Source: an uncultured Candidatus Saccharibacteria bacterium
GTDB taxonomy: Bacteria; Patescibacteriota; Minisyncoccia; Phycocordibacterales; CAIRYW01
Direction of reading: 5' to 3'
NCBI GenBank assembly: GCA_964577785.1
Contig: CAZOAK010000001.1
Coordinates: 22,398 to 86,397, forward strand
Length of the DNA: 64,000 bases
Below are positions 1 through 64,000 of the stretch, in pieces. The translations under genes and the position numbers were made by a program. A model generated the notes under the pieces. The model was not told where the DNA came from and ran no database searches. It worked only from the letters and a program-made list of their open reading frames with translations. Within the stretch, counting starts at the first letter, position 1; every line of letters starts with the position of its first letter.

Positions 1-664
1 CACAGAATTCCGTAAATGGGCAACTAAGACTCTCAAAGAACACATAACCAAAGGCTACACCATAAATCGTAAACAAATAACTAAAAACTACGATGCCTTC
101 ATGAAATCAGTAGGGGATATTCAAGCACTTCTACCCGAGCACATGAGTTTGGACCCAAAATCTATTCTAGAATTAGTTAAAGAGTTCGGTAGTACATGGA
201 TGTCTCTCGATGCTTATGACAAAGACGCTTTGACAACTGTCGGTAAAACTAAAAAATCAATCAAATTTACAGGTCAGGAATTAACAAATGCGATTCAAAA
301 TCTGCGTACTGAACTCATGAGGAAAGGTGAGGCGACAGATATATTTGCCCAAGAAAGAGCGAATGGGAATATTGAGGGCATAGTTGGTAACGTCATGCAA
401 TCATTCGGTGGTAAGCCGGTATATAAAACAGCTGAAGAAAAATCAGCCAACCTCCTGTATTTCATGGTCAAGAACCACCCATTTGTGGACGGCAACAAAC
501 GTTCAGGAGCTTTCGCATTTATTTGGTTTTTGCGTAAAGTTAAAGTTAAAACGATGAGAAATATTAATCCATCGGCACTGACAGCACTGACACTTCTTAT
601 TGCAGAAAGTGATCCAAGTAAAAAGGATCAAATGGTTGCGCTAGTGACTCAGATGTTGAAATAA
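1..664 (+). CDS. RhuM/Fic-DOC family protein, 5'-partial (reading frame is open from base 2)
   Basis: In-frame upstream translation 'EFRKWATKTLKEHITKGYTINRKQI' matches the RhuM N-region; the Doc-type motif 'HPFVDGNKRSG' is present; the ORF continues to the window edge. Confidence 0.7.
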   Translation, partial: TEFRKWATKTLKEHITKGYTINRKQITKNYDAFMKSVGDIQALLPEHMSLDPKSILELVKEFGSTWMSLDAYDKDALTTVGKTKKSIKFTGQELTNAIQNLRTELMRKGEATDIFAQERANGNIEGIVGNVMQSFGGKPVYKTAEEKSANLLYFMVKNHPFVDGNKRSGAFAFIWFLRKVKVKTMRNINPSALTALTLLIAESDPSKKDQMVALVTQMLK

Positions 665-671
665 ATTTTTT

Positions 672-701
672 CATTTACCCATTCATACGAATGGGTAAAT
701 G
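672..701. repeat. Perfect 30-nt palindrome, family C (catttacccattc-atac-gaatgggtaaatg). It acts as a terminator-like hairpin after the RhuM gene
   Basis: 13-bp stem with a 4-nt loop; a near-identical second copy lies at 48871-48900. Confidence 0.7.
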
Positions 702-742
702 CATTGTGGGTGTTTGTTGGGAGGGGAGAGTGTTTGTTTATT

Positions 743-772
743 GACGAAGTGCAATAAATGTGTAGTATTGAG
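743..772 (+). promoter_or_regulatory. Candidate sigma70-type promoter upstream of the P-II gene (TTGACG -35 with a TAGTAT-like -10)
   Basis: ttgacg(743-748), about 17 nt, tagtat. Judged by eye only. Confidence 0.3.
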
Positions 773-841
773 AGTGGTTAGCTTGCTCTTAAGACTGTGC
801 GTCTTGGCTATATCAGAACTCAGCAACCAAACGAAGCTTAA

Positions 842-1189
<348 letters not shown>

Positions 1190-1299
1190 CACTTTCTGCG
1201 TCCTTGTCATTAACTCATACCCTAGCGGTGTGAGTTTTTTTATTTTAATATTTTTTCATATGTTATAATTGCTATTATTAAATATTTACTAATTTTTAT

Positions 1300-1827
1300 A
1301 TGTCAAAAACAACAATTGGTATTTTTGCAGGAATAGTGGTGATTGTAGTTGCTGGATATTTTGGTTTTAGTTCTAAAAGTGATGATGTGAGTGATTCAGA
1401 AAAGGGTGAGATGATGGAGAATAATTCTGGTAAGAAAATGGCGTTCTCTGAATTTATTAAGCAGGGTGGGTCATATGAGTGTACAGTGAATCAGAATGTC
1501 TCTGGTACTGATACAAAAGGCACAACATTTATTTCTGGAGGAAATATCCGCGGTGAATATAATACAAAAACTCAAGGTATGAGTATCGATACTAATTTTA
1601 TTGTGAAGGACGGGTATAGTTATACATGGACTTCAATGATGCCAAATATTGGTTTTAAAACTAAGGTTGTAGCTAGTGCTGATGCTAATATAAATGCACC
1701 GACATCGGGGCAGTATAGCTTTAATGCAGAGCAAATAGGGGATTATGAATGTAAAGCGTGGAATGCAGACGAATCAAAATTTGCGATTCCAAGTACAATC
1801 AAGTTCCAGGATATGAGTGGGAAGTAG
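1300..1827 (+). CDS. Hypothetical membrane-anchored/secreted protein
   Basis: N-terminal hydrophobic helix 'IGIFAGIVVIVVAGYFGF'. No recognisable domain. Confidence 0.5.
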   Translation: MSKTTIGIFAGIVVIVVAGYFGFSSKSDDVSDSEKGEMMENNSGKKMAFSEFIKQGGSYECTVNQNVSGTDTKGTTFISGGNIRGEYNTKTQGMSIDTNFIVKDGYSYTWTSMMPNIGFKTKVVASADANINAPTSGQYSFNAEQIGDYECKAWNADESKFAIPSTIKFQDMSGK

Positions 1828-1852
1828 AGTGGGGGATAATTGAGAATGATTG

Positions 1853-1889
1853 AAGCCGGAGTTCTGTGCGCACAGAACTCCGGCTTTTG
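1853..1889 (+). terminator. Rho-independent terminator
   Basis: Perfect palindrome agccggagttctgtgcg/cgcacagaactccggct followed by TTT. Confidence 0.75.
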
Positions 1890-2166
1890 AAACCTACTTT
1901 CTCCTTTCTATCTCCTGTCGATTATATTCCATTCTCGACTGTTTATAGTCGCGCCTCGGAGCCTACAGTTGTAACTGTGTTCGTAACCACGAGACTGCAC
2001 CCAACAATTCTTCACAGGGGTATACCCTAGTTTCCACTGTGTTACCAGATCAGAAAGCGACTTCGTACATAGGAACGAACTTAAGCCAGTATTAAAATAG
2101 CATATTGGACCTCATACTCAAAATGTTAGAAATCTGTATGTTAGAGATTTATGATATTATTTATAT

Positions 2167-3942
2167 ATGAAATTTCAAAGACTTCAAAATAGAAAATTTA
2201 TAAGAAGAATTCAGATTTTGGCAGTATTAGTTGTATTTGTTTTGCCGTCTGCACTATCGGCTGAAGTTGTTCAATATGGATTGAATACCGCATCACTTTC
2301 AGAACAAGGAGAGAAAATATTAAATTTCTATAGTGATATTAATTTGAAAGCCGATGCGACAGTGGAAGTGGTTGAAACTATAAGAGTGATTGCATTAGGT
2401 CAAGAAATAAAACGCGGTATCTACCGAGATTTTCCAACCAAGTATCAAGACAGATATGGCAATAGTCATAATGTAGGATTCGAAATTCTCAGTGTCACGA
2501 GAGACGGAGTAACAGAAGATTATCATACTGAGAATATGGATAATGGAATTCGGGTGTATTTCGGTAATGCAGATGTTTATTTAACTCTGGGGGTTTATAC
2601 ATACCAATTTACTTATAAAACTGATAGACAGGTAGGATATTTTGAGGGTCATGATGAATTCTATTGGAATGTGACGGGTAATGGCTGGGTATTTCCTATT
2701 GATAATGCAAGTGCCCGCGTTACATTGCCTCAGATTGTAAATAAAGAATTATTGACCGCATCTGGATATACAGGTCCAGAAGGTTCCAAAGCGGCAGATC
2801 TAGTGACACTACCTGAAGAATCTTCGGCTACATTTATGACTACTAAACCACTTAATGCCCATGAAGGTCTGACGATTGTTTTGGAATTCCCAAAGGGAAT
2901 AATTCACGAGCCAACTAATTGGGAGAATTTTAAATATTTTTTGAGAGATAATTATGTCGTAGGGATAGATATAATTTTGCTTATTTTGGTATTTATGTAT
3001 TTTTATAATATATGGAATAAGGTAGGAAGGGATCCACGGTCTCGATCAATTATTCCACAGTATGAATCTCCAAGAGGATTATCTCCTGGGTCTGTTCGGT
3101 ATGTTTCAAAGATGGGATTTGATAAAAAGTCACTCGTTGCAATTATTATTAATTTAGCAGTAAAAGGATGTATAAAGATAGACGAAGAGAAAAGTAAGTA
3201 TAAGTTAACCTTATTTAATAAGGAAAATGTGAAATTAAGTGTTGAAGAGGAGATACTAATGAAACACTTTTTTGAAGGTGGAGATACTTTTGAAATAAAA
3301 CAGACAAATTATGAAAAGATGATGAAGTGTGAGAGAGATATAAGTATAGGTTTGAACAAGGAGCATGGAGATACTTTTTTTGAAAACAATGGTTGGTATA
3401 TAGCAAAAGGTGCAGGATTTGCGTTTATTGCAATATTTATAATTATAATACTAAGATCATTTCAAAGTGGAATAGTGACACTTATCACAGTGTTGTGCCT
3501 TATTGCTATAACATCAATTTTCTTTAGAATTATTCCTCGCCGTACAGTATTGGGTAGACAAGTTCAAGACGAGATAGAAGGATTCAAAATGTTTCTTGCT
3601 GTCACTGAAAAGGATCGAATGAATTTCCATAATCCACCAGAGAGAACTCCGGAATTATTTGAAAAGTTTTTGCCTTTTGCTTTAGCACTTGGAGTGGAGA
3701 ATAAATGGGCGGAACAATTCGAAGATGTATTTAATAAGCTTGGTCCAGATGGATATAGTCCTACTTGGTATCATGGGAATGCACTTTCTGTTGGGACTCT
3801 TAGTGGATTTACAAACAAAATGTCTAGCGGAATGAGTAGTACTATATCTTCTTCATCTACTCCTCCTGGGTCATCCTCTGGTTCTGGTGGAGGAGGTTCA
3901 AGTGGTGGTGGAGGCGGAGGAGGGGGTGGTGGGGGATGGTAA
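2167..3942 (+). CDS. DUF2207-family membrane protein with a Gly-rich C-terminal tail
   Basis: Signal peptide, then a large extracytoplasmic domain ('GIYRDFPTKY...YTYQFTYKTDRQVGYF...FYWNVTGNGW'), then two TM helices, ending in 'SSGGGGSSGGGGGGGGGGGW'. Confidence 0.7.
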   Translation: MKFQRLQNRKFIRRIQILAVLVVFVLPSALSAEVVQYGLNTASLSEQGEKILNFYSDINLKADATVEVVETIRVIALGQEIKRGIYRDFPTKYQDRYGNSHNVGFEILSVTRDGVTEDYHTENMDNGIRVYFGNADVYLTLGVYTYQFTYKTDRQVGYFEGHDEFYWNVTGNGWVFPIDNASARVTLPQIVNKELLTASGYTGPEGSKAADLVTLPEESSATFMTTKPLNAHEGLTIVLEFPKGIIHEPTNWENFKYFLRDNYVVGIDIILLILVFMYFYNIWNKVGRDPRSRSIIPQYESPRGLSPGSVRYVSKMGFDKKSLVAIIINLAVKGCIKIDEEKSKYKLTLFNKENVKLSVEEEILMKHFFEGGDTFEIKQTNYEKMMKCERDISIGLNKEHGDTFFENNGWYIAKGAGFAFIAIFIIIILRSFQSGIVTLITVLCLIAITSIFFRIIPRRTVLGRQVQDEIEGFKMFLAVTEKDRMNFHNPPERTPELFEKFLPFALALGVENKWAEQFEDVFNKLGPDGYSPTWYHGNALSVGTLSGFTNKMSSGMSSTISSSSTPPGSSSGSGGGGSSGGGGGGGGGGGW

Positions 3943-3943
3943 A

Positions 3944-3985
3944 TCCAGCACTAAATTTTTTGCAATAAAAATTTAGTGCTGGATA
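3944..3985. repeat. Palindromic repeat element, family B (atccagcactaaattttt...aaaaatttagtgctggat). Terminator-like
   Basis: 17-18-bp perfect stem. A second copy lies at 25415-25454. Confidence 0.7.
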
Positions 3986-3998
3986 AATATAAATAAAA

Positions 3999-4238
3999 AT
4001 GAGTACTAAACTTTTAATCGATGTTAGATCTGAAGATGAATTTGAGGGTGGGCACAGAGACGGTGCTGTGAATGTTCCAATTGAAAATATTATGTCTGGA
4101 GATCTTGGGGTCATTGCCACTTTGCCAAAGGATACAGAAATACAATGTTATTGTGCATCTGGTGCCAGATCGGCGGTAGTTAAACAAATTCTAAATCAGA
4201 ACGGATACATGAATGTTACAAATCTTGGAGGATTATGA
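3999..4238 (+). CDS. Single-domain rhodanese-like sulfurtransferase
   Basis: 'LIDVRSEDEFEGGH' and the active-site loop 'CYCASGARS'. Confidence 0.8.
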   Translation: MSTKLLIDVRSEDEFEGGHRDGAVNVPIENIMSGDLGVIATLPKDTEIQCYCASGARSAVVKQILNQNGYMNVTNLGGL

Positions 4239-4265
4239 TTCTGTAAATGGGTGTATAATTGAGAT

Positions 4266-4850
4266 ATGACTTATATTCTAAATCTTTTGAAAAAACACAG
4301 GTTCGCAATACTCAGCGCCATTATTATTTGTAGTCTTGTCGCAATTGTTGAACTCAGTACTGGGCGATCTCCATTAGGTCCTGATGGTAAATTCGGTTGG
4401 TGGGATGGAAATATTTGGGGTAGTGAGAATTCTCAACGAGTGGCTGATGCATATTCGTTTTCTCACATAATTCACGGAATCTTATTTTATGCTTTTCTTT
4501 GGCTTGTAGCACGGAAGCTCCCAATGAAATATCGTTTTGTCATTGCGCTTATTATGGAGGCCGGTTGGGAACTTCTAGAAAATTCTCCATTTATAATTAA
4601 TCGATATCGTGAGGCGACAATCGCACAGGGTTATATCGGAGATAGTGTTTTGAATTCTGTGTGCGATGTTCTAATGGTTGTTATAGGATTCCTTATTGCG
4701 CGATTCTATAAAGTCTGGGTAAGTATCGCGCTTATAATTATTATGGAGCTCGGTTGTCTGTTTTGGATTCGAGATAATTTAACTTTAAATGTGGTGATGC
4801 TAGTTCATCCAGTAGAATCAATCAGGGATTGGCAGTCTGAGGGACATTAA
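4266..4850 (+). CDS. DUF2585-like polytopic membrane protein
   Basis: Four to five TM helices. The 'GWELLENSPFIINRYREATIAQGYIGDS' region resembles UPF0314/DUF2585. Confidence 0.55.
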   Translation: MTYILNLLKKHRFAILSAIIICSLVAIVELSTGRSPLGPDGKFGWWDGNIWGSENSQRVADAYSFSHIIHGILFYAFLWLVARKLPMKYRFVIALIMEAGWELLENSPFIINRYREATIAQGYIGDSVLNSVCDVLMVVIGFLIARFYKVWVSIALIIIMELGCLFWIRDNLTLNVVMLVHPVESIRDWQSEGH

Positions 4851-4977
4851 ATTAAGTATTCAATTTTCAAGTTATCAATTTTCAATTCTGTAAGGGTAAC
4901 ATGATTAGTACGTCTTAAATTATGAGATATAAAATTATTACATAATTATTATTAACTACTTAACTTTTTCTAACGGG

Positions 4978-5832
4978 ATGAATAAAAACACAACATACAC
5001 GATTTTAGCTTTTTCAATCCTAATTACTTTAGGCCTACTTTTTGTTGGTATTTATAAGAATAAATCAGTTGCAGTAACTACATACAATGAATGTGTTTTG
5101 GCTGGTTATCCAATTCTAGAGACATATCCAGAGCAATGTAAAACTCCAGATGGTAAGACATTTGTACGACCAATAACACCCCCTGTAAATTCTGGAACTA
5201 CAAATAAAGATATAGGGGATGATTTGGTTCTTGATAACATCACATATAATCAAATAGTTACAAGTCCTCTAGTCATTACGGGTAAGGCACGCAATTTATA
5301 TTTTGAGGGATCATTCCCAATTAAACTTCTTGATTCTAAAGGAAATATTTTGGCACAGGTGCCTGCACAAGCACAGGGGGAATGGATGACTAATGAATTT
5401 GTTCCATTTAAGGCGAACATAACATTTAAGGCACCGGTTCAAGGTGGTGCGGGAACACTTATATTTCAAAACGATAATCCGTCAGGAATTCCAGAGAATC
5501 TAAGAGAGCTTATAATTCCAGTTAGATTTGCTTCTACTGTATCAAGTGTTGCTAAATTTGATACAAATATAAGTATGGAGATTGGAAACAAAATAACTTT
5601 TCCTGACACATTGGTTGTCGAGTTGGAAAACATTGAGGATTCTCTGTGTAAACCTGATGTTCAATGTATCTGGGCAGGAGAATTAAGTCCTGTACTCAGA
5701 GTAGGGAAAGCGCGTAGTATTGTCCGCCTTGGCACATCAACTAAAACTTCTGTTACATTTGGTAACTACACCTTCACCTTGAATAGTGCGACAGAGACAG
5801 TTGCAAATATATCTGTAAAGAAAAATAATTAA
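4978..5832 (+). CDS. Secreted protein with a Gmad2-like Ig domain (hypothetical)
   Basis: N-terminal signal anchor. 'VITGKARNLYFEGSFPIKLLDSKGNILAQ...GEWMTNEFVPFKANITF' resembles Gmad2/GerM-type Ig-like domains. Confidence 0.45.
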   Translation: MNKNTTYTILAFSILITLGLLFVGIYKNKSVAVTTYNECVLAGYPILETYPEQCKTPDGKTFVRPITPPVNSGTTNKDIGDDLVLDNITYNQIVTSPLVITGKARNLYFEGSFPIKLLDSKGNILAQVPAQAQGEWMTNEFVPFKANITFKAPVQGGAGTLIFQNDNPSGIPENLRELIIPVRFASTVSSVAKFDTNISMEIGNKITFPDTLVVELENIEDSLCKPDVQCIWAGELSPVLRVGKARSIVRLGTSTKTSVTFGNYTFTLNSATETVANISVKKNN

Positions 5833-5921
5833 TCTATATTATTTTAATATCCTACAGAATACTGGAATGATAAAACAAGGGGTGTGTATCAATAGAAGTG
5901 GTTTTTTGCTATGATTCAAGG

Positions 5922-6494
5922 ATGAAAATCAAATCAGCTGTATTCATGAGAGGGGTAAAGGGGGATAATGATATCCTGGACGATGGTGTGCCTCAGGTGG
6001 CCTTTATAGGGCGTTCTAATGCTGGTAAATCATCTCTCATCAATTCTTTTACAGGTATTAAGGATCTAGCAAGGACGAGTGCTACTCCGGGGCGGACTCA
6101 AGAATTAAATGTTTTTATGATTAATAAAAGCCACTATTTTATTGACCTTCCTGGGTATGGATTCGCTAAAACTACTTTTGAAGCATGGCAGAAGCTTAAC
6201 AAAATGATCTATTGGTATTTGTTTGATTCAAAACATAATCCAAAAGTAGTTTTGATTATTGATGCAGAGATAGGTCCGACATTGGATGACCTTGGTATGC
6301 TTAAATTCCTAGAGGAAAGAGGTAGAGAGATTGTAATCGTAGCAAACAAAGTGGATAAAATAAAAAAATCTCAGTATTTAAATCAGCTTAAAAAGATTGG
6401 TGAAAAAATTGTCGGTCACAAAATAATTCCTTATTCTTCTAAAACTAAAGTGGGAATTGGAGAGTTGTCTGATGAATTGTTAGGAAGAAGATAA
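5922..6494 (+). CDS. engB: Ribosome-biogenesis GTPase EngB/YsxC (YihA)
   Basis: 'VAFIGRSNAGKSSLINSF' G1 motif, 'DLPGYGFAK' G3 motif, and 'NKVDK'. The start is taken at MKIKSAVF; AAGGA lies 5 nt upstream. Confidence 0.85.
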   Translation: MKIKSAVFMRGVKGDNDILDDGVPQVAFIGRSNAGKSSLINSFTGIKDLARTSATPGRTQELNVFMINKSHYFIDLPGYGFAKTTFEAWQKLNKMIYWYLFDSKHNPKVVLIIDAEIGPTLDDLGMLKFLEERGREIVIVANKVDKIKKSQYLNQLKKIGEKIVGHKIIPYSSKTKVGIGELSDELLGRR

Positions 6495-6523
6495 ATAATA
6501 AAATATAAAAAAACTACTCGATA

Positions 6524-6871
6524 CTAGATCGAGTAGTCGTGCTCAATGGTCTGACTCATATCCCAAGTGTAATTATCACTGTCTTGCCACAATCGAATCA
6601 TGTACGGCACTCTGCCGACAATTTCTTGAAGAATTATTATCCTCGTCTTGTCTGGAAGTGTGAAAATCGCGTTGATAGCTATCGAATTTCCAAAACTTTT
6701 CATTTTCTGGTAGTAACGATACGTCAATTCGAAGTAAACTTCAGGAGTGATTTGTTCTATGATTTGATCAAACAGTAATCTATTGCAACGGCAGTCACCG
6801 TTTAGATATGCTCGGTTAGTGCCATTTTTCCAACCACCTGGTTCGGGAGAAGAACGAATTATTCTAGACAT
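6524..6871 (-). CDS. Hypothetical protein (115 aa)
   Basis: ORF followed on its own strand by a 10-bp hairpin (6517-6541) plus a T-run. No recognisable domain. Confidence 0.4.
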   Translation of the reverse strand: MSRIIRSSPEPGGWKNGTNRAYLNGDCRCNRLLFDQIIEQITPEVYFELTYRYYQKMKSFGNSIAINAIFTLPDKTRIIILQEIVGRVPYMIRLWQDSDNYTWDMSQTIEHDYSI

Positions 6872-6933
6872 ACTGTATACATAGTACCAATATGAGAGTA
6901 AAGAAACAAATTTTGTTTATTTGCTTTTAATTT

Positions 6934-7152
6934 GTGATTCATTCTATAATTACTATGTCAGATTTACTATTTAATCACACTAATTTTATGATGAAATATT
7001 ATGGACATGGATTTGAGTATGGTGGAATGATGGGGTCATCAATTATTTGTTCCTTGATTTCTGCGGTTGTATTTATTGATCTCGTACTTTTGGGAATTTG
7101 GCTTTGGAAGAAAATAGAAAATGAAAAGAGTAGAAATCACAAGTCAGAATAA
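6934..7152 (+). CDS. Small membrane protein
   Basis: One TM helix 'ICSLISAVVFIDLVLLGIWLW'. A terminator follows immediately. Confidence 0.4.
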   Translation: MIHSIITMSDLLFNHTNFMMKYYGHGFEYGGMMGSSIICSLISAVVFIDLVLLGIWLWKKIENEKSRNHKSE

Positions 7153-7187
7153 AAAACAAAACCGCCTTAAGGCGGTTTTGTTTTTTG
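7153..7187 (+). terminator. Rho-independent terminator
   Basis: aaaacaaaaccgcc-ttaa-ggcggttttgtttt followed by TT. Confidence 0.75.
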
Positions 7188-7206
7188 GGAATGATATAAT
7201 ATCCCA

Positions 7207-7791
7207 ATGAATATTTTTGGTAGTAATTTAACGCGAACTTTCTATGTTGGTCAAAGTGAAATACCAGTTTTGGTCTGTGCTAGAAAGGGGTCTAAAAAAA
7301 TAAATATTACAGTCAGGACAGACGGAACAGTTAGGGTTACTCACCCGCGTTTGGTCAGAAATAGTTATATTATGAAGTTCGTAGAATCAAAATCTGAATG
7401 GATTGAATCCAAGGTAAAATATTTTAAGAATAGAAACCCTATTTTAAGTCTTAAGCACAAAAGGTTAGAATACATAAAGTATTCTGAAAAGGCTATCGTT
7501 TTGGTAAAGGAAAGATTAAAATATTTTAATCAGTACTACAATTTAGAATATAAGAATATTTCAGTCAAAAATCAAAAGACTAGATGGGGGAGCTGTTCGT
7601 CTAGAAAAAACCTATCATTTAATTACAAAATAATTTTTTTACCGCCAGAGTTGCAAGACTATTTAGTAGTTCACGAATTATGCCATTTAAAAGAAATGAA
7701 TCACTCCAAAAAATTTTGGAATTTAGTGGGAGAGAAGATTTTGGATTATAAAAAGTTAAGTAAGTCACTTAGGATTGGTGATTTTAAATAA
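7207..7791 (+). CDS. YgjP-like (DUF45/M48-family) zinc metallohydrolase
   Basis: 'RWGSCS...LPPELQDYLVVHELCHLKEMNHSKKFW' carries the HExxH motif typical of DUF45/SprT-like hydrolases. Confidence 0.8.
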   Translation: MNIFGSNLTRTFYVGQSEIPVLVCARKGSKKINITVRTDGTVRVTHPRLVRNSYIMKFVESKSEWIESKVKYFKNRNPILSLKHKRLEYIKYSEKAIVLVKERLKYFNQYYNLEYKNISVKNQKTRWGSCSSRKNLSFNYKIIFLPPELQDYLVVHELCHLKEMNHSKKFWNLVGEKILDYKKLSKSLRIGDFK

Positions 7792-7792
7792 T

Positions 7793-8065
7793 ATGGACTA
7801 TTACGTTTATATTTTAGAATGCGCGGACAAGACTTTATATATTGGATCAACTAATGATCTTAAGAAAAGAGTTGTAGCTCACAATACTTTAAAAACTGGC
7901 GCGCATTACACAAAAATCAGAAGACCTGTAACACTTAAATATTCTGAGAAGTTTAAAACTAAAAGCGAGGCAATGAAAAGGGAGTGTGTTTTGAAGAAAT
8001 TAACTAGGAAAGAAAAATTGAAATTAATTAATAAAAAACCTCACTCGACGACGAATCGCGAGTGA
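7793..8065 (+). CDS. GIY-YIG nuclease-family protein (UPF0213-like)
   Basis: 'YYVYILECADKTLYIGSTNDLKKRVVAHN' is the GIY-YIG signature. The start overlaps the stop of the upstream gene. Confidence 0.8.
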   Translation: MDYYVYILECADKTLYIGSTNDLKKRVVAHNTLKTGAHYTKIRRPVTLKYSEKFKTKSEAMKRECVLKKLTRKEKLKLINKKPHSTTNRE

Positions 8066-8084
8066 GGGTTGATTGTTGAGGGTG

Positions 8085-8429
8085 TTACTCCTTGGGCTTA
8101 ATGACGTCGGAATGAAGCGAATCCCAAAGCGCTAGAATATCCAAACACTTTTTGGTAACGCGAGCGGTAACTTTTCTACGGTCATCCACGGCATGTATGC
8201 GTTCAACATAGCCCAGTTTCTCCATTCGGTCGATCATTCCGGTGGTAGCAGCTGTGGTGTGTCCCATTTTCCGAGCAATGTCGGTCATTGTGATTGATTT
8301 GTCATTTTCACTCGGTGAGGCCAGCCATTTTAGGAGGCACATTTGGCTTAATGTAATGCCTCCAGTTTTCTGCGACCATGCATTGAGTGAGAGCATGAAG
8401 ATGCTCATCTCGAGTGTCAGTGTTGTCAT
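8085..8429 (-). CDS. MarR-family transcriptional regulator
   Basis: Winged-HTH region 'LSQMCLLKWL...SITMTDIARKMGHTTAATTGMIDRMEKLGYVER...DRRKV'. Confidence 0.7.
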   Translation of the reverse strand: MTTLTLEMSIFMLSLNAWSQKTGGITLSQMCLLKWLASPSENDKSITMTDIARKMGHTTAATTGMIDRMEKLGYVERIHAVDDRRKVTARVTKKCLDILALWDSLHSDVIKPKE

Positions 8430-8858
8430 TTGTCAGTAAACCTCCAAAGGAGGATTTGGTATTTTGCTTGTGCGCTTCCTAGTGAGAGAAGCTTTGTGAC
8501 TAACCGCGCTCACTCGCGGGCCGCATCCGGGGATATGCTACAAATTACTCTGTAGCACTCCAAGTTTTTTATTGGGCAAGGGTTGTATTCTGATTTGAGA
8601 CCAGAGCAACTAGTTGTTTTACCCCAATTCACCTTGGTACAGACGGCTTTTTACTACCTCCTCAACAATTTTATATGAAGCGAAGGCAGAGATCGGTTTA
8701 CATATATTTCTACATATAAAACAAGCTCCACCTTCGCGTTAAAAAGAACATTGTTTAACCGCTAGTATTATGGCATTATTTTAACCAAAAATCAATAGTT
8801 CGAGCAAAAACTTAGTCCCTTTCAAAATGGAAACTATTTTAATTTGTACTATAATTGA

Positions 8859-9278
8859 GTGATGAATAAAGATAAAAAAATTGTGTCTCTGTTTATATTA
8901 TCAATTTTAGGTTTTTGGTTTTCTGGATATTTGAGCGGAATAAAGTTTTTGAGTGAGACGTGTGCATTCGGTGAGTCATGCCCATATTTTTTGGGATATC
9001 CTGCATGCTATTTTGGTTTTATAATGTTTACTTTATTATTAATATTTAGTTTTGGATTGACATTTGGCAGAGTAAATATTCAAACTGGGATAAAGGGAGT
9101 TATGTCTGTATCATTTCTTGGAATATTATTTGCTGGATATTTCACACTATATGAGATTCCGGTTTTATTCCAAAAAGGTTTGAGTGCTTATGTATTAGGG
9201 CTTCCTACTTGTGCATTAGGACTTATATTTTATGTTCTAGTATTCTGCATTGGGATATCTGCTAAGAAAAAATATTAA
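8859..9278 (+). CDS. Small polytopic membrane protein with a Cys-rich loop
   Basis: Four TM helices. The 'CAFGESCPYFLGYPAC' loop is loosely VKOR/DsbB-like, but no CxxC. Confidence 0.45.
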   Translation: MMNKDKKIVSLFILSILGFWFSGYLSGIKFLSETCAFGESCPYFLGYPACYFGFIMFTLLLIFSFGLTFGRVNIQTGIKGVMSVSFLGILFAGYFTLYEIPVLFQKGLSAYVLGLPTCALGLIFYVLVFCIGISAKKKY

Positions 9279-9585
9279 ATTATTTAAATTTTGGGTAACG
9301 AAAACCGCTCAACACAACGAAAGTTGGATGAGCGGCTCGATTTACCATTGTGGGTTTACACTTGTAAACCTATAGGAACTTCTTGGGACGTACTTCGTCC
9401 TCGGAGCGAATCTAGTCTCTGCTTTAGGGGCTTCGATAAGATCCATATCCTATTTCACAGTACGCGAGCTGCATACTGAGATAAGGGAATTGGTGATCCC
9501 TGGAATGTACAATGCGGAAAGTTAACCGCGTTTCTAATTATCATCCGGACTAGGGATAGGGGAAGGGAAAAAGTCCGAACTTAAA

Positions 9586-10773
9586 TTAGTTTGATGCTAC
9601 TTCACCAAGCGATTCTTCGAAAAGATTCGCTTCCCAATTTCTTCGTTTGATGAGACCGCTGACATTCTTATGACTGCCGGCGTTCACATATAAGCGAATT
9701 AGCTTGGGTGCACATTCAAGATTACCGCTGTTTAGGCGATTCTTGTAACATGCAAGCTTTTCAAGGTTACCTCCGCCAGTATTGTGACAGAAGGAAAGTA
9801 GAGCGAAACGCTGTTGAAGCGTCAGATCAACTTTCACCATATCCCGAACCATCGCATCGTAGGTAGGGATTGTTACTTCTTCCATCCATCGGTCTGCTTC
9901 ATCCTTGGTCATAGACTTCGGGAATTCCGCATCCTTTTTCAAGAATCCATAACGCTTTGCATCGGCGATTTCGCCGGGTGTTGTTCCGTATCCAACTTCG
10001 AGTACATCTGACCGAAGTTTGTCCTTGTGGACTGTGGATTCTTTGACATCACCATTATGCAGAGGTGAATTCTCAAAGGATTTGAGTTGGTCGATCCACT
10101 CGCGCGGATAACCACAAATCTCATCGTGAATTTTGATCACTTTCTCGAACTCTCGGGCGTTTTGGTAAATGCCCATGAAGAATTCTGTCACCTTCGTGAC
10201 AACCGTGATCGGCTTGGCAACAGGCAGGTTTACTGGTGTTGCTTTTGGTAATTCAAGCGTTTTCTCCTCAGTGGTTGTGACACCGCTTTTGGGGTTGTGC
10301 TTGAGTGAATACACATATCCTCCAATGCTAAACATCGAAAGAATAATGCACATTACCAATCTGCCGGTCATGACTCGATCAGTGATTTTTCCCAACTTGT
10401 TGAGGATTCTGTCCACACACAAGTCGTGAAATATCATAATGATAAAAGTCGCGACAATAACCATTTGATAATCCATCCTTTTTTCCGACTGCATCAGATT
10501 TGTATCCAATGCGAAGCCAATCAATGCGGCCAAAATGGCCTGCATCAAATAGCTATACATCACACCCCCGTAGCAACGGGCCACAAACACCACTAAGGTG
10601 TAGAGGATTGTAGCTGTGAGTGCGACGCTTGGTTTGAGCAGTGGGGTGAATGTCATTCCAGCGAATTGCTGGAGGATGACACCGATGCCGATTGAGAACA
10701 GAATCGTGCTCAGAATGAGCAGAGATTTGATCTGACGGTTCTTAACATTATCGATTTTTTTAACGTTTTTCAT
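9586..10773 (-). CDS. Polytopic-membrane domain fused to a GH24 (phage-type) lysozyme
   Basis: N-terminal 190 aa with about 5-6 TM helices. The C-terminus 'EVGYGTTPGE...LTLQQRFALLSFCHNTGGGNL...LIKRRNWEANLF' is GH24 lysozyme-like. The start is taken at MKNVKKID (10773). Confidence 0.7.
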   Translation of the reverse strand: MKNVKKIDNVKNRQIKSLLILSTILFSIGIGVILQQFAGMTFTPLLKPSVALTATILYTLVVFVARCYGGVMYSYLMQAILAALIGFALDTNLMQSEKRMDYQMVIVATFIIMIFHDLCVDRILNKLGKITDRVMTGRLVMCIILSMFSIGGYVYSLKHNPKSGVTTTEEKTLELPKATPVNLPVAKPITVVTKVTEFFMGIYQNAREFEKVIKIHDEICGYPREWIDQLKSFENSPLHNGDVKESTVHKDKLRSDVLEVGYGTTPGEIADAKRYGFLKKDAEFPKSMTKDEADRWMEEVTIPTYDAMVRDMVKVDLTLQQRFALLSFCHNTGGGNLEKLACYKNRLNSGNLECAPKLIRLYVNAGSHKNVSGLIKRRNWEANLFEESLGEVASN

Positions 10774-11001
10774 GACGTGTAACCTTTCTTGCTTTTTTGT
10801 TTTTCGATGAACATACCTTCTACTACATAGCAGAGGCATTCTGGCAATTGTATCATAGATTTGACATAATGTCAAACATGAGGGTAAGCTCGAAAGCTGG
10901 TTAGTTAATCAAAAAATCAAAACTATTCATAAATCTTAAATCCTAAATCTTACATCAGTTCAGCTATCCAGAACCCTAAAATAATGTTAAAGTAACGACT
11001 T

Positions 11002-12465
11002 ATGGCAAAAGCTGACAGTGTTATATCGTTTGAAAAGGCCTCGTTTGAATACGGGGTCAATAAGCCAATTCTCGACTCTGTGGATTTCACTATTCGTCGT
11101 GGGACCAAAATCACCATCATGGGTCAAAACGGTGCTGGTAAAAGCACTATTTTTCAAATAATTACAAAAGGAGTGCGTCTTGATTCAGGTAAGGTCAATA
11201 TTTCAAATCACATGACAATTGCTTTATCAAAACAAGTGATTGCTCGAGAAGATTTGGATTTAACTGTTCGAGCTTTTTTTGAAAAATGTTTTGCACAAAA
11301 AGTGTATGATATTGATCCGCGAATAGATGAAGTGTTAGAGGTTGTAAATTTAAAGGGTCATGAAAAGCTTCATGACAGAATTATTAGATCTTTTTCTGGT
11401 GGTCAACAAGCGAGATTACTTCTAGCATCGGCTCTTATTCAGAATCCTGATCTTTTGCTTCTTGATGAGCCAACAAATAATTTGGATAAAGCAGGTATTA
11501 AGCATCTAACAGATTTTCTAGTTAATTACAGAAAAACTGTTGTTGTTATTTCTCACGATGCGGAATTTTTGAATGCGTTTACTGACGGGGTTTTGTATTT
11601 AGATATTAACACTCGGAAGGTTGAGCAATATTCTGGTAACTATTTTGATGTGGTCAAAGAAATAAGTGCAAGAATAGAAAAGGAGAATAGAAAAAATGCC
11701 CAGCTCGCAAAAGAAATTCAAGACAATAAGGATAAAGCCAATTTCTTTGCTCAGAAAGGAGGACAAATGAGACTTGTAGCTAAAAGGATGCGTGACAAAG
11801 CAGAAGAATTAGAGGAAGAAAAGGTGGATGTGCGAAGAGAGGATAAAAGTATTAGACCATTTATAATTCCAGCCGAAAATGATCTATCCGGAGATATCAT
11901 AAGTATCACAGGATTTGGAATTATAGGAAAAAATCATAAACCAGTACAGAAAAAAGCAAATATAACATTACGGAAGGGTCAACATTTACTTTTAAAAGGT
12001 CCTAATGGAATTGGTAAAAGCACCCTGCTTGAATCTATCGCACAAGGTAAGGCAATGGGAGCAAAAATAAAGGATGGAACCAGAATTGGATATTACAGAC
12101 AGGATTTTTCTACTCTTGATTTTAATGCTAGCGTTTATGATTGTTTGATGTCTGCAATGGATAAAAAGGATGAACAAATAATGCGTGGGACAGCTGCAGG
12201 GTTTCTTATTACAGGAGAAATAATTAAAACAAAAGTGGGTGATCTATCAGAAGGGCAGAAGGGGTTAGTGGCATTTGCACGGCTTGTTCTAGAAAGACCA
12301 GGATTACTAATTCTCGATGAGCCAACTAACCACATAAACTTCCGACATCTTCCGGTTATTGCTGAGGCATTAAGTAAATTCCAAGGTGCCATGATTATGG
12401 TATCTCACGTACCGGAATTCGTGGCTCAAATAAAGATTGATGAGATTTTGGATTTGGAGAAATAA
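11002..12465 (+). CDS. ABC-F family ATPase (Uup/EttA-like; two ABC cassettes, no TMD)
   Basis: Two Walker A motifs ('GQNGAGKST', 'GPNGIGKST'), two 'LSGGQ' signatures, and an inter-domain linker. Confidence 0.85.
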   Translation: MAKADSVISFEKASFEYGVNKPILDSVDFTIRRGTKITIMGQNGAGKSTIFQIITKGVRLDSGKVNISNHMTIALSKQVIAREDLDLTVRAFFEKCFAQKVYDIDPRIDEVLEVVNLKGHEKLHDRIIRSFSGGQQARLLLASALIQNPDLLLLDEPTNNLDKAGIKHLTDFLVNYRKTVVVISHDAEFLNAFTDGVLYLDINTRKVEQYSGNYFDVVKEISARIEKENRKNAQLAKEIQDNKDKANFFAQKGGQMRLVAKRMRDKAEELEEEKVDVRREDKSIRPFIIPAENDLSGDIISITGFGIIGKNHKPVQKKANITLRKGQHLLLKGPNGIGKSTLLESIAQGKAMGAKIKDGTRIGYYRQDFSTLDFNASVYDCLMSAMDKKDEQIMRGTAAGFLITGEIIKTKVGDLSEGQKGLVAFARLVLERPGLLILDEPTNHINFRHLPVIAEALSKFQGAMIMVSHVPEFVAQIKIDEILDLEK

Positions 12466-12504
12466 AGAGTTTGTCATTTTTATAATGAAATATATAATTA
12501 AAGT

Positions 12505-13518
12505 ATGAATGGGTTATTAGATAGTAAGCTATTGGATCAAACTCCCGAGGAGAAAATTTTTCACGAAATTGAAAAAACTTTGGAAGTTATAACTGAATCA
12601 AAGACTGCATCACCTGCAATAAAACTTGCACTATATAATTTTTTTAAACAGAATCCGGATTACAAGACTGAGGATTTGGATAGAGAGATTGCCAAACTGG
12701 ATGAATTGGCAATGAAGGAGGAATCGTATAAAAACAACAATAAGGTTCCAACTGTTGGGACAGAACTTGAGTTTCCAATTGAGTGGATTACAAAAAATGA
12801 ATCTGATACTCTGACAATCTTGGGAGTTAAAAATGAACCAGAGCCACAGTATGACCATCTTCATGAAGTCAATCAACATTTTTCATACAGCTCAGAGACT
12901 CAGGCAAGAGTTATTGAAGAACTAAAAAAAGCTAGAATTATTAGAGTAAGTGATGACCAGAGTTTATCTCTTCATGTTAATTTTGGTGTTCCTAAAAATT
13001 TAATCAGTCGTGAGGATTTCCAGGATGTAACTAACCTTGCTGATTTTTTTGTTAATGTATCAACAATTACATATGCTTCTGTGCAACGAATAGATACTCG
13101 CAAATCTGCCAATACATTTATTGCACATGCAACTGATGTAGAGAAAAACGAAAAAACAGGTAATCTTAGATTTGAAATTAAAACATTAGGATTTGAAAAT
13201 CTTGTTGCTTATAGAGCTGTAGAAGAATTACAAATGATTTGTGCAGCATACTTCGCATCTATAAAGAAAAAGTATGATTCAGGTCAGTGTGATGGCGAAG
13301 ATAATAAATTGCAAACCATTTGGGATGAGTTTGTGGATGAATTTATCCAATTAATTGATAAATATCACCCTAGAGGGGATTCACCGATTGGTATATATTC
13401 AAATTATGGGCAGTGCGTTTTATTACTGAAAGAACACCCTGAAATAAATGAGGAGGCCAGACTTATTTTCAGTAAATACGCGAGGGAGGTCAAAAGTCTA
13501 CTCTTTGGAGATAAATAA
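12505..13518 (+). CDS. Hypothetical protein (337 aa)
   Basis: Long ORF with no recognisable motif. Confidence 0.5.
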   Translation: MNGLLDSKLLDQTPEEKIFHEIEKTLEVITESKTASPAIKLALYNFFKQNPDYKTEDLDREIAKLDELAMKEESYKNNNKVPTVGTELEFPIEWITKNESDTLTILGVKNEPEPQYDHLHEVNQHFSYSSETQARVIEELKKARIIRVSDDQSLSLHVNFGVPKNLISREDFQDVTNLADFFVNVSTITYASVQRIDTRKSANTFIAHATDVEKNEKTGNLRFEIKTLGFENLVAYRAVEELQMICAAYFASIKKKYDSGQCDGEDNKLQTIWDEFVDEFIQLIDKYHPRGDSPIGIYSNYGQCVLLLKEHPEINEEARLIFSKYAREVKSLLFGDK

Positions 13519-13569
13519 AAATACCCTCAAGCCGAAGCTTTTGGGTATAGAAAATTGAGATCCTGAAAT

Positions 13570-13968
13570 CTAGAAGATGCGGATTTGGCTCAGTCCAGTT
13601 TTTTCCACCTTTTTTCGTGCGAGTATTTCAAGAGTTCTCCGGGTAACCTTTGCTTTAGGTGCAAGAGTGTTTGTGACAATCTTCACGGACAAATCAAAGC
13701 TTTGGTGGGCAATAATGAATGTCACTGCCTGATCGTCTAGATCCAATGTAATCTGAGGTGACTTATAGATGAATCGCCCAATACGGATTACTTTGCTTTT
13801 CGATTCATCCAACTCCAACCTTGCGGTCTTCTTGTCATTGGTCGGGAGACTGCATTGAACGATTTCATCATTGCTGTCTAGAACCGTAATGCAGATCACC
13901 TGGAACCTGCTCAGCACTTTGGGGTCCTTTTTAGCTTTCTTCCTTTTCCAATTTTTCCTTTTAGCCAT
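13570..13968 (-). CDS. Small basic hypothetical protein, divergent from lexA (possible SOS-regulated gene)
   Basis: The start is taken at MAKRKNWKRKKAKK. The MFLRIEYL N-extension in the ORF track is an artefact of an 18-bp inverted repeat. Confidence 0.4.
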   Translation of the reverse strand: MAKRKNWKRKKAKKDPKVLSRFQVICITVLDSNDEIVQCSLPTNDKKTARLELDESKSKVIRIGRFIYKSPQITLDLDDQAVTFIIAHQSFDLSVKIVTNTLAPKAKVTRRTLEILARKKVEKTGLSQIRIF

Positions 13969-14002
13969 AATTTTCTGGGTTGTTGGTTTGATAGGGAATG
14001 AG

Positions 14003-14057
14003 GGTAAATATTCTATCCTTAAAAACACATTATAAATGTTCTTAAGGATAGAATATT
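14003..14057. repeat. Perfect 17-18-bp inverted repeat (aaatattctatccttaa N21 ttaaggatagaatattt) in the divergent lexA intergenic region
   Basis: Seen directly in the sequence. It is why both flanking ORF predictions start with the same peptide. Confidence 0.8.
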
Positions 14058-14159
14058 TAAGGAATCGAATTCGTCACAAACTACTGCAGAAAGTCTCTTT
14101 AAAGGTACATGTTCAGACGAACTATACATTAGTGTTTTGTATTAATCAAACAAAATCTC

Positions 14160-14188
14160 TTGCATATCGAACAATCGTTCGATATAAT
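14160..14188 (+). promoter_or_regulatory. lexA promoter TTGCAT-N17-TATAAT with a Cheo-type SOS box (CGAACAATCGTTCG, 14168-14181) in the spacer
   Basis: Perfect CGAAC-N4-GTTCG palindrome between consensus-like -35 and -10 hexamers. The ATG at 14195 lies about 7 nt after the -10, so the mRNA may be leaderless. Confidence 0.55.
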
Positions 14189-14194
14189 TGGAGT

Positions 14195-14809
14195 ATGAAA
14201 AAGAAAGGGAAACCATTCACATTCTATATATCTGCAATTGAAGCCTTTTATACCAAGCATCGAAGGATGCCTTCTTATGAAGAATCTGCCAAAATATTTG
14301 GATTTAAATCTAAAGATTCGGCATTTAGAATTATTAAGCAAATGATTCTAAAAGGAAATTTAGATAAAGATAAGAATGGTAAACTCATACCAATAAAATC
14401 TAAAGTATTTAAAACAAAACCTCAGAGTATTAATGAAGGATTGGCACTCCTTGGTCTTGTGGAGGCAGGATTTCCAACGCCAGCGGAAGAAAACAATCTA
14501 GATAGAATTACACTCGATGAGTGGCTTATAGATGACAGAGATTCATCATTTATGCTCAAAGTTAAGGGTGAATCTATGCAGGACGCTGGTATACATGCCG
14601 GTGATTTCGTTATCGTAGAAAGAACTAATGTTCCAAAGGTTGGTGCAATAATTATCGCAGAAGTTGACCACGAGTGGACCATTAAATATTTACGCAAAGA
14701 TTCTAAAGGATATTATCTAGAACCAGCTAATCCAAATTTTAAAATAATTCGTCCAAAAGAAGATTTGAAAATAAGTGCCATAGTTAAGGCTGTTATCAGG
14801 AAGTATTAA
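14195..14809 (+). CDS. lexA: LexA repressor (N-terminal wHTH plus S24 peptidase)
   Basis: N-terminus 'ISAIEAFYTKHRRMPSYEESAKIFGFKSKDSAFRIIKQMILKG'. C-terminus 'LKVKGESMQDAGIHAGDFVIV...IIIAEVDHEWTIKYL' includes the Ser-Lys dyad region. Confidence 0.85.
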   Translation: MKKKGKPFTFYISAIEAFYTKHRRMPSYEESAKIFGFKSKDSAFRIIKQMILKGNLDKDKNGKLIPIKSKVFKTKPQSINEGLALLGLVEAGFPTPAEENNLDRITLDEWLIDDRDSSFMLKVKGESMQDAGIHAGDFVIVERTNVPKVGAIIIAEVDHEWTIKYLRKDSKGYYLEPANPNFKIIRPKEDLKISAIVKAVIRKY

Positions 14810-14815
14810 TCCGTC

Positions 14816-14997
14816 CCGTTCGAAATCCTTCAGTTGAACAGAGTTACATATTCAAATTAAGCAAAAGCATGATAATCAGTTTAGATTTAAATATACTACG
14901 GAAGCGCTTAACTTTATTGCAAAACAAGCTAGAGATTAACGATTTATTAATTATTAAATAATATTGGGACGGCGGTAAGCGCTTCCTATTTCGAACG
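14816..14997. repeat. Nested inverted repeats: outer cccgttcgaaat/atttcgaacggg and inner ggaagcgctta/taagcgcttcc. They bracket the 180-nt region upstream of the Y-family polymerase
   Basis: Seen directly in the sequence. Confidence 0.6.
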
Positions 14998-14999
14998 GG

Positions 15000-16253
15000 A
15001 TGAGGAATTACATTATTCACATTGATGGTGATGCATACTTTGCATCATGTGAAGTAGCTAGACGGCCTGATCTTTTTGGTCAGCCTGTTGTTGTAGGTGA
15101 AGAAAAAGGTATTGCATGTGCTATGACCTACGAGGCCAAGGCGCTTGGTGTTTATCGTGGAATGCCGGTGTTTAAGATACGACAAGAATTTCCACAAGTG
15201 ACCGTAATATCATCGCATTTTGAACTCTATCATGAGTATAATAATAAATTGGTAGAGATTCTCAAACAATATTTACCAAAGGTAGAAAGATATAGTGTGG
15301 ATGAATGTTTCGCCGTAACTCCTAAAATGGATGAAGAAAATATTCAACCATTTGTAGAAATGCTAAAAAATAAAGTTCAAACTTCGCTTGGGATTACTTT
15401 TTCTTTTGGAGTTGCTACTACCAAAACTTTGGCTAAAATCGCCTCAAAAAAGGACAAACCAGATGGGCTAGTGGTACTCTTACATCCTAATTTCATAGAA
15501 AAAACTCTCACAGAGACTCCTGTGGCTTCGATTTGGGGTGTTGGTAGACAAACTAGTGCTAAACTAATTGGAATAAATATTCTGACTGCTAAACAATTTA
15601 TTGATGTACCTAAGGACCAAATCCTTTCTTTATTTTCTGAACCGGTATTTAATACTCACGAGGAATTACTTGGAAATAAAATATTTGATGTTAGTGATAC
15701 ATATGAACCGCAGAAAAGTGTCCAAGCCACTAGATCAATGGATAAATCAACCTCATCCGAAAATGTTCTTTGGAGTGAATTATCTAGGAATGTTGAAATG
15801 GCTTGTGAGGATATTAGAAGGATGAATCTTTTGGCCGGCTCTGTAGGATTCTTTTATAAAAAAGCTGTGACAAAGTATCGAGTGTCTCATGCTTTTAAAT
15901 TATCTTTACATTCTGATGATCCGACAATGATCTTAAAAGAAATAAAAATCTTTCTGTCCAAGGTCTATGAAAAAAATGAGCGCTACAAGGGGACTGGTGT
16001 CAGTCTTTATGATTTAAGGTCCAAAGACATGGTCACAAATGACCTTTTTGGCGAAAGTAGGTGTATGGATATATCCTCTAATTTGCGATTAAAGGCCGTC
16101 GATGGATTAAACCGAAAATTTGGAAAATGGACAATTATGCATGCGTCGAGTTTGAACTCTGTTTTGAGAAGAAATAAAGAAGGGGAAGAAAGAAATAAAA
16201 AAGATAATTTTATTTATGGTTTGCCATTACCGTATATGGGTGAAGTTAACTAG
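15000..16253 (+). CDS. dinB: Y-family DNA polymerase (DinB/Pol IV-like)
   Basis: 'IIHIDGDAYFASCE', 'SVDECF', 'GVATTKTLAKIASKKDKPDG' and the 'IWGVGRQT' HhH region. Confidence 0.85.
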   Translation: MRNYIIHIDGDAYFASCEVARRPDLFGQPVVVGEEKGIACAMTYEAKALGVYRGMPVFKIRQEFPQVTVISSHFELYHEYNNKLVEILKQYLPKVERYSVDECFAVTPKMDEENIQPFVEMLKNKVQTSLGITFSFGVATTKTLAKIASKKDKPDGLVVLLHPNFIEKTLTETPVASIWGVGRQTSAKLIGINILTAKQFIDVPKDQILSLFSEPVFNTHEELLGNKIFDVSDTYEPQKSVQATRSMDKSTSSENVLWSELSRNVEMACEDIRRMNLLAGSVGFFYKKAVTKYRVSHAFKLSLHSDDPTMILKEIKIFLSKVYEKNERYKGTGVSLYDLRSKDMVTNDLFGESRCMDISSNLRLKAVDGLNRKFGKWTIMHASSLNSVLRRNKEGEERNKKDNFIYGLPLPYMGEVN

Positions 16254-16510
16254 CCAAAATTTTAAAATTTGTAAGGGGAAGTGCTTCCTTAAAGTCCCTA
16301 TAGTATTATTACCGAAAAGATATATTGTGCGACATGCATACAATCGGAAGGACCTGTATTCCCGACCGCTAAACATCATTAAAATTTTGGACTTGGTTAG
16401 AACTATATAATTATTTATATAAAGATTTAAGTATTCAATTATTTAAGAATAAGAAATAAAAAACTGTCCGCACTTTTTACAAAGCGGGACAGGTACGAAT
16501 TCCGGGATGA

Positions 16511-16885
16511 TCAGATGACTGTGATGGCTACACCGCTCAATGGATTTGGTGAGCCAAATCCCCTGTTGCTAGGTATGAGCGAATCAGCAATGGGTTGTTC
16601 GGATTGGGCACACACCTCATGGGAGAAAAAAGGTGTCTTTTCAACCCAGAAATTCGGATGCACTGATGATGGTTCGAATGGGATTTGTTGCCTGTAGTGT
16701 GTCTGACAGTCAGCACCTTTAAGGCAGGTGCCGTCATGCGAGTCGATTGGGCCACCGCAATGGGGGCATTCTTCATTCTTTGGATCAGGGAGTGAACAGC
16801 ACATGGTATTACTTTTTCTTTGGCTTGTTGTTGGTTGCGTTGTTTTTGGAGTCAATCCTACCCTTCTCATTCCACTGGAATTCAA
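16511..16885 (-). CDS. Cys-rich hypothetical protein in a locally GC-rich segment
   Basis: ORF with 'CPHCGGPIDSHDGTCLKGADC'. A strong terminator (ctgtccgc...gcgggacag plus T6 on the minus strand, 16464-16495) lies just downstream. Confidence 0.35.
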   Translation of the reverse strand: MNSSGMRRVGLTPKTTQPTTSQRKSNTMCCSLPDPKNEECPHCGGPIDSHDGTCLKGADCQTHYRQQIPFEPSSVHPNFWVEKTPFFSHEVCAQSEQPIADSLIPSNRGFGSPNPLSGVAITVI

Positions 16886-16974
16886 AGAGCAGGTTATCCA
16901 GATAATGTTACAACTGGGTTTAGGTTTTGTCTATAGTAGTTATGAACAGCGAGTTTGTCTGGTATAATCTATAA

Positions 16975-18060
16975 ATGCAAGACATATCTAAATGGGAATT
17001 TCATACTGACTCAAAGCAGGCCTGGGACGCTATGCTTCTTGATATTTCTACCGCCAAAGAAAGCATTGATCTAGAGCAATTTATTCTCGGGTATGATGCT
17101 ATTGGAATAAAGTTCCTTGATGCGCTAAAAGCCAAATCTCTGGTCGGAGTAAAGGTTCGAATCTTTTGTGATGAAGTAGGAAGTCTTTCTTTACGTAGAT
17201 CAGGTATTGCTACTTCCCTTTCTGAAGCTGGGATAGAAATAAAGTTTTTTAATTCTGTAATACCTTGGAGTCCAAATAAGGAAAGTTTATGGTTTTTTCG
17301 TGATCACAAAAAACTTTTAATAATTGATAAAAAGATTGGGTTTACTGGAGGTGTCTGTTTAGGTGATGAAATGCGTGATTGGAGAGAAAGCTCTGTTAGA
17401 ATCGAGGGACCTGTGGTTGCTCAGATGACAGAATCTTTTGACGTTATGTGGAATAAGAAGTATCACGAGTTTAAGTTTTATTTTAAGAAAAAAAATAAAA
17501 ATTTAACACAAAACTACAGCTTTAATTATATTACTAATGCTCCCTTGCCTCGAAAAAGATATATGTACAGGGAGCTTATTAGAGCAATTAAAAGTGCCAA
17601 ACATTATATTTATCTTACGACCCCTTATCTACTCCCAGACTCTCGCCTACTTAGAAACATAAAAAGAGCAGCTCGAAGTGGTGTTATGGTACGTATTCTT
17701 GTTCCGATGAATACAAACAGTCGTCTAGTTAATGTTGGATCTGGGACCTTCTTTGACGATATGCTCGAGGCTGGGATTCAAATATTTAGATACAATGGAG
17801 CAATGATTCATTCTAAAACCGGTGTGATAGATGGAGTGTGGTCTACGATTGGGAGTCTTAATCTAGATAACCTGAGTCTCAGATATAATTTTGAGGGTAA
17901 TATTGTGTCGACTGATAAGAGTTTTGCTTTTGAGCTTGAAAGGCAGTTTCTCGATGATTTAAAGATTTCTACTAGATTAACTAAGGAGGAATGGAATAAG
18001 CGGGGCTTGATCAGAAGAATATTTGAGATTCTGATTTGGCCGCTTAGGAAACTGCTTTAA
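16975..18060 (+). CDS. Phospholipase D / cardiolipin-synthase-family protein (two HKD motifs)
   Basis: 'RDHKKLLIIDKKIGFTGGVCLGD' and 'HSKTGVIDGVWSTIGSLNLD'. Confidence 0.8.
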   Translation: MQDISKWEFHTDSKQAWDAMLLDISTAKESIDLEQFILGYDAIGIKFLDALKAKSLVGVKVRIFCDEVGSLSLRRSGIATSLSEAGIEIKFFNSVIPWSPNKESLWFFRDHKKLLIIDKKIGFTGGVCLGDEMRDWRESSVRIEGPVVAQMTESFDVMWNKKYHEFKFYFKKKNKNLTQNYSFNYITNAPLPRKRYMYRELIRAIKSAKHYIYLTTPYLLPDSRLLRNIKRAARSGVMVRILVPMNTNSRLVNVGSGTFFDDMLEAGIQIFRYNGAMIHSKTGVIDGVWSTIGSLNLDNLSLRYNFEGNIVSTDKSFAFELERQFLDDLKISTRLTKEEWNKRGLIRRIFEILIWPLRKLL

Positions 18061-18107
18061 AATACAGGTGGTAAGTTGGTTAGCTAGTTAGGTTGCAAGG
18101 AAAAACA

Positions 18108-18138
18108 AACAGCACCGCGGCTTTGCCGCGGTGCTGTT
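18108..18138. terminator. Palindromic terminator, family A (aacagcaccgcggc-ttt-gccgcggtgctgtt); bidirectional
   Basis: 14-bp GC-rich stem flanked by A-run and T-run. An identical 31-nt copy lies at 21768-21798. Confidence 0.8.
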
Positions 18139-18185
18139 TTTGAGTTTAAAAGCTTCTAAGCTCTAAGCTTATTCCTTTCTAAGCT

Positions 18186-18608
18186 TTATTTAGTATTCAA
18201 CGCAACTTCTGTTGATCTCCAACAAGGGCTAGATGAGTTCCACGGTACTGTACCTTCTCTGTCATAAAGATATTTAGCATAAGCTAAGTTACCTTCTAGA
18301 GTCATGATATCCATACCAAGCTTTTGTGATGTTTTCAGGTGATAGTAGGTGTTAACCTGCATCACTCCTACGTCATCATTGTTCACTTTTCCTCGAAAGA
18401 CAGTTACTCCGTCTTTTTCGAATTGTCGGTTCCTTGATTCGCACCAAGCAACTTTCGCCATTATAGGATCATTCTTGAAATACTCCTTAACCATTTCCTC
18501 GACTGATTTCGGTACTTTAACAACAGGAGTTGATGCTAAAATATTCACACTTGTTGATGCCGTGGCATCGATAGGATTGGTGTTTGGTATCATAAAAGAT
18601 GAAGCCAT
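18186..18608 (-). CDS. Lytic transglycosylase (SLT-domain) protein
   Basis: 'AWCESRNRQF...GVMQVNTYYH...AYAKYLYD' matches the SLT catalytic-Glu and GxMQ motifs. Confidence 0.6.
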   Translation of the reverse strand: MASSFMIPNTNPIDATASTSVNILASTPVVKVPKSVEEMVKEYFKNDPIMAKVAWCESRNRQFEKDGVTVFRGKVNNDDVGVMQVNTYYHLKTSQKLGMDIMTLEGNLAYAKYLYDREGTVPWNSSSPCWRSTEVALNTK

Positions 18609-18859
18609 AAGACCAATACCTGCTAAGAAACTAACGATAAGCTATTTTATTATATTTTAATTCTGGAATGCAGACCTGTTCTGGAGGTGTCGGTATAAAA
18701 ACAAAAAATCAGTGACTACTGATTTATGCTTAATATACTAGCACATCTTGGCCATAAAGTCAACTTAAACCATTGATTTTTGAACCTGTAAAGCTTTAAA
18801 ATATGTTGTAAAATAAGGGCATTTTGGAATCGTACAATTGACAAAATACGAGCTTTATT

Positions 18860-20119
18860 TTAAAATATTTGCCACAAAACAGCGCCTGCGACAACAATCA
18901 TCAAAATTGTGGTAAACCAGCCCAAAAATTGCCCTACCCTACCGTTTTTATAGGGTCCCATAATACTAGAATTGCCTGCCAAAAGCATTATAAAGACCAA
19001 AGCAATGGGTGCAACAAGTGCATTGGCAACAGATGTGTATACCAAAGCTTTCATAGGATTCACTCCAAAGAAATTAAATAGTAATCCAAAGAGAACAGAG
19101 AGACCTATAATAAAATAAAACATTTTAGCATCCGAAGGTTTACGGTAGAGACCCTCCTTGTAGTCAAAGGTTTCAGTAAATATGTATGCTGAGGATGCGG
19201 CGAGTACCGGTATTGCCAAGAGTCCTGTACTTATAATTCCAAAGGCGAATAGTATGTATGAGAAATTACCAGCAAGAGGTCTCAGTGCTTCAGCTGCTTC
19301 TTTGGCACTTGTGATGTTTGTAATTCCTGCTTTAAACAGTGTTGAGGCACAAACGGTAATAATAAAAAACATAACGATATTAGAAAGAAACATTCCTCCC
19401 CAAACATCTATGCGCATTTGCTTCATGTTCTTCGGTCCATCTTCAATTCTAGACTCTACCGTCGTTTCTCCCTTACTTATTTCATCCTCAACCTCTTGCG
19501 ATGTTTGCCAGAAGAATAAATAAGGAGAAATAGTTGTTCCAAGTATGGCCGCAATTATAATCACACTATCTCTATTCCATTCAAATGAAGGTATGAAAGT
19601 ATTGTAAACCAACTCCGTCAAATCGAGATGGAGTATCAAACCGCAAAATATGTATGCCAAAAGTGACATTGCAAGCCATTTAAGATATCTCGCATATTTG
19701 TCATATGTCACAAATATTTCCAAGTAAACTGTGAGGAGGGAGATTATTAAGAGCGGAATCCAGAATGGTGATGCTGGAATAAACATGGTGACTACTTCTG
19801 CCATAGCCCCGAGATCTGCCCCAATATTTAAGGTGTTTGCAAGTATTACAAAGAATCCACAAAAATACAGCCACTTCTTTGAGAAGTTTAGACGGATATT
19901 CTCAGCGAGTCCGCGTCCTGTAACAAGAGCGATTCGCGCACAAATTTCTTGTACCACTCCCATAAGAATGAATGAGTAAGGGGCAAGCCAAAGAAATTTG
20001 AATCCAAACTGTGCTCCGGTTTGTGAATAAGTGGCAATCCCAGATGGGTCGTCATCAGCCGCTCCAGTTGTGACACCAGGACCAATCATTCCCCACCATT
20101 TTTTGATTTTATTAAGCAT
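18860..20119 (-). CDS. mntH: NRAMP-family divalent metal (Mn2+/Fe2+) transporter
   Basis: 'GPGVTTGAADDDPSGIATYSQTGAQFGF' Nramp signature; about 11 TM helices. Confidence 0.85.
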   Translation of the reverse strand: MLNKIKKWWGMIGPGVTTGAADDDPSGIATYSQTGAQFGFKFLWLAPYSFILMGVVQEICARIALVTGRGLAENIRLNFSKKWLYFCGFFVILANTLNIGADLGAMAEVVTMFIPASPFWIPLLIISLLTVYLEIFVTYDKYARYLKWLAMSLLAYIFCGLILHLDLTELVYNTFIPSFEWNRDSVIIIAAILGTTISPYLFFWQTSQEVEDEISKGETTVESRIEDGPKNMKQMRIDVWGGMFLSNIVMFFIITVCASTLFKAGITNITSAKEAAEALRPLAGNFSYILFAFGIISTGLLAIPVLAASSAYIFTETFDYKEGLYRKPSDAKMFYFIIGLSVLFGLLFNFFGVNPMKALVYTSVANALVAPIALVFIMLLAGNSSIMGPYKNGRVGQFLGWFTTILMIVVAGAVLWQIF

Positions 20120-20148
20120 GCCTTATTATAGCAAAGATTACATTTTAT

Positions 20149-20742
20149 TTATTTTTGCAGCCATGGAATCTTAAATTCTTTAAATTCAGGGAACATTGGT
20201 TTGTCATTAAATAATCTTGAGAAAGCTTCTACTTCCCATTTGGCACCGTTTATTGCAATATGAGGTTTTGGTTCTGTGGGTATACCCACATATTCCATTA
20301 TCTTATCTGAATCTAGGTCTGTTCTATGGTTTGCATGTGGCACAGCAAGTCCTCGCTTGTTCATGTGGAAATATACGATTGAGTGAAGGTCAATAACTCT
20401 TTTTGGAATTGAGATATTGATTCCTGCCCTTTCAGCGCCTGCGATGAGAAATGCTACATCGAAAGAAGGGTTTTGGCCAGCAACAGTGTGGTCATTTTTA
20501 TCCTTAATCCAATCTAAAAAATCTTTAACAATTTCTGCCTCACTTTGTTTAGATTTATCTAGCAGCTGTTCGTGTGTCATGCCATTCACCATCAGTGACT
20601 CTTCTTCAATTCTAGCTCCCTCAAAGATATAACACTCCTTGAAGAAAGTATCCTTAGGATTATCAAAATCAATTGCTCCAATAGATACCAATGAATGGTA
20701 TCGTGGATCTGTGCCTGAAGTTTCTACGTCAACGATTAGCAT
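20149..20742 (-). CDS. DEDDh 3'-5' exonuclease (DnaQ-like fold)
   Basis: 'LIVDVETSG' Exo I and 'HTVAGQNPSFDVAFL' Exo II-like motifs. Confidence 0.65.
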   Translation of the reverse strand: MLIVDVETSGTDPRYHSLVSIGAIDFDNPKDTFFKECYIFEGARIEEESLMVNGMTHEQLLDKSKQSEAEIVKDFLDWIKDKNDHTVAGQNPSFDVAFLIAGAERAGINISIPKRVIDLHSIVYFHMNKRGLAVPHANHRTDLDSDKIMEYVGIPTEPKPHIAINGAKWEVEAFSRLFNDKPMFPEFKEFKIPWLQK

Positions 20743-20865
20743 TTGGGTTCAGGAATTAAGTATTAAGAATTATGTATTAATTATAGATTAGAAAATGGAA
20801 TGTGGAAAGCAGGTTAAATAGTAACTATGTTGCAATTTAAGTTGAGTGTAAGATACGTTGACCAC

Positions 20866-21360
20866 CTACATCCCTTTACAATTACTCGCCTTCGCAAACC
20901 CTGCTTTCTCAGCTTCGAGAGCGCTTGCAAAAAATACTTTGTTTTTAGCCAAAATTCTTTCCGCTGAACCACACCAAGGGAGGTAGTATTTTGTTCCATT
21001 TTTGGATGCTACTACCTGCCCGCCATTGTTTGAGACTGCAGTCGATGGCAGGCGGGCCTGTCCGCCATCGGCCGAGTCAGCAGGCGACGACAGGCGGGCC
21101 TGCCCAGTGATAGTCTTATCCGAATTATCGATTTTGGTTAGTGGTACAGTATTCGAAGAGGTTTGTTTCGCGGATGTGTCTAGGGTGTTGTTTTCGAATG
21201 TTATATCACTGCTATCGCCTACCCCTTTTAATACGGAATATTTACCCAATAGGAATGAGGAGATTGCCACCGTAGCTATAATAATTGACACCCCTATCTC
21301 TTCTGGGTGTCTTATTATAAACAGCTTGATTTTGTTCAAATATCGGGTTATTATACTCAC
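20866..21360 (-). CDS. Membrane-anchored protein with a C-terminal Ada-type Zn-binding-like domain, interrupted by a GC-rich repeat insert
   Basis: N-terminal TM. C-terminus 'YYLPWCGSAERILAKNKVFFASALEAEKAGFAKASNC'. Internal 'GQARLSSPADSADGGQARLPST' is encoded by GC-rich tandem units. Confidence 0.45.
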   Translation of the reverse strand: MSIITRYLNKIKLFIIRHPEEIGVSIIIATVAISSFLLGKYSVLKGVGDSSDITFENNTLDTSAKQTSSNTVPLTKIDNSDKTITGQARLSSPADSADGGQARLPSTAVSNNGGQVVASKNGTKYYLPWCGSAERILAKNKVFFASALEAEKAGFAKASNCKGM

Positions 21361-21449
21361 TAAGTTAAGTTAGATCCTATAAGGTTACTTTTATGGTGTA
21401 TCTATTATAAACGAGAAAACAATTTTAAGATAATTATAATTTAAATCAT

Positions 21450-21725
21450 ATGGCAACCAAAAAAGCCGGCGGTACCGCCAAAAACCTGACAGATTCAAAT
21501 CCAAAGTTCCTTGGAGTGAAGCTGTCGGATGGAGAAACAGCAAAAATCGGGGACATCATAGTTCGCCAGAGAGGAACAGCAGTTATGGCGGGAAAGAATA
21601 TAGGTGTAGGAAAGGATCATACACTATTCGCACTTAAGCCAGGGATTGTAGAATTCAAAAACAAAAGAAAACTAAATTTTGATGGAACAAAGACTGTGAG
21701 AAAGATTGTTAACATTAAAGCTTAG
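21450..21725 (+). CDS. rpmA: 50S ribosomal protein L27
   Basis: '[21 protein letters not shown]...VRQRGT...GKDHTLFAL'. Confidence 0.9.
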
Positions 21726-21767
21726 CAGGAAAGAAGCTTAGGGGCTTAGAAGGAAAACAAAATAAAA

Positions 21768-21798
21768 ACAGCACCGCGGCTTTGCCGCGGTGCTGTTT
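21768..21798. terminator. Palindromic terminator, family A (identical copy)
   Basis: Identical 31-nt sequence to 18108-18138. Confidence 0.8.
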
Positions 21799-21801
21799 TT
21801 G

Positions 21802-21839
21802 ATTGAATACTTGAAAATTGAGACTTGAATACTTCAATT
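21802..21839. repeat. Solo copy of the 33-nt element attgaatacttgaaaattg-N-gacttgaatactt
   Basis: Same element as the inverted pair flanking the four-helix-bundle gene (26777-26805, 27181-27213). Confidence 0.7.
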
Positions 21840-22281
21840 AAATTGCTTCAACAGTCAATTTAATAACTGCTTTCTTATCCCCCACCCTAACCACAAGATC
21901 ATGTGGTCCTGTTTCTTTGATATGTTTATCTAGTACAAGAAAATCAGGATGGATATCTGCGCCAATAGATTTTTTGATTGCTTCAATAATCTCGTTCGCA
22001 TGGAGTTGTGCGAACAGGTGACCTTTACTATTAGCTTTGGCTTTTATAACAACCTCTTTCTCGTTAATTTGAGCTAGATTTTTGATCAACAAATCTTCTT
22101 GTATTTTCTTTTCAGCAAGCATTATTGTTTTGAGGCTCTCAATCTTTTTTATCTCAGAATCTGTTGCAATTTTTGCAGATCCTTGCGGTATTAGATGGTT
22201 TAGAGCAAACCCATCAGCCACATTTTTGATATCAAATTTTCTTCCAATTTTCGCAACGTCTTTAAGTAGTATTACTTTCAT
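21838..22281 (-). CDS. rplI: 50S ribosomal protein L9
   Basis: 'MKVILLKDVAKIGRKFDIKNVADGFALNHLIP'. Confidence 0.85.
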   Translation of the reverse strand: MKVILLKDVAKIGRKFDIKNVADGFALNHLIPQGSAKIATDSEIKKIESLKTIMLAEKKIQEDLLIKNLAQINEKEVVIKAKANSKGHLFAQLHANEIIEAIKKSIGADIHPDFLVLDKHIKETGPHDLVVRVGDKKAVIKLTVEAI

Positions 22282-22292
22282 TTCGATTATAT

Positions 22293-23516
22293 TTAATTTT
22301 TCTTTGCTAATTCTAACGCTTTGTCTAACTGAGGATCTTTTTTTGCAGCAATATCCTCTGGTGTTAACTCAACGATGTGATCCGGTACAATCCCGTTATG
22401 AGATATTGAAGTTCCTTTCGGTGTTAGCCATCTTGCGATTGTAACCTTTAACATTGAATCGTCTGTAAGTGGTATTAATTCTTGTACAGATCCTTTACCG
22501 TAAGTTTTTGTTCCAACAAGGACTGCTTTGTCATAATCCCTCAAGGCACCAGCAAATATTTCCGATGCAGATGCAGAATTTTCATTTACCAACATCACTA
22601 TTTTTACATTGTTGTTAAATAGGTTGTATCCTTTACTTCTATATGATTTAGGATCCTCTTTTTTACCAAAATCTTCAGTCACAATTACTTTACCTGTTCC
22701 TAAAAACCAACTTGATATATCAACAGCTGCTTCTAGGTATCCTCCTGTATTATTTCGGAGGTCTATTATTAGTTTTGAGTCTTTGTTATCAACGAATTCT
22801 CTGAGTGCAGATCTAAATAGTTCAGGAGAATTAGATGTGAAGCTTGTAAGCTTGATGAGGAAAACACCATCCTCTAATCTCTCTGTCTCAATAACTGGTA
22901 CAGTCACGGAGTCTCTCTTTATGGCCATCTCAACTTTAGACTTACTACTTCCTCTAACAATAACTAAATTTACTATTGTCCCCTTTTTTCCTCTAATTAG
23001 AGACACGGCCTCATCAATATCAATTCCTGACATATTTTTTCCATTAACCTCTGTTATGATATCTCCCTCTGTAACACCATTTTTTTCTGCTGGGGAATTT
23101 TTAATTACCGAAGTTACTGTTAAAACACCTGTTTTCATTGAAAGTACTGCTCCAATTCCATCCACACTACCTGATAGGTCGGTGTTGAAGCTTTTTGTTT
23201 CCTCTGGTGGAAGATATGTTGTGTATGGATCACCCAATGACTCAGCCAATCCCTTAATTGCTCCATAGATTTTATCTTGCTCGCTAGTTGTTGTAGCCGT
23301 ATCAATGTATCTATCTTCTAGTATGTCCCACGCTTTCCAAAAGGCTGACATGTCGATACTATTTCGGTCACTTGTTAAATTATTTGTATAGGTACTTGCA
23401 ATTGCTGTTTTGTTTGCGTCAACATATAGTCCAGCAAAAAAAGAAACTGTTACTAAAAAAGTGGTTCCTACTATAATTCCAGCTCTTTTCCCCAAGTTTT
23501 TTATTGTTTGATTCAT
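22293..23516 (-). CDS. ctpA: S41 carboxyl-terminal processing protease with a PDZ domain
   Basis: N-terminal TM, a PDZ ('GDIITEVNGKNMSGIDIDEAVSLIRGKKGT') and the S41 catalytic region 'LVNENSASASEIFAGALRD'. Confidence 0.85.
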   Translation of the reverse strand: MNQTIKNLGKRAGIIVGTTFLVTVSFFAGLYVDANKTAIASTYTNNLTSDRNSIDMSAFWKAWDILEDRYIDTATTTSEQDKIYGAIKGLAESLGDPYTTYLPPEETKSFNTDLSGSVDGIGAVLSMKTGVLTVTSVIKNSPAEKNGVTEGDIITEVNGKNMSGIDIDEAVSLIRGKKGTIVNLVIVRGSSKSKVEMAIKRDSVTVPVIETERLEDGVFLIKLTSFTSNSPELFRSALREFVDNKDSKLIIDLRNNTGGYLEAAVDISSWFLGTGKVIVTEDFGKKEDPKSYRSKGYNLFNNNVKIVMLVNENSASASEIFAGALRDYDKAVLVGTKTYGKGSVQELIPLTDDSMLKVTIARWLTPKGTSISHNGIVPDHIVELTPEDIAAKKDPQLDKALELAKKN

Positions 23517-23596
23517 TAGGCAATTATGTCAAAAAAAACGTGCCTGTGCAACTTATTCAAATAATAGTATAATTCTCTTTATCTACAGAAACTTGT

Positions 23597-25072
23597 ATGA
23601 CAATACATCTATACAACACATTAGGTAAAACTAAGCAAGAATTCAAACCGATAAACGAATCTGAGGTTCGTTTGTATTCTTGTGGACCGACTGTCTATTA
23701 TGATGCTCATATTGGCAATTTACGCGCTTATGTGTTTGTTGATATATTGAAAAGAACTCTCAAATACAATGGGTACAAAGTTAAGCATATTATGAATGTG
23801 ACAGATATTGGGCACCTGACGAGTGATGCAGATGATGGTGAGGATAAAATGGTCAAAGCACTCAAACGAGAAGGTAAAGAAATGACTTTAGAAAATATGC
23901 GTGGAGTTGCTGACTTCTATTTTGAAAAATTTAAAGTAGATCTAGAAAAACTAAATATAGAATTCCCAGATAAATTCCCTTTTGCAAGTGATCATATTAA
24001 AGAAAGTGCTGGCATGATTTCTGTTTTAATTCAGAAGGGATTTGCTTACCAAACTAGTGATGGAATATATTTTGATACTTCAAAAGACGAGAATTATGGC
24101 AAACTTGGTGGAATTTCAAGCGACAATGACCACTCTCGAATCGAACAGAATACTGAAAAGAAAGATTACAGAGATTTTGCGTTGTGGAAATTCACCCGCC
24201 TGTCACCCGCCCGACATGCCTCAGACGGCAAGTCTTTGGCGGACGGGTCGCCTGCAGGCTCAGTCAATGGCGGACAGGGTGACGAAAGTGGGCTTGGATT
24301 TGATGCTTCGTTCGGTAAAGGCTTTCCTGGATGGCATATAGAGTGTTCAGCAATGAGTGAAAAATATCTCGGTGTGCCTTTTGATATTCATACAGGAGGG
24401 ATTGATCATATACCCGTTCATCATAATAATGAGATTGCCCAGACAGAGTGTTCCACAGGTAAAACTATGGCGAATTTTTGGATGCATAATGCTCATGTGA
24501 CCATAGGTACGGACAAAATGGCAAAATCCGGCGAAAATTTTATAACTTTAAAAACTCTAGGTGAAAACGGGATCCATTCTCTCGCCTATCGTTACTGGCT
24601 TTTGACTTCTAGATATTCCACGAGAGTGGACTATTCATTAGAAGCGATCAAAGCTTCTCAGACTGCATATGAAAAATTACAATCATATTTTAATACTTTA
24701 GAAAATAATGGTAGTCAGACTACCGTAGATAAAGGGTACGGCGATAGATTTGTTGAAGCAATAAATGATGATTTGGATACCCCAAAAGCTTTGGCTCTGG
24801 TTTGGGAATTGGTGAAGGATTCTAATATAGGTGATGCTGAGAAAAGAGCAATCTTGCTAGATTTTGATAAAGTTTTAGGACTCATGTTTGGGTCAGTGGT
24901 TAAAGAAGAAATAGTGGTTCCAGAAGATGTAAAGAGGCTCCTAGAGGTGCGTTTAAAGGCGCGCAGTGAAAAGAATTGGGCGGAATCAGACAGAATTCGA
25001 GATCAAATAAAATCTCTTGGATTTGAGGTAAAGGACGTCGGAGACATTCAAGAGTTGACAAAATCAATATAA
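23597..25072 (+). CDS. cysS: Cysteinyl-tRNA synthetase carrying an in-frame GC-rich insert of about 25 aa
   Basis: 'HIGNLRAYVFVD' (HIGH), 'KMAKSGENF' (KMSKS), the 'GWHIECSAM' zinc site, and a C-terminal DALR region. The insert 24190-24285 encodes 'SPARHASDGKSLADGSPAGSVNGGQGDESG' between FALWK and GWHIECS. Confidence 0.9.
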   Translation: MTIHLYNTLGKTKQEFKPINESEVRLYSCGPTVYYDAHIGNLRAYVFVDILKRTLKYNGYKVKHIMNVTDIGHLTSDADDGEDKMVKALKREGKEMTLENMRGVADFYFEKFKVDLEKLNIEFPDKFPFASDHIKESAGMISVLIQKGFAYQTSDGIYFDTSKDENYGKLGGISSDNDHSRIEQNTEKKDYRDFALWKFTRLSPARHASDGKSLADGSPAGSVNGGQGDESGLGFDASFGKGFPGWHIECSAMSEKYLGVPFDIHTGGIDHIPVHHNNEIAQTECSTGKTMANFWMHNAHVTIGTDKMAKSGENFITLKTLGENGIHSLAYRYWLLTSRYSTRVDYSLEAIKASQTAYEKLQSYFNTLENNGSQTTVDKGYGDRFVEAINDDLDTPKALALVWELVKDSNIGDAEKRAILLDFDKVLGLMFGSVVKEEIVVPEDVKRLLEVRLKARSEKNWAESDRIRDQIKSLGFEVKDVGDIQELTKSI

Positions 25073-25377
25073 TCAGTTAAAATGTTGGCTAGTGAATAAA
25101 TGGTTCACACACGTAGTGCTGTGAGGTCTCCAAGGAGGGTTGTTGTTGGTTGCGTCATGGGACGTGAGCCTAGGTATTGTTACCTCTTAGGATAGATCTT
25201 AACCTGCGTGTGTGGACCACCATACGATCTTTTTTCTCTGTACTTGTAGTACTCATATTGTGTTCGGTTCGAATCATTGAGTAAGAAAACTCTGATTTGA
25301 TTAAAAATGTGGTGTGGTAATATAAATCCACACACATCATGAGACACATAACTGTAAGGATCAGAGAAATTTAAAAT

Positions 25378-25403
25378 GGTACAAGGGAACTCCACCTTGT
25401 ACC
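25378..25403 (+). terminator. Terminator hairpin (ggtacaaggg-aactcca-ccttgtacc plus T-rich run) after cysS
   Basis: 10-bp stem followed by attttcgtttt. Confidence 0.6.
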
Positions 25404-25414
25404 ATTTTCGTTTT

Positions 25415-25454
25415 ATCCAGCACTAAATTTTTTCAAGAAAATTTAGTGCTGGAT
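25415..25454. repeat. Palindromic repeat element, family B (second copy)
   Basis: atccagcactaaatttt-ttcaag-aaaatttagtgctggat. Arms identical to 3944-3985. Confidence 0.7.
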
Positions 25455-26147
25455 TTATTTTTTATGATTTAGATTTAGAAATTGTTCAGCCAAGACTAAG
25501 TCTTCTGGTGCAGTTATTTGGAGCCAGAAGTTTGCTGTAACAGCTTTTATTGACACATCACTTTTCATTGAAAGAATTGTCTGGGGTAGACCATATTCCC
25601 CACCCGGGATTTGTACCATTTCATAACCAAAATATTTTGGGGTGAGTGAATACATTCCGGCACATACGAACCCTGCTATATCTTCTGGGTATTTTTCGAT
25701 AATATCTTTTATTACTCCGTCATTATCAAAAATAACTTTGGCCTTACCTTTTAAACTTTCTGTTTCTCTAATTAGAATTGAATAATCCTCCCTAATACAA
25801 CTCTCCATGTCTTCCTTTGAATAAATATCATCACCCATCATGACTAGGAATTTTTCTTCGTTTAGAAGTTTGTCTTTACATACACTTAAAGAATGGGCAG
25901 TCCCTAGTAGTTCTTCTTGTAGAATGTAGGTAATTTTGAGTCTGCCATATTTATCTCCCAATACTTCAGTAATTTTATCCTTCAAATAACCAACAACAAT
26001 TATTACTTCAGTAATAATTTCGGGCATCATATCAAGCTTATGTTCAATAAGAGTCTTACCCAACACCTTTAGCATTGGTTTTGGAGTTGTGATAGATAAT
26101 TCACCCATACGAGTTCCCTTCCCGGCGGCTAGTATAACTGCAATCAT
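25455..26147 (-). CDS. Sugar-phosphate nucleotidyltransferase (NTP-transferase family)
   Basis: 'MIAVILAAGKGTRMGELSITTPKPMLKV' matches the G-x-G-T-R-x motif. Confidence 0.7.
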   Translation of the reverse strand: MIAVILAAGKGTRMGELSITTPKPMLKVLGKTLIEHKLDMMPEIITEVIIVVGYLKDKITEVLGDKYGRLKITYILQEELLGTAHSLSVCKDKLLNEEKFLVMMGDDIYSKEDMESCIREDYSILIRETESLKGKAKVIFDNDGVIKDIIEKYPEDIAGFVCAGMYSLTPKYFGYEMVQIPGGEYGLPQTILSMKSDVSIKAVTANFWLQITAPEDLVLAEQFLNLNHKK

Positions 26148-26149
26148 GT

Positions 26150-26758
26150 TTAGTTTGTTGATTTATTTTTTAATGCTTCCTTAATCGTATCGATATCGGA
26201 GTATTCTATTTCAAGTCCGGTAGAAAGTCCACGCCCGAGCCGAGAGACCCTTATTTCAGAATTTACTTCCTTTATTATTTTCTCAATTATGTCAGATGTA
26301 TTCTCGCCTTCGTGGGTTGCCGAAAGCGCCAATATTACTTCAGTTAGATTTTTGCTGTTCTCTATTTTTGATTTTAGTTGGTTAAGTCTGACTCTTTTTT
26401 CAGGAACTTTTTCTAGAATTGGCACAAGTCCTCCAAGAATAAAATATTTACCAGAAAACACTCCACTCTTTTCTACGGCAATAAGATCGTTATCTTTGGC
26501 CACAAGCATAAGTGTTAAATCATCTCTGTTTGGGTTACTACAAATTGAACAAATCGAGAGATTATTTTTCTTTGCAAAATACCTCATGCATTCTGTACAT
26601 TGAGTAACATCTCTTTTAAGTGTCGTGAGGAGTGATTTTAATTCCTCTAAATAATTCTGATCTCGTCCCAACAAATAATAAGCAAACCTCTCCGCCTGGC
26701 GAGGACCTATTCCTGGGAAATGACCAAATATTTCTTTTAATTTCTCAAATGAGTCCAT
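26150..26758 (-). CDS. recR: Recombination protein RecR
   Basis: 'FPGIGPRQAERFAYYLL' HhH, a C4 zinc finger 'CTEC...CSIC', and a Toprim domain. Confidence 0.9.
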   Translation of the reverse strand: MDSFEKLKEIFGHFPGIGPRQAERFAYYLLGRDQNYLEELKSLLTTLKRDVTQCTECMRYFAKKNNLSICSICSNPNRDDLTLMLVAKDNDLIAVEKSGVFSGKYFILGGLVPILEKVPEKRVRLNQLKSKIENSKNLTEVILALSATHEGENTSDIIEKIIKEVNSEIRVSRLGRGLSTGLEIEYSDIDTIKEALKNKSTN

Positions 26759-26776
26759 ATGCGCTTCGCTTAATTA

Positions 26777-26805
26777 TTCAAGTTTCAATTTTCAAGTATT
26801 CAATA
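26777..26805. repeat. 33-nt element, left copy, in inverse orientation
   Basis: Its reverse complement reads attgaatacttgaaaattgaaacttgaat. Confidence 0.7.
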
Positions 26806-26813
26806 AATACGAA

Positions 26814-27173
26814 TTAATTGTTTTTTGAAGTGTGAATAATTTTAGAAAATATTAATAATAATTCGTGACATTCTGTAAATAATACACTGAAATCCGAATC
26901 CAATTCTGGATGAGCAGTCTTTAACAATTCTATCCAGTGTTCAGTTTCCTTAATTTCCTTCTTGGCTATCAATATTTTGTGTATAAAATCTTTCTTACTC
27001 TCGGCTTCAATAGCTTCACAATAATTTGCACCAATTGATCCTGAAGATCCTACTAACTGACTAATTAACCTCCTATTAATTGAATCCTCCCTCAATCTTT
27101 TTAACAACACTATAATATTCTTTGCAAAATTTCTAGTCCTTTCGCTCAAATCAAATTTATTGTTATTTTGCAT
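26814..27173 (-). CDS. Four-helix-bundle protein ('23S rRNA intervening-sequence protein' family)
   Basis: 'IGANYCEAIEAESKKDFIHKILIAKKEIKETEHWIELL' is typical of PF05635-type proteins. Confidence 0.75.
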   Translation of the reverse strand: MQNNNKFDLSERTRNFAKNIIVLLKRLREDSINRRLISQLVGSSGSIGANYCEAIEAESKKDFIHKILIAKKEIKETEHWIELLKTAHPELDSDFSVLFTECHELLLIFSKIIHTSKNN

Positions 27174-27180
27174 TTATATT

Positions 27181-27213
27181 ATTGAATACTTGAAAATTGT
27201 GACTTGAATACTT
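27181..27213. repeat. 33-nt element, right copy
   Basis: attgaatacttgaaaattgtgacttgaatactt. Confidence 0.7.
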
Positions 27214-27217
27214 GGGC

Positions 27218-28600
27218 TTAAAAAGCCCCATCATCCTTTGTAAAATCTCCAATGTTTGATTTCTCTACACTCAGGAATGTTGTACGTTCAGCATCAAAGT
27301 ATAGTTCTATACTGCCTACTGGACCATTTCTGTGTTTGTCCACATGTATCTGGGCAATATTTTGTTTGTCAGAATCCTCCCTATATTTATCTTCACGGTG
27401 AATAAACATAACAACGTCAGCATCCTGTTCGATTGATCCAGAGTCTCTAAGGTCGGAAAGCTTTGGTCGCCCTGAGCCACCTCTTTTTTCAACGTCTCGA
27501 GAAAGCTGAGATAGTGCAAGTACCGGCACTTCAAGCTCACGAGCTAGCTGTTTTAGTGAACGAGAAATTTCAGTAATCTGCTGAACAACATTATCATTAT
27601 TCTTACTACCTGTCGGTGTTATTAGTTGTAGATAATCCACAACAATCATGCCAAGTCCTTTTTCTATCTTGAGTTTTCTGGCCACTGAACGCATTTTAAG
27701 GATATTATTCCCAGGCTGGTCATCAATATAAATAGGTGCTTTAGATAGCCGTTCAATAGAACCTCGGAGCTTTTCAAAATCGTGCTCGATAGATAATTTA
27801 CCTGTTCTGAGCTTCCATGCATTAACCATCGAATCAGCAGACAACATACGATCTACAAGTTGTTGGGAACTCATTTCCAGAGAAAATATTCCCACTGGAA
27901 TGTTGTGATGTACCGCCGCTTGTCGAGCAATGTCCAAAGCTAGAGCAGTCTTACCCATCGAAGGACGCGCTGCTAGAATTATTAGATCAGCCTTTTGAAA
28001 ACCAGAAAGCATATCGTCGAGTGCCTTGAATCCTGTTGGCACTCCACGAAGTTCATCCGTGGATTGATGAAGTCTTTCAAGTCTCTCCCATGCTTCATCC
28101 AGAGTTCCACTAAGTGGTATGAATTTTGCAATGTTAGATGAATTGCTAATATCAAAAATTTGTTTTTCTGCCCTGTCTAAAAGATCATCTGTATTTCCAC
28201 CTTCATCATAACCAAGCTCACTAATATCCTCCGCAGCAGAAATGAGACGGCGATGTGTATGTTTCTTTTTGACTAGCTCAGCATAGTGTCTAATGTTAGA
28301 TGCTGGAGGAATACTTTGGACAAGTTCTGCGAGATAACTTCTACCGCCAATTTTTTCTAAAATATTTTTATCAGAAAGCCTAGATGACATTGATATCATA
28401 TCTATAGGATCGCCTCTTCCGTTTAGCTCAAGCATTGTTTCAAAAATTGCTTTATGTTTATCAGCATAAAACGTTTCTGGAGTTAGAATATCTGTCACCT
28501 CATGGATAGCATCACTGCTCCGCATGATACCACCAAGAAGTGCCATCTCACTTTCTAGATGTTGAGGAGGGACGCGCATGTTTTTTTGAACTTTTTGCAT
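27218..28600 (-). CDS. dnaB: Replicative DNA helicase DnaB
   Basis: The canonical N-terminus 'MRVPPQHLESEMALLGG' begins at the internal Met (start set to MQKVQKNMRVPPQ at 28600). Walker A 'ARPSMGKT', plus 'HREDKY' and 'QLSR' motifs. Confidence 0.85.
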   Translation of the reverse strand: MQKVQKNMRVPPQHLESEMALLGGIMRSSDAIHEVTDILTPETFYADKHKAIFETMLELNGRGDPIDMISMSSRLSDKNILEKIGGRSYLAELVQSIPPASNIRHYAELVKKKHTHRRLISAAEDISELGYDEGGNTDDLLDRAEKQIFDISNSSNIAKFIPLSGTLDEAWERLERLHQSTDELRGVPTGFKALDDMLSGFQKADLIILAARPSMGKTALALDIARQAAVHHNIPVGIFSLEMSSQQLVDRMLSADSMVNAWKLRTGKLSIEHDFEKLRGSIERLSKAPIYIDDQPGNNILKMRSVARKLKIEKGLGMIVVDYLQLITPTGSKNNDNVVQQITEISRSLKQLARELEVPVLALSQLSRDVEKRGGSGRPKLSDLRDSGSIEQDADVVMFIHREDKYREDSDKQNIAQIHVDKHRNGPVGSIELYFDAERTTFLSVEKSNIGDFTKDDGAF

Positions 28601-28802
28601 AGGTCTAATTTTAGCACATCGACAAAATATGGAAGTATTGAAAGTCTCACAAACTGTGGGAGAAATGGGGACAACTGGTACTCCAGATTGCACACTTTGT
28701 GAAAACACGAAAATTTCTGGCTCAAAATTTTCTCCGTACGTCGCCGTCGCTCCTCTCGAGGTTTTCAAAAGTATGTAATCTTCCGTTTGAAGGTTTAATA
28801 CA

Positions 28803-28833
28803 AACAGCACCGTGGCAAAGTCACGGTGCTGTT
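28803..28833. terminator. Terminator-like hairpin, family A variant (aacagcaccgtg-gcaaagt-cacggtgctgtt)
   Basis: 12-bp stem. Confidence 0.5.
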
Positions 28834-28913
28834 TGTAATCATAGAGCTCAGAAAGTTTATTAAAAAACACCACACTTCTTGAGGAAATGGGTGCTTGAGA
28901 TTTTGATCTGTGT

Positions 28914-29369
28914 TCAGTCATGATTCGGTCCAGGTTTTTGAACCCAAACACCCTCAAGGATAGAATCACTATTCAGTCTGACGTACTTCGGCTCATTTCC
29001 TACGGTGAAATCTGCGCTTTCATAATTGAAGCAGAAGTACGTTACGCTTTTGTCGTAGCAAGTACACCCATTCGTATCGACATGTGTTTCCTGTAATCCA
29101 AATATGCGCCATCCCAATTCTGCTGTTGCAAGTTTTGGGTATGGATAAACCCTGTATACCCTACCTCGTTTCAGCACATTGATTGAAAATAGAAATCCAT
29201 TCTCCTTTAGGTAAGATGTACGAGACCGGGCCTGGCAGAAAAAAGTTATTGCCAAGACCAAGATGGGAATTATCACATCCCAGTAGGATGATGGCGTGAA
29301 CATGATGAATAAGCCTGCTAATGCGAATATTGAGAGAAGAAAAAGCCAGATTGCGTTAATAGTTCTCAT
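28914..29369 (-). CDS. Hypothetical membrane protein
   Basis: Two N-terminal TM helices. No domain recognised. Confidence 0.45.
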   Translation of the reverse strand: MRTINAIWLFLLSIFALAGLFIMFTPSSYWDVIIPILVLAITFFCQARSRTSYLKENGFLFSINVLKRGRVYRVYPYPKLATAELGWRIFGLQETHVDTNGCTCYDKSVTYFCFNYESADFTVGNEPKYVRLNSDSILEGVWVQKPGPNHD

Positions 29370-29533
29370 CTGAGTAAATAGACCAAAATGTTAACGAACA
29401 GTACACCAATCGCGGTGGACTTTGCCGTCAGCACCCTGGATTTGGTTTGAATTACAGCAATACTACATAACAGGTTGTAAGTTAGCAAGCTGGTCAGCCT
29501 GCCTGTCGGCAGACAGGGTTGTGGAAAAACAAA

Positions 29534-29563
29534 ATAATACAGCACCTTTGGGTGCTGTATTAT
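29534..29563. terminator. Terminator, family A variant (ataatacagcacc-tttg-ggtgctgtattat), after rplU
   Basis: 13-bp stem, T-rich on the minus strand. Confidence 0.65.
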
Positions 29564-29614
29564 TTATATTTGAGTTTTAAAGCTGTAACCTCTAACCTGA
29601 AACCTATAAGCTAA

Positions 29615-29902
29615 TTATTTAATTTCTGTAATTTTTACCTTAAAGAATGGTTGTCTGTGTCCGTTTTTCTTAAAATATCTACTTTTTTGTTTGTATTTGA
29701 TTACTATGACTTTAGCGTTTCTCCCGATCTCTTCTAGGGTTCCTGAGACCTTAGCACCTTCAATATAAGGAGTTCCAATTGTGGTATTTGAGCCATCATC
29801 AACTAATAGGACTTTGTCAAAAGTGATTTTATCACCTTCTTTTAAATCTCCTTTGATTTTCTCGATTTTTACTGACTCTCCAACAGACACTTTGTAAAGC
29901 AT
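29615..29902 (-). CDS. rplU: 50S ribosomal protein L21. The true start is probably a non-AUG codon a few codons upstream
   Basis: 'YKVSVGESVKIEKI...ITFDKVLLV...GHRQPFFKVKITEI'. The upstream in-frame 'VIPNGG' also matches the L21 N-terminus, but no ATG is there. Confidence 0.8.
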   Translation of the reverse strand: MLYKVSVGESVKIEKIKGDLKEGDKITFDKVLLVDDGSNTTIGTPYIEGAKVSGTLEEIGRNAKVIVIKYKQKSRYFKKNGHRQPFFKVKITEIK

Positions 29903-30027
29903 ACCCCCATTAGGAATAACATCGAATTATGAAGCTGTTTCCACCTTTTTTTCTTTAGTTTTTGCTGTTTTTGTAGGCATAGGACACATATTACGAAATA
30001 ATCACCAAAAAAGCAAGGGTTTAGAGC

Positions 30028-31104
30028 TTATTCAACTTCTTCCGGCTTCTCTATCGTATCCATTTCAAATCCAATAGATTCTTCCTTTTCTGTAATACGC
30101 ATGACATCCTTATCTATTTTCTTAAATTCCTTTGATGAATTATTATAGTGATTAACTACGGTTGTAATGCTCTGCCCCATTTTTTCATGCACCTCTGAAT
30201 ATTTTTTAAGGTGTGTGACTAGTTCTCCAACTCGCTTAATAATATCCTTCGCCTGCTCCTCTATTTGCATTGCCTTTAGTCCTTGAAGAATTGTCTGTAG
30301 ATATGCCAGAAATGATGTTGGAGAAACAATAATTACATGATATTTACTTGCAGCGCGTTGAATCAGATTTTCATTATCATCCTTGAGTGCTCCGATCTTA
30401 TTTATAATTAGGTCATAATATATAGACTCGTGAGGAATAAACATCATTGCGAAATCCATTGTTCCTTTACCTGGTTGGATGTATTTTGAAGTCTCAGTGA
30501 TTCTGTTCTTTAGATCGTTCACGAATATCTTTTCTAATTTCTCCTTTTCTGCAGGATTTTTTTCCTCAATAATTCTATTGTAGTTTTCTAAACTAAATTT
30601 CGAATCAATTGGAATTATTTTGTCTTTTACACGAACAATGGCGTCAGGAATAAGATCTCTACCCTCCTCATCTTTACCTAGCTGGTATTGCATCTCGTAC
30701 GAACCCGGCGGCAATACATTTTTGAGTAATGTTTCAAGATAATATTCCCCTAGAATTCCACGCTGTTTTGGGTTTTTCAGAATATCTTGAAGCCCTTGGA
30801 GTTGGTCAGCAAATGACACCACCTGCCTATTAGTCTCATCAAGTTTGGTTAGACCCACTGTCACATCCTTAATCATTTTTTGTGATTCTGAAAACTGAGT
30901 TTTCATAGAGTCCTGCATCATTGATGAAGTGTCGCGCATCTTTTCATCAACCACCTTAGATAATGTATTCATTTGCTCTAAAAGTAATTTGAATCCAATA
31001 TGGTCATCTTGCCCTGATTTCTTCTTGTTGCCTAGTATGACAAACAAAATATTGGCAATTATAAGGATTGCAATGACAATGAGTAAAATTGATGTTAATT
31101 CCAT
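30028..31104 (-). CDS. rmuC: DNA recombination protein RmuC
   Basis: N-terminal TM helix followed by a coiled coil and the RmuC C-terminal domain ('FAMMFIPHESIYYD...YHVIIVSPTSFLAYL'). The start is chosen at MELTSILL; the ORF is open to 31149. Confidence 0.75.
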   Translation of the reverse strand: MELTSILLIVIAILIIANILFVILGNKKKSGQDDHIGFKLLLEQMNTLSKVVDEKMRDTSSMMQDSMKTQFSESQKMIKDVTVGLTKLDETNRQVVSFADQLQGLQDILKNPKQRGILGEYYLETLLKNVLPPGSYEMQYQLGKDEEGRDLIPDAIVRVKDKIIPIDSKFSLENYNRIIEEKNPAEKEKLEKIFVNDLKNRITETSKYIQPGKGTMDFAMMFIPHESIYYDLIINKIGALKDDNENLIQRAASKYHVIIVSPTSFLAYLQTILQGLKAMQIEEQAKDIIKRVGELVTHLKKYSEVHEKMGQSITTVVNHYNNSSKEFKKIDKDVMRITEKEESIGFEMDTIEKPEEVE

Positions 31105-31207
31105 GTCAGTAAGTATAAAGTATAAAGTGGAAAGTAGAAAGTGTCCCAAAATTCATGATATAATGCCTAAATAAGGATTTAACTCCTTTTCACTTATAAC
31201 TAAATTC

Positions 31208-31654
31208 ATGCACGAACAAATTAAAGCCAAAATAAAAGAAGCAATGCTCGCCAAAGATTCTCTAAGATTAAATGTATACAGAGGTATTTCCGCAGCATTT
31301 ACAAGTGAAGTAATGGCAAAGGGCAAAACTCCACAGGATATGCTCGGAGATGATGATTGTCTCGTTGTACTTAAAAGACTATCAAAGCAGAGAAAGGATA
31401 GCATCGAGCAATTTGAAAAAGGTGGACGCCCAGAACTTGCTGAATCAGAAAAAGAAGAATTGGCAGTTATTGAAACATTTCTTCCAAAAGCGCTAGGTAA
31501 AGATGAGATAAGAAAAGTTGCAGAAGCTAAAAAAGCAGAGCTAAATATTACAGATAAATCTAAAGTAGGAATACTGACAGGTGCAGTGATGAAAGAACTA
31601 AAAGGTCAAGCGGATGGTGCTGATGTGAAGGAAGTTGTTGAGAGTTTATTTTAA
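31208..31654 (+). CDS. GatB/YqeY-domain protein
   Basis: 'IKEAMLAKDSLRLNVYRGISAAF...ELAVIETFLP...GILTGAVMKELKGQADGADVKEVV'. Confidence 0.8.
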   Translation: MHEQIKAKIKEAMLAKDSLRLNVYRGISAAFTSEVMAKGKTPQDMLGDDDCLVVLKRLSKQRKDSIEQFEKGGRPELAESEKEELAVIETFLPKALGKDEIRKVAEAKKAELNITDKSKVGILTGAVMKELKGQADGADVKEVVESLF

Positions 31655-32875
31655 AAAATTTATTTTTCTGATTTTTTTGTGATATCTTATCGCAAATCTA
31701 TGTGCTTCTGCGTTAGAAAGTAATATTTCTTTTCTATATTTAATTGCAAGAGTCTGATCACCCAGAACATCTTTTGGTTGATGTCTTGAATCCTTAACTA
31801 CTGAAACGACTGGAATTGTTAAATTATTTTTTTCTAAAATACTATTCATGGTATTTAATTGAGCTACACCTCCGTCTACTACAATGAGATTTGGCATTGG
31901 CCATTCTGTATGTTTTAATCGTCTTTCTAGTATTTCTGACAATGCTTTTGGATCATTTGATGATGAAACTGTTTTAATTTTGAATTTTCTATATTGGTTT
32001 TTATCGGCTACTCCATCAGACACAACGGTCATTACTCCCACCATATTATCTCCTGACATATGAGCAATGTCATAACTTTCTATACGAAAATTATGAGCTT
32101 TAAGTTTTTGGTTGTTATTTGTTGGGAAATAATCATTCTTAATCAGTGCAATATCCTGAATATGAGTCAGTGCATATATTCTATCTCGAAGTATTTTTGC
32201 CACTTCGAACTTTTGCTCTTTCGCTAACTTTTTCATATCTTTCTCCAGTTCTTTTACCACACCTTTAACATCACCTTTCAAAAATTTCTCAATTCTTTTT
32301 ACGCGCACCTCATAATAATGCTTTTCTATAGCACCGATACACGTCCCAGGACAGAGTCCTATTGTGTAATTAAAGCAAGGGCGTTTTGAATTCAAGTGAC
32401 ACTTTGCATCTCTGTAAGGAAAAATTTTCTGGACTATCTTAAGAGCCTCTCTGAGCTGTGCTCCATTAGTAAAAGGACCGAAAACAGATCGAGCAGTTAC
32501 ACTTTTCAAATCCTTTTTACGAATTACTAAAATCTGCGGGAAGTCTTCCTTGGTGATAACAACACAATTAAAACTTTTATCATCTTTTTCTTTTGTATTA
32601 TAAACTGGACGGAATTTTTTGATTAAATCTGCCTCAAGCAAAAGCGCCTCCAGAACTGAATCTGTTGGTTTAAAATCTATAGAATGAGCTTCTTCAAACA
32701 TTTTGACCAGCAATTTCCCTCTTGTTTGGATTAAATCTGAAGAAAAATAACTCCTAACTCTGTCTCTTAGTGATGTTGCTTTACCAATATAAAGAATCTT
32801 TTTTCGTTTGTTTAAGAAAAAGTATACTCCGGGAGTATCAGGAAGTTTGATTTTTTTAAAATTCTCAATAGTCAT
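31646..32875 (-). CDS. uvrC: Excinuclease ABC subunit C, short form (409 aa, no C-terminal HhH2)
   Basis: GIY-YIG 'PGVYFFLNKRKKILYIGKATSLRDRV', a UVR-like segment, and the endonuclease region 'RIESYDIAHMSGDNMVGVMTVV...YRKFKIKT'. Confidence 0.8.
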   Translation of the reverse strand: MTIENFKKIKLPDTPGVYFFLNKRKKILYIGKATSLRDRVRSYFSSDLIQTRGKLLVKMFEEAHSIDFKPTDSVLEALLLEADLIKKFRPVYNTKEKDDKSFNCVVITKEDFPQILVIRKKDLKSVTARSVFGPFTNGAQLREALKIVQKIFPYRDAKCHLNSKRPCFNYTIGLCPGTCIGAIEKHYYEVRVKRIEKFLKGDVKGVVKELEKDMKKLAKEQKFEVAKILRDRIYALTHIQDIALIKNDYFPTNNNQKLKAHNFRIESYDIAHMSGDNMVGVMTVVSDGVADKNQYRKFKIKTVSSSNDPKALSEILERRLKHTEWPMPNLIVVDGGVAQLNTMNSILEKNNLTIPVVSVVKDSRHQPKDVLGDQTLAIKYRKEILLSNAEAHRFAIRYHKKIRKINFLK

Positions 32876-33140
32876 ATATCTATATTATCAGTAAGTTGTA
32901 GTATTTCATAAAACGTAAACAGGACACCTTCAAATAATGATAAGTGTCCTGTCTGTGAAAATAAAAGAGCTTCCCACTTTGGTTATCACCTACCAAAAGG
33001 TTAGAAGATGGCTGGCATCTCCCATCAATTCTAGTGAGGTACTGGTATGTACGCCACCCCTCCCATAAGGTTGCCAGATCAGGCAATGAATTAATGTCAT
33101 CTGCATTTAAGCATGTTTATTCACAGATGTAAATACTAAC

Positions 33141-35762
33141 CTATTTATTTAAAACTTTTTTCAAATATTGGCCGGTGTATGATTTTTTGTTATTAGCAAC
33201 TTCCTCTGGAGTTCCTTTTGCCACCAATTGTCCCCCGCCATCTCCACCATCAGGACCTATATCAATTATAAAATCTGAACATTTAATAAGATCCATATTA
33301 TGCTCAATGACAACTACAGTATTGCCTTTGTTTACAAGAGTTTGAAGTATTTCGATTAATTTTTTAACGTCTTCATAGTGTAGTCCTACAGTCGGCTCAT
33401 CTAATAGATAAATTGTTTTTTGAATGTGACTTCTATAAAGTTCTGAAGAGATTTTGACTCTTTGCGCCTCTCCACCTGAAAGTGTTGTAGCGCTTTGCCC
33501 AAGTTTTACATACCCAAGCCCCACTTCATCTAGTGTCCTGAGTCTGTCATAAACAGTTGGAATATCTTCAAAAAATGCCAAAGCTTCTTCGATGGTCATT
33601 TCTAGAACATCAAAAATACTTTTCTTTTTATATTTTATTTCTAGAGTCTCTTTCATAAACCTCTTACCATTACAAACATCGCATGTGACATAAACTGTTG
33701 GTAAGAAGTGCATTTCTACTTCTATCATTCCATTACCTTCACAAGTCTCACATCGTCCGCCTTTGCGGTTAAATGAGAATCTGCCAGCATTCCATCCTCG
33801 CACACGAGCCTCTGATGATGCGGCAAATAGGTCTCGTATATGAGTCCACGCCCCTGTATAAGTGACAGGATTAGAACGGGGTGTGCGTCCGATTGGAGAC
33901 TGATCAATTAAGATTGTGCGATTTATATACTCTGTACCTGTAAATGATGAACAATTAAATGTTTGTGCAGTTCTGTGTTTTCTTTCAAGTTTTGCTTGTA
34001 AATTTTTGTGTAATATTTCATAAACAAAAGATGATTTACCAGATCCTGATACACCTGTTACTGTAACAAGTCTTCCTAGAGGAATCTCTACATTCATATT
34101 TGTGATATTAAAAATTTTACCTCCTGCAATTTTTATTTTACCTTTGTCTTGTGTTCGTCTTTCATCTGGAATTTCTACTTTTTCTTCTTCACGGAGATAT
34201 GCGAGGGTCAAGGATTCTGAATCGTTTTTCTTTGCAGTAATAAGATCATCCAAATATCCTGACACCACAACATTACCACCATGAACACCAGCTCCTGGGC
34301 CAATATCAATAATGAAATCAGAGGCGAACATTGTGTCTTCATCATGTTCTACAACGAGAATTGTATTACCTAAATCACGCAAATGAAGCAGTGTTTTAAT
34401 GAGTCTGTCGTTATCTCGTTGATGCAGACCAATTGTTGGCTCATCAAGCACATATAAAGCTCCTACAAGTCCAGAACCGAGCTGCGAAGCAAGTCTTATT
34501 CGCTGAGCCTCACCACCAGACAGAGTATTTGCTCGCCTATCGAGTGATAAATACTCGATACCAACATTTACCATGAATTTGAGTCGTGCTTGAATTTCCT
34601 TTATAACAACTTTAGAAATTTCTATATCTTTTTCACTTAGATCCAAATTATCAAAAAATTCCACAGCGTTTTTGATGGACATTTCAACTAAATTAACTAT
34701 GTTTATTTTGTGGCCAATATAAACATGGAGTGCTTCCGGTCTGAGACGTGCACCATTACAAACCTTACATAATTCATTTACAAAAAATTCTCGTGTACCC
34801 AAACCATTACACTCAGGACATGCGCCGTATGGGGAGTTAAAAGAAAATAATCGTGGTTCTATCTCAGGATATGAGAATCCATCGTAGGGACACATAAATT
34901 TAGAGGAAATTAAATGACTGTCAGTAGGAGTCTTAATGCGGAGTAGTCCCTCTGATTCAGTAAGAGCTCGCTCGATTGCCTCACTTAATCTTTCTTTGAA
35001 ACTTGGAGTATTTTCTTTTAGTTCTGAGAAATAAAATTCGTCCACCAGAACATCAATGTCATGCTTTTTGGTTTTAGATAATTCAATTCTTTCGCGTAGG
35101 TTCTTTTCTACTCCATCAACCATAACTTTTTCATATCCTTTACCTAAAAGATCATAAAGCATTTGATAGTATTCGCCCTTTCGTCCTACAACTATTGGAG
35201 AATAAATTTGAAAAGTTAATGAATCAATTTTAACTCCTAATATTTCTTTCGATCGCTTGCCATCTAGCAGTTTTGAATTGCTATCAGGGTCAATAGAATT
35301 AACTGTATGTAAAATCGTTTCAAATATTTCTTCTTTAGAAAGTTTTTTTATCTCTCTACCGCATTCTAGACAATGAGGCTTCCCTATTCGAGCAAACAAT
35401 ATTCTCAGATAATCATAAATTTCAGTGATTGTAGCGACGGTTGAACGAGGATTATTAGAACGAGACTTTTGATCAATAGAAATGGCTGGAGAAAGGCCTG
35501 TGATTTCATCCACGTCAGGTTTCTGCATTTGTCGAAGAAATTGTCGCGCGTAAGATGATAGTGATTCTACATATCTGCGCTGACCTTCAGCAAATACAGT
35601 ATCGAATGCAAAAGATGATTTACCAGAACCAGAAAGTCCTGTAACAGCAATCATTTTGTTGCGAGGAATCTCTACTGTAATGTTTTTGAGGTTATGAGTT
35701 CGGGCACCCTTAACAACAATTTTTTCTACATCCCTATCTAATTTTTTGACGTGTTTATGCAT
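33141..35762 (-). CDS. uvrA: Excinuclease ABC subunit A
   Basis: Two ABC ATPase modules ('GLSGSGKSS', 'GVSGSGKSS') with zinc-finger CxxC pairs. Confidence 0.9.
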
Positions 35763-35835
35763 TTGAGCTACATATTATAGCAGAAAAACATGACTTTGAC
35801 AAAATGTAGATTTATGATTATATAACTAAGGAAAA

Positions 35836-36150
35836 TTGCAATCTCAACACTACTCAATTATGAACCCAAATGATGAGCAGATTACACTCTATGTTCTTCT
35901 AACTATCGCACTGGCCGCACTCTTCATTCGTGGCTGCTGGCACTTTTACAACAAATACGTTGAGGAGGAATGTTGCCCTATATGCAAAACACGACTGGAA
36001 ACTAAAGCAAAAAGCTCACATGTCATTCAAAGAGGGATCAAAACCATTAAAATCGCAACCTGTCCAAAGTGTAAAGTTACTTTTCGCAGAACAGACATGA
36101 ATTGGACAGCGAGAAAGAAAATACTTCTGGGTGCGTGGGAGCGAAAGTAA
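35836..36150 (+). CDS. Small membrane protein with a zinc ribbon (CPIC...CPKC)
   Basis: One TM helix plus C4 cysteines. Confidence 0.4.
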   Translation: MQSQHYSIMNPNDEQITLYVLLTIALAALFIRGCWHFYNKYVEEECCPICKTRLETKAKSSHVIQRGIKTIKIATCPKCKVTFRRTDMNWTARKKILLGAWERK

Positions 36151-36207
36151 GCAATCGTCTGGCCTGTGGTCTGGCGATTTTTTATTTCTAAATTTTGACA
36201 AAATAGA

Positions 36208-36574
36208 TATGGGATGGTTATATAGTAAAAGATTAAAGAAACCACGATCTGAAACCAAAAAAACCACATTCATGAGTGCAATTCAGATGACATCAATCTT
36301 GGAACATAGACCTGCAGTTGGAGATCTTTTCTTCTTTCAGTACAGTATCATGCCTCGTAGGCTAGACCTCATCATAACTGATAACGGCTATAAGCCATAC
36401 ATATTTTCTGACACACGGGAAGTGGATGGGGCTGTGAACGTAACCACTGAATGCTTCTCACTTTCAACAAGAGAGGTTGTTGAAACGTATTTCAGTTGGT
36501 CTAGAGAAGTGAGGTTGACCCTGACCCTGTTTAATGGACCAAACTTTAGCATCTGGCGAGCTGTATTTAGGTAA
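36208..36574 (+). CDS. Hypothetical protein
   Basis: ORF with a terminator-like hairpin plus T9 downstream (36591-36630). Confidence 0.35.
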
Positions 36575-36620
36575 TAGAAGGTTCTTCCTCTAGAGTCTGA
36601 AACCACACCTGGTCTCAGCT

Positions 36621-38648
36621 CTATTTTTTTGCCTCTAACTTTTTATTTAATTCAATAATTTCATCCCGTAGTATGGCAGCTGTTTCAAAGTCTAACTCTT
36701 TTACAGCGAGTGACATTTGCTTTTCTTTTTCCTTTATAAATTTCTTTGGATCTTTTTCAAATAAGAAACTATCAACTGATAATAAGGAATCAATAGTATT
36801 TTTCCTTTCCGATTGAATCGTCTCAGTAATATCTTTAATATTTTTTAAAATTGTTTTTGGGGTTATTCCGTGTTCAGTATTGTAAGCAATTTGGATATTT
36901 CTTCTCCTATTTGTTTCGCCAATCGCCTTTTCCATTGATTTGGTCATGTGATCAGCATATAAAATAACCCTGCCCTCAACATTTCTTGCAGCTCTACCTA
37001 TAGTTTGAATGAGTGATGTTTCGGAACGCAGGAATCCTTCTTTATCAGCATCCAATATTCCAATGAGTGCTACTTCAGGCAGATCCAATCCTTCTCGAAG
37101 TAGGTTTACTCCCACAAGCACATCGAACTTCCCTCTTCGAAATTCTGTAAGAATTTGAATTCTATCCAAAGTCATTATGTCGCTATGCAAATATTCTGCT
37201 TTTATCTTTTTTTCCTTCAAAAATTCTGAAAGGTCCTCTGCCATTTTCTTAGTAAGGGTTGTTGCAATAACTCTAAAGCCTTTTTTGATAGTTTTTTCCG
37301 CCTCTTCAATAAAATCTTTTATTTGACCCTTGTAGTTTCCATTTTCAGTTACTGGTTTGATATCAATCTGAGGATCAATGAGTCCAGTTGGACGAATAAC
37401 TTGCTCCGCGATATTCTCACTATGTTCCTTTTCATATACACCAGGAGTTGCAGAAGTATAAATAACCTGTCCAACACTTTCCTCAAATTCATTAAACTTA
37501 AGAGGTCTGTTGTCAGCCGCTGATGGAAGTCTAAATCCGAAATCAATTAAATTCTTCTTTCTTGAAGCATCGCCAGCATACATTCCACCAATTTGGGACA
37601 CTGTCACATGTGATTCATCAATGATTGTTAAGAAATCAGGGCTACCGTCTGCCTTGTGTGGGAAATATGAAAGCAGCGTTTCTGGAGCCTCACCAGTTTT
37701 TTTATCAGAAAAATGTCGTGAGTAGTTTTCAATACCATTACAATATCCAACTTCGCGAATAAGTGCCAAATCATATGTTGTTCGTCTTTTTAATCTTTCT
37801 GCTTCAATATTTTTACCTTCTTTTTCTAATTCTTTTAAACGAGCTTTTAATTCTTGACTTATACTTTCTATTGCACGCTTCTGTCCAGCTTCGTCAGTGA
37901 TAAAGTGCTTGGCTGGAAATAAAAAGAAGACATCTATTTCTTCAATAATTTCTCTTGTAACAGCATCCACCTTAAAAATTCTAAGTATTTCATCTCCCTT
38001 AAAATCAATTTTGAATATTACTCTTTCATTAACTGGCATTATCTCTACCGTATTACCGAGAGCTCTGAATTGTCCGGGACTAAGATCTGCTATTGTTCTA
38101 TCAAAGTGTATGTCGATAAATTTACGCGCAAGATCATTCCGACTTATTTTTTGTCCAACATCCACTCTGACATTTACCTTTTCGTATTCTTTTGGAGATC
38201 CTAAACCATAAATGCACGATACAGATGAGACTATGATTACATCTTTGCGAGTCAGAAGCGCTTGAGTTGATGCATGCCGGAGACGCTCAATCTCTTCGTT
38301 TATTTGAGCCTCTTTTTCAATGTAGGTATCGGATGCACTCATGTATGCTTCTGGTTGATAGTAATCATAATAAGAAACAAAATAATGAACAGCATTTTCT
38401 GGGAAGAATTCTCGATATTCTTGAGCAAGCTGAGCCGCGAGAGTTTTGTTGTGTGCAATAACCAATGTTGGTTTACCAACATTATGTATTACATTCGCAG
38501 CAGTGTAAGTCTTACCAGAACCAGTCACCCCTAAAAGAGTCTGGTGCTTAAAACCTTTTTTAATTCCCTCCGTTAATGACTCTATGGCTTTCGGCTGGTC
38601 TCCAGCCGGAAGATATTCGCTCCTAATTTTAAATAGATTTGATTGCAT
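36621..38648 (-). CDS. uvrB: Excinuclease ABC subunit B
   Basis: 'LLGVTGSGKTYTAANVI', DEAD-like helicase motifs, and a C-terminal UVR domain 'ELDFETAAILRDEI'. Confidence 0.9.
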   Translation of the reverse strand: MQSNLFKIRSEYLPAGDQPKAIESLTEGIKKGFKHQTLLGVTGSGKTYTAANVIHNVGKPTLVIAHNKTLAAQLAQEYREFFPENAVHYFVSYYDYYQPEAYMSASDTYIEKEAQINEEIERLRHASTQALLTRKDVIIVSSVSCIYGLGSPKEYEKVNVRVDVGQKISRNDLARKFIDIHFDRTIADLSPGQFRALGNTVEIMPVNERVIFKIDFKGDEILRIFKVDAVTREIIEEIDVFFLFPAKHFITDEAGQKRAIESISQELKARLKELEKEGKNIEAERLKRRTTYDLALIREVGYCNGIENYSRHFSDKKTGEAPETLLSYFPHKADGSPDFLTIIDESHVTVSQIGGMYAGDASRKKNLIDFGFRLPSAADNRPLKFNEFEESVGQVIYTSATPGVYEKEHSENIAEQVIRPTGLIDPQIDIKPVTENGNYKGQIKDFIEEAEKTIKKGFRVIATTLTKKMAEDLSEFLKEKKIKAEYLHSDIMTLDRIQILTEFRRGKFDVLVGVNLLREGLDLPEVALIGILDADKEGFLRSETSLIQTIGRAARNVEGRVILYADHMTKSMEKAIGETNRRRNIQIAYNTEHGITPKTILKNIKDITETIQSERKNTIDSLLSVDSFLFEKDPKKFIKEKEKQMSLAVKELDFETAAILRDEIIELNKKLEAKK

Positions 38649-38705
38649 AGATAAATATTAATATAGCACTTCGCGCCCCGTAGCAAATTTGTAATCAAAT
38701 TTTAC

Positions 38706-38762
38706 TTTGGGGTCTCCAGCCGGAGAGTATTCACTCTTAATTTTGAATAAGTTTCCCTTCAT
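38706..38762. repeat. Roughly 55-bp duplicate of the uvrB start region (start codon plus about 17 codons), located 60 bp upstream of the real uvrB start
   Basis: About 80% identical to 38592-38648. It carries its own ATG and would encode MKGNLFKIKSEYSPAGDPKV..., compared with the authentic MQSNLFKIRSEYLPAGDQPK. Confidence 0.75.
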
Positions 38763-38856
38763 AGAAGATGATATTACAATAAAAACAGCGTCTTGCCCAT
38801 GGCCACGAAACACGCAAAGGTGTACGGGCAAGCAAGACGCTTCATAAAGAACAATT

Positions 38857-39048
38857 TTACCGCATTTCACTCTTGAATCTGCGCCTCCTCCTGGTTTCAT
38901 TTTTATCTGCAGAAATCCACAGACACATACCAAACTGGAGTTTAATTTCTCCAAACGGTACGTCAGGAAATTCCTTTCTGACTTTTGCTAGCATTTCTGC
39001 CAGAGTTTTAACTCCGTCGACTGGGAAAATACCTATTTCTTTTTTCAT
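38857..39048 (-). CDS. Small hypothetical protein (63 aa)
   Basis: ORF followed by a strong GC-rich hairpin plus T-run (38797-38851, minus strand). Confidence 0.3.
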   Translation of the reverse strand: MKKEIGIFPVDGVKTLAEMLAKVRKEFPDVPFGEIKLQFGMCLWISADKNETRRRRRFKSEMR

Positions 39049-39370
39049 AATGATTGTTGGTTAGAGTACAGAACCTTCCGTACTCGTATTTACAATCATT
39101 AGAAACAATTACAAATAGAAACACAGAAAGATTTGTGGCTTTTGGTTTTCTTTGTAGTTTTTAAAAATAAATTCATAATTTGTATCATAATCGTTGGTTG
39201 TAGGTTTTATAAAAAGTTGGCGGATTTTTAGGTCCGCCAAGTTATCAAAAGAACATTGTTCACCTACCCGTTGTAGTTCCAGATTTCTTCGTCACTAAAC
39301 AGGATTTTGATTGGTGGTTTAGGATCTGATTTTGCAAGAGTTTGAGCAGTCATTTTATTGGATTTCTGGG

Positions 39371-39643
39371 TCAAAAGAACACATAAACATAATTGTGGGC
39401 ATCCTCACGACAAAACTCACATTCAGTCGTGTGATCATCACAATTCCTTAATTTAATTTCGTTCACAAGCCACCTGAGTGGAATTGGGCTCGGAGAACGA
39501 ACAGTCAGTCCAGAACCATGCTCAAATATTTCAACTGGGAATTCATCACAGTTTCCTGTTAAAATTCCTCGGCCGACAATTTGAACTAGAGCACTTAGAC
39601 TATTCAATCCTGTTTTCAGTTTGGTTAATGGTATTCGTGCCAT
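39371..39643 (-). CDS. Hypothetical Cys-containing small protein
   Basis: ORF with a terminator hairpin (ttggcgga...tccgccaa, 39219-39246) downstream on the minus strand. Confidence 0.35.
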   Translation of the reverse strand: MARIPLTKLKTGLNSLSALVQIVGRGILTGNCDEFPVEIFEHGSGLTVRSPSPIPLRWLVNEIKLRNCDDHTTECEFCREDAHNYVYVFF

Positions 39644-39937
39644 AACAAAAGAGCTCCCTTCGCTTTATGCTTGAGAGCTCGTTTTTGGTGTAAATAGTTT
39701 AGATTAACAACAAAGACCAACTCTCAAACTGTTTTGAGAATCTTTGGCTAGAATGACCTTTGTTGTTTTGAAATTCATAGATGTAATTATATATCACCCT
39801 ATTTAAAATGCAAATAACAAACAAAAGGTTGTTAGATAGTAAGTTTGTGAGTTGGTTAGAAAAATCACGGCACCATAGGTGCCGTGATTTTGCGTCTTCT
39901 TTACAACCTCACCATCTTACCAACTAACCAGCTTCTT

Positions 39938-42466
39938 TTAATTTACCTCCACCGCACTCCAGTTCACTCTACATGCAGTTTCTATTGAAGAGACATCTCC
40001 ACTATCTATCTGAGTACATGTCATTTTTGGTACAGTATCTTTGATAATATTGTCTATTGAATGGGATACTGGTGCCGTAGTTGATCCTGGTGAGAAGCTA
40101 ACAGTTTCTGTTGCTGTACTGAATACACATCTTGTAAAGTAGTCATATGTTTTGAAAACATCAGTACTCCAATCAATAACACAACTGTATCCCTTATTTC
40201 CTAATTCAGGATCAGCTTCTAATGATTTGAATGATACAGATCCAACCTCATCAGCGGCAATATTTGGATTTAGTTCAAAGTATTCTGCAGCTGTGCCAGA
40301 GTTGCATGCATCAGCATTAGATAAACATTGCTGAACTAACTCACAGTAATATGTACCAGATGGACATCCTCCACCTCCTCCACCTCCACCACCATTACAT
40401 CCAACACATGGAACATCAGGATTGTCTTCATTCAAAGAATCAGTCGTTAGACTACAGTTTGCATTTGATCCGCCATATGTGCCAAGACATGACCATGCGT
40501 AAGTAGTCCCAGATAGAACACCTCCCGACATTGACCCTACTGAACAGTAGGACGAATATGCTGGCCATGATGTTATTTTATTTAATCCATTGACACCTCC
40601 ACAAACTCCAGGTACTGGAGGTGGTACACTACAAACACCATAACTATTTGGGACCCTGCCTGTTGCACAATGCACATAATACGGTACATAACCACTAATA
40701 ATGTAGCACCCATCAGTAATATAAAAACTTATTTTCTGCGCACCCGCTTTATCACCTACAGAAACTGATCTGGTGGTAAAGGTATCTGAATCCTGATAGG
40801 TAGTATGTCCTCCTGAAACTTCTGTGTAATGGAACTGTCTGTCTCCGGTAGAGCCATCACCACTGTTATAGAAATTTAGAATTAAATGATTTGTACTATT
40901 GGTACATGCCTCAAAAGTAACATTTCCTGAAAGTGCAATCGTAGACCCTTCTACATAATGAGAGTTGTCATAGGGTGTATAAATAGTTATACCAGGTGGT
41001 GAATACATTTCTATTGTGCATCCATAATATGTATTTGTGTATATCCATCCGTTCGCAGTTATTGGTAATGCAACCGCTGATGCAAAAATAATAAGTGATA
41101 GTGTGGAAATGTTTATTTTTCTCCTTCTAAATAAAACAATCCCAATTATAATAATCAAAGTAATAACGATTATAATGGTAACACTTCTCACAGTCTTGGC
41201 AGACTTTTCCTCGTTAGAAACTTTGTCATAATCATTAGACAATTTTGACTCTTGTCTCATAAGCAAAACCCCATCTTTATTATAAACAGATACAACAGCC
41301 TTCATAACTTTAGCATCCTTTAGGGCACTTAGCGTTATTGGACCTTTTTTATCTTGAGACAGGTCAAATGTATCGGAATAACTAGCAACTAAATCATCCA
41401 ATTCATTTAAGACCACTATATTTATTTTACCGATCCCGGGTTTCTCGGGCTTGGCAACAGATGCACCATTCTTTTTGAGCATCTGATTCACAATTTCAAT
41501 ATCAAAAGGTCTGCCAGATACTAAGAAATTAAGAATAAATTCATCACCAAATTTTACCTGAGATTTATTAGATGATAAGTCGTGCAATGCGGCAATGTCC
41601 CCAGCAACGATATATCTAACACCAATTCTGGTTGCAAGCTGATTACCTTTTTCATCATTTAATAATATCTCAGCAAAATAGACCGCTGGTGTATACTCAA
41701 ATACTGGTAAATCTATCGAAACCTTTTTTAATTCACCAGCCTTTAGGATAATCGGATTCTGCTTGATATCTAACTTCTCACTTTTGTCATGCTGATTGTA
41801 TACATTAATTAGAGGATTGATTGATAATTGATTCAAAGAGTTATTTTCTAGATTAACTGAAAGGTGTGCGGTTTTAGGATCCTTATCTTTATAAATTGTT
41901 GGACCCTCAGTTAAATCATATTCTTTATTATTATCTAGAATTAATTTTGCATTGGTTACCGAAAGCCTGTTTGAATTATTTGCGACAGTAATATAATGAC
42001 TACTACCCTGATTCATGATCACTGAATTAATGGAATACAAATTAATATGTACAGCTAACTTGGAGCCTTTTATGAATTGAGGCACTTTGTACTTAAAAAT
42101 AATTTTTTTTGTTTCACCTCCACTAACGTCACCAACAGAACTTAATGAAGTAGCATCAAGAAAGGTGTTTGTTATCTTCAGATCCTTATTAATTTCTTCA
42201 TAGTCACTTCCAATTAGAACTCTGTATGATAAATTCTTTAGAACAGAATCTCCATGGTTCGTCACGGTAAAACTACCGTTTACTTCATCGCCGGCCTTGT
42301 ACTCCGTGTCATTTATTAAAACATTATCAACCGAAGCACTCGACATTTGAATATTTACACCACTCACACTATTTTGTGGAATGGTATTAGCAGGATTTAC
42401 TTCAACACCAAAAGCTGTGGTTGAAACAAACAATATTGATAAAACTGAAAAAAAAATCTTTTTCAT
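39938..42466 (-). CDS. Large cell-surface protein, paralog 1. Domain order is signal peptide, N-ectodomain, TM plus an internal signal-like segment, poly-Gly, Cys-rich C-domain
   Basis: Signal peptide 'MKKIFFSVLSILFVSTTAFG', 'TIYKDKDPKTA', mid-protein 'IIIVITLIIIIGIVLFRRRKINISTLSLIIFASAVALPITANG', 'CNGGGGGGGGGCPSG', and the C-terminus 'CRVNWSAVEVN'. Confidence 0.6.
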   Translation of the reverse strand: MKKIFFSVLSILFVSTTAFGVEVNPANTIPQNSVSGVNIQMSSASVDNVLINDTEYKAGDEVNGSFTVTNHGDSVLKNLSYRVLIGSDYEEINKDLKITNTFLDATSLSSVGDVSGGETKKIIFKYKVPQFIKGSKLAVHINLYSINSVIMNQGSSHYITVANNSNRLSVTNAKLILDNNKEYDLTEGPTIYKDKDPKTAHLSVNLENNSLNQLSINPLINVYNQHDKSEKLDIKQNPIILKAGELKKVSIDLPVFEYTPAVYFAEILLNDEKGNQLATRIGVRYIVAGDIAALHDLSSNKSQVKFGDEFILNFLVSGRPFDIEIVNQMLKKNGASVAKPEKPGIGKINIVVLNELDDLVASYSDTFDLSQDKKGPITLSALKDAKVMKAVVSVYNKDGVLLMRQESKLSNDYDKVSNEEKSAKTVRSVTIIIVITLIIIIGIVLFRRRKINISTLSLIIFASAVALPITANGWIYTNTYYGCTIEMYSPPGITIYTPYDNSHYVEGSTIALSGNVTFEACTNSTNHLILNFYNSGDGSTGDRQFHYTEVSGGHTTYQDSDTFTTRSVSVGDKAGAQKISFYITDGCYIISGYVPYYVHCATGRVPNSYGVCSVPPPVPGVCGGVNGLNKITSWPAYSSYCSVGSMSGGVLSGTTYAWSCLGTYGGSNANCSLTTDSLNEDNPDVPCVGCNGGGGGGGGGCPSGTYYCELVQQCLSNADACNSGTAAEYFELNPNIAADEVGSVSFKSLEADPELGNKGYSCVIDWSTDVFKTYDYFTRCVFSTATETVSFSPGSTTAPVSHSIDNIIKDTVPKMTCTQIDSGDVSSIETACRVNWSAVEVN

Positions 42467-42621
42467 GAATAAAATATTAATTAATAATTATTATAATTTA
42501 TGTTTACGTATAACATGTTAATTCTATCACCTATGCTATTTAAAATCATCAATTAATGTTAACAAATACACCGCGCCTAAAGGCGCGGTGTTGATTGTAT
42601 TCATAATTCTTATTCCTTACC

Positions 42622-45036
42622 TTAATTAACTTCTACAGCACTCCAGTTCACCCTGCAGATTGCCTCCTTGGAGGCAGTAGCAGTACCGTCTATTTGAACA
42701 CAGCTCATTTTAGTTAGTGTGTCTACTTGAACATCGTATATTGTTTGTGAAGTAGGGGCTGTAGTCGATGCTGGAGAAAAATTGATTGTATTCAAAGGGG
42801 TGGTGAATGTACATCTGGTGTAATTGTCATATGATTTGAATACATCGTCACTCCAATCAATGACGCAACTATAACCTTTATTACCTATTAAGGGTGATGG
42901 AACTAAAGTTTTTAAAGATACTGGACCCTCATTATCAAGTTTAATGTTTGGATTTGGAACGAAGTCTGCTGTACAAGTTTCTCCGCTTAGTAGACACACA
43001 CCGTCACAATATTTACCTGAAGCACAAGAACTGCTACCACCACCAGTAATTCCACCCCCTGTATTATCCCCATTAGTTTTGGAAGCAAGACATGAAGATA
43101 TATTATTTGCACCACTTACATTTGTTCCAGTACATGACCATGACCATTTACCATTTTGTGTTGTAACAGAGGATGCTGTCCCTGAAGAGCACAGGTTTGT
43201 TGATGGTTGTGCCGATGTTCCAACACCATTAGCAGATCCGCAAATTCCATCGTATGTCAAAACTGGGGGGACAGGAGGCTCTGGGACGACAATGTGGACC
43301 CATTTATTATCCACTACTTGACCGCCATACACTGTATCTGTATTTATACCCTGATATAGGAGCCAGTATGAGCCAGGGGTTGTAGGTGCATAAAATGGTC
43401 CAGCAACAAAAGTTGTGTTGTGGGGATAGAAACCATGATCCTTTAAGTTAAGTCCGCCGGCAGTATCTATAACACCAAGACGATGGACCTCTCCCCAACT
43501 GCTTGATACATTTACTCTAATATTAGATGCTGCATTGGTGCATGCTGTGTACCACACACTTCCAGTAGTATAAAATGCCTGTCCTGGATTCAAAACCTGC
43601 CAATCATACGGTGAGGCAGGACTAAGTGTGATAGCAAGACTATCTGCCGCACGAGCATTGGTTGGTGTGAATAAGGTCATAGCAGATATAAGTATAAATA
43701 ATCCCATCATACCCGCATTAGAAGCTCTATTTTTTTTCATCATAAAAAAGATAATCACTCCAATAATTAGCAGCAATGTTGCAAAGAGTAACTTGTTGAG
43801 TGGTCTCGTATGGTTTTTTTCAAATTCAGCAGCTTTAATATCATAATCAGCACTAAGATTTTTCTTGTAATCTAATATTAGTTCTCCTAAATCGTTGTGC
43901 ACTGTAACAGATACTCTTAGAGCTTGAGCTGAAGCAGATGATTTAATGTATTTCTTTAAAACCGTATTACCTGAAATAAGAAACGTATCTTTTACAGAAG
44001 CCACAAGTTGATTCTTTTCATTATAAATATTTACAGTTACGGTACCTTTTTCTTCAGAATCAGTAGAAGAAGGTTTACCACTTCTTATTTCTGACATATC
44101 AGGAGCTGTGCCAGTAAGGAGTGCGTCGAGCGCAAATAGTTCATTATTATTCAAAATTTCTTTGTCAACAGAAATACTTTGAACTGTCGCAATATTGCCT
44201 CCGACTATGTACCGAGCTTCAACAAATGATTCGAGCTGACGACCGCTGGAATCTTTAAGTATTATATCTGTTAGGTAAATTCCCGGCTTATATAGGGCTG
44301 TAGGCAATGGAATAGCTACTTGCTTAGTCTCCTTTGCCTTTAAGTCAAAGGATGTTCCTTTGCTTTCTTGAATTTCAAGCATGTCACTTTGCTTATATAG
44401 ATTTATTTGTGGAATGATTGTTATAGAAGTGTCATTTGGGTTTGTGACTGAGAGAACTATAGAAGCACTCTTTGGATCTTTGTCTTTATATATCGTGGGA
44501 CCATCTCCAAGACCAAATGACTCTCCATTACTCAAAACAACCGCAGCACTATTAATCATGATACCCTCCCCACCCTTTTTTATATTAAAGTAATCACTAT
44601 CCCCCCATGTTATAAGCTGTCCTGATTGTGTGTAGATATCGATGTGTATTGCCAATTCATCACCCCCAACAAAAGCTGGTATAATATATTTGAATGGGAT
44701 ACTTACTGATTTATCTTTTGCTATAGAAATATCTCCTTGTCTGGGACTAAAATCAAGGATATTACTTGAAGATTTTATACCTGGAGCAATTTCTACATAA
44801 TCTGTACCGATCAACAGTTGGAACATAAGTCCAGTTACAGCAAACTGAGAGTGATTTTCTAAGACGAATGATCCGTTTACTGTCTCACCAGCGTTATAAG
44901 AGGTTTTGTCTGTGATGATACTGGCTACGTGTAAACTCGTCTGATTATCCTTGCTTATCGAAACCACTTCAGCATTTGTGAATATGGATAATGAAAAAAG
45001 TATAAACAATAAAATTGGGGTAATGTATTTTTTCAT
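42622..45036 (-). CDS. Large cell-surface protein, paralog 2, with the same architecture
   Basis: Signal peptide, 'TIYKDKDPKSA', mid-protein 'LLLIIGVIIFFMMKKNRASNAGMMGLFILISAMTLFTPTNARAAD', a Gly/Cys-rich segment, and the C-terminus 'CRVNWSAVEVN'. Confidence 0.6.
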   Translation of the reverse strand: MKKYITPILLFILFSLSIFTNAEVVSISKDNQTSLHVASIITDKTSYNAGETVNGSFVLENHSQFAVTGLMFQLLIGTDYVEIAPGIKSSSNILDFSPRQGDISIAKDKSVSIPFKYIIPAFVGGDELAIHIDIYTQSGQLITWGDSDYFNIKKGGEGIMINSAAVVLSNGESFGLGDGPTIYKDKDPKSASIVLSVTNPNDTSITIIPQINLYKQSDMLEIQESKGTSFDLKAKETKQVAIPLPTALYKPGIYLTDIILKDSSGRQLESFVEARYIVGGNIATVQSISVDKEILNNNELFALDALLTGTAPDMSEIRSGKPSSTDSEEKGTVTVNIYNEKNQLVASVKDTFLISGNTVLKKYIKSSASAQALRVSVTVHNDLGELILDYKKNLSADYDIKAAEFEKNHTRPLNKLLFATLLLIIGVIIFFMMKKNRASNAGMMGLFILISAMTLFTPTNARAADSLAITLSPASPYDWQVLNPGQAFYTTGSVWYTACTNAASNIRVNVSSSWGEVHRLGVIDTAGGLNLKDHGFYPHNTTFVAGPFYAPTTPGSYWLLYQGINTDTVYGGQVVDNKWVHIVVPEPPVPPVLTYDGICGSANGVGTSAQPSTNLCSSGTASSVTTQNGKWSWSCTGTNVSGANNISSCLASKTNGDNTGGGITGGGSSSCASGKYCDGVCLLSGETCTADFVPNPNIKLDNEGPVSLKTLVPSPLIGNKGYSCVIDWSDDVFKSYDNYTRCTFTTPLNTINFSPASTTAPTSQTIYDVQVDTLTKMSCVQIDGTATASKEAICRVNWSAVEVN

Positions 45037-45140
45037 TAAAATTAAATATTATTATAAAATAAAAGTGCAGTATAATTGTAGCACTAATACAAATTTAGAA
45101 AGGAATGTATGTGTGTGGATAAACACTAACTAATCAATAT

Positions 45141-46349
<1,209 letters not shown>

Positions 46350-46811
46350 TTATCCATGTAGGTGTATTTCTACAGCTTCAATCTCAAATATTAAAACACT
46401 ATTCGCAGGAATAAGATTTGGTATTGCCCTATCACCATACGCCATAGCAGGAGGTATAGTTAATTTTCTCTTTTCTCCTATTTTAATACCCTGCAATCCC
46501 TGTTCCCAACCCTTAATTACCCTACCTTCACCAATGGTTACGGGAAATGGCGCACCTCTCTTGTATGAATTATCAAATTCAAAACCATTCTCCAGTGTCC
46601 CAATATAGTTAACGACGACTTCATCACCAACTCTAGCCGAGACACCAGATCCCTCACTCAAAATCTCTATTTTTACATCATTTAACATAATATCCTTTTT
46701 AAAATTTTTTAAAAAACCAAATAAATAAATAGCTAATCCAGTAACAATAATCACAACGATAAGAGATGCTATTTTACCCAATGTATTGTGAATTTTATCC
46801 CCTTCTATCAT
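46350..46811 (-). CDS. FKBP-type peptidyl-prolyl isomerase, membrane-anchored
   Basis: 'VVVNYIGTLENGFEFDNSYKRGAPFPVTIGEGRVIKGWEQGL'. Confidence 0.85.
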   Translation of the reverse strand: MIEGDKIHNTLGKIASLIVVIIVTGLAIYLFGFLKNFKKDIMLNDVKIEILSEGSGVSARVGDEVVVNYIGTLENGFEFDNSYKRGAPFPVTIGEGRVIKGWEQGLQGIKIGEKRKLTIPPAMAYGDRAIPNLIPANSVLIFEIEAVEIHLHG

Positions 46812-46868
46812 GATAATTAATATAGCAGATTTTTGTTAATTTAAACAGGTTTACTGTATAATTGCCAG

Positions 46869-48221
46869 ATGCATGAAAATAACCTAACAAATGGCTCAAT
46901 ATCAAAACAAATTTTAATGATAACTATTCCTGCTTCCATTGGATTTTTCTTCAACACAATGTTCAATGTTGTGGATACTTATTTTGGCGGGAAGCTAGGT
47001 GACTCAGCCCTTGCAGGATTATCCGCCGCCTTTCCTGCGTTTTTTATTATTTTGGCTATTTCTACTGGTATTTCTAGTGCCACGACAGCCCTTGTTGCCA
47101 ATTATATGGGAAAAAAAGATGAGAAAAGGGCTAAAGAATATTATGTTCAAGGAATATTTCTCGGAGTAATTTTTGGGATTGCCCTCACTATAATTGGGCT
47201 TGCTTTTGGCAGACCACTTTTATCACTACTCAATCTCCCAGACCCTGTTATGAGTTATGCTCTTGATTACCTAAATATAATTTTCTTAGGTACTACTTTT
47301 TTTGTATTAGCTAGCGTTCTGAATTCATATTTAAATGCACAAGGTAAAACTAAAATATTTAGAAACCTACTCGTAACGGCTTTTTTCTTGAACGTTATAT
47401 TCGATCCATGGTTTATGTATGGAGGATTTGGTGTACCAAAAATGGGAATCCAAGGAATAGCGTTTGCAACTGTTTTAGTGCAAGCCATAGAATGTCTGTA
47501 CCTAGCATATTATCTAAAGAAAAGAGAAATATTAAGTGGTAAATGGAAAAACTTTACTCTTAAATTAGACATTTCAAAACAAATACTTATTCAGGCTTTG
47601 CCATCAAGTTTGAACATGATGAACATTGCTATTGGAAGTTTTATTATAAATTATTTTATATCTGTATATGGTGCTGATGCTATTGCAGGATATGGTGTCG
47701 CAGTCCGCATTGAACAAATTGCACTGATACCAACAATTGGATTAAATATTGCCGCACTTTCGCTTGCTGGACAGAATAATGGTGCACATAAATTTGATAG
47801 AGTAAGAGAGACTGTAAAAATATCGATCAAATATGGATTATGTGCAATGATATTTTCTATTCTTGTGACTGTAGTATTCGGTAAAATCCTGATAGGACTT
47901 TTCACTACAAGTAACAACATTTCCAGCATTGGAATGAATTATTTGTACGTTGCAATACTCATATTTATGGCTTATGTGATTTCTTTTGTTTCTAGCTCTA
48001 CACTCCAAGGTATTAAATATCCCAACCGCGCACTAATAGCTGGCGTCCTGCGCCAAATCATCCTGCCTATTATTATTTTTCCAATTGTTGTTTACAAATT
48101 AAATTTAGGAATTGAATCGATCTGGTGGTCACTGCTCATTATAAACTGGATAGGAGCAATTCTATCGCTTATAATTGCGAACAAGAGTATTAATCAAAGA
48201 GAAAAAGAAGTCATAATATAA
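46869..48221 (+). CDS. MATE-family efflux transporter
   Basis: 12 TM helices and a MATE-like N-terminus 'ILMITIPASIGFFFNTMFNVVDTYFGGKLG'. Confidence 0.85.
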   Translation: MHENNLTNGSISKQILMITIPASIGFFFNTMFNVVDTYFGGKLGDSALAGLSAAFPAFFIILAISTGISSATTALVANYMGKKDEKRAKEYYVQGIFLGVIFGIALTIIGLAFGRPLLSLLNLPDPVMSYALDYLNIIFLGTTFFVLASVLNSYLNAQGKTKIFRNLLVTAFFLNVIFDPWFMYGGFGVPKMGIQGIAFATVLVQAIECLYLAYYLKKREILSGKWKNFTLKLDISKQILIQALPSSLNMMNIAIGSFIINYFISVYGADAIAGYGVAVRIEQIALIPTIGLNIAALSLAGQNNGAHKFDRVRETVKISIKYGLCAMIFSILVTVVFGKILIGLFTTSNNISSIGMNYLYVAILIFMAYVISFVSSSTLQGIKYPNRALIAGVLRQIILPIIIFPIVVYKLNLGIESIWWSLLIINWIGAILSLIIANKSINQREKEVII

Positions 48222-48247
48222 ATTAAATACTTATAACAAACCAATAT

Positions 48248-48856
48248 ATGAAAAAACAAAAACAGATATTAATTATAAATGGCGGTATGACCTTTAAAAG
48301 CAAAAAGGATTATTTAGATTTTCTAAGAAAAAGAGAAGTATCTATGGGTAAAAGATCCAAATGGAGTGATGATTATTTAGATAAAAAACTCGGCAAGAAT
48401 TTTGAGATCACTCGCCCTCGCATGCCACTTCAGGATGATGCTAAATATGAAGAATGGAAAATTCATTTTGAGAGATATATACCTCATCTTCGAAACGGCA
48501 CAATCCTTATTGGCACTTCTTTGGGTGGAATATTCCTTGCACAATACCTGTCCGAAAATAAATTTCCAAAAAGGCTTGGCGGAGTATTCCTTGTATGTCC
48601 CCCATTTGATGGAACATTAAGTAGTGAAGATTTGGTGGGTGGATTCCGACTCCAAAGTGATTTATCACTTCTTGCAAAATCTTCAAAAAATCTTTATTTA
48701 TTGTTTTCAGCAGATGACGACGTGGTACCAGTGGAGCATGCAGAAAAATATAGAAAAAAACTTCCAAATGCAAAAATTCTAATTTATAAAAGCAAAAACG
48801 GACATTTCTTGGTTAAAGAATTTCCAGAGATTATTAAACTGATTCAGAAATTGTAA
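48248..48856 (+). CDS. Alpha/beta-hydrolase-fold protein (YdeN/RBBP9-like serine hydrolase)
   Basis: 'ILIGTSLGG' GxSxG nucleophile elbow. Confidence 0.6.
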   Translation: MKKQKQILIINGGMTFKSKKDYLDFLRKREVSMGKRSKWSDDYLDKKLGKNFEITRPRMPLQDDAKYEEWKIHFERYIPHLRNGTILIGTSLGGIFLAQYLSENKFPKRLGGVFLVCPPFDGTLSSEDLVGGFRLQSDLSLLAKSSKNLYLLFSADDDVVPVEHAEKYRKKLPNAKILIYKSKNGHFLVKEFPEIIKLIQKL

Positions 48857-48870
48857 GATTCTGATCGAAG

Positions 48871-48900
48871 CATTTACCCATTCGTACGAATGGGTAAATG
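48871..48900. repeat. Palindromic repeat element, family C (second copy)
   Basis: catttacccattcg-ta-cgaatgggtaaatg. One substitution compared with 672-701. Confidence 0.7.
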
Positions 48901-48946
48901 CCCTAGTTCATAAAAGGCCATCAGTAGATGATACCCGTGAGCGGTA

Positions 48947-50194
48947 CTAAGCTGAAACCTGAAAGCTTTCCCCCATTGCATCATTCACTTTTTTGATCGC
49001 AATCATATAACAGGCTGTCCTCATATCAACATTTTTATCCATCATCATTTTATAACAATCATCGAACGCTTTCTCGATATTAATTTTTAGCTTCTCCAAT
49101 ACACTGTCCTTGTCCCATTTTTCGCTGTGAATATTTTGATACCATTCAAAATATGACACCGTCACACCTCCACTGTTAGATAAAATATCTGGAACAAACA
49201 AAATACCTTTTTTATGTAAAATAATGTCTGCCTCTGGAGTTAATGGCCCATTAGCCATTTCAATAATAAATTTAGCCTTAATTTTACTTGCATTATCTGA
49301 CGTTATTACATTTTCCAAAGCTGCAGGCACCAAAACATCAACATCTAACTCCAGTAATTCACGATTTGTAATGTATGAAGCACCTTCAAAGCCCATAAGA
49401 CTACCATTTGTCTTTTTATACTCAATTACCTTTTTAATATCTAGGCCATTTGGGTTGTATAGTGCACCCTTAGAATCTGACAGCGTCACAACTTTGTAAC
49501 CATGATATTCCGCACTAATAGCAAAATATTCGGCAACATTACCCAACCCCTGTATTGCAATCTTTAAATCTTTTGGATTTAGTTGCTTCTCTTCCATTAA
49601 TTTATTCAATACGTGAACACCCCCATACCCTGTCGCCTCTGTACGACCTTCACTCCCACCGTTATTAAGAGTCTTGCCTGTAAATGTTGCTAATTCATTT
49701 TTACCAACTATTTTTGAATACTCATCAGTCATCCAATTCATTATTTCGCCTGTAGTATACATATCAGGTGCTGGAACATCTTTGTTGGGCCCAATGACGT
49801 CAGAGATTGCACGAACAAATGACCGAGAAAGATTTTCTAATTCAGTTTTTGACAAAGTTTTTGTATCAACAATTACACCCCCTTTACCACCACCAAACGG
49901 AATATCAGCAACCGCACACTTCCATGTCATCCAACTAGAAAGTGCCTTAACTTCTGATTCTGTAACCTCAGGACTAAATCTGAGTCCACCCTTATATGGT
50001 CCTCTGGCATTGTTATGCTGAGACCTAAATCCTACAAATGTTTTAATATCCCCATTATCCATTTTCACTGAAAAATTTACCCTAACAACTCTTTGTGGTT
50101 CTAATATTCTATTTAATTCATTCTCATTCAAACCAAGAATACCGCCAGCCTTTTTAATCTGTATAATTGAATTTTCAAATGGATCGTTTGTCAT
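48947..50194 (-). CDS. gdhA: Glutamate dehydrogenase
   Basis: 'KGGLRFSPEV...KCAVADIPFGGGKGG' and the Rossmann motif 'IQGLGNVA'. Confidence 0.9.
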   Translation of the reverse strand: MTNDPFENSIIQIKKAGGILGLNENELNRILEPQRVVRVNFSVKMDNGDIKTFVGFRSQHNNARGPYKGGLRFSPEVTESEVKALSSWMTWKCAVADIPFGGGKGGVIVDTKTLSKTELENLSRSFVRAISDVIGPNKDVPAPDMYTTGEIMNWMTDEYSKIVGKNELATFTGKTLNNGGSEGRTEATGYGGVHVLNKLMEEKQLNPKDLKIAIQGLGNVAEYFAISAEYHGYKVVTLSDSKGALYNPNGLDIKKVIEYKKTNGSLMGFEGASYITNRELLELDVDVLVPAALENVITSDNASKIKAKFIIEMANGPLTPEADIILHKKGILFVPDILSNSGGVTVSYFEWYQNIHSEKWDKDSVLEKLKINIEKAFDDCYKMMMDKNVDMRTACYMIAIKKVNDAMGESFQVSA

Positions 50195-50257
50195 TTTTTT
50201 AAAAAATATTTTTAATCAAATAATTATATCACTCAATCAGAAAAGTGATTAATCAAT

Positions 50258-50761
50258 TCAAATCTTCCTACTATCGTATGCCCAGTGCAGAAGAGCTTGA
50301 CGTTGTTTTGGTCGACAATAGATGTCACATGCCCTGCAGTTATTTGCCACCTGTGCACAATGACGTTTCATTTGTCTCCAACGCCTTATTTGACGAGCAT
50401 CCTCATCGGGAATTCTTCTACCCATGTAATAGCGACAATACCACTCAAACCAACCACGAGGGTCGTATTTTGATATCCATCCTTTATTTCGCCAAACCGA
50501 AATGCTCTGGCTTGCATTGACTCCAAAATAATTTTTATTCTTCTTGTTTGATAATTTGGCATTAAGAAACCAGTCGCTTGGGTATTCATCTACCGCACTA
50601 TTTAAATATTTACCCCCAAAAATACCTAGGCCTAACATTTGTTTAGGTGTTAAATCTGGTTTAAATTCAACATCAAAATTTTTACCCATCGGTTCTTCCA
50701 ATTTATATTTATACTTTTTCTGCATCAAATTATTAGCTTTGACAATCTTGCCCTTAAACAT
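50258..50761 (-). CDS. Conserved-looking hypothetical protein, basic and Trp/Cys-rich
   Basis: 'LTPKQMLGLGIFGGKYL...GWFEWYCRYYMGRRIPDEDARQIRRW'. No family assigned. Confidence 0.45.
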   Translation of the reverse strand: MFKGKIVKANNLMQKKYKYKLEEPMGKNFDVEFKPDLTPKQMLGLGIFGGKYLNSAVDEYPSDWFLNAKLSNKKNKNYFGVNASQSISVWRNKGWISKYDPRGWFEWYCRYYMGRRIPDEDARQIRRWRQMKRHCAQVANNCRACDIYCRPKQRQALLHWAYDSRKI

Positions 50762-50796
50762 GTTATAATATTTTTTAATAATTAATTTGAAATTGC

Positions 50797-51243
50797 ATGA
50801 ATAAGATAATCATACTATTAGTATCAATAATAATCATTGTTGCTGGAATTTTAACATACAAACAGGTCAGTTTGGAATCTAGAGAAGATGAAATAAATAT
50901 TGAAAAGAGTACAGGCAATGTAATCAAACAGGATGTCATTCCTGTCACTGAAACAAAAGTGAGCGAGCCAATAGCAGAACCAAAATCAGTTACTGCACCA
51001 TCAGGACCAAAGGTATTTACAATGACAGAAGTACAGGCAAACAACACAGAATCAAATTGTTTGACAGCTATTAACGGCAAAGTTTATGATTTGACTGCAT
51101 TCGTGACAAAACATCCAGGTGGAGACAGAAACATTCTAAGAATATGTGGCAAGGACGGATCAAGCACATTTGAAGGTCAGCATGGTGGTGAAGGTAAACC
51201 AGAAAAAATATTAGCTGGTTTTGAAATAGGTATTTTAAAATAA
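50797..51243 (+). CDS. Membrane-anchored cytochrome b5-like heme-binding-domain protein
   Basis: N-terminal TM. 'INGKVYDLTAFVTKHPGG' HPGG motif. Confidence 0.7.
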   Translation: MNKIIILLVSIIIIVAGILTYKQVSLESREDEINIEKSTGNVIKQDVIPVTETKVSEPIAEPKSVTAPSGPKVFTMTEVQANNTESNCLTAINGKVYDLTAFVTKHPGGDRNILRICGKDGSSTFEGQHGGEGKPEKILAGFEIGILK

Positions 51244-51246
51244 CTT

Positions 51247-51289
51247 AAACAAATAACCTCGAGCTTCTAGCTTGAGGTTATTTGTTTAT
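51247..51289. terminator. Bidirectional terminator (aaacaaataacctcgagc...gcttgaggttatttgttt)
   Basis: 18-bp stem. Confidence 0.7.
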
Positions 51290-52390
51290 TCTACTCACCT
51301 TGAACGGCTCAGCTACATTTTTGACATCGAACTTCAATCTACCAATTACTCTATGATCAGAAGTTAAAACATTCACTCTCCATAAACCCTCTGCAACATT
51401 ACTTTTTACGGAATAAAGCCTGTAACCATCCTGTCTGCCCCCACGTATTGGCACATTAATATTACTAATTGTGATCCATTTATTACTTTTATTATCAAAT
51501 TTCTGCCAATTATGCGTAATATTTATATTCAGATCAATTGGTGAGTATATGGCTGTCATAATATAAACAGGTTCAAAATTATATCTATGAAATACATTGC
51601 CAGAAAGGAAATTATTAAACCGATTGTATATTTCCTCATCAACTAAATATCCACCATCGCCAGTTTGCTTTAGATTATGATACACGCCAGCATCCTTCTG
51701 GATTAATGGTAGAGGTGGTATCAAATTTAAGAAATAAAAGATATTAACTATAACTAAAATTACAAGTGCATTTTGAGCAATTACTTTTTTATTTGATTTT
51801 AGACTTATTTTTGAAACAATTTCAGTAAACCAAAGAAATAAAATAAAGATAATTATTGTCACAATTGAGCTTACTATAAAAACCCATCTATCTATACTAT
51901 TTAATAAGATTGGGATTGTAATTATTAAATAAGATAGCAATGCAAAGAAATAAACACTAACTCTAAAACTAAATTTTTCGTAATGTTTTTTTAGAAACTC
52001 ATTGCCCAGTAAATAAATAACCAATAATAATAAAAAAGGCCAACTAGATTCCAAGGTAGAGCTTCTTGTATAGAATACGACGAACGCACTGAACAAGGCA
52101 CCCAATGAAAACTGCATAAATAATGTCATCCAAAAATGCATTCTACCTCTAATCTTTTCTTTGATTGAATCTGACTCATACAAGCTAAGCATTATTATAC
52201 AGAATCCAGAAATCAAAATATAAATACTCAAAATTAGCTGATCAGCCAAGGCGTCCACCCTGCCGAGAGATAAATTATCCAAAACGAAACCAAAAACTAA
52301 TGCGAGTGAGGAAATACGATTCTCGTATTTTTGGTACCAGTTTTTAATTTTTGGTGGATTAAGAATGCTCCTGATTTTATTTAAAACCAT
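51278..52390 (-). CDS. Hypothetical polytopic membrane protein
   Basis: About 7 TM helices and a C-terminal soluble domain. No family recognised. Confidence 0.45.
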   Translation of the reverse strand: MVLNKIRSILNPPKIKNWYQKYENRISSLALVFGFVLDNLSLGRVDALADQLILSIYILISGFCIIMLSLYESDSIKEKIRGRMHFWMTLFMQFSLGALFSAFVVFYTRSSTLESSWPFLLLLVIYLLGNEFLKKHYEKFSFRVSVYFFALLSYLIITIPILLNSIDRWVFIVSSIVTIIIFILFLWFTEIVSKISLKSNKKVIAQNALVILVIVNIFYFLNLIPPLPLIQKDAGVYHNLKQTGDGGYLVDEEIYNRFNNFLSGNVFHRYNFEPVYIMTAIYSPIDLNINITHNWQKFDNKSNKWITISNINVPIRGGRQDGYRLYSVKSNVAEGLWRVNVLTSDHRVIGRLKFDVKNVAEPFKVSRINK

Positions 52391-52403
52391 TTAAGTAACT
52401 AGA

Positions 52404-52733
52404 CTATTTCAATCCCCTCCCAAATACCATTGTGACTAATGACAAAATTATTGAAAACCATAATGCTGACCAAAACGATGCAACCGTAAATCCTGGAACT
52501 ATCTCTGCTGCAAGCATAATAAGTGCAGCATTTATAACCAATGAAAATAATCCGAGCGTTAGAATATTAATAGGTAAAGTCAAAACAAATATTAACGGTT
52601 TGATAAAAATATTGATTAGAGCCAACACTACTGCTAAAGCAATTGCCCCAAAGAGAGTAACTCCAACTCCTGGTAAAAGATATGAACTAATCATGATCGC
52701 AACGGTTCCAACGAGCCAATGTGTAAAATTCAT
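52404..52733 (-). CDS. Phage-holin-family-4 / DUF360 (YvlD-like) membrane protein
   Basis: Four TM helices. 'LLPGVGVTLFGAIALAVVLALINIFIKPLIFVLTLPINILTLGLFSLVINA'. Confidence 0.65.
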   Translation of the reverse strand: MNFTHWLVGTVAIMISSYLLPGVGVTLFGAIALAVVLALINIFIKPLIFVLTLPINILTLGLFSLVINAALIMLAAEIVPGFTVASFWSALWFSIILSLVTMVFGRGLK

Positions 52734-52757
52734 TTGAATTAATAATTAACTAATAAT

Positions 52758-53090
52758 TTAATACGAACTTTGATTACTGCTCTTTATTGAATTTTCTGCT
52801 ATTTTGTTATTCAGATCAGCAACCATATTCTTATATGAATCAACCTCATTCTGTAGTTTTTCTTTTTCCTTTATCATGCCTTTAAATTTAAAATAGTCAC
52901 CAATCACTTCTGGAATGGAAACCAAAAAACTCGCAATCATTCCTGATAATATTGCGAGAACGAGTACAACAGCGAGAGACGCATCCACCTGCCAAAACAA
53001 GAAAGTTACTGTTATTGCTACAGCATTTTGGAGTGCAAATATCACCGCCACAGCACCTAATACCAAACCTATTATTACAAATATAATCAT
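52758..53090 (-). CDS. LapA-domain (DUF1049) membrane protein
   Basis: Two TM helices followed by a C-terminal coiled coil. Confidence 0.6.
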   Translation of the reverse strand: MIIFVIIGLVLGAVAVIFALQNAVAITVTFLFWQVDASLAVVLVLAILSGMIASFLVSIPEVIGDYFKFKGMIKEKEKLQNEVDSYKNMVADLNNKIAENSIKSSNQSSY

Positions 53091-53187
53091 ATTATTTAAG
53101 TTACTTAATAAATAAACTCAACTTAATTAGACGTAGAAACCAATCATTCCTTACAGATTTATTAATTGTATTATAACATAATTAAGA

Positions 53188-54261
53188 CTATTTCTTTACA
53201 ACAAGATGGATTGCTGGCAATTCTAGACCTAGTGCCCAAGCAGAAAATCCATGTAGCTTATACCTATTTATCAATTCCAATTTTTCACTTATACTAATTT
53301 CATTTTCATACCAAATTGTATTTGCTTTCTTATTCCGTACATATTTTAGATAAGGAGCCTTATCAATCTCACTATATCCGAGTGTTGGATTATATGTACT
53401 TAGAGCAATTTTTAAACCCTCAAACCCACCAATCCCAGTTATTTTACCTCGAGCATCATCCCATTTCCAATAGTAGAGAGGAATGCCTAGTGATAATTTG
53501 TTTGCAGGTATAAATTTTAACGAATAATCTAAAACATTAACTAGCCAAGGGTAGGGGGAAATAGCACCTTTAGAATCTGGAGCATCATAAGACATAATAC
53601 TCACAAAATCTGATGAATCGCTTATTTTTTTATAGTCATAAACACCAATAAGATCGTTCCATAAGGTATTCTTATAATCACTTGGATTATCACTTATTTT
53701 AGCTATAACAGCCACGCTAAGAATCAAACCTTTCTTGTGAAAATCCTTGCTCGCCAACTCCACAAACTCAGAAAACTTATCCTTATACTCAACATTCATC
53801 TGTTCGAAATCAATCTGCCAACCAATAAAATCATTCTTTTTTGCTTCACTTATCATCTGCTTTATCGCACTTTTTTGATTTTTCTTATTATTTAGGAGTG
53901 CCACAAGACTCATTTGACCAAAACTTCCATTAGTAACAAGTGGCATCACTCTAATATTTTTTTCTTTAGTAAATTTTAGTACCTCCTCATTAATAGATCC
54001 TTGAAGTTTGGCATTTTCATCGAAGGCATATGATTGTGGGGCAAGTATGTCTATAGATTCTGGATATGAAAATAAAGATTCTCGCGCGTTTATCCCCTCT
54101 CGGTAGTAAAAAATCCTTGAGTAATCAAAATTATTGTATTTAATATCTAGACTTGTATCAGAAGTAAAAGCAAAAACAGGAAGACATCCAGAGAACAACC
54201 CAACTAGAACCAAGGTGAGGTTAAATTTTAATATTTTTCCAATTATCGTATTCTTACTCAT
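53188..54261 (-). CDS. Secreted glycoside hydrolase family 18-like protein
   Basis: Signal peptide. 'FIGWQIDFEQM' retains the D-x-E core of the GH18 DxxDxDxE motif. Confidence 0.65.
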   Translation of the reverse strand: MSKNTIIGKILKFNLTLVLVGLFSGCLPVFAFTSDTSLDIKYNNFDYSRIFYYREGINARESLFSYPESIDILAPQSYAFDENAKLQGSINEEVLKFTKEKNIRVMPLVTNGSFGQMSLVALLNNKKNQKSAIKQMISEAKKNDFIGWQIDFEQMNVEYKDKFSEFVELASKDFHKKGLILSVAVIAKISDNPSDYKNTLWNDLIGVYDYKKISDSSDFVSIMSYDAPDSKGAISPYPWLVNVLDYSLKFIPANKLSLGIPLYYWKWDDARGKITGIGGFEGLKIALSTYNPTLGYSEIDKAPYLKYVRNKKANTIWYENEISISEKLELINRYKLHGFSAWALGLELPAIHLVVKK

Positions 54262-54385
54262 ACACCTATCATACCACTTGTCCTGTCAAAAAAATAATGC
54301 GACTTCCTTGGATAATGATATACTCTATTCTGCAAACAGGTATTTTGGTTACCCTAATTATTCATTATTTTTTACTAAAATAATC

Positions 54386-54634
54386 ATGTCAAACATAATT
54401 TTATATTCAAAAATCGGCTGTCCTTGGGGAGACGAAGTTAGAGACTTTCTAAATTCAAAAAATATCACATTCACTGAAAAAGAAATGCTCAGCAATCCTC
54501 AGTTTAAGGACGAATGTATTACCAAGTCTGGTCAGTGGAAATGTCCTACACTAGATATTGATGGGCATATACTTGCCGACAGTGATGCGGACCAAGTACA
54601 GAAGTACTTGGAAAGTTTACAAGTATCCAAGTAA
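54386..54634 (+). CDS. Glutaredoxin-like protein
   Basis: 'IILYSKIGCPWGDEVRDFL...KCPTLDIDGHIL' has a thioredoxin-fold layout. Confidence 0.6.
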   Translation: MSNIILYSKIGCPWGDEVRDFLNSKNITFTEKEMLSNPQFKDECITKSGQWKCPTLDIDGHILADSDADQVQKYLESLQVSK

Positions 54635-54718
54635 CAATTAATCAATATCGATGATAGGAACTACTTGACCCTAATTGGAAATTGATAATTGAATACTTCT
54701 GCTTAAGTGCTTAAAAAC

Positions 54719-55096
54719 TTAAGCAGTTTTTCTCCTATGTATCATTACTCTATTACCATCCGGATCTTCAATTGTCACCATTTGGCATGATGGAAAATCC
54801 ATTATTTCACCAACAAATATAATATTATTTTCTTTAAGAATTTTGACGGCTTCTTCAAAATCAATAACCTCTAGTGCTACCACGCCTCCTTCTCTGCCTG
54901 GCATAAAATTAGTAGCTCCTTTACCTATTGCAAGTGTATGAGGGCCAATTTCATATTCAATAAATACCATTTCAGTTGTATCATCACCAAAAACACTTGT
55001 AGGCTTTAAACCTAAAATATCTTCATAAAAATATTTGGCTTTTGAGACATCTGTAATTGAGTAACTTACAAACGCTATTTCTTTTACCTGTATCAT
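54719..55096 (-). CDS. VOC (glyoxalase/bleomycin-resistance) family protein
   Basis: 'IAFVSYSITDVSKAKYFYEDILGLKP...MVTIEDPDGNRVMI'. Confidence 0.8.
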   Translation of the reverse strand: MIQVKEIAFVSYSITDVSKAKYFYEDILGLKPTSVFGDDTTEMVFIEYEIGPHTLAIGKGATNFMPGREGGVVALEVIDFEEAVKILKENNIIFVGEIMDFPSCQMVTIEDPDGNRVMIHRRKTA

Positions 55097-55106
55097 TTAT
55101 ATTAGA

Positions 55107-55775
55107 TTAAAAGCTAATACTCTCAATTACGATAGGTTCTAGTGGTATATCTCTATCTCCAACTGCTACATTCTGTATAGCATTTACTACATCCATACCA
55201 CTTGTCACTTTACCAAAAACAGTATGTTTTGTGTCCAAAAAATTATTATCCTTAACATTGATAAAGAACTGACTGCCATTGGTGTCTGGCCCTGAATTCG
55301 CCATAGAGATTGTTCCGGTATCATTTCTATTTTCGGGTGTTATCTCATCCTCAAATTTATATCCCGGACCCCCAGTTCCCCATCTAAACATATCCTCATC
55401 ATTTTTCGATAAAGGATCCCCACCTTGAATCATAAAGTCTTTTATCACTCTGTGGAATTTTACATCATCATAAAACCCTGACTCGGCCAATTTTCTAAAA
55501 TTAGCAACCGTATTAGGTGTTACCTTGTCATAAAATTCAATTTTAATATCTCCTTTATTTGTATGTAATGTTGCCATAGTTATTTTGTCTTTATTAATTA
55601 CTAAAACCTTCTCTTTTTCCGGTATTAATGAATCAGTAGTTGATGCATAGGTTACCTCCGAATCAATAGCTTTTATCACATCCCTATGCTTTGACCCAAC
55701 GCCGGTTCTAAATGATAAATATACTGATACCAGTATAATAATTATTACCACAATTATTATTTTTATTTTTGACAT
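55107..55775 (-). CDS. Cyclophilin-type peptidyl-prolyl isomerase, membrane-anchored
   Basis: 'FHRVIKDFMIQGGDP', 'GTISMANSGPDTNGSQFFI' and 'HTVFGKV'. Confidence 0.9.
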   Translation of the reverse strand: MSKIKIIIVVIIIILVSVYLSFRTGVGSKHRDVIKAIDSEVTYASTTDSLIPEKEKVLVINKDKITMATLHTNKGDIKIEFYDKVTPNTVANFRKLAESGFYDDVKFHRVIKDFMIQGGDPLSKNDEDMFRWGTGGPGYKFEDEITPENRNDTGTISMANSGPDTNGSQFFINVKDNNFLDTKHTVFGKVTSGMDVVNAIQNVAVGDRDIPLEPIVIESISF

Positions 55776-55891
55776 AGAAGAAATTATACCCTAAAACATT
55801 TTGCATTCAAAATGTTCGGTCTAGCCCGGTTGACACCGTCGACCTAGGGGCGAACAATCATTAGATTGTTCTATCCAAATTATTCAAATTC

Positions 55892-55926
55892 ATAAAATAA
55901 AAAACAGCCGTCTTCGCAATGCGAAG
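55892..55926. terminator. Terminator (aaacagccgtcttcgc-aat-gcgaagacggctgttt)
   Basis: 16-bp stem with flanking A-run and T-run. Confidence 0.75.
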
Positions 55927-55966
55927 ACGGCTGTTTGCAGGAGGTTGTATCATGTGAACTTGGTGC

Positions 55967-56455
55967 CTATGTCTTGTCAGGCGATTCGCCGTTAGGCCCT
56001 GGCTTCACGCTTGAAGCCGCAGGATTTACAGGCCTGACTAGCACGAGCTGGCCAGTGACCGTATCAACAATCAATCCGCTGAACCCTTTGGGGTGGGCAC
56101 CTTTGAGCAACACGGCCTGTTGGTCAGTGAGGCCAAATTTTGCTGGGCTCCCTGACACCAATGTGACGATCTGGGCGAGACCCTGATCAGCTTCATGCTT
56201 TGTGTCACCCTTGATGATGGCATCATTCCAAGCAACCATCAGAATGTGTGCGACATCACCCGCTGCCTGAGCTGTAGCGAGTTCTGCAGCATTCGACGTC
56301 TTAGCCTGGCGTTTTGCCTGGTTTTTCTTTGCAGTCTCGCTGATGACTTTGATATTCGGAATGGCAATGACGGCAATCCCACCAATGAGGGCGAGAACGA
56401 CGAGTAATTCCACGAGACTGAAGCCGATTTTCTTTGACAATTTAGCGTTTTTCAT
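55967..56455 (-). CDS. Type IV pilin / pseudopilin-like protein; GC-rich relative to its surroundings
   Basis: Class-III signal peptide 'KKIGFSLVELLVVLALIGGIAVIAIP'. The start is taken at MKNAKLSKK. Confidence 0.7.
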   Translation of the reverse strand: MKNAKLSKKIGFSLVELLVVLALIGGIAVIAIPNIKVISETAKKNQAKRQAKTSNAAELATAQAAGDVAHILMVAWNDAIIKGDTKHEADQGLAQIVTLVSGSPAKFGLTDQQAVLLKGAHPKGFSGLIVDTVTGQLVLVRPVNPAASSVKPGPNGESPDKT

Positions 56456-56666
56456 GGTTTGGGTATGGGTTTGGATGTTTACTTGATTGCACATGACACA
56501 CAGAATTTTATGGTCAATGCGCAGTCAAAGTTTGATATTTCAAACACTGGCTGCGCACTGCCATAACCTCTTTTAAAGAACGAAGTTTATTATTATCACA
56601 CAATTAAAACAATATCAAACAACCTATCTAGGTTAGGTTTTAGATAATTAAACATATATATTAGAA

Positions 56667-57689
56667 TTATTTCCTAAATAATCTTCTGATCGTCCTTGTG
56701 TGTAGAAATGATTCTGGCAATATAAAATGAAAAAATTTCGTTTTACCATGCCCATAAAATATAAATAGAATTGCAGCAGAATAAACAACTAAATCCTCTA
56801 CTTCCCATTGACCAAACTGTACTGCCATAGTTATTACAGAAGCGGCAAAAAAACTCGCAATCAAAACCGTATTAATTCTAGTTAAATAACCCAGAATAAA
56901 TATTACTCCGAATATCATTTCAGCAAATCCAGTGCTTAAAACAAATAGATTATTGGTAAACCATGTCAGTCCAAAATTGTACATAAAGTTCCAATTATGA
57001 ACATCAAGAAACGATAGTCCTAACTCTGGGTATGAAAGCTTCTCAGAAAACGCCATTATAATTAGTGAAATACCAGTACCTATTCGTACAATCTCAACTG
57101 CATGCTTATTAAGTTTATTTAGGCACGCTCCTTTTGGAGAATGTTTTATTAAGAAGTAAAAGGCTAGCGTCAAAAGCATTATATTTTCAAAAAATGCTTC
57201 GGGACCAACTTTAAACAGTAGTGTTGTGTATAAAATTATGAGAGCACATGATGCCATTCTCGGATACATTCCAATTACAAACATCACACCCAGAGCTATC
57301 TCTATGGATGCCAGCAAGGCAGACAACGAATCAGTAACAGGAAATTCTGGTATAAGCACAACCTTCCATATAACTCCCACAGTAACCAGGAATAGACCGA
57401 GTACACCTTGAGCCACCCTATCTATTATTACTTCATATTTTTCTCCAAATGACAGAAGTTTTTTTGGTTCCCTTATAATTCTATCCAAAATACTAAATAC
57501 CAAAACAACAATAATAGAAATAATAGCCCAAATAATCACCTCCTTACTACTTAAATAATAAAATGGTGTTTGATTATGTGACTCACCAATCACCTTCTCA
57601 GTATCAACAAACCATTTAACATGTGCAGATACAAAAGAAACAATTGATAGTAATAATATTGGGACGAATATAATTATTTTTTGTATCAT
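56667..57689 (-). CDS. Polytopic membrane protein (DoxX/HTTM-like, two repeated halves)
   Basis: At least 8 TM helices; 'HVKWF' lies near the first TM. Confidence 0.45.
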   Translation of the reverse strand: MIQKIIIFVPILLLSIVSFVSAHVKWFVDTEKVIGESHNQTPFYYLSSKEVIIWAIISIIVVLVFSILDRIIREPKKLLSFGEKYEVIIDRVAQGVLGLFLVTVGVIWKVVLIPEFPVTDSLSALLASIEIALGVMFVIGMYPRMASCALIILYTTLLFKVGPEAFFENIMLLTLAFYFLIKHSPKGACLNKLNKHAVEIVRIGTGISLIIMAFSEKLSYPELGLSFLDVHNWNFMYNFGLTWFTNNLFVLSTGFAEMIFGVIFILGYLTRINTVLIASFFAASVITMAVQFGQWEVEDLVVYSAAILFIFYGHGKTKFFHFILPESFLHTRTIRRLFRK

Positions 57690-57707
57690 TAAATTTGTTT
57701 TGTGAAT

Positions 57708-58847
57708 TTATAGAGCATCTTCCGCATCCTCAGCTTTTTGCTCTGCCCTCTTTGCCAAACTTTCTGCATCCTTAAAATTATCATCATCAAACTCTGTTCT
57801 AGCGTCGTCAAACAAATCCTCTGCGTCATCAAGTAAGTTTTCTGCAGAATCAGTGTCATCATTATCATCTTGCGCCTCACCGATCTTAGCTTTTGCATCC
57901 TTAATGGCATCTTTTGCTTCAGCTATTGCATCTTCTGCATCAGCTTTGTCACCCCTACTGTCACCAATCGCATCTTCTGCATCTTCGGCTTTATTTTCAG
58001 CATCATCTACGTACTCCCTCGCATTATCATAATCTTTATCATCCAAATAATCCTCAGCCTTTTGCAATAAATCTCTTGCATCATCGAGCAAATCATCAGC
58101 ATCACATACATCATCACCGTCATCATTTGCTTTATTTATTTTATCATCCACATCATCAATCAACTGATCAACATCATCCAATCCTTCTTCTATCTCGTCT
58201 TTCTCCGTTTTACCGCCAGCCTGTCCATACGCATCCTCTGCACTGTCAAACGCATCATCAGCATAAGTTTTTGCTTTGGCATAATCAGAATTCAAATAAA
58301 ATTTGATTGATTTATAGAAATATTCTCTTGCGTCCTTAAGATCATCTTCTGCACTATTAATATTAGATGACATATCATCCACCTGATCCTCAGCATCTTC
58401 AATTTGTTCTAGAGCCTTTTGTATTGCTGTCTTTGCTGTAGAAGATGATCCTGTAGATACAGATGGAGTTGATACAGTACTTGGTATTACATTAGAGGTT
58501 GGACCTACAACAGTACCCGTGATTAACTTTGTATATATTTGCCTTGATAATGGACCAAAAAAACCGCTTGTAGGGCTAATACCGTTTGATGACTGCCATT
58601 TAATCACAGCTTCCTTGGTTTTAGTCTTAAATGTGTCAGTTTCCTTGCCAGGTGAACCGGCACCAGACGTTGAAATTATAAATCCAGAATCATTCAAGTA
58701 TTTCTGGAGACAGCGGACATCTTCACCTTCATCATCAATATCAAGGCTACGGGTAAAATCACATGATGATGCATTTGATATTTGATAAGATACAAAAAAA
58801 ACAAAAACAAACAATGAAATCATTCTTAAAATTTTTCTAAAATTCAT
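57708..58847 (-). CDS. Secreted protein with a PG_binding_1-like domain followed by a long acidic low-complexity region
   Basis: Signal peptide. 'CLQKYLNDSGF...GSPGKETDTFKTKTKEAVIKWQSSNGISPTSGFFGPLS' is the PG-binding domain. The C-terminal half is D/E/A/K-rich with DDAEDA-type repeats. Confidence 0.55.
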   Translation of the reverse strand: MNFRKILRMISLFVFVFFVSYQISNASSCDFTRSLDIDDEGEDVRCLQKYLNDSGFIISTSGAGSPGKETDTFKTKTKEAVIKWQSSNGISPTSGFFGPLSRQIYTKLITGTVVGPTSNVIPSTVSTPSVSTGSSSTAKTAIQKALEQIEDAEDQVDDMSSNINSAEDDLKDAREYFYKSIKFYLNSDYAKAKTYADDAFDSAEDAYGQAGGKTEKDEIEEGLDDVDQLIDDVDDKINKANDDGDDVCDADDLLDDARDLLQKAEDYLDDKDYDNAREYVDDAENKAEDAEDAIGDSRGDKADAEDAIAEAKDAIKDAKAKIGEAQDDNDDTDSAENLLDDAEDLFDDARTEFDDDNFKDAESLAKRAEQKAEDAEDAL

Positions 58848-58936
58848 AATTGATTTTATTATAAATAAATCGAGTAAATTAAAATACAGTTCGTACTCTA
58901 ATTATATTACACAATCAAAATTAGAACAATAAAAAA

Positions 58937-59797
58937 TTATTTTTCTTCCGATTTCAAAGAATATAATTTTCTAGCATCCTCTAATGTTCTAGGGTAACGT
59001 TGAGTGCTACCTAAGCCGTTCTCATACAATTCTGCAGTCTCGACAAGATCTGACCATATTCTCTCTCCATCAGCACCGAGATTATTTAGTTTTTCAATTA
59101 GCATTGATCTATATTTCTTGATACCACCACCCACATCAAGATTAAACATTTGACCGAGATCGGTTTTTGTATATTCAGGTCTTTTAGGTTGAGATTTTTC
59201 ATGATTGATCAAATCATCAATCGAGCACCCTCGTTTTGGACGAGATTTAACCCAGTTATCATAATCGGAATCATACGCATCTTTTGCTCGATAATATTTC
59301 AATGATTTATTTATATCCATATCAATTACAGCCTCTGAAATTGGAGAGGTTCTAATATCAGAAACAAATTCATCACTTAATCCGGTTTTTTCCTTTAATC
59401 CATTTCTCATGGCTAAAGTATATTCCTTGGCAATATCTTGAGATAGAACTAGATGCCCTCTCTCATTGTATTTAATCAGTTCATCCTCATTTAACCCAAT
59501 CCTTTTAGCAATAATATCAGTATCAACAAAAACCACCCCATCAATATCACTCTTTTCATGAGCAGTGCCTTTAATCATTGACCCGAACAAATTCATTGAT
59601 AGAAATTCTGGATACTTATCTTTCATTTCTTTTACCTGTTCCTTAACAGCCAAAATTCTATCTCTAGAAAATTGTTCCTTGGATAATACAAAACGGTGAT
59701 CTGTTTCATTTTTTGGGCGAGCAGGTATGATTGGCTTTTGGGCCAATTCTTCTAGTAGAGCTGCACCACTCTTTGGAGATTCAGATGGCTGTTCCAT
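58937..59797 (-). CDS. Pol-beta-superfamily nucleotidyltransferase. KNTase/ANT-like is favoured; a minimal CD-NTase cannot be excluded
   Basis: 'LFGSMIKGTAHEKSDIDGVVFVDTD' is a GS-x9-D-h-D nucleotidyltransferase motif, with a later acidic 'VIDMD'. Confidence 0.55.
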   Translation of the reverse strand: MEQPSESPKSGAALLEELAQKPIIPARPKNETDHRFVLSKEQFSRDRILAVKEQVKEMKDKYPEFLSMNLFGSMIKGTAHEKSDIDGVVFVDTDIIAKRIGLNEDELIKYNERGHLVLSQDIAKEYTLAMRNGLKEKTGLSDEFVSDIRTSPISEAVIDMDINKSLKYYRAKDAYDSDYDNWVKSRPKRGCSIDDLINHEKSQPKRPEYTKTDLGQMFNLDVGGGIKKYRSMLIEKLNNLGADGERIWSDLVETAELYENGLGSTQRYPRTLEDARKLYSLKSEEK

Positions 59798-60029
59798 GAT
59801 TAGGTAATGCCGACAGTTAAAAGTTTTATAAAAGCTAAAATCGATTATTCTGTAGTTTTCCTATATTTTACACCGAGATAATATGGCCAGAAATATCCAA
59901 TAGTAAAAATCCACCCGATGATCCATAGAGTTCCAAGCCCATTGCTATCTGTGATTATTGTTTGTCTCATACCCCAATTGTACCATGTTTAATATTATTA
60001 AGTCCAAAGTTTAGAAATTAAGATTGGAA

Positions 60030-60905
60030 TCATTTTTCACTATAATAATCGATTAGAGCTTTAACACCAGCTAAATTTTTATCGAACTCTACAGTCTCAT
60101 GTGTCTTAAGCTCTACTGAAATAGAAGGAATATTCAAAGTTGCAAGCCAGTCACCCGCATCACCAGTAATTTCATAACTATCAAATGATTTCACAGGTGG
60201 GTAACCAGATGCTTTTGAATAAGCGTTCATTATGGCGGTAGTTTCTGGAAGGATTCCATTCTTACACGCAGACGCATATACAGCATTAGATTGACTATGC
60301 CAGAAAATAACAGCAATTGGATTATTTTTATCTACAAAATTTTTAATGGCCATTGCTTCCGGTTCAGAGAATACTGATGTTCCCGCACTCACCGTCTTTG
60401 ATCTCCATTTACTTTCTGGTTGCCATTTGCAATCAAAATTACGATTTATATCTACATTATTATTATTAAACCGACCTGAAGCTAAAATATTTTGATCTGT
60501 TGACACATCACTAATATTAAACCTGCCTTCTTTACCAACAACTTTATATAACCCATCAGGGTTTAGAGACGGGATCACTGTTATAGCTATGTTTGGCGGA
60601 ATGACTGCTACATTTTTATCCAAATAATCCATAATCTGATACGCAAGAATGACACTGTTCCATTCATAGCCACCATGAATACCTCCAACAAATACTAAAT
60701 TATATTTACCCTTTCCATAGGTAAAGCTTTCAATTTTCCGTCCTTCTACTGATGTCCCTATAACTTTATAGATAAGCTTATCAACTTTAACTTCTTCTAC
60801 CAAAATTTCCTTCGGAACCTCTTTTTTATTGTTATAGAAATACACAAAACCAGCAATTGCTATTAAGATAATTGCTACAAAATATTTAGAACGAAAAAAT
60901 CTCAT
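60030..60905 (-). CDS. M14-family zinc carboxypeptidase-like protein (paralog A)
   Basis: N-terminal anchor. 'VGGIHGGYEWNS' and 'VDINRNFDCKW' motifs. Confidence 0.65.
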   Translation of the reverse strand: MRFFRSKYFVAIILIAIAGFVYFYNNKKEVPKEILVEEVKVDKLIYKVIGTSVEGRKIESFTYGKGKYNLVFVGGIHGGYEWNSVILAYQIMDYLDKNVAVIPPNIAITVIPSLNPDGLYKVVGKEGRFNISDVSTDQNILASGRFNNNNVDINRNFDCKWQPESKWRSKTVSAGTSVFSEPEAMAIKNFVDKNNPIAVIFWHSQSNAVYASACKNGILPETTAIMNAYSKASGYPPVKSFDSYEITGDAGDWLATLNIPSISVELKTHETVEFDKNLAGVKALIDYYSEK

Positions 60906-61801
60906 TACTTAGTGTAGTATTTTAGAATCGCTTCTATACCTGCCTTATTCTTGGACCATTCAACGTCTGTATGATTTGTAAGTAGAACACTTATCGCTGG
61001 AATATTATTTTTTGCAAACCAATTCACCATGTCTCCAGTTAGTTCGTAGTAATCGAAATCTTCATATGCTTTATATCCTGAAGCTTTCGCAAATGCTTTT
61101 GTAAGTAGAGATGTATCTGTTGACACACCATTATGGCAGTTTGAAGCATACACACCACCCGCCGCACTATACCAAGCAATAACTGCTGTCGGCTTATTTT
61201 TTTCCACATAATTTTTAAGTGCCAAACTTTCTGGCTCAGAGAAAGCACTGTCACCTCCACTAACTGTTTTGTTCTGCCATTTGCCCGAAGCTTGCCAATC
61301 ACAATCAAAGTTTCTGTTTATGTCCACATCATCTGCATTAAATCTTCCTGAAACAACCACCTTCTGATCCTCCGAAACATCTGATGCTTCAAATTTACCT
61401 GAAGTTCCCACAACCTTGTTTAGACCATCTGGATTTAACACAGGAATAACTGTTACTTTTATATTTTCAGGAACTATACTAGGATTCTTTTTTAGATAAT
61501 CCATAAGCTCAAATGCTACCAATGATGTATTCCAAGAATATCCACCATGAATACCTCCAACAAAAAGTATTTCTTTCTCACCTGTTCCAAATCGATATGC
61601 AGTGATATCTCTACTTTCGATAGATTTACCAATCACCACTTCTGGAGCATTTGTATCATCTACTTTTACCTCCTCTGTCTTTGGAGTGGTGTCAGTAGTT
61701 GGAGCAACCACAACTTCATTATTTGAATAATTTTTAGTAATAAAATAAACGCCAAAACCTGCAATAACCAAAACGATAATTACTATTATTGATTTTTTCA
61801 T
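60905..61801 (-). CDS. M14-family zinc carboxypeptidase-like protein (paralog B, tandem)
   Basis: 'VGGIHGGYSWNTS' and 'VDINRNFDCDW'. About 55% identical to paralog A; the stop and start overlap. Confidence 0.65.
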   Translation of the reverse strand: MKKSIIVIIVLVIAGFGVYFITKNYSNNEVVVAPTTDTTPKTEEVKVDDTNAPEVVIGKSIESRDITAYRFGTGEKEILFVGGIHGGYSWNTSLVAFELMDYLKKNPSIVPENIKVTVIPVLNPDGLNKVVGTSGKFEASDVSEDQKVVVSGRFNADDVDINRNFDCDWQASGKWQNKTVSGGDSAFSEPESLALKNYVEKNKPTAVIAWYSAAGGVYASNCHNGVSTDTSLLTKAFAKASGYKAYEDFDYYELTGDMVNWFAKNNIPAISVLLTNHTDVEWSKNKAGIEAILKYYTK

Positions 61802-61869
61802 ATAGTGTTAATTATAGCACGCTATTCAAAACGAGTTTTCCACCCTGAAAAGGGTTATTTTGTATGCTG

Positions 61870-62205
61870 TTAAAACAATCTTCCACCAATTACAGGGTCT
61901 GCTTTGTCTGGAGTAATGAGAATAACTTTACCATCCGCATCAGGCACACCAAGTGTCAAAACCTCAGATTCGAACGGACCGATTTTTCGGGGTGGAAAAT
62001 TAACAACTCCCAAAACCAGTTTTCCAATCAATTCTTCTTTTGTGTATAAAGCCACAATTTGAACAGAAGAATTCTTGATACCAATTTCAGGACCAAAATC
62101 AATCTTCAATTTGTATGCAGGTTTACGAGCTTCTGGGAAATCATTAATTTCAATTATTTTTCCTACTCTAATATCTAATTTTTGAAAGTCTTCTATGGTT
62201 GTCAT
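61870..62205 (-). CDS. tRNA-binding-domain protein (CsaA/Trbp111-like)
   Basis: 'DIRVGKIIEINDFPEARKPAYKLKIDFG'. Confidence 0.8.
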   Translation of the reverse strand: MTTIEDFQKLDIRVGKIIEINDFPEARKPAYKLKIDFGPEIGIKNSSVQIVALYTKEELIGKLVLGVVNFPPRKIGPFESEVLTLGVPDADGKVILITPDKADPVIGGRLF

Positions 62206-62286
62206 GAATTAATTATAACAAATTGGCCCATTCTTCCCAATACCTTGCTTTTATCAAACCCTTTGCTAATGTAATCTCGACCCGAA

Positions 62287-62865
62287 TTGTACATGAAAAA
62301 CCGCATTTTCGATCTGTTCTTTTCAATTTCCTTGCTTTTGGTCACTTCCCCCATCCTTCTCTTTATTGCCACCATCCTCAAACTGACTTCTCACAGATCG
62401 GTGATTTTCCGACAACAAAGACTCGGGCTTAACAAAGTTCCGTTTGTCATTTACAAGTTTCGCACTCTTGTAGATGTGTCAGAATTTTCTGAAGACGCTA
62501 TAAAAACAAATGAGGATCCCAGGATAACAAGGTTTGGGAGACTCCTGCGTCAAACTCATCTTGATGAACTTCCACAACTATGGAATGTAATCAGAGGTGA
62601 TATGCGTCTGGTTGGTCCGCGTCCACTCCAAAATATTCTAGTGGGTAAACGGACACTGACTCTGCCCTGTTACGACAATAGGTTTAGAGTTAAACCAGGA
62701 TTAACAGGACTAGTACAGATTAAAGGAAGAATTAAGGAATACTCTATGGGGCCATCCAAAAGCCTGCGACTGGAGATGTTTTACATCCAAAAGCAAAACA
62801 TTTTGTTTGATCTTAGTATCCTACTCCACACAATGCTTGTAGTGTTGAGGAGAAAAGGAATCTAA
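62287..62865 (+). CDS. Bacterial sugar transferase (small PglC/WbaP-type phosphoglycosyl transferase)
   Basis: N-terminal re-entrant helix. 'RFGRLLRQTHLDELPQLWNVIRGDMRLVGPRP'. Confidence 0.85.
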   Translation: MYMKNRIFDLFFSISLLLVTSPILLFIATILKLTSHRSVIFRQQRLGLNKVPFVIYKFRTLVDVSEFSEDAIKTNEDPRITRFGRLLRQTHLDELPQLWNVIRGDMRLVGPRPLQNILVGKRTLTLPCYDNRFRVKPGLTGLVQIKGRIKEYSMGPSKSLRLEMFYIQKQNILFDLSILLHTMLVVLRRKGI

Positions 62866-62911
62866 GAACCAAACATTGCAACCAACACCTGAGACGAAAG
62901 TCTCAGGTTTT

Positions 62912-63463
62912 TTAATTTCTAGCTTTGACTATTAAATCAGCACGTTTCCAAGGTTCTGTTTTTGCATACTCTTGTTCTTCTTTTATCCAAATTTGTTCCC
63001 ACTTTTCATCATTATCGACTTTGTATTCATTTTTATCTCTATTCATACCACGTTTCGAAGCTATTTCATGTGGACAATCTATCCAAATACGAAAATCATA
63101 GTATGGATTAAAATCTTCACCGAGCATGGACACTCCCTCGATTATAATTAGTCCTTCTGGCTTAACCACTTTCCAATCAGTGAGTTTCTGCTCTGACCAA
63201 TCAAATTTTTGATAATTAGCTTCTTTGCTATTTGAAAGTGGAATAAGTACTTGTTCAAGAAATCTTTTTCTATCTGCTCCATTATTAGTAGAAGTTGCGA
63301 AATCATCAAGAGTAATAATTTCTGAACCTGGAAATTCACTTTGAATTTCTTTTGCAAGTGTACTTTTCCCAGATCCTCCATAACCATCTATTGCAAGTAG
63401 GACTAATGACTTTTGTGCAAGTAGTTCAGTGATATTTTCTTTTATGATTTGTAATTCACTCAT
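62912..63463 (-). CDS. P-loop nucleoside/nucleotide-kinase-like protein
   Basis: Walker A 'GYGGSGKST'. Confidence 0.55.
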   Translation of the reverse strand: MSELQIIKENITELLAQKSLVLLAIDGYGGSGKSTLAKEIQSEFPGSEIITLDDFATSTNNGADRKRFLEQVLIPLSNSKEANYQKFDWSEQKLTDWKVVKPEGLIIIEGVSMLGEDFNPYYDFRIWIDCPHEIASKRGMNRDKNEYKVDNDEKWEQIWIKEEQEYAKTEPWKRADLIVKARN

Positions 63464-63993
63464 TCTTGTATGATTTTTAAGATGGCTTCTGCAACTTCCT
63501 TAGAGTCTGGATTAGCATCAATAGGAATCATTCCAGATTTTATCATTCTCTCTTCAAACTCGTCCTTCCAACTCAAAACTCTTTCACGCCCCGCTTTTGT
63601 ATTTGCGAAATCATCTGTACCTTCTCGAGTTTTTAATCTTTTATCAAGTATATCTGGAGTTGTACGTAGGAGAATGGATGTATCAAAAAATGACATCACT
63701 TCTGCATTATTACTTGCAATACCACAATAAAAAACTATGTCTTCAGTTTGTTTATCCAAAAATTCTTTTAATTTATCAATGTCGCAAACCCAGCGAGAAT
63801 TATTTACTTTGTCCAGATCAGAATTATCATAATCCACATAGCGTTCTCCTGTATCCTTTCTAATCATCATAAATAATCCATAACTATCGTCTTCAATATC
63901 GTATGCTTTATATCCTAATTCATTCAGTGCCTTACTCATTATCGTTTTACCAGAACCAGCAACCCCTGTAATAAATATCTTTTCCATAAACAA
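63460..63993 (-). CDS. P-loop kinase / AAA-like ATPase
   Basis: Walker A 'GVAGSGKT'. 4-nt overlap with the downstream gene. Confidence 0.55.
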   Translation of the reverse strand: MFMEKIFITGVAGSGKTIMSKALNELGYKAYDIEDDSYGLFMMIRKDTGERYVDYDNSDLDKVNNSRWVCDIDKLKEFLDKQTEDIVFYCGIASNNAEVMSFFDTSILLRTTPDILDKRLKTREGTDDFANTKAGRERVLSWKDEFEERMIKSGMIPIDANPDSKEVAEAILKIIQE

Positions 63994-64000
63994 AATTGTA

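Follow-up and report, generated by a model that had tools for sequence, protein, structure and literature searches.

The window, by which we mean the whole 64,000-nucleotide stretch of DNA analysed here, is a piece of bacterial chromosome with genes for DnaB, UvrA, UvrB, CysS, LexA, a Y-family polymerase, cardiolipin synthase and other housekeeping proteins. On its minus strand, at 9586..10773 (stop codon 9588-9586), lies a gene for a 395-residue polytopic membrane-anchored GH24 muramidase. The region 9586..10875 of that strand is an uninterrupted open reading frame with neither stops nor frameshifts inside, and the Shine-Dalgarno sequence GAAAGG (10788-10783, minus strand) stands 9 nt upstream of the ATG at 10773; at L007, the locus of a syntenic relative, a GTG with the same Shine-Dalgarno sequence occupies the equivalent place. 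An in-frame ATG at 10839 was initially favoured as the start, as the upstream translation resembles the annotated N-terminus of the protein P0002, and was dropped because that similarity lies at the DNA level and crosses reading frames, and because the codon sits within a conserved hairpin of the 5'UTR which at the other loci contains no ATG. With ATG 10839 rejected, the start at 10773 is right, and so are the coordinates given in the initial annotation.

The same architecture, five transmembrane helices followed by a GH24 domain, was found in 8 protein clusters out of 5.8 billion, which are 42-100% identical to the query and cover 95-100% of it each. Since all eight homologues span the protein in this way, the fusion is conserved and is no annotation artefact, and with the frame open throughout, the early concern that the membrane module might result from a wrong start or a frameshift is ruled out. 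A second concern, that this might prove to be a common annotated family, fails on the count of 8 clusters in 5.8 billion and on a search with the N-terminal domain that returned 5 matches in 1.84 billion proteins. One member turned up in a scan of species-representative genomes, in a Candidatus Paceibacterota MAG, which bears out the assumed CPR origin for the family; a protein-pattern scan of JGI metagenome contigs found no member.

The catalytic domain (residues 217-395, 9589..10125, minus strand) was delimited by Pfam, by fold and by alignment to a phage endolysin. The Pfam profile PF00959 (Phage_lysozyme) matches residues 255-381 (58.1 bits, cut-off 22.3; E=1.5e-15), spans positions 15-125 of the 125 in the profile, and is present in every homologue according to precomputed matches. 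The best PHROG is PHROG 7, endolysin (E=4.6e-17), and BLASTP aligns 163 residues with a Pseudomonas phage endolysin at 34% identity. AF2 models, built from shallow alignments and of moderate confidence (pLDDT 66 and 75), give the catalytic domain a pLDDT of about 73-90, and Foldseek pairs the model with the GH24 structures 6et6, 9kbq, 6h9d, 3hde and 2anv at TM-scores to the target of 0.5-0.68. GPCR-T4 lysozyme crystallisation chimeras also appear among the matches of the full model, which is an artefact.

In T4 lysozyme the canonical GH24 triad is Glu11-Asp20-Thr26 (PMC4188523). By alignment, the general acid would be E234 of an FEN motif (10074-10072, minus strand) and the aspartate D251 of an HKD motif (10023-10021, minus strand); both are invariant and stand opposite FEG and YQD of the phage endolysin, with a spacing of 16 residues rather than 8 that results from an insertion. 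The third position departs from the canonical triad: an invariant glutamate, E259 in LEVGYG (9999-9997, minus strand), occurs where the phage endolysin (WTIGYG) and the canonical relative P0024 (RTIGYG) have threonine. This mapping of catalytic residues rests on the phage endolysin and P0024, as T4 lysozyme itself was too distant for hhalign to align the N-lobe. A glutamate at the threonine position is compatible with membership of GH24, because the family includes a Glu-only subgroup (PMC4188523). Ordinary hydrolytic turnover is, on the other hand, not assured, because E259 is placed at the equivalent of Thr26 and the T26E variant of T4 lysozyme is inactive and becomes trapped as a covalent MurNAc adduct, and T26H turns into a retaining one (PMC5606550). 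With their natural Glu, these enzymes may be hydrolases of the retaining kind, transglycosylases or poor catalysts.

The closest relatives of the catalytic domain are Patescibacteria proteins of 200-280 aa that are 47-56% identical to it. Together they form a clade that shares the catalytic Glu (FEN) and Asp, the invariant Glu at the Thr position (EVGYG for the canonical TIGYG), an insertion of 7-8 residues between the catalytic Glu and Asp, a 2-residue insertion after that Asp and, when aligned to P0024 and the phage endolysin, a 14-residue insertion after GYGxT. The uncharacterised chromosomal proteins P0013-P0023 (for example V4438_03645 of a Patescibacteria group bacterium) represent the same catalytic subfamily: in common with the five-helix family they have the motif FEN..PL..G....S..H.D.LR....EVGYG.T, with Glu for the catalytic Thr, as well as both insertions of the N-lobe and the 14-residue insertion, and they are likewise exported, but they carry a single anchor or a cleavable signal and have no five-helix domain. 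Two such paralogues, with one anchor or a signal peptide, stand in tandem at L008, the one locus of these relatives checked for the 3' RNA described below. These alignments show the catalytic domain to derive from a Patescibacteria-wide clade of predicted exported GH24 enzymes, and the present proteins to be a rare subfamily in which an orphan, putatively five-helix domain replaces the usual single anchor or signal peptide.

That domain comprises residues 1-160 (10294..10773, minus strand), a K/R-rich cytoplasmic tail and five transmembrane helices as assigned by hydropathy, AF2 and a positive-inside count. Hydropathy and AF2 place the helices at about 17-39, 49-67, 71-90, 102-121 and 138-157, and the AF2 model of the domain has five helices with a pLDDT of 74.7 and a pTM of 0.70. 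Among homologues G39, R66, Q78, A82, C119, D121, I130 and R138 are invariant; five of these (R66, Q78, C119, D121 and R138) are polar or charged and lie inside helices or at helix ends, and an H/Q-N/D pair precedes C119. Such conserved polar residues suggest that the predicted five-helix domain is more than a mere anchor. A linker follows at residues 161-216 (10126..10293, minus strand), a low-complexity, disordered stretch of 55 aa with low AF2 confidence (pLDDT 30-48), gapped and poorly conserved alignment columns and a dN of 0.67, which ends in a short helix kept in several members and varies in length from about 45 to 130 aa among homologues. The initial annotation had proposed 5-6 transmembrane helices in about 190 aa; the multi-helix module stands, with five helices in some 160 aa.

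The side of the membrane on which the lysozyme lies had been left as a question, and the distribution of charge answers it. Summed over the 8 homologues, 92 Lys and Arg residues fall in the N-terminal tail, loop 2 and loop 4 against 29 in loops 1 and 3 plus the 20 residues past TM5, with loop 2 at +17/-1 and loop 3 at +4/-16. Because of this bias the predicted topology is N-in with five spans and C-out, which gives an extracytoplasmic lysozyme, a placement also favoured because relatives of the catalytic domain bear a signal peptide or a single transmembrane anchor. The fusion of several helices to a GH24 domain is real and, as had been supposed, unusual: proteins closest to it in the catalytic domain have just one transmembrane anchor or a signal peptide.

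No recurrent Pfam, NCBIfam or PHROG family was found for the N-terminal domain among members, and a PADLOC scan likewise gave nothing reproducible. An ECF-S folT assignment (E=0.002-0.018) was obtained for one of seven members and was rejected. Structure searches returned generic helical matches only, the best viral fold in BFVD having E=1.2. The profile search of 1.84 billion representative proteins, run without the word filter, recovered as its 5 matches the family itself, the 251-residue metagenomic protein P0010, a fragment and a repetitive false positive. P0010 is made up of the five helices and a 70-aa tail that ends in a real stop, beyond which no lysozyme coding follows, and is the one standalone copy of the domain. 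With neither a Pfam nor a holin nor a fold match, the transmembrane domain is an orphan.

P0010 and the active site together bear on the proposal that the protein is a catalytically disabled scaffold or wall tether that, in the manner of SpmX, has retained the lysozyme fold to bind rather than to cut, and whose Glu might even staple the membrane to the wall covalently. The glutamate at the Thr position is invariant throughout the Patescibacteria clade, the corresponding T4 lysozyme mutant traps its substrate, and SpmX, represented by 6h9d among the fold matches, sets a precedent for a detoxified GH24 domain in a membrane protein (bioRxiv 10.1101/418723); P0010, moreover, has lost the GH24 domain while keeping the transmembrane domain and the 3' structured RNA described below. 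Against this stand the invariance of both the general acid Glu and the Asp, a catalytic domain under tighter constraint than any other part of the protein, and the occurrence of the same Glu variant in many small exported single-domain enzymes that would most simply be active hydrolases. A natural site with insertions need not mimic the T4 lysozyme mutant, and could belong to a retaining hydrolase or a transglycosylase. We regard a disabled tether as decidedly improbable.

Upstream of the gene, a predicted promoter (10847..10875, minus strand) combines a -35 TTGACA, a 17-nt spacer and a TG-extended -10 TACAAT, with 11 of 12 consensus matches. Its -35 element is enclosed by a 15-bp palindrome, TTGACATTATGTCAA (10875-10861, minus strand), and TTGACAnnnnGTCAA together with the -10 is kept upstream of all family members, though the upstream genes differ. 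The palindrome is probably an operator; the window holds no second site, and hence no mark of a regulon was seen there. The 5'UTR of about 66 nt (10774..10840, minus strand) contains a hairpin (10839-10813, minus strand), followed by the conserved single-stranded 12-mer GUUCAUCGAAAA (10812-10801, minus strand). All eight leaders folded, from the window and seven homologous loci, have a hairpin at the same place whose apical stem sequences differ and which precedes GUUCAUCGAAAA, and an A-rich tract and the Shine-Dalgarno sequence follow the 12-mer at every locus. Support for the hairpin consists of single-sequence folds, RNAalifold having given no consensus on a MAFFT alignment of the 5'UTRs, and Rfam 15 has no match for the 5'UTR (8350-11050, E<=1).

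Downstream, the GC-rich intergenic region that the initial annotation had remarked upon turns out to hold a structured RNA that is conserved, goes with the gene and ends in a terminator. The RNA, assigned from conservation, covariation and a covariance model, is about 210 nt long (9296..9506, minus strand), in the same sense as the gene, and comprises four helices, a variable stretch and a canonical intrinsic terminator with a predicted fold at 9339-9296 (minus strand); its invariant loops are AGCUC and CGAAGCCCCUAAAGCAGA. A separate hairpin just past the stop (UCGGACU...AGUCCGG, 9544..9580, minus strand), with no U-tract, is specific to the window, being absent from L007 and the other loci. 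The intergenic sequence 9279-9585 is 68-81% identical in nucleotides to that downstream of the stop at every other locus, so that the RNA is conserved despite saturated synonymous sites, and it is also present at the locus of the standalone P0010. RNAalifold finds 97% of cells paired against 37-49% in slid controls, with compensatory changes in 7 pairs against 0-3, and none of 500 shuffles reaches the observed pairing values; the apparent covariation is supportive but not conclusive, as it comes from seven sequences of about five lineages. Reading the element as a small ORF was rejected, there being no codon periodicity and 1-2-nt indels in the core.

In the window the covariance model picks out a single copy, at 9503-9375 with 123 bits, and across 96 loci (628 kb) it matches the lysozyme loci only; the paralogues at L008 were not matched, the RNA being absent from that locus. 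Rfam 15 gave no match in the window at gathering thresholds and none at E<=10 over 9260-9600, and at E<=1 over 8350-11050 nothing but two chance microRNA matches elsewhere. No copy of the 3' RNA occurs in viral contigs, and a 16-mer scan returned chance matches only, with no locus beyond about 22 nt. In sum of its predicted elements, comparison across loci shows the gene as a self-contained unit made up of a promoter within a palindrome, a structured 5'UTR, the coding sequence and a 3' RNA with its terminator. These putative control regions are more conserved than the N-terminal half of the coding sequence and, at all loci, stay alike well beyond what the saturated synonymous sites would lead one to expect, and we infer that the RNA elements may have a role in control of the gene.

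At all nine loci, the window and 8 homologous ones, the neighbours are varying housekeeping genes (for example ABC-F, LexA, ADK, MsrAB, CdaA, UvrA and NUDIX), and no phage genes occur at any of them. No family member was found among the 2.9 million viral contigs of IMG/VR, and a prophage context was rejected on these two grounds. PADLOC defence-system models give no match for the lysozyme. None of the neighbours at the loci connects it with cell division or with synthesis of the wall, and secretion, pilus or adhesion genes are linked to it at none of them.

These observations weigh on the reading of the gene as a domesticated phage lysis module, in which a holin-like part and an endolysin would be kept repressed for self-lysis, whether altruistic, for DNA release or in the manner of a gene transfer agent. 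In its favour, GH24 is the fold typical of endolysins, and an endolysin family gives the best PHROG match; NCBIfam shows a weak likeness to BgtA, an endolysin of a GTA, with 45 bits where the cut-off is 315; a strong promoter, an overlapping palindrome and RNA elements would suit a lethal gene; and both in the window and at L007 a LexA gene is some 3 kb distant. The LexA linkage is, however, absent from the other loci, holin matches are limited to single members and to chance level (E 0.11-0.96) in three different families, and, besides the missing viral fold match, the combination of five helices, conserved polar residues and a long leash is unlike holins or SAR anchors. With export predicted to be constitutive by topology, no holin would be needed, because the enzyme's own anchor would export it. 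Accordingly, the initial suggestion of a holin-endolysin-like fusion, which finds no phage genes in the 9 loci, no IMG/VR member and no match to a holin or viral fold, is not supported, and a domesticated lysis module seems to us very improbable indeed.

Membrane-tethered GH24 enzymes are already known, and the comparison with them sets out what is distinctive here. SAR endolysins such as R21 and P1 Lyz, found in phage lysis cassettes, have one weakly hydrophobic helix that abuts the catalytic domain and that leaves the membrane on depolarisation, whereupon the enzyme is activated. In SAR endolysins (3hde, 1xjt) a GH24 fold is exported through Sec by an N-terminal segment that tethers it outside, as predicted for the present protein, which differs in its five stable transmembrane helices, long leash, chromosomal location and Glu instead of Thr. 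It is thus not a SAR endolysin in the sense of a phage-encoded protein with a single helix contiguous with the catalytic domain, nor does its anchor have the marks of a holin, a small protein with 1-4 transmembrane helices that belongs to a holin family and a lysis cassette.

In SpmX of Caulobacterales (6h9d) a phage-type GH24 domain has been recruited to a cellular membrane protein with a housekeeping role, as here, but homology to the present protein is limited to that domain, and SpmX is a polar scaffold of attenuated activity with an N-terminal muramidase and two C-terminal transmembrane helices (bioRxiv 10.1101/418723). Endolysins of the Enc34/chivirus type join a lysozyme fold to a multi-helix membrane domain, an arrangement described as uncommon; they differ in being phage proteins with a PHA02564 family catalytic domain, a C-terminal two-helix membrane domain and holin-independent lysis (PMC8943055). 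Autolysins of the Brucella SagA type are cellular lysozyme-like muramidases that make local openings in the cell's own wall, but they have no polytopic anchor and are linked to a type IV secretion system and an inhibitor, PhiA (PMC8334348), a linkage that is missing here. The single-anchor CPR relatives, like SAR endolysins and SpmX, are among the tethered forms already known. What is new is an orphan anchor of five helices, a Glu that the whole clade has at the Thr position, and the dedicated structured RNA and promoter elements.

We consider that this chromosomal gene of Paceibacteria type (CPR/Patescibacteria) probably encodes a tightly regulated muramidase, permanently anchored to the outer face of the cytoplasmic membrane as a cellular autolysin, and of the three readings first offered, the membrane-tethered autolysin fits best, the lysozyme lying outside on its own anchor. 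TM1 would act as a signal-anchor, and MurNAc-GlcNAc bonds would be cut only within reach of the leash; because of this restricted reach, the substrate would be the cell's own sacculus, in growth, septum splitting or the insertion of surface machines. Parcubacteria retain peptidoglycan synthesis as a core function (PMC4508563), and for that reason need wall hydrolases. The conserved operator and RNAs may keep a potentially suicidal enzyme tightly controlled, and, given the conserved polar residues in its helices, the anchor may also sense something or bind a partner.

A bolder account, which we find quite unlikely, holds that the locus is an RNA-gated cassette for a wall enzyme, in which a regulatory RNA pair, covalent Glu chemistry and a sensory five-helix domain work together. 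The 3' RNA and the 5'UTR hairpin would then be an undescribed pair of regulatory RNAs dedicated to one gene, sensing a ligand or protein and so governing mRNA stability or translation, or giving rise to an sRNA derived from the 3'UTR. The Glu at the Thr26 position would be a nucleophile that forms a covalent glycosyl-enzyme, a chemistry not known for natural GH24 proteins, and the enzyme either a transglycosylase of the retaining type or a staple that joins membrane and wall covalently, and the five-helix domain would couple activity to the state of the membrane.

Peptidoglycan remodelling, cell division and the breaching of host walls are processes of which almost nothing is known in CPR/Patescibacteria, and almost none of these bacteria have been cultured. 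The family offers a concrete candidate, a group-specific clade of exported muramidases with a unique polytopic anchor in its five-helix subfamily. It also provides a natural counterpart of the T26E site of T4 lysozyme, the textbook mutant that traps a covalent intermediate, and, with a structured RNA better conserved than the coding sequence, a small system for the regulation of a dangerous enzyme. If the protein is simply an anchored autolysin, it represents a modest extension of known biology.

Rates of change along the locus are uneven. Between the window and the syntenic L007, ABC-F is 94%, LexA 89% and the lysozyme 59% identical, and dN amounts to 0.50 in the transmembrane domain and 0.67 in the linker against 0.13 in the GH24 domain and 0.04-0.07 in the neighbours. 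The dN/dS of the coding sequence against its L007 orthologue is about 0.13, a value to be read with dS saturated in the lysozyme, in ABC-F and in LexA. Judged by these rates the protein is under purifying selection yet fast-evolving, chiefly outside the catalytic domain. Allelic replacement or recent horizontal transfer as a cause of the 59% against 94% identity is not demonstrable with dS saturated for both genes.

Such rapid change is one reason to ask whether the muramidase is directed at a host or prey, its leash long enough to pass through the symbiont's envelope, so that the enzyme would thin an attached host's wall where the two cells touch, for the uptake of nutrients or DNA. The family is confined to Patescibacteria, whose genomes are reduced and bear signatures of symbiosis (PMC4508563); its linker and membrane domain diverge at a dN of 0.5-0.67 beside housekeeping neighbours at 0.04-0.07; the linker varies widely in length; and in third-position composition the gene is like one for a pilin-like surface protein elsewhere in the window. 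Five transmembrane helices would nevertheless keep the enzyme beneath the cell's own peptidoglycan, making self the nearest substrate, no secretion, pilus or adhesion genes accompany it, and the catalytic domain, at a mean pairwise identity of 74.5%, is well conserved, unlike typical arms-race effectors. A host-directed enzyme is, on balance, unlikely.

In every genome the gene has a GC3 of 0.40-0.54, about twice that of its neighbours (0.20-0.39), the window median being 0.27. Comparable values in the window occur only in a MarR gene (8085-8429) and the pilin-like gene (55967-56494), both likewise enriched in C at third positions. The MarR protein is a candidate for binding the palindromic TTGACAnnnnGTCAA. 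Fast evolution of the membrane domain and linker and a high GC3 would fit an exchanged or diversifying surface or interaction gene, as for a host-directed factor. The rise in GC3 may come from selection on codons in envelope genes with high expression, as would agree with the near-consensus promoter, or may instead reflect repeated transfer.

Downstream of every 5TM-lysozyme gene, encoding five transmembrane helices, a linker and a GH24 domain, lies a structured RNA-like element of approximately 210 nt that includes an intrinsic terminator and is more strongly conserved than the coding sequence itself. The element has no match in Rfam and is undescribed. It occupies positions 9296-9506 (-) in the window, and among the homologous loci it is found at L001 6007-6138, L003 11207-11341, L005 1356-1492, L133 2231-2361, L134 1788-1919, L136 2371-2500, L009 989-1106 and, in the locus syntenic with the window, L007 4130-4223. 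A near-consensus promoter is also kept 5' of the gene in the window and at the same eight loci (promoter and 5'UTR at window 10774-10875 (-)). The -35 box of this promoter is contained in a 15-bp palindrome, and downstream of it a 5'UTR hairpin, with a stem sequence that varies between loci, is followed by the invariant GUUCAUCGAAAA. A second hairpin precedes the Shine-Dalgarno sequence at most loci apart from the window, L007, L001 and L134.

The metagenomic relative P0010 (L009 155-910) consists only of the five-helix domain and a 70-aa tail ending at a real stop, with no lysozyme coding sequence downstream on its single 1.1-kb contig. Because this locus retains both promoter and 3' RNA without the lysozyme, it hints, from this one short contig, that the linked partner of the RNA is the transmembrane domain.

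A small number of genes in the window share C-enriched third positions; their GC3 lies at 0.49-0.55, whereas the median for the window is 0.27. These are the MarR gene (8085-8429 (-)), the lysozyme gene (9586-10773 (-)), a type IV pilin-like gene with an N_methyl motif (55967-56494 (-)) and a 152-aa ORF of unknown function (13570-14028 (-)); for the lysozyme, the GC3 excess is present at every orthologous locus. Paralogues from the GH24 clade with Glu at the canonical catalytic Thr position occur in tandem or in pairs in Patescibacteria genomes, examples being the tandem genes at L008 1625-2473 and 2750-3520 and the exported proteins P0015 and P0019, which share one 62-kb NCBI contig. One member of each pair has a single transmembrane anchor and the other a signal peptide.

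The gene that converges on the lysozyme gene encodes a small VKOR-like protein with four transmembrane helices (DsbB-type disulfide oxidoreductase; 8859-9278 (+)), assigned by a weak, below-threshold Pfam match; this linkage was not seen at other loci. The exported part of the lysozyme contains several conserved cysteines (C220, C329, C343, C354). The MarR and VKOR-like genes are divergent and are separated by a 429-nt intergenic region with GC-rich hairpin-like stretches (8430-8858), which showed no similarity to any of the fetched loci, and nothing beyond chance microRNA matches in Rfam. At L133 the lysozyme cassette is flanked by two adenylate kinase paralogues (169-876, 2592-3227), and adenylate kinase genes adjoin it in differing arrangements at L003, L005 and L006, the encoded proteins of L005 and L006 being only 31% identical.

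Elsewhere in the window, large ORFs of 591 aa (2167-3942 (+)) and 842 aa (39938-42466 (-)) had no match in NCBIfam, and one of 337 aa (12505-13518 (+)) had none in Pfam, in each case the only library scanned. The last sits between the ABC-F and LexA genes and is missing from L007. The sole Rfam match in the window to reach the gathering threshold, Rickettsia sRNA47 (22466-22607 (+); 62.4 bits against 60), lies antisense within an S41 C-terminal processing peptidase gene (22293-23516 (-)) and is probably due to coding-sequence conservation, not to an sRNA.

Follow-up and report, generated by a model that had tools for sequence, protein, structure and literature searches.

The question raised by this locus is whether a lexA-like gene, a small gene encoded divergently beside it and a translesion polymerase gene lying behind nested inverted repeats form one compact SOS module, as was claimed in the original prediction, or whether only some of these parts belong together. 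We think that the locus is very probably the core SOS operon of a Patescibacteria (Paceibacteria-like) genome to which two insertions were added in this species. The core is a type of system that is already known, while the divergent gene and the repeats lie in the insertions. In what follows, the window means the whole 64-kb stretch of DNA that was analysed.

The first gene of the operon (14195–14809, plus strand) encodes a protein of 204 aa that combines a winged helix-turn-helix with an S24 self-cleaving domain, assigned from PF00717, TIGR00498 and alignments. The S24 domain is matched by PF00717 at 85.8 bits, and the TIGR00498 lexA model gives 105.2 bits over residues 14–203, just below the NCBIfam equivalog cutoff of 110.95. 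The Pfam LexA_DNA_bind model gives no match on the N-terminus; with phmmer, residues 13–192 and 25–185 align to full-length solved LexA repressors. The cleavage site A91-G92 (VEAGFP), which aligns with the VAAG motif of solved LexA, and the catalytic dyad S127/K164 are both invariant in 32 relatives. Judged by these features, the gene is a full-length lexA whose product keeps the Ala-Gly cleavage site and the Ser/Lys dyad intact.

The lexA promoter (14160–14188, plus strand) can be read directly, with the -35 hexamer TTGCAT at 14160–14165, a 17-nt spacer and the -10 hexamer TATAAT at 14183–14188. The spacer contains the predicted LexA operator CGAACAATCGTTCG (14168–14181), so that the promoter and the perfect box inside it are present just where they had been claimed. 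The operator is a 14-bp dyad, CGAAC-N4-GTTCG, which matches perfectly the Cheo box operator class and overlaps promoter elements. Its GAAC-N4-GTTC core has been established experimentally as a LexA motif in Firmicutes, Actinobacteria and Gallionellales (PMC4951493). In the window, CGAACAATCGTTCG is the sole match to the box even when one mismatch is allowed, and it reaches a PSSM score of 17.9, the next-best site having 8.5. In shuffled sequence, 40 of 100 scans of 64 kb yield at least one match with no more than one mismatch, and the best of 30 shuffles equals the score of 17.9. The box alone is thus not significant in a scan of this size, and its significance rests on position and conservation. 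Of 40 Patescibacteria loci, 19 have a perfect GAAC-N4-GTTC in the stretch of about 110 nt that precedes lexA, when about 0.27 would be expected (0.0067 per upstream stretch of that length). Moreover, the layout TTG(C/T)AT-box-TAT(A/C)AT-6 nt-ATG is common to the five closest relatives and recurs across the phylum. The proposal that lexA is autoregulated through a Gram-positive-type box is therefore backed both by the domain matches and by the promoter-box-ATG arrangement conserved in relatives; consensus and conservation point to LexA binding at the operator in its own promoter. The absence of Cheo boxes upstream of uvrA and uvrB, noticed earlier by eye, agrees with a PSSM scan in which no second box was found in the 64-kb window, the upstream regions of both genes included, and the regulon may therefore comprise very few genes.

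The start codon of lexA at 14195 lies 6 nt past the -10 hexamer (about 7 nt had been given before), and this short distance is kept in the relatives, in line with the leaderless start proposed in the original prediction. We also predict lexA to be leaderless, the transcription start being placed from the promoter. This feature extends well beyond the operon, since a -10 hexamer lies 5–8 nt upstream at 19 of the 57 gene starts in the window, as compared with 4.5% of all ATGs. Shine-Dalgarno cores are present at 2 of the 57 starts, which is the background level. With leaderless-type starts at about one third of the window genes, this mode is not special to SOS and is the general one of the genome. 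Genes here seem to start from leaderless promoters by default, and gene callers and start-site annotation for this phylum should take them into account.

The second gene of the operon (15000–16253, plus strand) encodes a Y-family translesion DNA polymerase of 417 aa with IMS, IMS_C and HHH domains (135.8 bits for PF00817, IMS; 40.3 bits for PF11799, IMS_C). Among solved structures it is closest to DNA polymerase IV, and against NCBIfam it gives 173.3 bits with the UmuC subfamily (cutoff 431) and 162.7 bits with the best DinB model (cutoff 256). From its sequence, we consider the protein a Y-family enzyme that is assignable to neither the DinB (Pol IV) nor the UmuC (Pol V) group. The view of this polymerase as the downstream SOS gene is supported by the IMS domains and by gene order, since 29 of 42 Patescibacteria loci have a homologue downstream of lexA and in the same orientation, mostly less than 50 nt away. 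The two genes overlap or are separated by a 2-nt gap in the loci L081, L082 and L083 (2 nt in L081), and the spacing is 13 nt in L086. Because lexA and polymerase overlap or lie 2–16 nt apart in relatives, translation of the polymerase was in all likelihood ancestrally coupled to that of lexA.

The mechanism that we propose starts with a LexA dimer on CGAAC-N4-GTTCG, which would block RNA polymerase at the lexA promoter by sitting between -35 and -10. Transcription would begin at or next to the lexA ATG and produce a leaderless mRNA. Upon DNA damage, RecA-stimulated self-cleavage at Ala91-Gly92 via Ser127/Lys164 would remove the repressor, and LexA and the Y-family translesion polymerase would then be produced from a single transcript.

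Comparison with known systems places this module well. Like the LexA of Bacillus subtilis and Mycobacterium tuberculosis, it shows the CGAAC-N4-GTTCG palindrome, signs of autoregulation, an S24 Ala-Gly site and a Ser/Lys dyad. Unlike the Gram-positive/Actinobacteria type, it has a single operator in the -35/-10 spacer of a promoter of leaderless kind, its lexA forms an operon with a Y-family polymerase and scores just below the NCBIfam lexA cutoff, and neither uvrA nor uvrB in the window carries a box. An SOS network of Patescibacteria with a Gram-positive-like motif has reportedly been described in 2017 by Sanchez-Osuna, Barbe and Erill (Environ Microbiol 19:3465; cited in PMC8565304 and PMC7739468), and the module in the window, which belongs to the same phylum and LexA clade, would be one more instance of it. 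It thus adds a genome in which Patescibacteria keep a minimal operon of LexA and translesion polymerase under a Gram-positive-type operator. The umuDC and lexA-imuA-imuB-dnaE2 cassettes and the second LexA of Gallionellales likewise have an S24 protein whose gene immediately precedes that of a translesion polymerase, the two being co-induced. In contrast to umuDC, the upstream protein in the window is a complete DNA-binding repressor and not UmuD, and in contrast to lexA-imuA-imuB-dnaE2, the polymerase is one Y-family enzyme, and both imuA and dnaE2 are missing. As a separate observation, betaproteobacterial relatives of the LexA clade (31–38% identity) sometimes have a Y-family-like gene downstream.

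Between an ABC-transporter gene and the lexA promoter there is an insertion of 1694 nt (12466–14159), delimited by synteny with L081, the closest syntenic relative, in which the ABC-transporter stop is followed by 9 nt and then by the lexA -35. The insertion is present in the same-species contigs L084/L085 (95% DNA identity) and contains two ORFan genes. ORF337 (12505–13518, plus strand) is preceded by a leaderless-type promoter, TTGTCA-16-TATAAT-6 nt-ATG (12471–12498), that scores 11/12 in the promoter scan, and has no assignment in Pfam, NCBIfam, PADLOC or PHROG. ORF132 (13570–13968, minus strand) is the divergent small basic protein, of 132 aa and pI 10.2. No homologue of ORF132 beyond its own species came from a word-seeded search of 5.8 billion proteins or from a full HMMER search of 1.84 billion representatives, the sole homologue in both protein searches being P0121, from the same species. 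At loose thresholds, Pfam, PADLOC and PHROG gave only noise for both ORFs, such as JetB at E=0.01, and the AlphaFold models are unusable (pLDDT 36.7 for ORF132 and 38.4 for ORF337). Relative to L084, ORF337 shows 5 nonsynonymous and 19 synonymous codon differences, and ORF132 shows 11 and 10, respectively. A 23-nt inverted repeat, 96% complementary and with a 9-nt loop, is located between ORF132 and the lexA promoter (14005–14059); in L084 it carries two one-sided changes that are non-compensated, and the Rfam matches to this hairpin are meaningless and microRNA-like. This 1.7-kb island lies outside the conserved SOS module, and its two genes have no demonstrable link to SOS.

The second insertion is a palindromic element of 190 nt (14810–14999, plus strand) that occupies precisely the space from the stop codon of lexA to the ATG of the polymerase. 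The nested inverted repeats announced upstream of the polymerase are indeed present, with their arms within 14812–15002. The outer arms (14812–14826/14988–15002) share a perfect 13-nt core (14814–14826/14988–15000), and the 3' one takes in the polymerase ATG, whereas the inner arms are found at 14900–14910/14976–14986. The element also holds a conserved ATGATA-N17-TATACT (14869–14897) and an AT-rich core. When folded as RNA, the copy of the window reaches -49.3 kcal/mol (z = -3.2) with the AUG within the outer stem, and the second copy described below gives z = -4.5. Neither main stem differs between the two copies, which leaves no covariation in support of an RNA structure; a single compensatory pair is found, in a minor hairpin only. 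The arms might equally serve as binding sites for a protein or a transposase. The hairpins have no T-run behind them and are thus not terminator-like. A 30-codon ORF inside the element accumulates 13 nonsynonymous versus 1 synonymous difference between the copies and is therefore not protein-constrained. Rfam, run on the whole window and permissively on 13950–15100, gives no family for the element.

Concerning the origin of the element, synteny shows that L081 and L086 lack it at the orthologous junction. It is not an assembly artefact, since the window is 100% identical across it to two independent assemblies (NCBI GCA_020049755.1 and Logan SRR12762274). One other copy, 83% identical, is located at 3673–3862 of L087, a contig of a distant Patescibacterium, and the rest of the two contigs has no DNA similarity. 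This copy lies inside a LexA-controlled box-X-lexA-polymerase operon, abuts the lexA ATG in the same orientation as in the window, and is missing from L008, whose LexA is 95% identical. A metagenome scan for the element yielded one match, blastn gave no further copy in the window or 86 other loci, and nhmmer across 87 loci detected it only in the window and L087; viral contigs contained no copy, and no more were obtained with the minus-strand ORF translations of the element as protein bait. The flanks have the form (G/A)T-element-ATG with no clean target-site duplication, and in L087 a stretch of about 27 nt from the 5' end of lexA is apparently duplicated upstream of the element. Judged by synteny, both the 190-nt element and the 1.7-kb island are lineage-specific insertions. 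The nested repeats had been suggested as a possible second operator, in spite of not matching the Cheo consensus. The mismatch is confirmed, as the PSSM scan gives no LexA-type site in the element, and, together with its absence from L081 and L086, it leaves a second operator evolved for the polymerase without support. The repeats may act on the polymerase in the manner of an attenuator, though solely as a consequence of the insertion.

This element can be described as MITE-like on account of its terminal inverted repeats, and it would probably break the translational coupling between lexA and polymerase. In the bicistronic RNA it would form an interrupted helix of about 26 bp that buries the polymerase AUG, and so either hold back synthesis of the mutagenic polymerase after transcription or offer a site for processing by RNase III. 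The internal ATGATA-N17-TATACT may add a LexA-independent start. The Correia-type MITEs of Neisseria are small non-coding palindromic elements of about 100–200 nt, and MITEs are typically multi-copy. The 190-nt element is likewise short and non-coding, with perfect terminal inverted repeats (13–15 nt) and promoter-like hexamers, is present or absent at orthologous sites (the window vs L081/L086; L087 vs L008), and, if transcribed, would also fold into a long hairpin, a possible RNase III substrate. It differs from MITEs in being found once per 64 kb, with two copies known in all and no clear target-site duplication, and in that each copy directly adjoins a start codon within an SOS operon.

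Other readings of the two genes beside the operator have to be weighed against an SOS operon with insertions. The S24 protein might be a local UmuD- or HdiR-like regulator of the adjacent polymerase, in a umuDC-style mutagenesis cassette, instead of the global SOS repressor. We regard this as improbable, even if Peptidase_S24 is the only Pfam domain detected and the UmuD subfamily model (101.7 bits) comes close to the lexA model, both being below cutoff. The top NCBIfam match of the polymerase being the UmuC subfamily, the usual adjacency of S24 gene and polymerase, and the single box in 64 kb, with none at uvrA or uvrB, would also suit a local regulator. However, the N-terminal winged helix-turn-helix aligns to solved LexA from residue 13 or 25, while UmuD has no such domain, the gene's own promoter bears a LexA-type palindromic operator, and many of the 120 homologues listed (of 1210) are named LexA or SOS regulatory protein. 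The 2017 comparative study is said to treat this protein as the SOS repressor of Patescibacteria, which also counts against a local role. Far less credible still is the suggestion that ORF132 is an SOS-controlled division inhibitor like Bacillus YneA that shares the LexA operator. ORF132 is basic, divergent and adjacent to the lexA promoter, a minus-strand promoter-like TTGATT-17-TATAGT (14149–14121) lies about 20 bp from the box, and the ORF is intact in the 95%-identical strain, with nonsynonymous changes per site estimated to be about three times fewer than synonymous ones. Nevertheless, the box falls outside the core of that candidate promoter and ORF132 has no LexA box of its own. The protein lacks LysM, with no Pfam match even at E<10, and a membrane segment (maximum Kyte-Doolittle hydropathy over 19 residues of 1.16). 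It sits in a recent insertion that is missing from L081, so that the conservation in relatives on which the YneA-like role had been made to depend does not hold, and other Patescibacteria SOS operons hold a different, conserved small protein. Thus, the likeness to YneA of Bacillus subtilis is limited to the divergent position beside lexA, and to judge from these comparisons ORF132 is not a YneA analogue.

For the element, the alternative to a selfish MITE is a dedicated cassette that selection maintains in SOS operons for regulation or processing, either as an RNase III site whose cleavage frees a near-leaderless downstream mRNA or as an operator pair for a regulator binding GGAAGCGCTT palindromes; we hold this to be unlikely. 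Both known copies lie in LexA-controlled operons, in one orientation, ending in ...TATTTCGAACGGG directly before the ATG of the downstream cistron, and a random second insertion at such a place has p ~0.003 (a rough estimate, which takes about 2 sites in several hundred genes to qualify). In a genome that does not use Shine-Dalgarno sequences, moreover, a downstream cistron that has lost its coupling must be initiated by a different route. A separate hairpin in the lexA-polymerase spacer of L087, kept in L008 by two compensatory changes, contains the 13-mer TACGGAAGCGCTT again, and GGAAGTGCTTCC is found after the polymerase stop in the window. Against selection speak the number of copies, just two, with none added by viral contigs or protein bait, main stems without covariation and an element without LexA box. 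Besides, the lexA-polymerase junction takes unrelated insertions in other lineages (putative four-helix-bundle, MazF-like, M48 peptidase-like and IS200-like ORFs, with identities read from the sequences). It is similarly doubtful, although conceivable, that the element is a transferable intercistronic cassette of Patescibacteria SOS operons, inserted or kept flush with the ATG of a downstream cistron (the polymerase in the window, lexA in L087), that confers post-transcriptional control by an AUG-burying helix needing cleavage, for instance by RNase III, or else a LexA-independent internal promoter. Being a small mobile element found in comparable places in the SOS operons of two distant lineages, it offers, we think, a test case for translation of a downstream gene without Shine-Dalgarno sequence.

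Several other identities were considered for the element and rejected. Its arms as LexA half-sites would be GTTCG/CGAAC in everted orientation, 170 bp apart, with no PSSM match in the element. Integron attC-like ends do not fit by eye in core-site consensus and orientation, and neither do tRNA-like ends, ARAGORN finding no tRNA. A by-eye resemblance (an LQ..DL.IIK similarity and a box-like TGAAC-N4-TTAC piece in the element) lay behind the idea of decay. As to a decayed remnant of the gene for protein X or of an SOS promoter, the X HMM finds nothing in six-frame translations of either copy, and the 83% identity between distant lineages also argues against decay. Protein X itself, of 67 aa, is conserved inside the SOS operons of a sister clade of Patescibacteria, and in our view this makes it a stronger candidate than ORF132 for the missing SOS effector.

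The promoter of the SOS module, read directly from positions 13600-16500, consists of a -35 hexamer TTGCAT (14160-14165, + strand) and a -10 hexamer TATAAT (14183-14188) with a 17-nt spacer, inside which lies the perfect palindrome CGAACAATCGTTCG (14168-14181). The ATG of the S24-peptidase gene follows at 14195, 6 nt past the -10 instead of the roughly 7 nt first proposed. The window is AT-rich (36% G+C) and its genome is a Paceibacteria-like member of the Patescibacteria; among the matches listed, those nearest to the S24 protein carry source names of LexA or S24 peptidase from Candidatus Paceibacterota, Pacebacteria or the Patescibacteria group. Pfam recognizes Peptidase_S24 and no further domain in this protein, and the NCBIfam lexA equivalog matches residues 14-203 with 105.2 bits, slightly below its cutoff of 110.95. 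By phmmer, the protein aligns with full-length solved LexA repressors, including the N-terminal helix-turn-helix, and when 32 relatives are aligned no variation is seen at the cleavage site A91-G92 or at the catalytic S127 and K164. Given both alignments and these invariant residues, we accept it as what appears to be a divergent yet complete LexA.

The box by itself is within chance, since at least one match with one mismatch or fewer occurred in 40 of 100 shuffles of the window; its score of 17.9 on a position matrix made from related sites equals the best of 30 shuffles. For comparison, 80 loci were fetched, each encoding a relative of this LexA, and 40 Patescibacteria loci were used for the box count. 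In 19 of these 40, the roughly 110 nt that precede lexA contain a perfect GAAC-N4-GTTC, with an expectation of 0.0067 per such stretch taken from the remainder of the same loci. The layout in relatives is nearly universal (TTGAC or TTGCA, box in the spacer, TATACT or TATAAT, 6-8 nt, ATG), and the five closest loci (L081, L082, L083, L084 and L086) share TTG(C/T)AT-A(T/C)-CGAAC-N4-GTTCG-(A/G)-TAT(A/C)AT-6 nt-ATGAA(A/G)AAG. It is position and conservation, not the box alone, that settle the site as more than coincidence, and the autoregulated lexA of the original prediction gains support from both. GAAC-N4-GTTC has been shown experimentally to be the LexA motif in Firmicutes, Actinobacteria and Gallionellales (PMC4951493), and the module is a member of this class and appears to act like it. 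A matrix scan of the 64-kb window gave no second site scoring above 8.5; uvrA (33141-35762) and uvrB (36621-38648), both identified by Pfam, are without a box, in agreement with the first inspection by eye. A second perfect core, AGAACTAATGTTCC, occurs within the lexA coding region at 14620-14635 and also in L081, the closest syntenic relative; given its low matrix score (6.4), it probably arises from the codons for ERTNVP.

Relatives keep the 6-nt distance between -10 and ATG, in support of a leaderless lexA mRNA. Such a start is no special property of SOS genes, since a TATAAT-like hexamer (at least 5/6 match) ends 5-8 nt before the ATG at 19 of the 57 gene starts in the window (e.g., 2167, 4266, 7207, 8862, 12505, 16975, 46869 and 62205), against 4.5% of all ATGs, and exactly 6 nt before it in 12 of those 19. 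ORF337, an unrelated gene, has TTGTCA-16-TATAAT-6 nt-ATG. Shine-Dalgarno cores are found at 2/57 starts, the background rate. Leaderless-type promoters thus look like the default in this window; no description of them as the default in Patescibacteria was found in the literature searched. Another motif, (G)TTATCCACA, which is the DnaA-box consensus, holds a nearly fixed position upstream of the SOS-promoter -35 in 21 of 33 box-bearing promoters (about 9 nt upstream in L006 at ~3935, L024 at ~3930 and L027 at ~3690), with a background rate of 0.01 per 39 nt. In the locus L012 at least two promoters outside SOS have the motif in front of them too, so it may be an upstream element of promoters in general; it is missing from the lexA promoter of the window.

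Behind lexA, as predicted, lies a Y-family polymerase gene (15000-16253, + strand, 417 aa, IMS and IMS_C domains). Among solved structures, those of DNA polymerase IV come closest to it, and it scores far under the cut-offs of the DinB and UmuC NCBIfam models alike, so that we would assign it to neither group. In 29 of 42 Patescibacteria loci, lexA has a homologue of this gene behind it on its own strand, mostly within 50 nt. In the nearest clade the two genes share 8 nt in L082 and L083 and are separated by 2 nt in L081 and by 13 nt in L086, which argues for a translationally coupled lexA-polymerase operon as the ancestral state. Sanchez-Osuna et al. 2017 is reportedly a comparative study covering the Patescibacteria SOS network, to which the module belongs; its core is an ordinary further member of a known system, similar to umuDC in gene order only. 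In seven loci of differing lineages (L004, L020, L026, L031, L042, L047 and L049) unrelated genes are inserted at the lexA-polymerase junction: a four-helix-bundle ORF is common to L020, L047 and L049, and others read by eye as MazF-like, M48 peptidase-like and IS200-like, plus a 279-aa ORF.

We think that the main worth of this analysis, besides its side observations, is the repeated association with SOS operons of the 190-nt stretch that separates lexA from the polymerase gene. This stretch contains the nested inverted repeats noticed before (outer arms 14812-14826/14988-15002, inner arms 14900-14910/14976-14986). Since L081 and L086 are without it, 14810-14999 is an insertion, which fills the whole space from the lexA stop to the polymerase ATG, and the idea of a second operator is not borne out. 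The element is reproduced base for base in two independent assemblies, matches no Rfam family and has no further copy in the rest of the window or the other fetched loci. One metagenome scan with the outer arms gave a single further copy, at 3673-3862 of L087, a 7.4-kb contig, with 83% identity over 191 nt; outside the element, that contig has no DNA-level likeness to the window. Both copies end ...TATTTCGAACGGG directly abutting an ATG, that of the polymerase in the window and that of lexA in L087. In the syntenic locus L008, whose LexA is 95% identical to that of L087, the corresponding stretch measures about 23 nt, against about 239 in L087; in both, the SOS promoter, with a canonical TGAAC-N4-GTTCA box, is situated further upstream and first drives a 67-aa gene. 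In each genome the element thus lies within an apparently LexA-controlled operon, between two cistrons, in the same orientation and flush with the start codon downstream. Upstream of the element in L087 (~3890-3930, - strand), a stretch of about 27 nt from the 5' end of lexA (ATGGA...AAAGACAAAATA) is seemingly duplicated as a 13-codon remnant ORF, which may stem from recombination that left a scar or from a duplication of unusual length.

A small MITE-like insertion is the best reading of the element: its size, its arms and its polymorphism are like those of Correia-type MITEs, its copy number is not. The insertion would uncouple the polymerase from lexA and bury the polymerase start codon in a long helix: the RNA folds well (z = -3.2 for the window copy, -4.5 for the L087 copy) with an outer stem that takes in the AUG. 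The two main stems are identical between copies, so covariation gives no test of them, and the single compensatory pair is in a minor hairpin. Both copies have an open frame of 30 codons, which is free of protein constraint, given 13 nonsynonymous changes and 1 synonymous (counted on the alignment), and the conserved ATGATA-N17-TATACT may act as a promoter inside the element. Besides the MITE-like reading, the element may serve a selected function in regulation or processing; the placement of both copies in SOS operons makes this worth testing, although a sample of two is too small to show it. The inner-arm sequence recurs elsewhere. In the lexA-polymerase spacer of L087 (2670-2697), the 13-mer TACGGAAGCGCTT makes up a hairpin of its own, kept in L008 (~4205-4240) through two compensatory double changes, and in the window a GGAAGTGCTTCC palindrome (16277-16288) comes after the stop of the polymerase gene.

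The divergent basic protein, ORF132 (13968->13570, - strand, 132 aa, pI 10.2), was first noted for its position, which is that of the SOS cell-division inhibitor gene yneA in Bacillus. In L081, whose LexA is 91% identical, whose DNA is about 82% identical and which is syntenic on both lexA flanks, 9 nt separate the stop of a 487-aa ABC-transporter gene from the lexA -35. The window has 1694 additional bases here (12466-14159), with ORF337 (12505..13518, + strand), the convergent ORF132 and a 23-nt inverted repeat; the same-species contigs L084 and L085 (95% DNA identity) carry them too. Compared with these contigs, ORF132 differs nonsynonymously at 11 codons and synonymously at 10, ORF337 at 5 and 19; ORF132 is probably a real gene, but a rapidly evolving one. 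No homologue outside its own species cluster was found in 5.8 billion proteins, nor by full HMMER over 1.84 billion representatives; Pfam, NCBIfam and PHROGs offer no family, PADLOC gives only a weak JetB match (E=0.01) and the structure prediction was unusable. A membrane segment was looked for and is absent, and the matrix scan of the window shows no LexA box of its own. We therefore reject ORF132 as a conserved SOS gene or YneA analogue, none of the criteria for YneA applying to it; non-conservation had been set beforehand as a refuting result. What had been observed in this region is confirmed and its interpretation partly supported, with the yneA idea refuted.

Eleven Patescibacteria SOS operons open, behind the LexA-box promoter and upstream of lexA, with a gene for a conserved basic protein of about 67 aa, e.g., MSKHQTIKEMRLEIERLNKTIDMKIIHGHSYAVEARRHKFLISSLNRLSPRSSWFARSLNFASMFLF (L026 at 3770-3973; L005, L008, L012, L016, L021, L022, L027, L033, L038 and L087); in L031 the gene lies between lexA and the polymerase gene. 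The C-terminal tail of the protein is moderately hydrophobic and rich in aromatics, it has no Pfam or NCBIfam family and no homologue in the window, and it is a candidate SOS effector. Elsewhere in the window, an Rfam match to Rickettsia sRNA47 (22466-22607, + strand, 62.4 bits against a gathering threshold of 60) is antisense inside an S41 peptidase/PDZ gene (22293-23516) and is probably no real sRNA. Two adjacent large ORFs on the - strand (39938-42466 and 42622-45036; 842 and 804 aa), without a Pfam domain, each carry the 12-mer GCACTCCAGTTC 16 nt inside the 3' end, and this common position suggests tandem paralogues.

Follow-up and report, generated by a model that had tools for sequence, protein, structure and literature searches.

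Rickettsia palindromic elements (RPEs), reportedly described by Ogata et al. in 2000, are short palindromic repeats of about 100–150 bp that lie in frame inside open reading frames (ORFs). They share several traits with a 42-nt element that we describe here from two genes of the window (the whole stretch of 64,000 nucleotides of DNA that was analysed): orthologues of the interrupted genes lack the repeat, copies are tolerated in loops, and the hosts are bacteria that depend on other organisms and have small, AT-rich genomes. However, RPEs carry a CGTC tag (PMC3733652; RPEs are also discussed in PMC1458961 and PMC1166351), whereas the ends of the present element are CCCGCC...GGCAGG, and RPEs are restricted to Rickettsia whereas the element is spread across Patescibacteria. 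The likeness to RPEs drawn in the first-pass annotation thus holds for behaviour but does not extend to membership, because size, end sequences and host range all differ.

A second class of repeats, REP sequences and REPINs (PMC3733652, PMC2817692, PMC3116915), comprises imperfect, G+C-rich hairpins of 20–40 nt with an unpaired terminal tetranucleotide, for which GTAG and CGTC tags have been defined and occurrences inside genes have been reported (PMC3733652). The 42-nt element resembles them in this architecture, in having many copies that are mostly outside genes with some intragenic, in forming clusters, and in the absence of a described target duplication. Nevertheless, its tag is CCCG; its copies occur as singletons, head-to-tail tandems or nested units rather than as head-to-head or tail-to-tail pairs; and its sequence hardly varies throughout a phylum, whereas REPs are specific to a lineage at the level of the genus. 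REPs also have a cognate RAYT gene flanked by the repeats, whereas no RAYT gene among the 244 loci listed is flanked by the element.

In transposons of the IS200/IS605 group and their miniature derivatives, the left and right subterminal hairpins are distinct, and insertion takes place 3′ of a fixed target of 4–5 nt. The 42-nt element has in common with them a hairpin-bearing single strand, an imperfect and strand-specific hairpin, and precise insertion without target duplication, but it forms one hairpin only, and its 5′ flank is not conserved (a GGGCAG-like motif precedes just 8% of copies). Classical MITEs combine terminal inverted repeats with target-site duplication, whereas duplication is absent here (loci L061, L056 and L105). 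CRISPR arrays alternate regular repeats with unique spacers, whereas the block in the first of our two genes consists of two tandem units whose interiors follow a consensus, with other copies dispersed. A looser likeness exists with PARCELs (PMC2996958), 25-residue amphipathic domains that form tandem tracts in proteins of unknown function. These are also dyad-symmetric coding repeats of distantly related microbes with small genomes, and are thought to be mobile within and between genomes, but the present element encodes a unit of 14 residues, and its copies are dispersed one at a time through housekeeping genes and non-coding DNA. Among these systems, the element is best filed with the small palindromic mobile repeats, being REP- and RPE-like in behaviour while having the defining features of neither.

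Two genes carry blocks of a 42-nt unit

The window has a G+C content of 31–42% per kilobase, against which a block of 70–78% G+C stands out within a small ORF (Table 1). This block had been noticed as a GC-rich tandem repeat read on the minus strand of the ORF, and it is real: positions 21015–21098 hold two units arranged head-to-tail, with 76% identity in an ungapped alignment, although each unit measures 42 nt and not the 45 nt originally given. Its motifs are far more frequent than shuffled sequences predict, with three occurrences in the window of the junction motif GGCAGGCGGGCCTG (0.02 expected) and nine of CCTGYCCGCC at up to one mismatch (0.9 expected). The minus-strand translation within ORF 20866..21360 is as first reported (...TGQARLSSPADSADGGQARLPSTAVSNNGGQVV...) and appears in its protein context as ...TGQ-ARLSSPADSADGGQ-ARLPSTAVSNNGGQ-VVASK.... 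The sequence CCTGCCC adjoins the tandem pair at 21099–21105.

At its N terminus, the host protein of this first block has a hydrophobic stretch that looks by eye like a membrane anchor; a variable linker follows, and then a small C-terminal domain that contains Cys. The gene was earlier designated Ada-Zn-like, but the matches of the C-terminal domain to Ada_Zn_binding (E = 0.003) and sunset (E = 0.008) are both below threshold.

The same sequence family recurs in cysS, as the first-pass annotation had recognized, in the form of an 84-nt block at 24195–24278 that encodes an insert between DFALWKF and the GFPGWHIEC segment. In this block, one unit is nested in another, with the inner unit sitting after the 11th base of the outer unit as judged against the family consensus. 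The subfamily ends of the inner unit are also found at loci L006 and L068. The cysS copy was originally thought to be oriented oppositely with respect to the gene that hosts it, which is incorrect. On the chromosome the copy does run the other way, but so does cysS itself when compared with the small ORF. In the nhmmer search, the units at 21 kb map to the minus strand and that in cysS to the plus strand, the host genes occupy the same respective strands, and both blocks are therefore read in the sense direction and in the same frame (xRLSSPA...GGQ).

Table 1 Coordinates of the two blocks, their host genes and related features in the window
Feature	Coordinates	Strand	Details
Host gene 1, 164-aa protein	20866..21360	-	84-nt insert within linker
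Unit 2 of tandem pair	21015..21056	-	CCCGCCTGCCATCGACTGCAGTCTCAAACAATGGCGGGCAGG, translated as (A)RLPSTAVSNNGGQ; nhmmer E = 1e-10
Unit 1 of tandem pair, first in gene orientation	21057..21098	-	CCCGCCTGTCGTCGCCTGCTGACTCGGCCGATGGCGGACAGG, translated as (A)RLSSPADSADGGQ; nhmmer E = 3e-7
GGGCAGG heptamer, adjoining the 5′ side of unit 1 (gene orientation)	21099..21105	-	Taken as native target-like motif
Host gene 2, cysS, cysteinyl-tRNA synthetase	23597..25072	+	28-aa insert
Outer unit, 5′ part	24195..24205	+	CCCGCCTGTCA; rebuilt by eye from family consensus
Inner nested unit, divergent subfamily	24206..24247	+	CCCGCCCGACATGCCTCAGACGGCAAGTCTTTGGCGGACGGG
Outer unit, 3′ part	24248..24278	+	TCGCCTGCAGGCTCAGTCAATGGCGGACAGG; nhmmer E = 2e-5
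Possible related mini-form, intergenic	29498..29517	+	CCTGCCTGTCGGCAGACAGG; tail CCTG, stem CCTGTC/GACAGG, loop GGCA

Orthologues without the blocks

The closest syntenic relative (locus L122, the contig of P0002) carries genes for Nramp, RNase T, the small ORF, L27, L9, CtpA and cysS, and lacks both blocks. Its small-ORF orthologue encodes 135 aa, compared with 164 aa in the window, and is without the 84 nt; the empty site reads GAAGGGCAGG|TGGTCGC (GGGCAGG|TGG). The heptamer at 21099..21105 in the window is identical to the 3′ end of the element itself, and we take it to be a native target-like motif because it is also present at this empty site.

For cysS, an alignment of 24 CysS sequences reveals that the closest relatives, P0002 to P0007 (70–78% identity), have four residues where the window protein has 32. 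An exact look-up of the window CysS in the contig index gave no match; judged by its CysS relatives, the window derives from a member of the Patescibacteria (CPR) close to Candidatus Taylorbacteria or Paceibacterota. Removal of 24195–24278 from the window gene leaves WKFSDESGLGF, and the corresponding segment of P0011 is WKFSDESGIGF. In a further CysS (P0008, 67% identical), one 14-aa unit, ARLSSPAGEINGGQ, lies elsewhere in this region, just before GDGFPGWHIEC; judged by its letters, the DNA of this insert, GCCCGCCTGTCATCGCCTGCTGGCGAAATCAATGGCGGACAA, is plainly the same element as the window units.

Because the syntenic relative lacks both blocks and another cysS orthologue carries a single unit elsewhere, the comparison indicates that the blocks in the small ORF and in cysS are insertions and not ancestral sequence. 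It could instead be argued that they represent an ancestral or convergent low-complexity protein repeat, or an assembly artefact, given that the Pro/Gly/Ser-rich peptide is linker-like and that all sources are metagenome assemblies. We regard this as extremely improbable, as there are orthologues that lack the segment, the DNA is conserved as well as the peptide, including in intergenic, antisense and other-frame copies, and the element is present in independent projects and in the output of different assemblers. Insertion is therefore the reading adopted below. The reconstructed empty-site allele of the window cysS gave no matches in the metagenome scan, so that recent movement in the window lineage is only a possibility.

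Whether inserts fall in surface loops was asked at the outset. In the AlphaFold2 model of CysS, residues 203–230 have pLDDT values below 50 and lack secondary structure between well-modelled segments. This modelled, unstructured segment would fit a surface loop; low pLDDT is, however, also expected where the alignment does not contain the segment.

A family of copies across Patescibacteria

Further copies, whose existence had been anticipated, were sought with two pattern scans. Scan 1 covered one genome per species with the pattern CCCGCCTGYC-N20-ATGGCGGRCA and returned at least 120 loci. Its high-GC matches are chance matches to conserved coding sequence and were discarded; examples are IlvD/Edd-type ‘PAMCDGVTQG’ genes (Sphingobium and Castellaniella) and a conserved Selenomonas/Centipeda gene. 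The remainder comprises at least about 90 copies in low- to mid-GC contigs that bear the labels of many Patescibacteria groups. Scan 2 covered metagenomes with the interior positions fixed and positions 1–9 and 38–42 left free, and yielded at least 81 unique true loci. Together, the two scans provide at least 182 unique loci after removal of chance matches in high-GC DNA.

The family consensus is CCCGCCTGCCAnCGCCTGnnGnCGnAGnCnATGGCGGGCAGG, with near-invariant ends CCCGCCTGCC...GGCGGGCAGG (CCCGCC...GGCAGG). In scan 2, each of the free positions is at least 85% conserved, and all except positions 9 and 38 are at least 94% conserved. Since this conservation is observed with the termini free, the choice of the first pattern does not explain the invariant ends.

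The labels of the matching contigs include Saccharibacteria, Doudna-, Levy-, Roizman-, Nealson-, Zambryski-, Komeili-, Magasanik-, Curtiss-, Yanofsky- and Portnoybacteria, and Paceibacterota, along with a few metagenome-assembled genomes (MAGs) labelled otherwise, among them Yes46-11, binchicken_co110_548 and Lentimicrobium KA12. The true matches listed reside in Patescibacteria-type contigs and in one contig labelled Lentimicrobium. Labels were taken from the record titles of MAGs, and those of Actinomycetota, Gammaproteobacteria and Lentimicrobium could be errors of binning or labelling.

A scan of 2.9 million viral contigs with the family pattern gave no matches, and blastn searches with two consensus units gave no phage match and only chance matches to plasmids, in GC-rich genes. 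Because these searches of viral contigs, phages and plasmids are empty beyond chance, nothing points to a phage or a plasmid as the vector. Matches to Rfam 15 are weak and attributable to chance (E values of 0.67 or above, far below gathering scores), and a search of the literature that included sequence strings found no description of the 42-nt element. A search of a protein database with concatenated 14-aa insert peptides yielded 59 candidates, none of which was scored.

The window also contains a shorter, intergenic sequence that is possibly related (Table 1). Its stem is that of the 42-nt units in their T9:A38 variant, and it displays the same C-G to T-A change as the window's own 42-nt units. 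A canonical 20-nt mini-form, CCTGCCTGCCGGCAGGCAGG (CCTG-CCTGCC-GGCA-GGCAGG), is present at five other loci.

A strand-specific hairpin with an unpaired tail

Each unit is made of an unpaired 4-nt CCCG tail and a 38-nt bulged hairpin, formed by one specific strand. The supported register pairs nucleotides 5–10 with 37–42 (CCTGCC/GGCAGG), 13–16 with 33–36 (CGCC/GGCG) and 21–23 with 27–29, and 92.7% of these positions are paired. A 2-nt bulge separates the CCTGCC/GGCAGG and CGCC/GGCG helices, whereas the inner helix is small and variable. The CCCG tail is present in at least 95% of the copies listed.

This register is carried by double changes that preserve pairing. At pair 9:38, C-G is found in 74 sequences and U-A in 10, and the metagenome set of scan 2 exhibits the same alternation (CG 68, TA 7). 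Pair 7:40 is U-A in 87 sequences and C-G in two, pair 22:28 is G-C in 26, C-G in 22 and U-A in nine, and double changes also occur at 21:29. The observed covariation score was reached in none of 500 shuffles, and controls in which the register was slid scored far lower. Thermodynamic folding alone distinguishes the units only moderately from shuffled sequences. A full 12-bp palindrome, which the ends resemble, was considered as an alternative structure and rejected, as it is without covariation and 87 of 89 sequences cannot form its pair 3:40.

Exact ends and insertion sites

The clearest view of an insertion is provided by a CRISPR array with a 47-nt repeat and an adjacent cas1 gene, located on the contig labelled Lentimicrobium (L061). 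Its empty repeats read GTTGTGAATTGCTTTTGAATTGTATC|TTTGAAATATTGAGCACAAC, that is, ...GTATC|TTTGAAAT..., and six filled repeats carry a 41-nt copy with the ends given above exactly at the bar. This comparison of filled with empty repeats fixes the exact ends of the element and demonstrates that no target-site duplication is produced. At two other loci (L056 and L105), copies lie in arrays with a 7-nt period that is intact once the copies are removed.

Among the copies listed, the 5′ flank reveals neither a consensus nor a conserved target tetranucleotide, and the first base 3′ of the element is T or C in 86–89%. The 5′ flank matches GGGCAGG at five or more of seven positions in eight of 97 copies, compared with 1.1% of control positions, and the small-ORF site in the window is one of these eight. 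Tandem copies are found in the small ORF of the window and at L183, L232 and L094, and nested copies are found in the window cysS and at L204, L225, L234 and L220/L189. The element lands disproportionately beside or inside sequence that resembles itself, which creates tandem arrangements such as that in the small ORF and nested arrangements such as that in cysS. Insertion into the loops of existing hairpins is weakly enriched (flanking stems of at least 6 bp accompany 3.3% of copies and 0.9% of controls), and we make no claim of such targeting.

Some copies reside in spacers between tRNA genes or directly upstream of a tRNA, and at L179 two copies interrupt a tRNA-like gene (pseudo-tRNA), the first behind the acceptor stem and the second within the D-loop. 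Placement next to tRNAs is what might be expected if the hairpin were mainly a signal of use to the host, such as a site bound by a conserved Patescibacteria protein or a hairpin for RNA processing or stability, and if the copies inside genes were by-products. Base-pair covariation, the persistence of the ends across lineages when they are unconstrained by the search pattern, and the fact that no transposase has been identified would all fit such a signal. However, the context and orientation of copies are inconsistent, and copies are present in essential coding regions at positions that differ between species, in CRISPR repeats and in a pseudo-tRNA. Tandem and nested pile-ups are typical of insertion rather than of placed signals, and close relatives lack the copies found in the window. 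We therefore judge a mainly host-serving hairpin to be improbable, and the element appears to be selfish rather than useful. Nevertheless, a repeat that is purely selfish would not usually stay near-invariant throughout so deep a phylum, and the hairpin could have a host function.

Reading frames of copies within genes

The proposal that the element inserts in frame into ORFs is upheld, whereas spread that is specific to ORFs is not, because about two-thirds of the copies lie outside ORFs of at least 200 codons among the matches listed. The 59 of 182 unique loci listed that fall within such ORFs constitute a lower bound, as many contigs are short. These copies are distributed unevenly among frames: 35 are in sense frame S2 (xRLPSPxGxxxGGQ), 10 in antisense frame A0 (PARHxLxxQALAGG), seven in antisense frame A2 (CPPxxxxSGDGRR), and three each in antisense frame A1 and sense frame S0. 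Only one is in sense frame S1, which has a TGA in most copies; the other five of the six frames are open in most copies. The host genes include those for CysS, the N-terminal region of RpoD and a helicase-like protein of 1005 aa (L068) with three copies, no two of which share both frame and orientation. The excess of S2 may reflect selection for a flexible, hydrophilic peptide, and the frame bias would thus be set by selection and not by targeting.

In-ORF copies that were inspected are read through in frame without a stop, and variants of 41 and 47 nt, whose lengths are not divisible by three, were seen only outside ORFs. Inserts that go untranslated do have parallels, as with the GC-rich inserts of some yeast mitochondria and the bypassed segment of T4 gene 60, and the inserts described here might likewise be removed from mRNA or skipped by the ribosome. 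A stable, conserved hairpin within essential genes, tRNA-like genes and CRISPR repeats is compatible with this idea, and translation is deduced from sequence constraints rather than directly. However, the stop-containing frame is used by only one of the 59 ORF copies, and constraints on frame, stops and length are expected only if the inserts are translated. Removal or ribosomal bypass is thus very improbable, and translation of the inserts is expected. An example of a peptide that spans an insert is ...SPAGSVNGGQGDESGLGF....

Possible means of mobilization

We consider it very probable that each block arose by the insertion of mobile hairpins and is translated in frame, a judgement that excludes the identity of the enzyme involved. 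The element would be a very small, non-autonomous mobile DNA of canonically 42 nt, with a CCCG tail and an imperfect, G+C-rich hairpin. It inserts precisely and without target-site duplication, usually with a pyrimidine as the next base. Given a length that is a multiple of three and five open frames in most copies, insertion into a gene would cause neither a frameshift nor a stop, and copies in loops or linkers would survive and be translated as a 14-aa, Pro/Gly/Ser-rich peptide (xRLPSPxGxxxGGQ).

An enzyme that acts in trans on single-stranded DNA would move the element. Because a tailed hairpin is inserted precisely, in a strand-specific manner and without duplication, single-strand transposition of the HUH/Y1 type is the best match, and a transposase of this type, as for REPs, is the best available analogy, one that we offer tentatively and consider rather unlikely to be the actual mechanism. 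The window contains no Y1 transposase. Y1 genes are present at six of the 244 loci listed (L023, L138, L141, L144, L241 and L244), of which five are RAYT-like and one is of the IS200 type, with Pfam Y1_Tnp confirmed for the three that were scanned. Three of the six genes lie within 500 nt of a copy.

These genes would fit a more specific account, in which the element is a REP-type repeat moved, as a folded single strand, by a RAYT-like Y1 (HUH) tyrosine transposase that would recognize the unpaired 4-nt tail and the imperfect hairpin. An unpaired tetranucleotide joined to an imperfect hairpin fits the definition of REPs (PMC3733652), insertion proceeds without target duplication, and covariation supports the register of one strand only. 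However, the RAYT-like genes at L244, L138 and L141 have unrelated palindromes of their own on their flanks, and the element flanks none of the six Y1 genes among the 244 loci listed. The tail, CCCG, differs from both GTAG and CGTC, dimers are arranged head-to-tail or nested and not head-to-head, the sequence is phylum-wide and not lineage-specific, and a conserved target tetranucleotide is absent. Movement by a RAYT in the manner of a true REP is thus unlikely. The nearby RAYT-like genes were rejected as the mobilizer on account of their different flanking palindromes, and are retained solely as an analogy.

A broader conjecture, which we hold to be possible but short of probable, is that the element represents an undescribed, phylum-wide and codon-compatible micro-transposon of 42 nt. 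Its ends would be essentially invariant across hundreds of Patescibacteria lineages and at least one genome labelled Bacteroidota, it would enter essential genes, tRNA genes and CRISPR repeats without duplication, and it would be moved by a conserved enzyme other than a classical, REP-flanked RAYT; or else these minimal genomes would have co-opted the hairpin as a conserved DNA or RNA signal.

Implications for Patescibacteria

The combination of a length of 42 nt, compatibility with coding sequence and near-invariance across Patescibacteria makes this element notable. The genomes of these bacteria are tiny and gene-dense and leave little room for selfish DNA; an element that is short, largely free of stops and of a fitting length can hide within coding sequence, and so shows how mobile DNA can persist in such genomes. 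Near-identity across the phylum, whose members are hard to culture, implies either a conserved mobilizing enzyme or frequent exchange between lineages. The element can corrupt the annotation of tRNAs and CRISPRs, and it explains odd, GC-rich inserts of 14 aa that might otherwise pass for functional motifs. The 42-mer could serve to mark Patescibacteria contigs, and its copies are a concrete source of the lineage-specific insertions that are often found in Patescibacteria proteins.

Possible repeated insertion at the same position

Copies of the 42-nt element lie at matching positions in the proteins of distant genomes. An orthologous protein of roughly 735 amino acids carries a copy at one position, after 'GQ', at L014, L037 and L120/L168 (loci from the collection scans), and the small sunset-like protein carries one directly before [VI][VI]ASK both in the window (21015-21098) and at L073. 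These copies are of different interior subtypes, which suggests that the element was not inherited at these positions but inserted there more than once, at a GGGCAG-like hot spot. Among CysS orthologs, P0058, P0020, P0022 and P0033 carry unrelated insertions of 10-45 residues in the loop that also holds the window's cysS insert, between WKF and GFPGWHIEC (alignment A1, columns 230-320); this loop is a general insertion hot spot.

Elements in a CRISPR array and a tRNA-like gene

The hairpin element sits at an identical point in six repeats of the L061 CRISPR array, and one further copy is truncated. At L179, a tRNA-like gene is split by two element copies, one of 42 nt and one of 47 nt, and ARAGORN makes no tRNA call for the interrupted gene.

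Possibly related and separate palindrome families

A 20-nt palindrome, CCTGCCTGCCGGCAGGCAGG, recurs in Patescibacteria (L058, L094, L143, L173 and L243), with a variant in the window. Its stem is that of the 42-nt element, from which it differs by a 4-nt loop and CCTG tail; it could be a related mini-family or a form of the element with an internal deletion. Three RAYT-like genes in Patescibacteria contigs are each bordered by palindromes of their own that are specific to the lineage, CACAGAGGTTAAACCTCTGTG, CTTGGAAGCTTAGCTTCCAAG and TTGCGAGGTCCGACCTCGCAA among them; these REPtron-like units are distinct from the 42-nt element.

Three almost identical intergenic hairpins in the window look like terminators and, having one sequence in common, form a second repeat family. 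AT-rich arrays, present in both orientations, often adjoin these hairpins. In other genomes, many of the 42-nt elements likewise have short arrays of this periodic kind beside them. Two copies of a longer palindrome, 48 kb apart, share 97% identity.

Locations of repeats and associated features
Feature	Locus	Positions	Remarks
CRISPR array, 47-nt repeats	L061	4263-5335	cas1 adjacent; Lentimicrobium-labelled MAG
tRNA-like gene	L179	2620-2735	minus strand; GCGCCCA-TAGCTCAGTGG-TAGAGC...
20-nt palindrome variant	window	29498-29517	CCTGCCTGTCGGCAGACAGG
G+C-rich hairpin, then T run	window	18101-18143, 21760-21802, 28796-28838	AAACAGCACCGCGGCTTTGCCGCGGTGCTGTTTTT; intergenic
Weaker match to AAACAGCACCGCGGCTTTGCCGCGGTGCTGTTTTT hairpin	window	7145-7187	
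AT-rich array, 7-8-nt period	window	4838-4886, 21799-21858, 26772-26807, 27179-27237, 54672-54722	TTGAATAC / TTGAAAAT
Near-perfect 31-nt palindrome	window	672-702, 48871-48901	CATTTACCCATTCGTACGAATGGGTAAATGC
RAYT-like Y1 transposase gene	L244	5950-6390	
RAYT-like Y1 transposase gene	L138	6889-7371	
RAYT-like Y1 transposase gene	L141	12600-13019	
Rp_sR47 match (Rfam)	window	22466-22607	plus strand

Genomic setting

The match to Rickettsia sRNA47 (score 62.4; gathering threshold 60) lies antisense within an S41 peptidase (ctpA-like) gene, so that the conservation of the coding sequence, and not an sRNA, is its most likely source. Cumulative GC skew reaches its maximum at about 17000-24000 of the window, where gene orientation also apparently switches, which suggests that a replication terminus or origin lies near both element-bearing loci.

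Follow-up and report, generated by a model that had tools for sequence, protein, structure and literature searches.

A GC-rich in-frame insert in a Saccharibacteria cysteinyl-tRNA synthetase gene, probably a selfish hairpin repeat

The cysteinyl-tRNA synthetase (CysRS) gene of an uncultured Candidatus Saccharibacteria bacterium carries an 84-nt GC-rich segment that is likely to be a selfish hairpin repeat, resembling the REP and RPE repeats, rather than a native part of CysRS, and that would be translated as a disordered loop. We describe this segment within the whole 64-kb stretch of DNA that was analysed (64,000 nt, hereafter the window).

The cysS insertion and its absence from relatives

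The cysS ORF (23597-25072, plus strand, 491 aa) is intact. Its product has 8000 homologs at E≤1e-30 and the Pfam domains tRNA-synt_1e and CysS_C, and the top Foldseek matches of its structural model are the CysRS structures 3SP1, 1U0B, and 1LI5. With the residue offset to 1LI5 taken from a phmmer alignment against the PDB, the conserved alignment columns retain C29, HIGN (38-41), C250, H275, E279, and KMAKS (307-311); the hallmarks of a class I CysRS, namely the HIGH and KMSKS motifs and the zinc ligands (C28, C209, H234, and E238 in E. coli), are all present.

A gapped nucleotide alignment with three relatives that lack the insert and read TGGAARTTYNN-TNNNGA... at this position (L123, L002, and L001) sets its limits at 24195-24278 (plus strand, 28 codons). 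The segment splits a serine codon between A and GT and encodes T200-G228 (TRLSPARHASDGKSLADGSPAGSVNGGQG). It is also delimited by a protein alignment of CysRS homologs, and the phmmer match to PDB sequences breaks at residues 200/232. Per 100 nt, the GC content is 63% at 24200-24299 and 64% at 21000-21099, compared with 36.3% for the whole window, and the two highest 60-nt GC peaks in the 64 kb fall at the cysS and 21-kb loci (0.70 and 0.77). The first-pass annotation had noted a GC-rich in-frame insert at 24190-24285; it is real, and its exact limits lie inside that range. The spacer between FALWK and GWHIEC, put there at about 40 residues against a usual 12, measures 46 residues in the window CysRS and 16-18 in 97 of 114 homologs, values that replace both estimates but preserve the 28-residue excess.

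By alignment, the insert falls between M186 and S187 of the E. coli enzyme, where the connective-polypeptide (CP) insertion has its C-terminal end, in a naturally length-variable, permissive loop (the spacer ranges from 16 to 60 residues among CysRS homologs). Residues 203-230 are predicted by AlphaFold to be coil with pLDDT <50, and the remainder of the model agrees with known CysRS structures. The catalytic HIGH/KMSKS motifs and the zinc ligands are untouched by the insert, which ends 22 residues before the zinc ligand C250, so that the earlier description of an insertion next to the zinc-binding site is accurate as a distance along the sequence.

The comparison with orthologs proposed in the first-pass annotation, in which a segment of equivalent length in close relatives would speak against an insertion, gave the opposite result. 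P0002/L123 (syntenic) and P0009/L002, the closest non-strain relatives of the window CysRS (78-80% amino-acid and 75% nucleotide identity), do not have the 84-nt segment, and it is missing from most CysRS homologs. It is shared only with a strain that is 99% identical in DNA, whose independent assembly (GCA_020049755.1) contains both this insert and that of a 164-aa ORF described below. Three insertion sites are found in CysRS alone. The CysRS genes of P0008/L001 and P0009/L002 each carry a single 42-nt unit at one other site, TTYG^G, in opposite orientations, encoding ARLSSPAGEINGGQ versus ACPPLAEPAGDGRR. A longer insert in the same loop of P0058 as the window insert proved to be a different palindromic sequence outside the 42-nt family.

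Nested units and a dispersed hairpin family

The cysS insert is made of two 42-nt units, one nested in the other, and not of the single repeat copy first proposed. Joining the 5' part (CCCGCCTGTCA, 24195-24205) and 3' part (TCGCCTGCAGGCTCAGTCAATGGCGGACAGG, 24248-24278) of the outer unit, both on the plus strand, restores a 42-nt unit with 39/42 identity to that of L002, even though the host genes are just 75% identical. In strain L143, the sole change in the outer unit is to the L002 base, which by our count brings the identity to 40/42. The inner unit (CCCGCCCGACATGCCTCAGACGGCAAGTCTTTGGCGGACGGG, 24206-24247, plus strand) belongs to a diverged subfamily, is nested at TGTCA^TCGCC, and folds as a hairpin. 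It matches on both strands a fuzzy two-end pattern that has matches at the cysS and 21-kb loci only, and none in 30 shuffles. A covariance model of the family matches 24195-24247 (E=0.026) and, in the 3' part of the outer unit, 24249-24278 (E=0.021).

At the DNA level, the insert belongs to the same repeat family as the units at 21015-21098, as the first-pass annotation had suggested; the reverse complement that it quoted and the 12-mer and 9-mer common to the two loci are correct. The repeat arms at 21057-21088 and 24247-24278 are 84% complementary over 32 nt. The 21-kb locus is a tandem pair on the minus strand, U1 (21057-21098, read as ARLSSPADSADGGQ; 49.0 bits, E=2.5e-11 with the covariance model) and U2 (21015-21056, read as ARLPSTAVSNNGGQ; 49.5 bits, E=1.7e-11), which was also recovered as a direct repeat in the window repeat search. 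Its host is a 164-aa membrane-anchored ORF (20866-21360, minus strand) with a weak sunset-domain-like C-terminus, and the L123 ortholog of this ORF (135 aa) has an exact 84-nt gap in place of U1 and U2. A third fragment from the earlier description does exist, at 29498-29517 (plus strand), as a possible relic in which the 5' and 3' ends of a unit (CCTGCCTGTC and GGCAGACAGG) abut without the centre. It is intergenic, directly upstream of a terminator-like hairpin, and has one mismatch to each end motif; the changes C3>T and G36>A preserve a base pair, and its match to the family is just borderline (13.7 bits, E=0.12). Across the window, the two end motifs are found 9 and 5 times, where about one occurrence is expected, and the total is four units and one doubtful relic.

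Beyond the window, an exact-end pattern identifies at least 120 loci in Patescibacteria, Desulfobacteraceae, Bacteroidia, and others, with recognisably similar centres; the cross-phylum conservation of the 10-nt ends stems in part from the pattern used for the search. The Saccharibacteria MAG CAZAJM01 alone has five exact matches, and the complete genome CP070673.1 is another carrier. Single units and head-to-tail tandems predominate. Loci with GC <0.5 contain 99 copies, of which 78 lie between genes or at their edges and 17 in frame within long ORFs. Most of these ORFs have Pfam-identified housekeeping domains, and among the proteins that they encode are RNase J, a ClpB-like protein, UvrC, UvrB, another CysRS, PolA, LigA, IF-2, ThyA, and DHODH. 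Six pattern matches in viral_contigs have no family-like centre and do not back phage as a vector. In the literature on CPR bacteria, REPs, MITEs, and palindromic repeats, we found REP and RPE precedents and no description of the 42-nt element. The first-pass view that an essential enzyme tolerates a mobile-repeat-like insertion holds because of the DNA kinship to 21015-21098, the units in either orientation in CysRS, and the copies in unrelated genes and intergenic regions; from this distribution, and from presence or absence among relatives, we infer that the repeat is mobile.

The consensus of the element is CCCGCCTGCC-A-(short covarying stem-loop)-A-GGCA-AT-GGCGGGCAGG, a GC-rich imperfect hairpin of 39-45 nt. 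An outer CCCGCC/GGCGGG stem is predicted in 90/90 full-length copies. A three-part stem (6+4+4-5 bp) contains a 2-nt bulge and has CAGG(Y) as its 3' tail; over the terminal 12 nt, 10/12 positions are complementary, as terminal inverted repeats, and the ends, CCCG... and ...CAGG(Y), have no GTAG/CGTC tag. RNAalifold on a MAFFT alignment recovers just the invariant outer stem, while the central stems shift register, and folding of each sequence against shuffles replaced column-wise counting of covariation. By this measure, the central stems vary in sequence yet still pair (mean z=-1.34), and the window copies individually have weak z-scores of -0.5 to -2.1. We rejected a larger palindrome with the unit always in its loop, and a larger RNA with the unit as its core; flanking complementarity of at least 5 bp is found in about 8/126 copies versus about 2.4 expected.

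A hairpin of this kind might instead be a functional cis-element under selection, such as a site bound by a conserved protein, an element that stabilises or attenuates the mRNA, or a signal for recombination or replication, with the genic copies as its by-products. This reading could account for the recurrence of both ends in several phyla, for the pairing kept by central stems, for the undiminished hairpin potential of intragenic copies (decay in coding copies is not supported; Mann-Whitney p=0.19), and for the presence of some copies in tRNA arrays or inside terminator-like palindromes. However, the copies have no strand bias relative to flanking genes and lie also between divergent genes, orthologous sites are filled or empty among close relatives, unrelated coding regions are invaded in both orientations, and the end conservation comes in part from the search pattern. 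Rfam has no family at the elements, either at 20-30 kb (E≤1), in all 64 kb (gathering threshold), or in nine element-bearing loci. We regard selection for a cis-acting function as unlikely.

Translation of the insert and the remaining alternatives

Intragenic copies are multiples of three in 16 of 17 cases, compared with 47 of 78 for intergenic copies (Fisher p=0.005), among which lengths of 39, 42, or 45 nt still make up 60%. Eleven of the 17 use one frame (binomial p=7.6e-5), which gives (A)RLPSPxxxxNGGQ, and for five of the six frames, 79-91% of copies have no stop. The cysS insert is most likely translated as a floppy, Gly/Ser/Pro/Ala-rich loop of 28 residues that would be neutral for the enzyme.

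The strong preference for this frame, together with a position near the active-site zinc ligand in the sequence, could also point to a protein module under selection, a flexible linker with a terminal GGQ that CysRS acquired for a function. We consider this very improbable. The opposite orientations at TTYG^G, where reversed DNA encodes an unrelated peptide, rule out a protein-level origin, about 80% of copies are non-coding, and the insert is predicted to be disordered, is missing in the closest relatives, and contains two of the 11 amino-acid differences from the strain that shares it (98% identical).

The chances are slimmer still that the insert is untranslated, being excised from the transcript or skipped by the ribosome like the byp elements of Magnusiomyces mitochondria, even though a GC-rich hairpin cluster within AT-rich DNA is reminiscent of byp and of the GC clusters in mitochondria. 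Neither a length that is a multiple of three nor freedom from stops is needed for bypass or excision, whereas nearly all intragenic copies have both, and the preference for a frame encoding a benign peptide implies translation; the cysS insert itself is open and in frame over its 84 nt. Least probable, and already largely refuted, is an ordinary loop expansion (by local duplication or slippage) or an assembly chimera with a chance likeness to the repeat, for which the variable length of the CysRS loop could speak, but which is opposed by matches of 32-42 nt both to copies at a distance of 3 kb and to others in different genomes, by the lack of matches in shuffled sequences, by the same insert in the independent assembly, and by related inserts in JGI, Logan, ENA, and NCBI assemblies.

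Mode of insertion and kinship with known repeats

Compared with the empty sites of L123, L002, and L001, the filled cysS site (site A, TTCA^[84 nt]^GTGAC) has no target-site duplication, and site B (TTYG^G) allows at most 1-nt ambiguity. There is a pyrimidine preference at +1 and no target consensus in the 10 nt upstream. Across about 1 Mb of loci, no transposase or other mobilising gene is linked to the element: where copies come in pairs, they enclose uvrA or tRNA genes rather than a transposase gene, and no insertion sequence (IS) with the ends of the unit is present among the loci examined. A phmmer search of 3710 ORFs from the window and the loci with IS200 and RAYT queries gave one match, in L082. 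It is a Pfam Y1_Tnp protein with its own flanking REPs, which are unrelated to the 42-nt unit.

For a selfish repeat, the insert would have arisen in two steps: a 42-nt GC-rich imperfect hairpin would have entered codon Ser200 of cysS, and a second unit of a diverged subfamily would have entered the first, both after this lineage had diverged from those of L123 and L002 and before it parted from strain L143. Because each unit equals 14 codons, the downstream frame is preserved, and with the frame kept and no stop in the present orientation and phase, the 84 nt would simply be translated. Genic copies would persist only if they are multiples of three, stop-free, and encode a benign peptide. Our best guess is that the units spread in trans as single-stranded hairpin DNA, as in REP/RAYT or IS200/IS605, a mode that would fit the hairpin and the lack of a target-site duplication.

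A bolder proposal, which we hold to be possible but rather doubtful, is that the 42-nt unit stands for a class of 'gene-dwelling' hairpins not described before and present across phyla, codon-tuned and spread in gene-dense genomes such as those of CPR bacteria by a mobiliser other than a classical RAYT. If so, the codon length, stop-free frames, and benign peptide would be adaptations to streamlined genomes, and the mobiliser could act across phyla or through exchange between episymbiont and host. The ends common to several phyla provide a handle on the mobilising enzyme and on the exchange of DNA between ultra-small bacteria and their neighbours. If the selfish-repeat reading is right, CPR/Patescibacteria, deemed extremely streamlined, still host selfish repeats hidden in frame in essential genes (an aminoacyl-tRNA synthetase, Uvr proteins, Pol I, ligase, and IF-2). 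Such elements would make lineage-specific disordered loops that inflate apparent protein divergence, could mislead alignments, phylogenies, and domain annotation of MAG proteins, and would serve as natural maps of insertion tolerance in essential enzymes.

Several known systems share features with the 42-nt family. Yeast mitochondrial GC clusters and byp elements are likewise GC-rich palindromes that invade AT-rich genomes, coding regions included. Both are organellar, and the byp elements are not multiples of three and are skipped by the ribosome, whereas the length and frame statistics of the 42-nt unit indicate read-through translation. The REP/REPIN-RAYT systems of Proteobacteria resemble it in having hairpin repeats and no target-site duplication, and an HUH transposase of the Y1 type is considered to mobilise their hairpins in single-stranded form. 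REPINs consist of inverted pairs and are usually lineage-specific, whereas the 42-nt family forms mainly singles and head-to-tail tandems and has the same ends in several phyla. MITEs derive from an insertion sequence and generate target-site duplications, in contrast to the 42-nt unit, which has no duplication at site A and for which no parent IS was seen. Bacterial MITEs such as Correia and Nezha are non-autonomous, have terminal inverted repeats, and are able to extend ORFs (reviewed in PMC10969869); at 70-300 bp (PMC3733652), they exceed the 42 nt of the unit.

The GTAG/CGTC-tagged REPs are imperfect palindromes of 20-40 bp that occur as singles, dimers, and clusters, mostly extragenic, the CGTC REPs having no dedicated transposase (Di Nocera et al. 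2013, PMC3733652). A minority lie in ORFs, notably those of UvrABC, Pol I, DNA ligase, and tRNA synthetases (PMC3733652), a host spectrum very like that of the 42-nt family. The 42-nt unit is also a short stem-loop palindrome, and it differs by its untagged ends, three-part bulged stem, 3' CAGG(Y) tail, and lack of a RAYT nearby.

The Rickettsia palindromic elements (RPEs) also resemble the 42-nt family. Both are short palindromes dispersed in a small AT-rich genome, with in-frame genic copies whose genes stay functional, RPEs adding a surface peptide, and neither has been assigned a mobilising enzyme. RPE-1 is much longer than the 42-nt unit and differs in size and GC content, the unit being 39-45 nt long and strongly GC-rich. 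The phylum (Patescibacteria and others) is different, as the sequence probably is, and the 42-nt unit extends over several phyla. Many RPEs lie in frame in functional genes (Ogata et al. 2000, as summarised in PMC3733652 and PMC10969869), and the 42-nt palindrome lies in frame in intact genes in cysS, the 164-aa ORF, and 17 further ORFs. The 42-nt element is probably a further case of 'selfish DNA inside genes', for which Rickettsia provides the precedent.

Nested repeat insertion in the cysteinyl-tRNA synthetase gene

We scanned base composition across the 64 kb, which averages 36.3% GC, and found its two sharpest 60-nt GC peaks at 21001-21131 (0.77) and 24169-24306 (0.70). The second lies within an intact plus-strand ORF of 491 aa (23597-25072) that encodes cysteinyl-tRNA synthetase (CysRS), with 8000 homologs at E<=1e-30, the Pfam domains tRNA-synt_1e and CysS_C, and CysRS entries 3SP1, 1U0B and 1LI5 as top structural matches. 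In a nucleotide alignment of four CysRS genes (the window and relatives L123, L002 and L001), exactly 84 bases, 24195-24278, are surplus in the window cysS, and no flanking bases are duplicated relative to the other three. They interrupt a Ser codon and add 28 residues (T200-G228); the sequence before insertion, TGG AAA TTC A^GT GAC GAA AGT, reads W-K-F-S-D-E-S, in agreement with the family consensus WKFSDxxGLGF. The first-pass annotation, whose quoted strings proved correct, had described a GC-rich in-frame repeat insert here, which holds. It had put the FALWK-to-GWHIEC spacer at about 40 residues against a usual 12; the excess is real, and the lengths are 46 residues here and 16-18 in 97 of 114 homologs (114 of the 120 best), among which longer spacers also occur in three homologs (32 residues) and in the homolog P0058 (60).

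The insert belongs to the repeat family, as annotated, but consists of two nested units rather than one. Joined together, 24195-24205 and 24248-24278 form a canonical 42-nt unit, CCCGCCTGTCA|TCGCCTGCAGGCTCAGTCAATGGCGGACAGG, identical to the L002 unit at 39/42 positions, and 24206-24247 is a full 42-nt unit from a diverged subfamily. Two tandem units are ruled out, because the two parts of the outer unit flank a complete second one; the cysS insert is thus a nested insertion.

A repeat search of the window linked 24247-24278 to 21057-21088 (32 nt, 84% complementary), part of a head-to-tail pair of units at 21015-21098. This pair lies in a minus-strand ORF of 164 aa (20866-21360), where its sense and reading phase (GQARLSSPADSADG GQARLPSTAVSNNG) match those of the cysS copy. 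The syntenic L123 ortholog is 135 aa long and lacks exactly the 84 nt of the pair; its empty site, GGGCAGG^TGGTC, has 7 nt in common with the element 3' end. The 164-aa ORF has a hydrophobic N-terminal segment, weak, sub-threshold NCBIfam sunset-domain matches at its C-terminus and no Pfam match. With ~1 occurrence expected in the window, the two end motifs of the unit are found 9 and 5 times, and a two-ended fuzzy pattern matches only these loci there and nothing in 30 shuffles. A third related fragment had also been annotated: at 29498-29517 both end motifs are present and adjoin, with the centre missing and two substitutions that preserve a base pair. Its membership is doubtful (covariance model E=0.12), making it a possible relic of a unit rather than a firm family member.

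Other features were observed in the window. A second repeat family, a GC hairpin with A-/T-run flanks (AAACAGCACCGCGGCTTTGCCGCGGTGCTGTTTTT), recurs at gene ends (18101-18143, 21760-21802, 28796-28838; a weaker copy at 7145-7187 and a similar hairpin at ~29536-29562), and its copies resemble intrinsic terminators that are bidirectional and shared. An intergenic repeat that is AT-rich and 35-50 nt long (TTGAATACTTGAAAATTGAGACTTGAATACTT), up to 92% identical and in both orientations, lies at 4838-4886, 21799-21858, 26772-26807, 27179-27237 and 54672-54722; it may be a promoter/operator motif or represent a further small repeat family. Two copies of a near-perfect palindrome of 31 nt (CATTTACCCATTCGTACGAATGGGTAAATG) lie 48 kb apart (672-702 and 48871-48901). 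A pilin-like minus-strand ORF (55967-56494; N-terminal GFSLVELLVVLALIGG) has ~60% GC against 36% for the window and may be a horizontal acquisition. An Rfam match to Rp_sR47 (Rickettsia sRNA47) at 22466-22607 (+), 62.4 bits and marginally over the gathering score, runs antisense to the ORF of the S41 (Ctp) peptidase (22293-23516, -) and probably reflects protein-coding conservation, not an sRNA.

Relatives and distribution of the 42-nt unit

The closest non-strain relatives, L123 and L002 (CysRS P0002 and P0009; 78-80% protein and 75% nucleotide identity), carry no segment of equal length at the cysS insert site; nothing is present there in the alignment. Both window inserts are found in an independent assembly, GCA_020049755.1 (L143), which matches the window at 99% identity across 14.6 kb and differs at 2 nt in the 84-nt insert, both non-synonymous, and at 31 in the whole 1476-nt cysS. 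The ctp-cysS gap is 98 nt in the window (23517-23614) versus 594 nt in L143 (3150-3743, including a 102-aa ORF), and the first few CysRS codons are not alike, a strain-level indel adjoining cysS.

L001 (P0008) and L002 each carry one unit at a second CysRS site, TTYG^G of F|GKGFPGWH, 10 residues upstream of the zinc-ligand Cys of GWHIEC; the two are oppositely oriented, giving the peptides ARLSSPAGEINGGQ and ACPPLAEPAGDGRR. In a Curtissbacteria CysRS (L066), a unit occupies a third site. Judged from these sequences, the repeat is an element at the DNA level rather than a peptide module. P0058, from another Patescibacteria lineage (L124, 5001-6533), bears a different, strongly palindromic insert of ~45 residues in the same loop (RNAfold -60.9 kcal/mol for ~155 nt), so hairpin DNA has landed repeatedly in this CysRS loop.

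Scanning one genome per GTDB species with CCCGCCTGYC-N18-24-TGGCGGRCAGG returned at least 120 loci, where we roughly estimate fewer than 10 by chance in random sequence. Among the matches listed are Patescibacteria (Saccharibacteria, Nomura-, Doudna-, Curtiss-, Levyi-, Lipton-, Yanofsky-, Zambryski-, Roizman- and Nealsonbacteria), Desulfobacteraceae, complete chromosomes included, Bacteroidia/Flavobacteriaceae, Gammaproteobacteria and Actinomycetota MAGs, Neomarinimicrobiota and others; some from high-GC genomes look like chance matches. Twelve JGI metagenome contigs carry a near-exact 42-mer of the window/L002 subtype, several again in frame. Unit centres vary yet are recognisably related (e.g. 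...A-NCGCC-TGAA-GGCGN-A-GGCA-AT...). The predicted fold is a three-part hairpin (CCCGCC/GGCGGG, then TGCC/GGCA, then a 4-5-bp tip) with a 2-nt bulge and a CAGG tail at the 3' side. Folding indicates that pairing in the tip is retained despite sequence change; against shuffles, the inner part has a mean z of -1.34, with z < -2 in 26% of copies. No Rfam family matches the element. In five Desulfobacteraceae and Desulfatiglandales loci (L004, L032, L112, L047, L050), the unit 3' end is followed by extra TGGCGGGCAGG copies or fused variant units, which suggests slippage or arrays more complex than in Patescibacteria.

Location of copies and consequence for the enzyme

At loci with GC <0.5, 78 of 99 copies are intergenic or at gene edges, 4 lie out of frame between two long ORFs, and 17 lie in frame and stop-free within long ORFs. 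By Pfam, the hosts are RNase J, a ClpB-like ATPase, UvrC, UvrB, CysRS, a histidine kinase, a thioredoxin-reductase-like protein, DNA polymerase I, NAD-ligase, IF-2, thymidylate synthase and dihydroorotate dehydrogenase. Copy length is divisible by three in 16/17 intragenic versus 47/78 intergenic copies (Fisher p=0.005). Each of five frames out of six is free of stops in 79-91% of copies, and the frame giving the hydrophilic peptide (A)RLPSPxxxxNGGQ is used by 11/17 intragenic copies (binomial p=7.6e-5). The orientation of intergenic copies is unbiased with respect to the genes next to them. No target consensus was found upstream of copies; the +1 position is a pyrimidine in 84/106. A few copies lie within larger terminator-like palindromes, in the loop, and some between tRNA genes. 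In two MAGs (L021, 4980-6065; L025, 5568-7467), units are interleaved with tRNA genes in tRNA arrays, adjoined in L025 by an ORF that, judged by eye, is LAGLIDADG-endonuclease-like.

An AlphaFold2 model of the window CysRS (26-sequence alignment) has a mean pLDDT of 81.5, and residues 203-230 fall below 50 without secondary structure. Likewise, a phmmer alignment to PDB sequences covers residues 2-200 and 232-481, leaving the insert out. The 1LI5 offset places the insert between E. coli M186 and S187, which we take to be the C-terminal end of the connective-polypeptide insertion, and makes C250, H275 and E279 the counterparts of zinc ligands C209, H234 and E238. These three residues, C29, HIGN and KMAKS are conserved.

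Mobilisation and comparison with known repeats

The 42-nt hairpin unit inserts precisely and without duplication at several sites in both orientations, occurs nested and in tandem, and is patchily present among relatives, and its copies have passed purifying filters for length, frame and freedom from stops. We propose that it is a non-autonomous selfish element whose intragenic insertions would persist only if translated into harmless loops. Mobilisation would probably act on single-stranded hairpin DNA, as for REP/RAYT or IS200/IS605, a mode proposed because the hairpin and the lack of target duplication fit it. The sole Y1 transposase in the fetched DNA carries REPs of its own, unrelated to the unit. 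In the fetched loci, paired unit copies flank ordinary genes; viral contigs contained no family-like copies. With the spacer lengths, the nested structure and the doubtful third fragment corrected, the initial observation and its interpretation as a mobile-repeat-like insertion tolerated by CysRS stand.

The phenomenon is clear, though it has precedents. Its significance would be greater if a new mobilisation system lay behind both the cross-phylum spread and the codon-tuned design. In the literature searched we found no earlier account of this sequence, nor of palindromic, REP or MITE elements in CPR bacteria, which does not prove absence. The behaviour of the repeat agrees with that of Rickettsia palindromic elements (RPEs) and of intragenic GTAG/CGTC REPs (Di Nocera et al. 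2013, PMC3733652), which are recorded within UvrABC, polymerase I, ligase and tRNA-synthetase genes. The unit lacks the defining GTAG/CGTC tag of REPs and differs from MITEs in target duplication and size, and no parent IS with its ends was seen in the fetched loci. We would class it as a new REP/RPE-like family outside any named one, resembling RPEs in behaviour.
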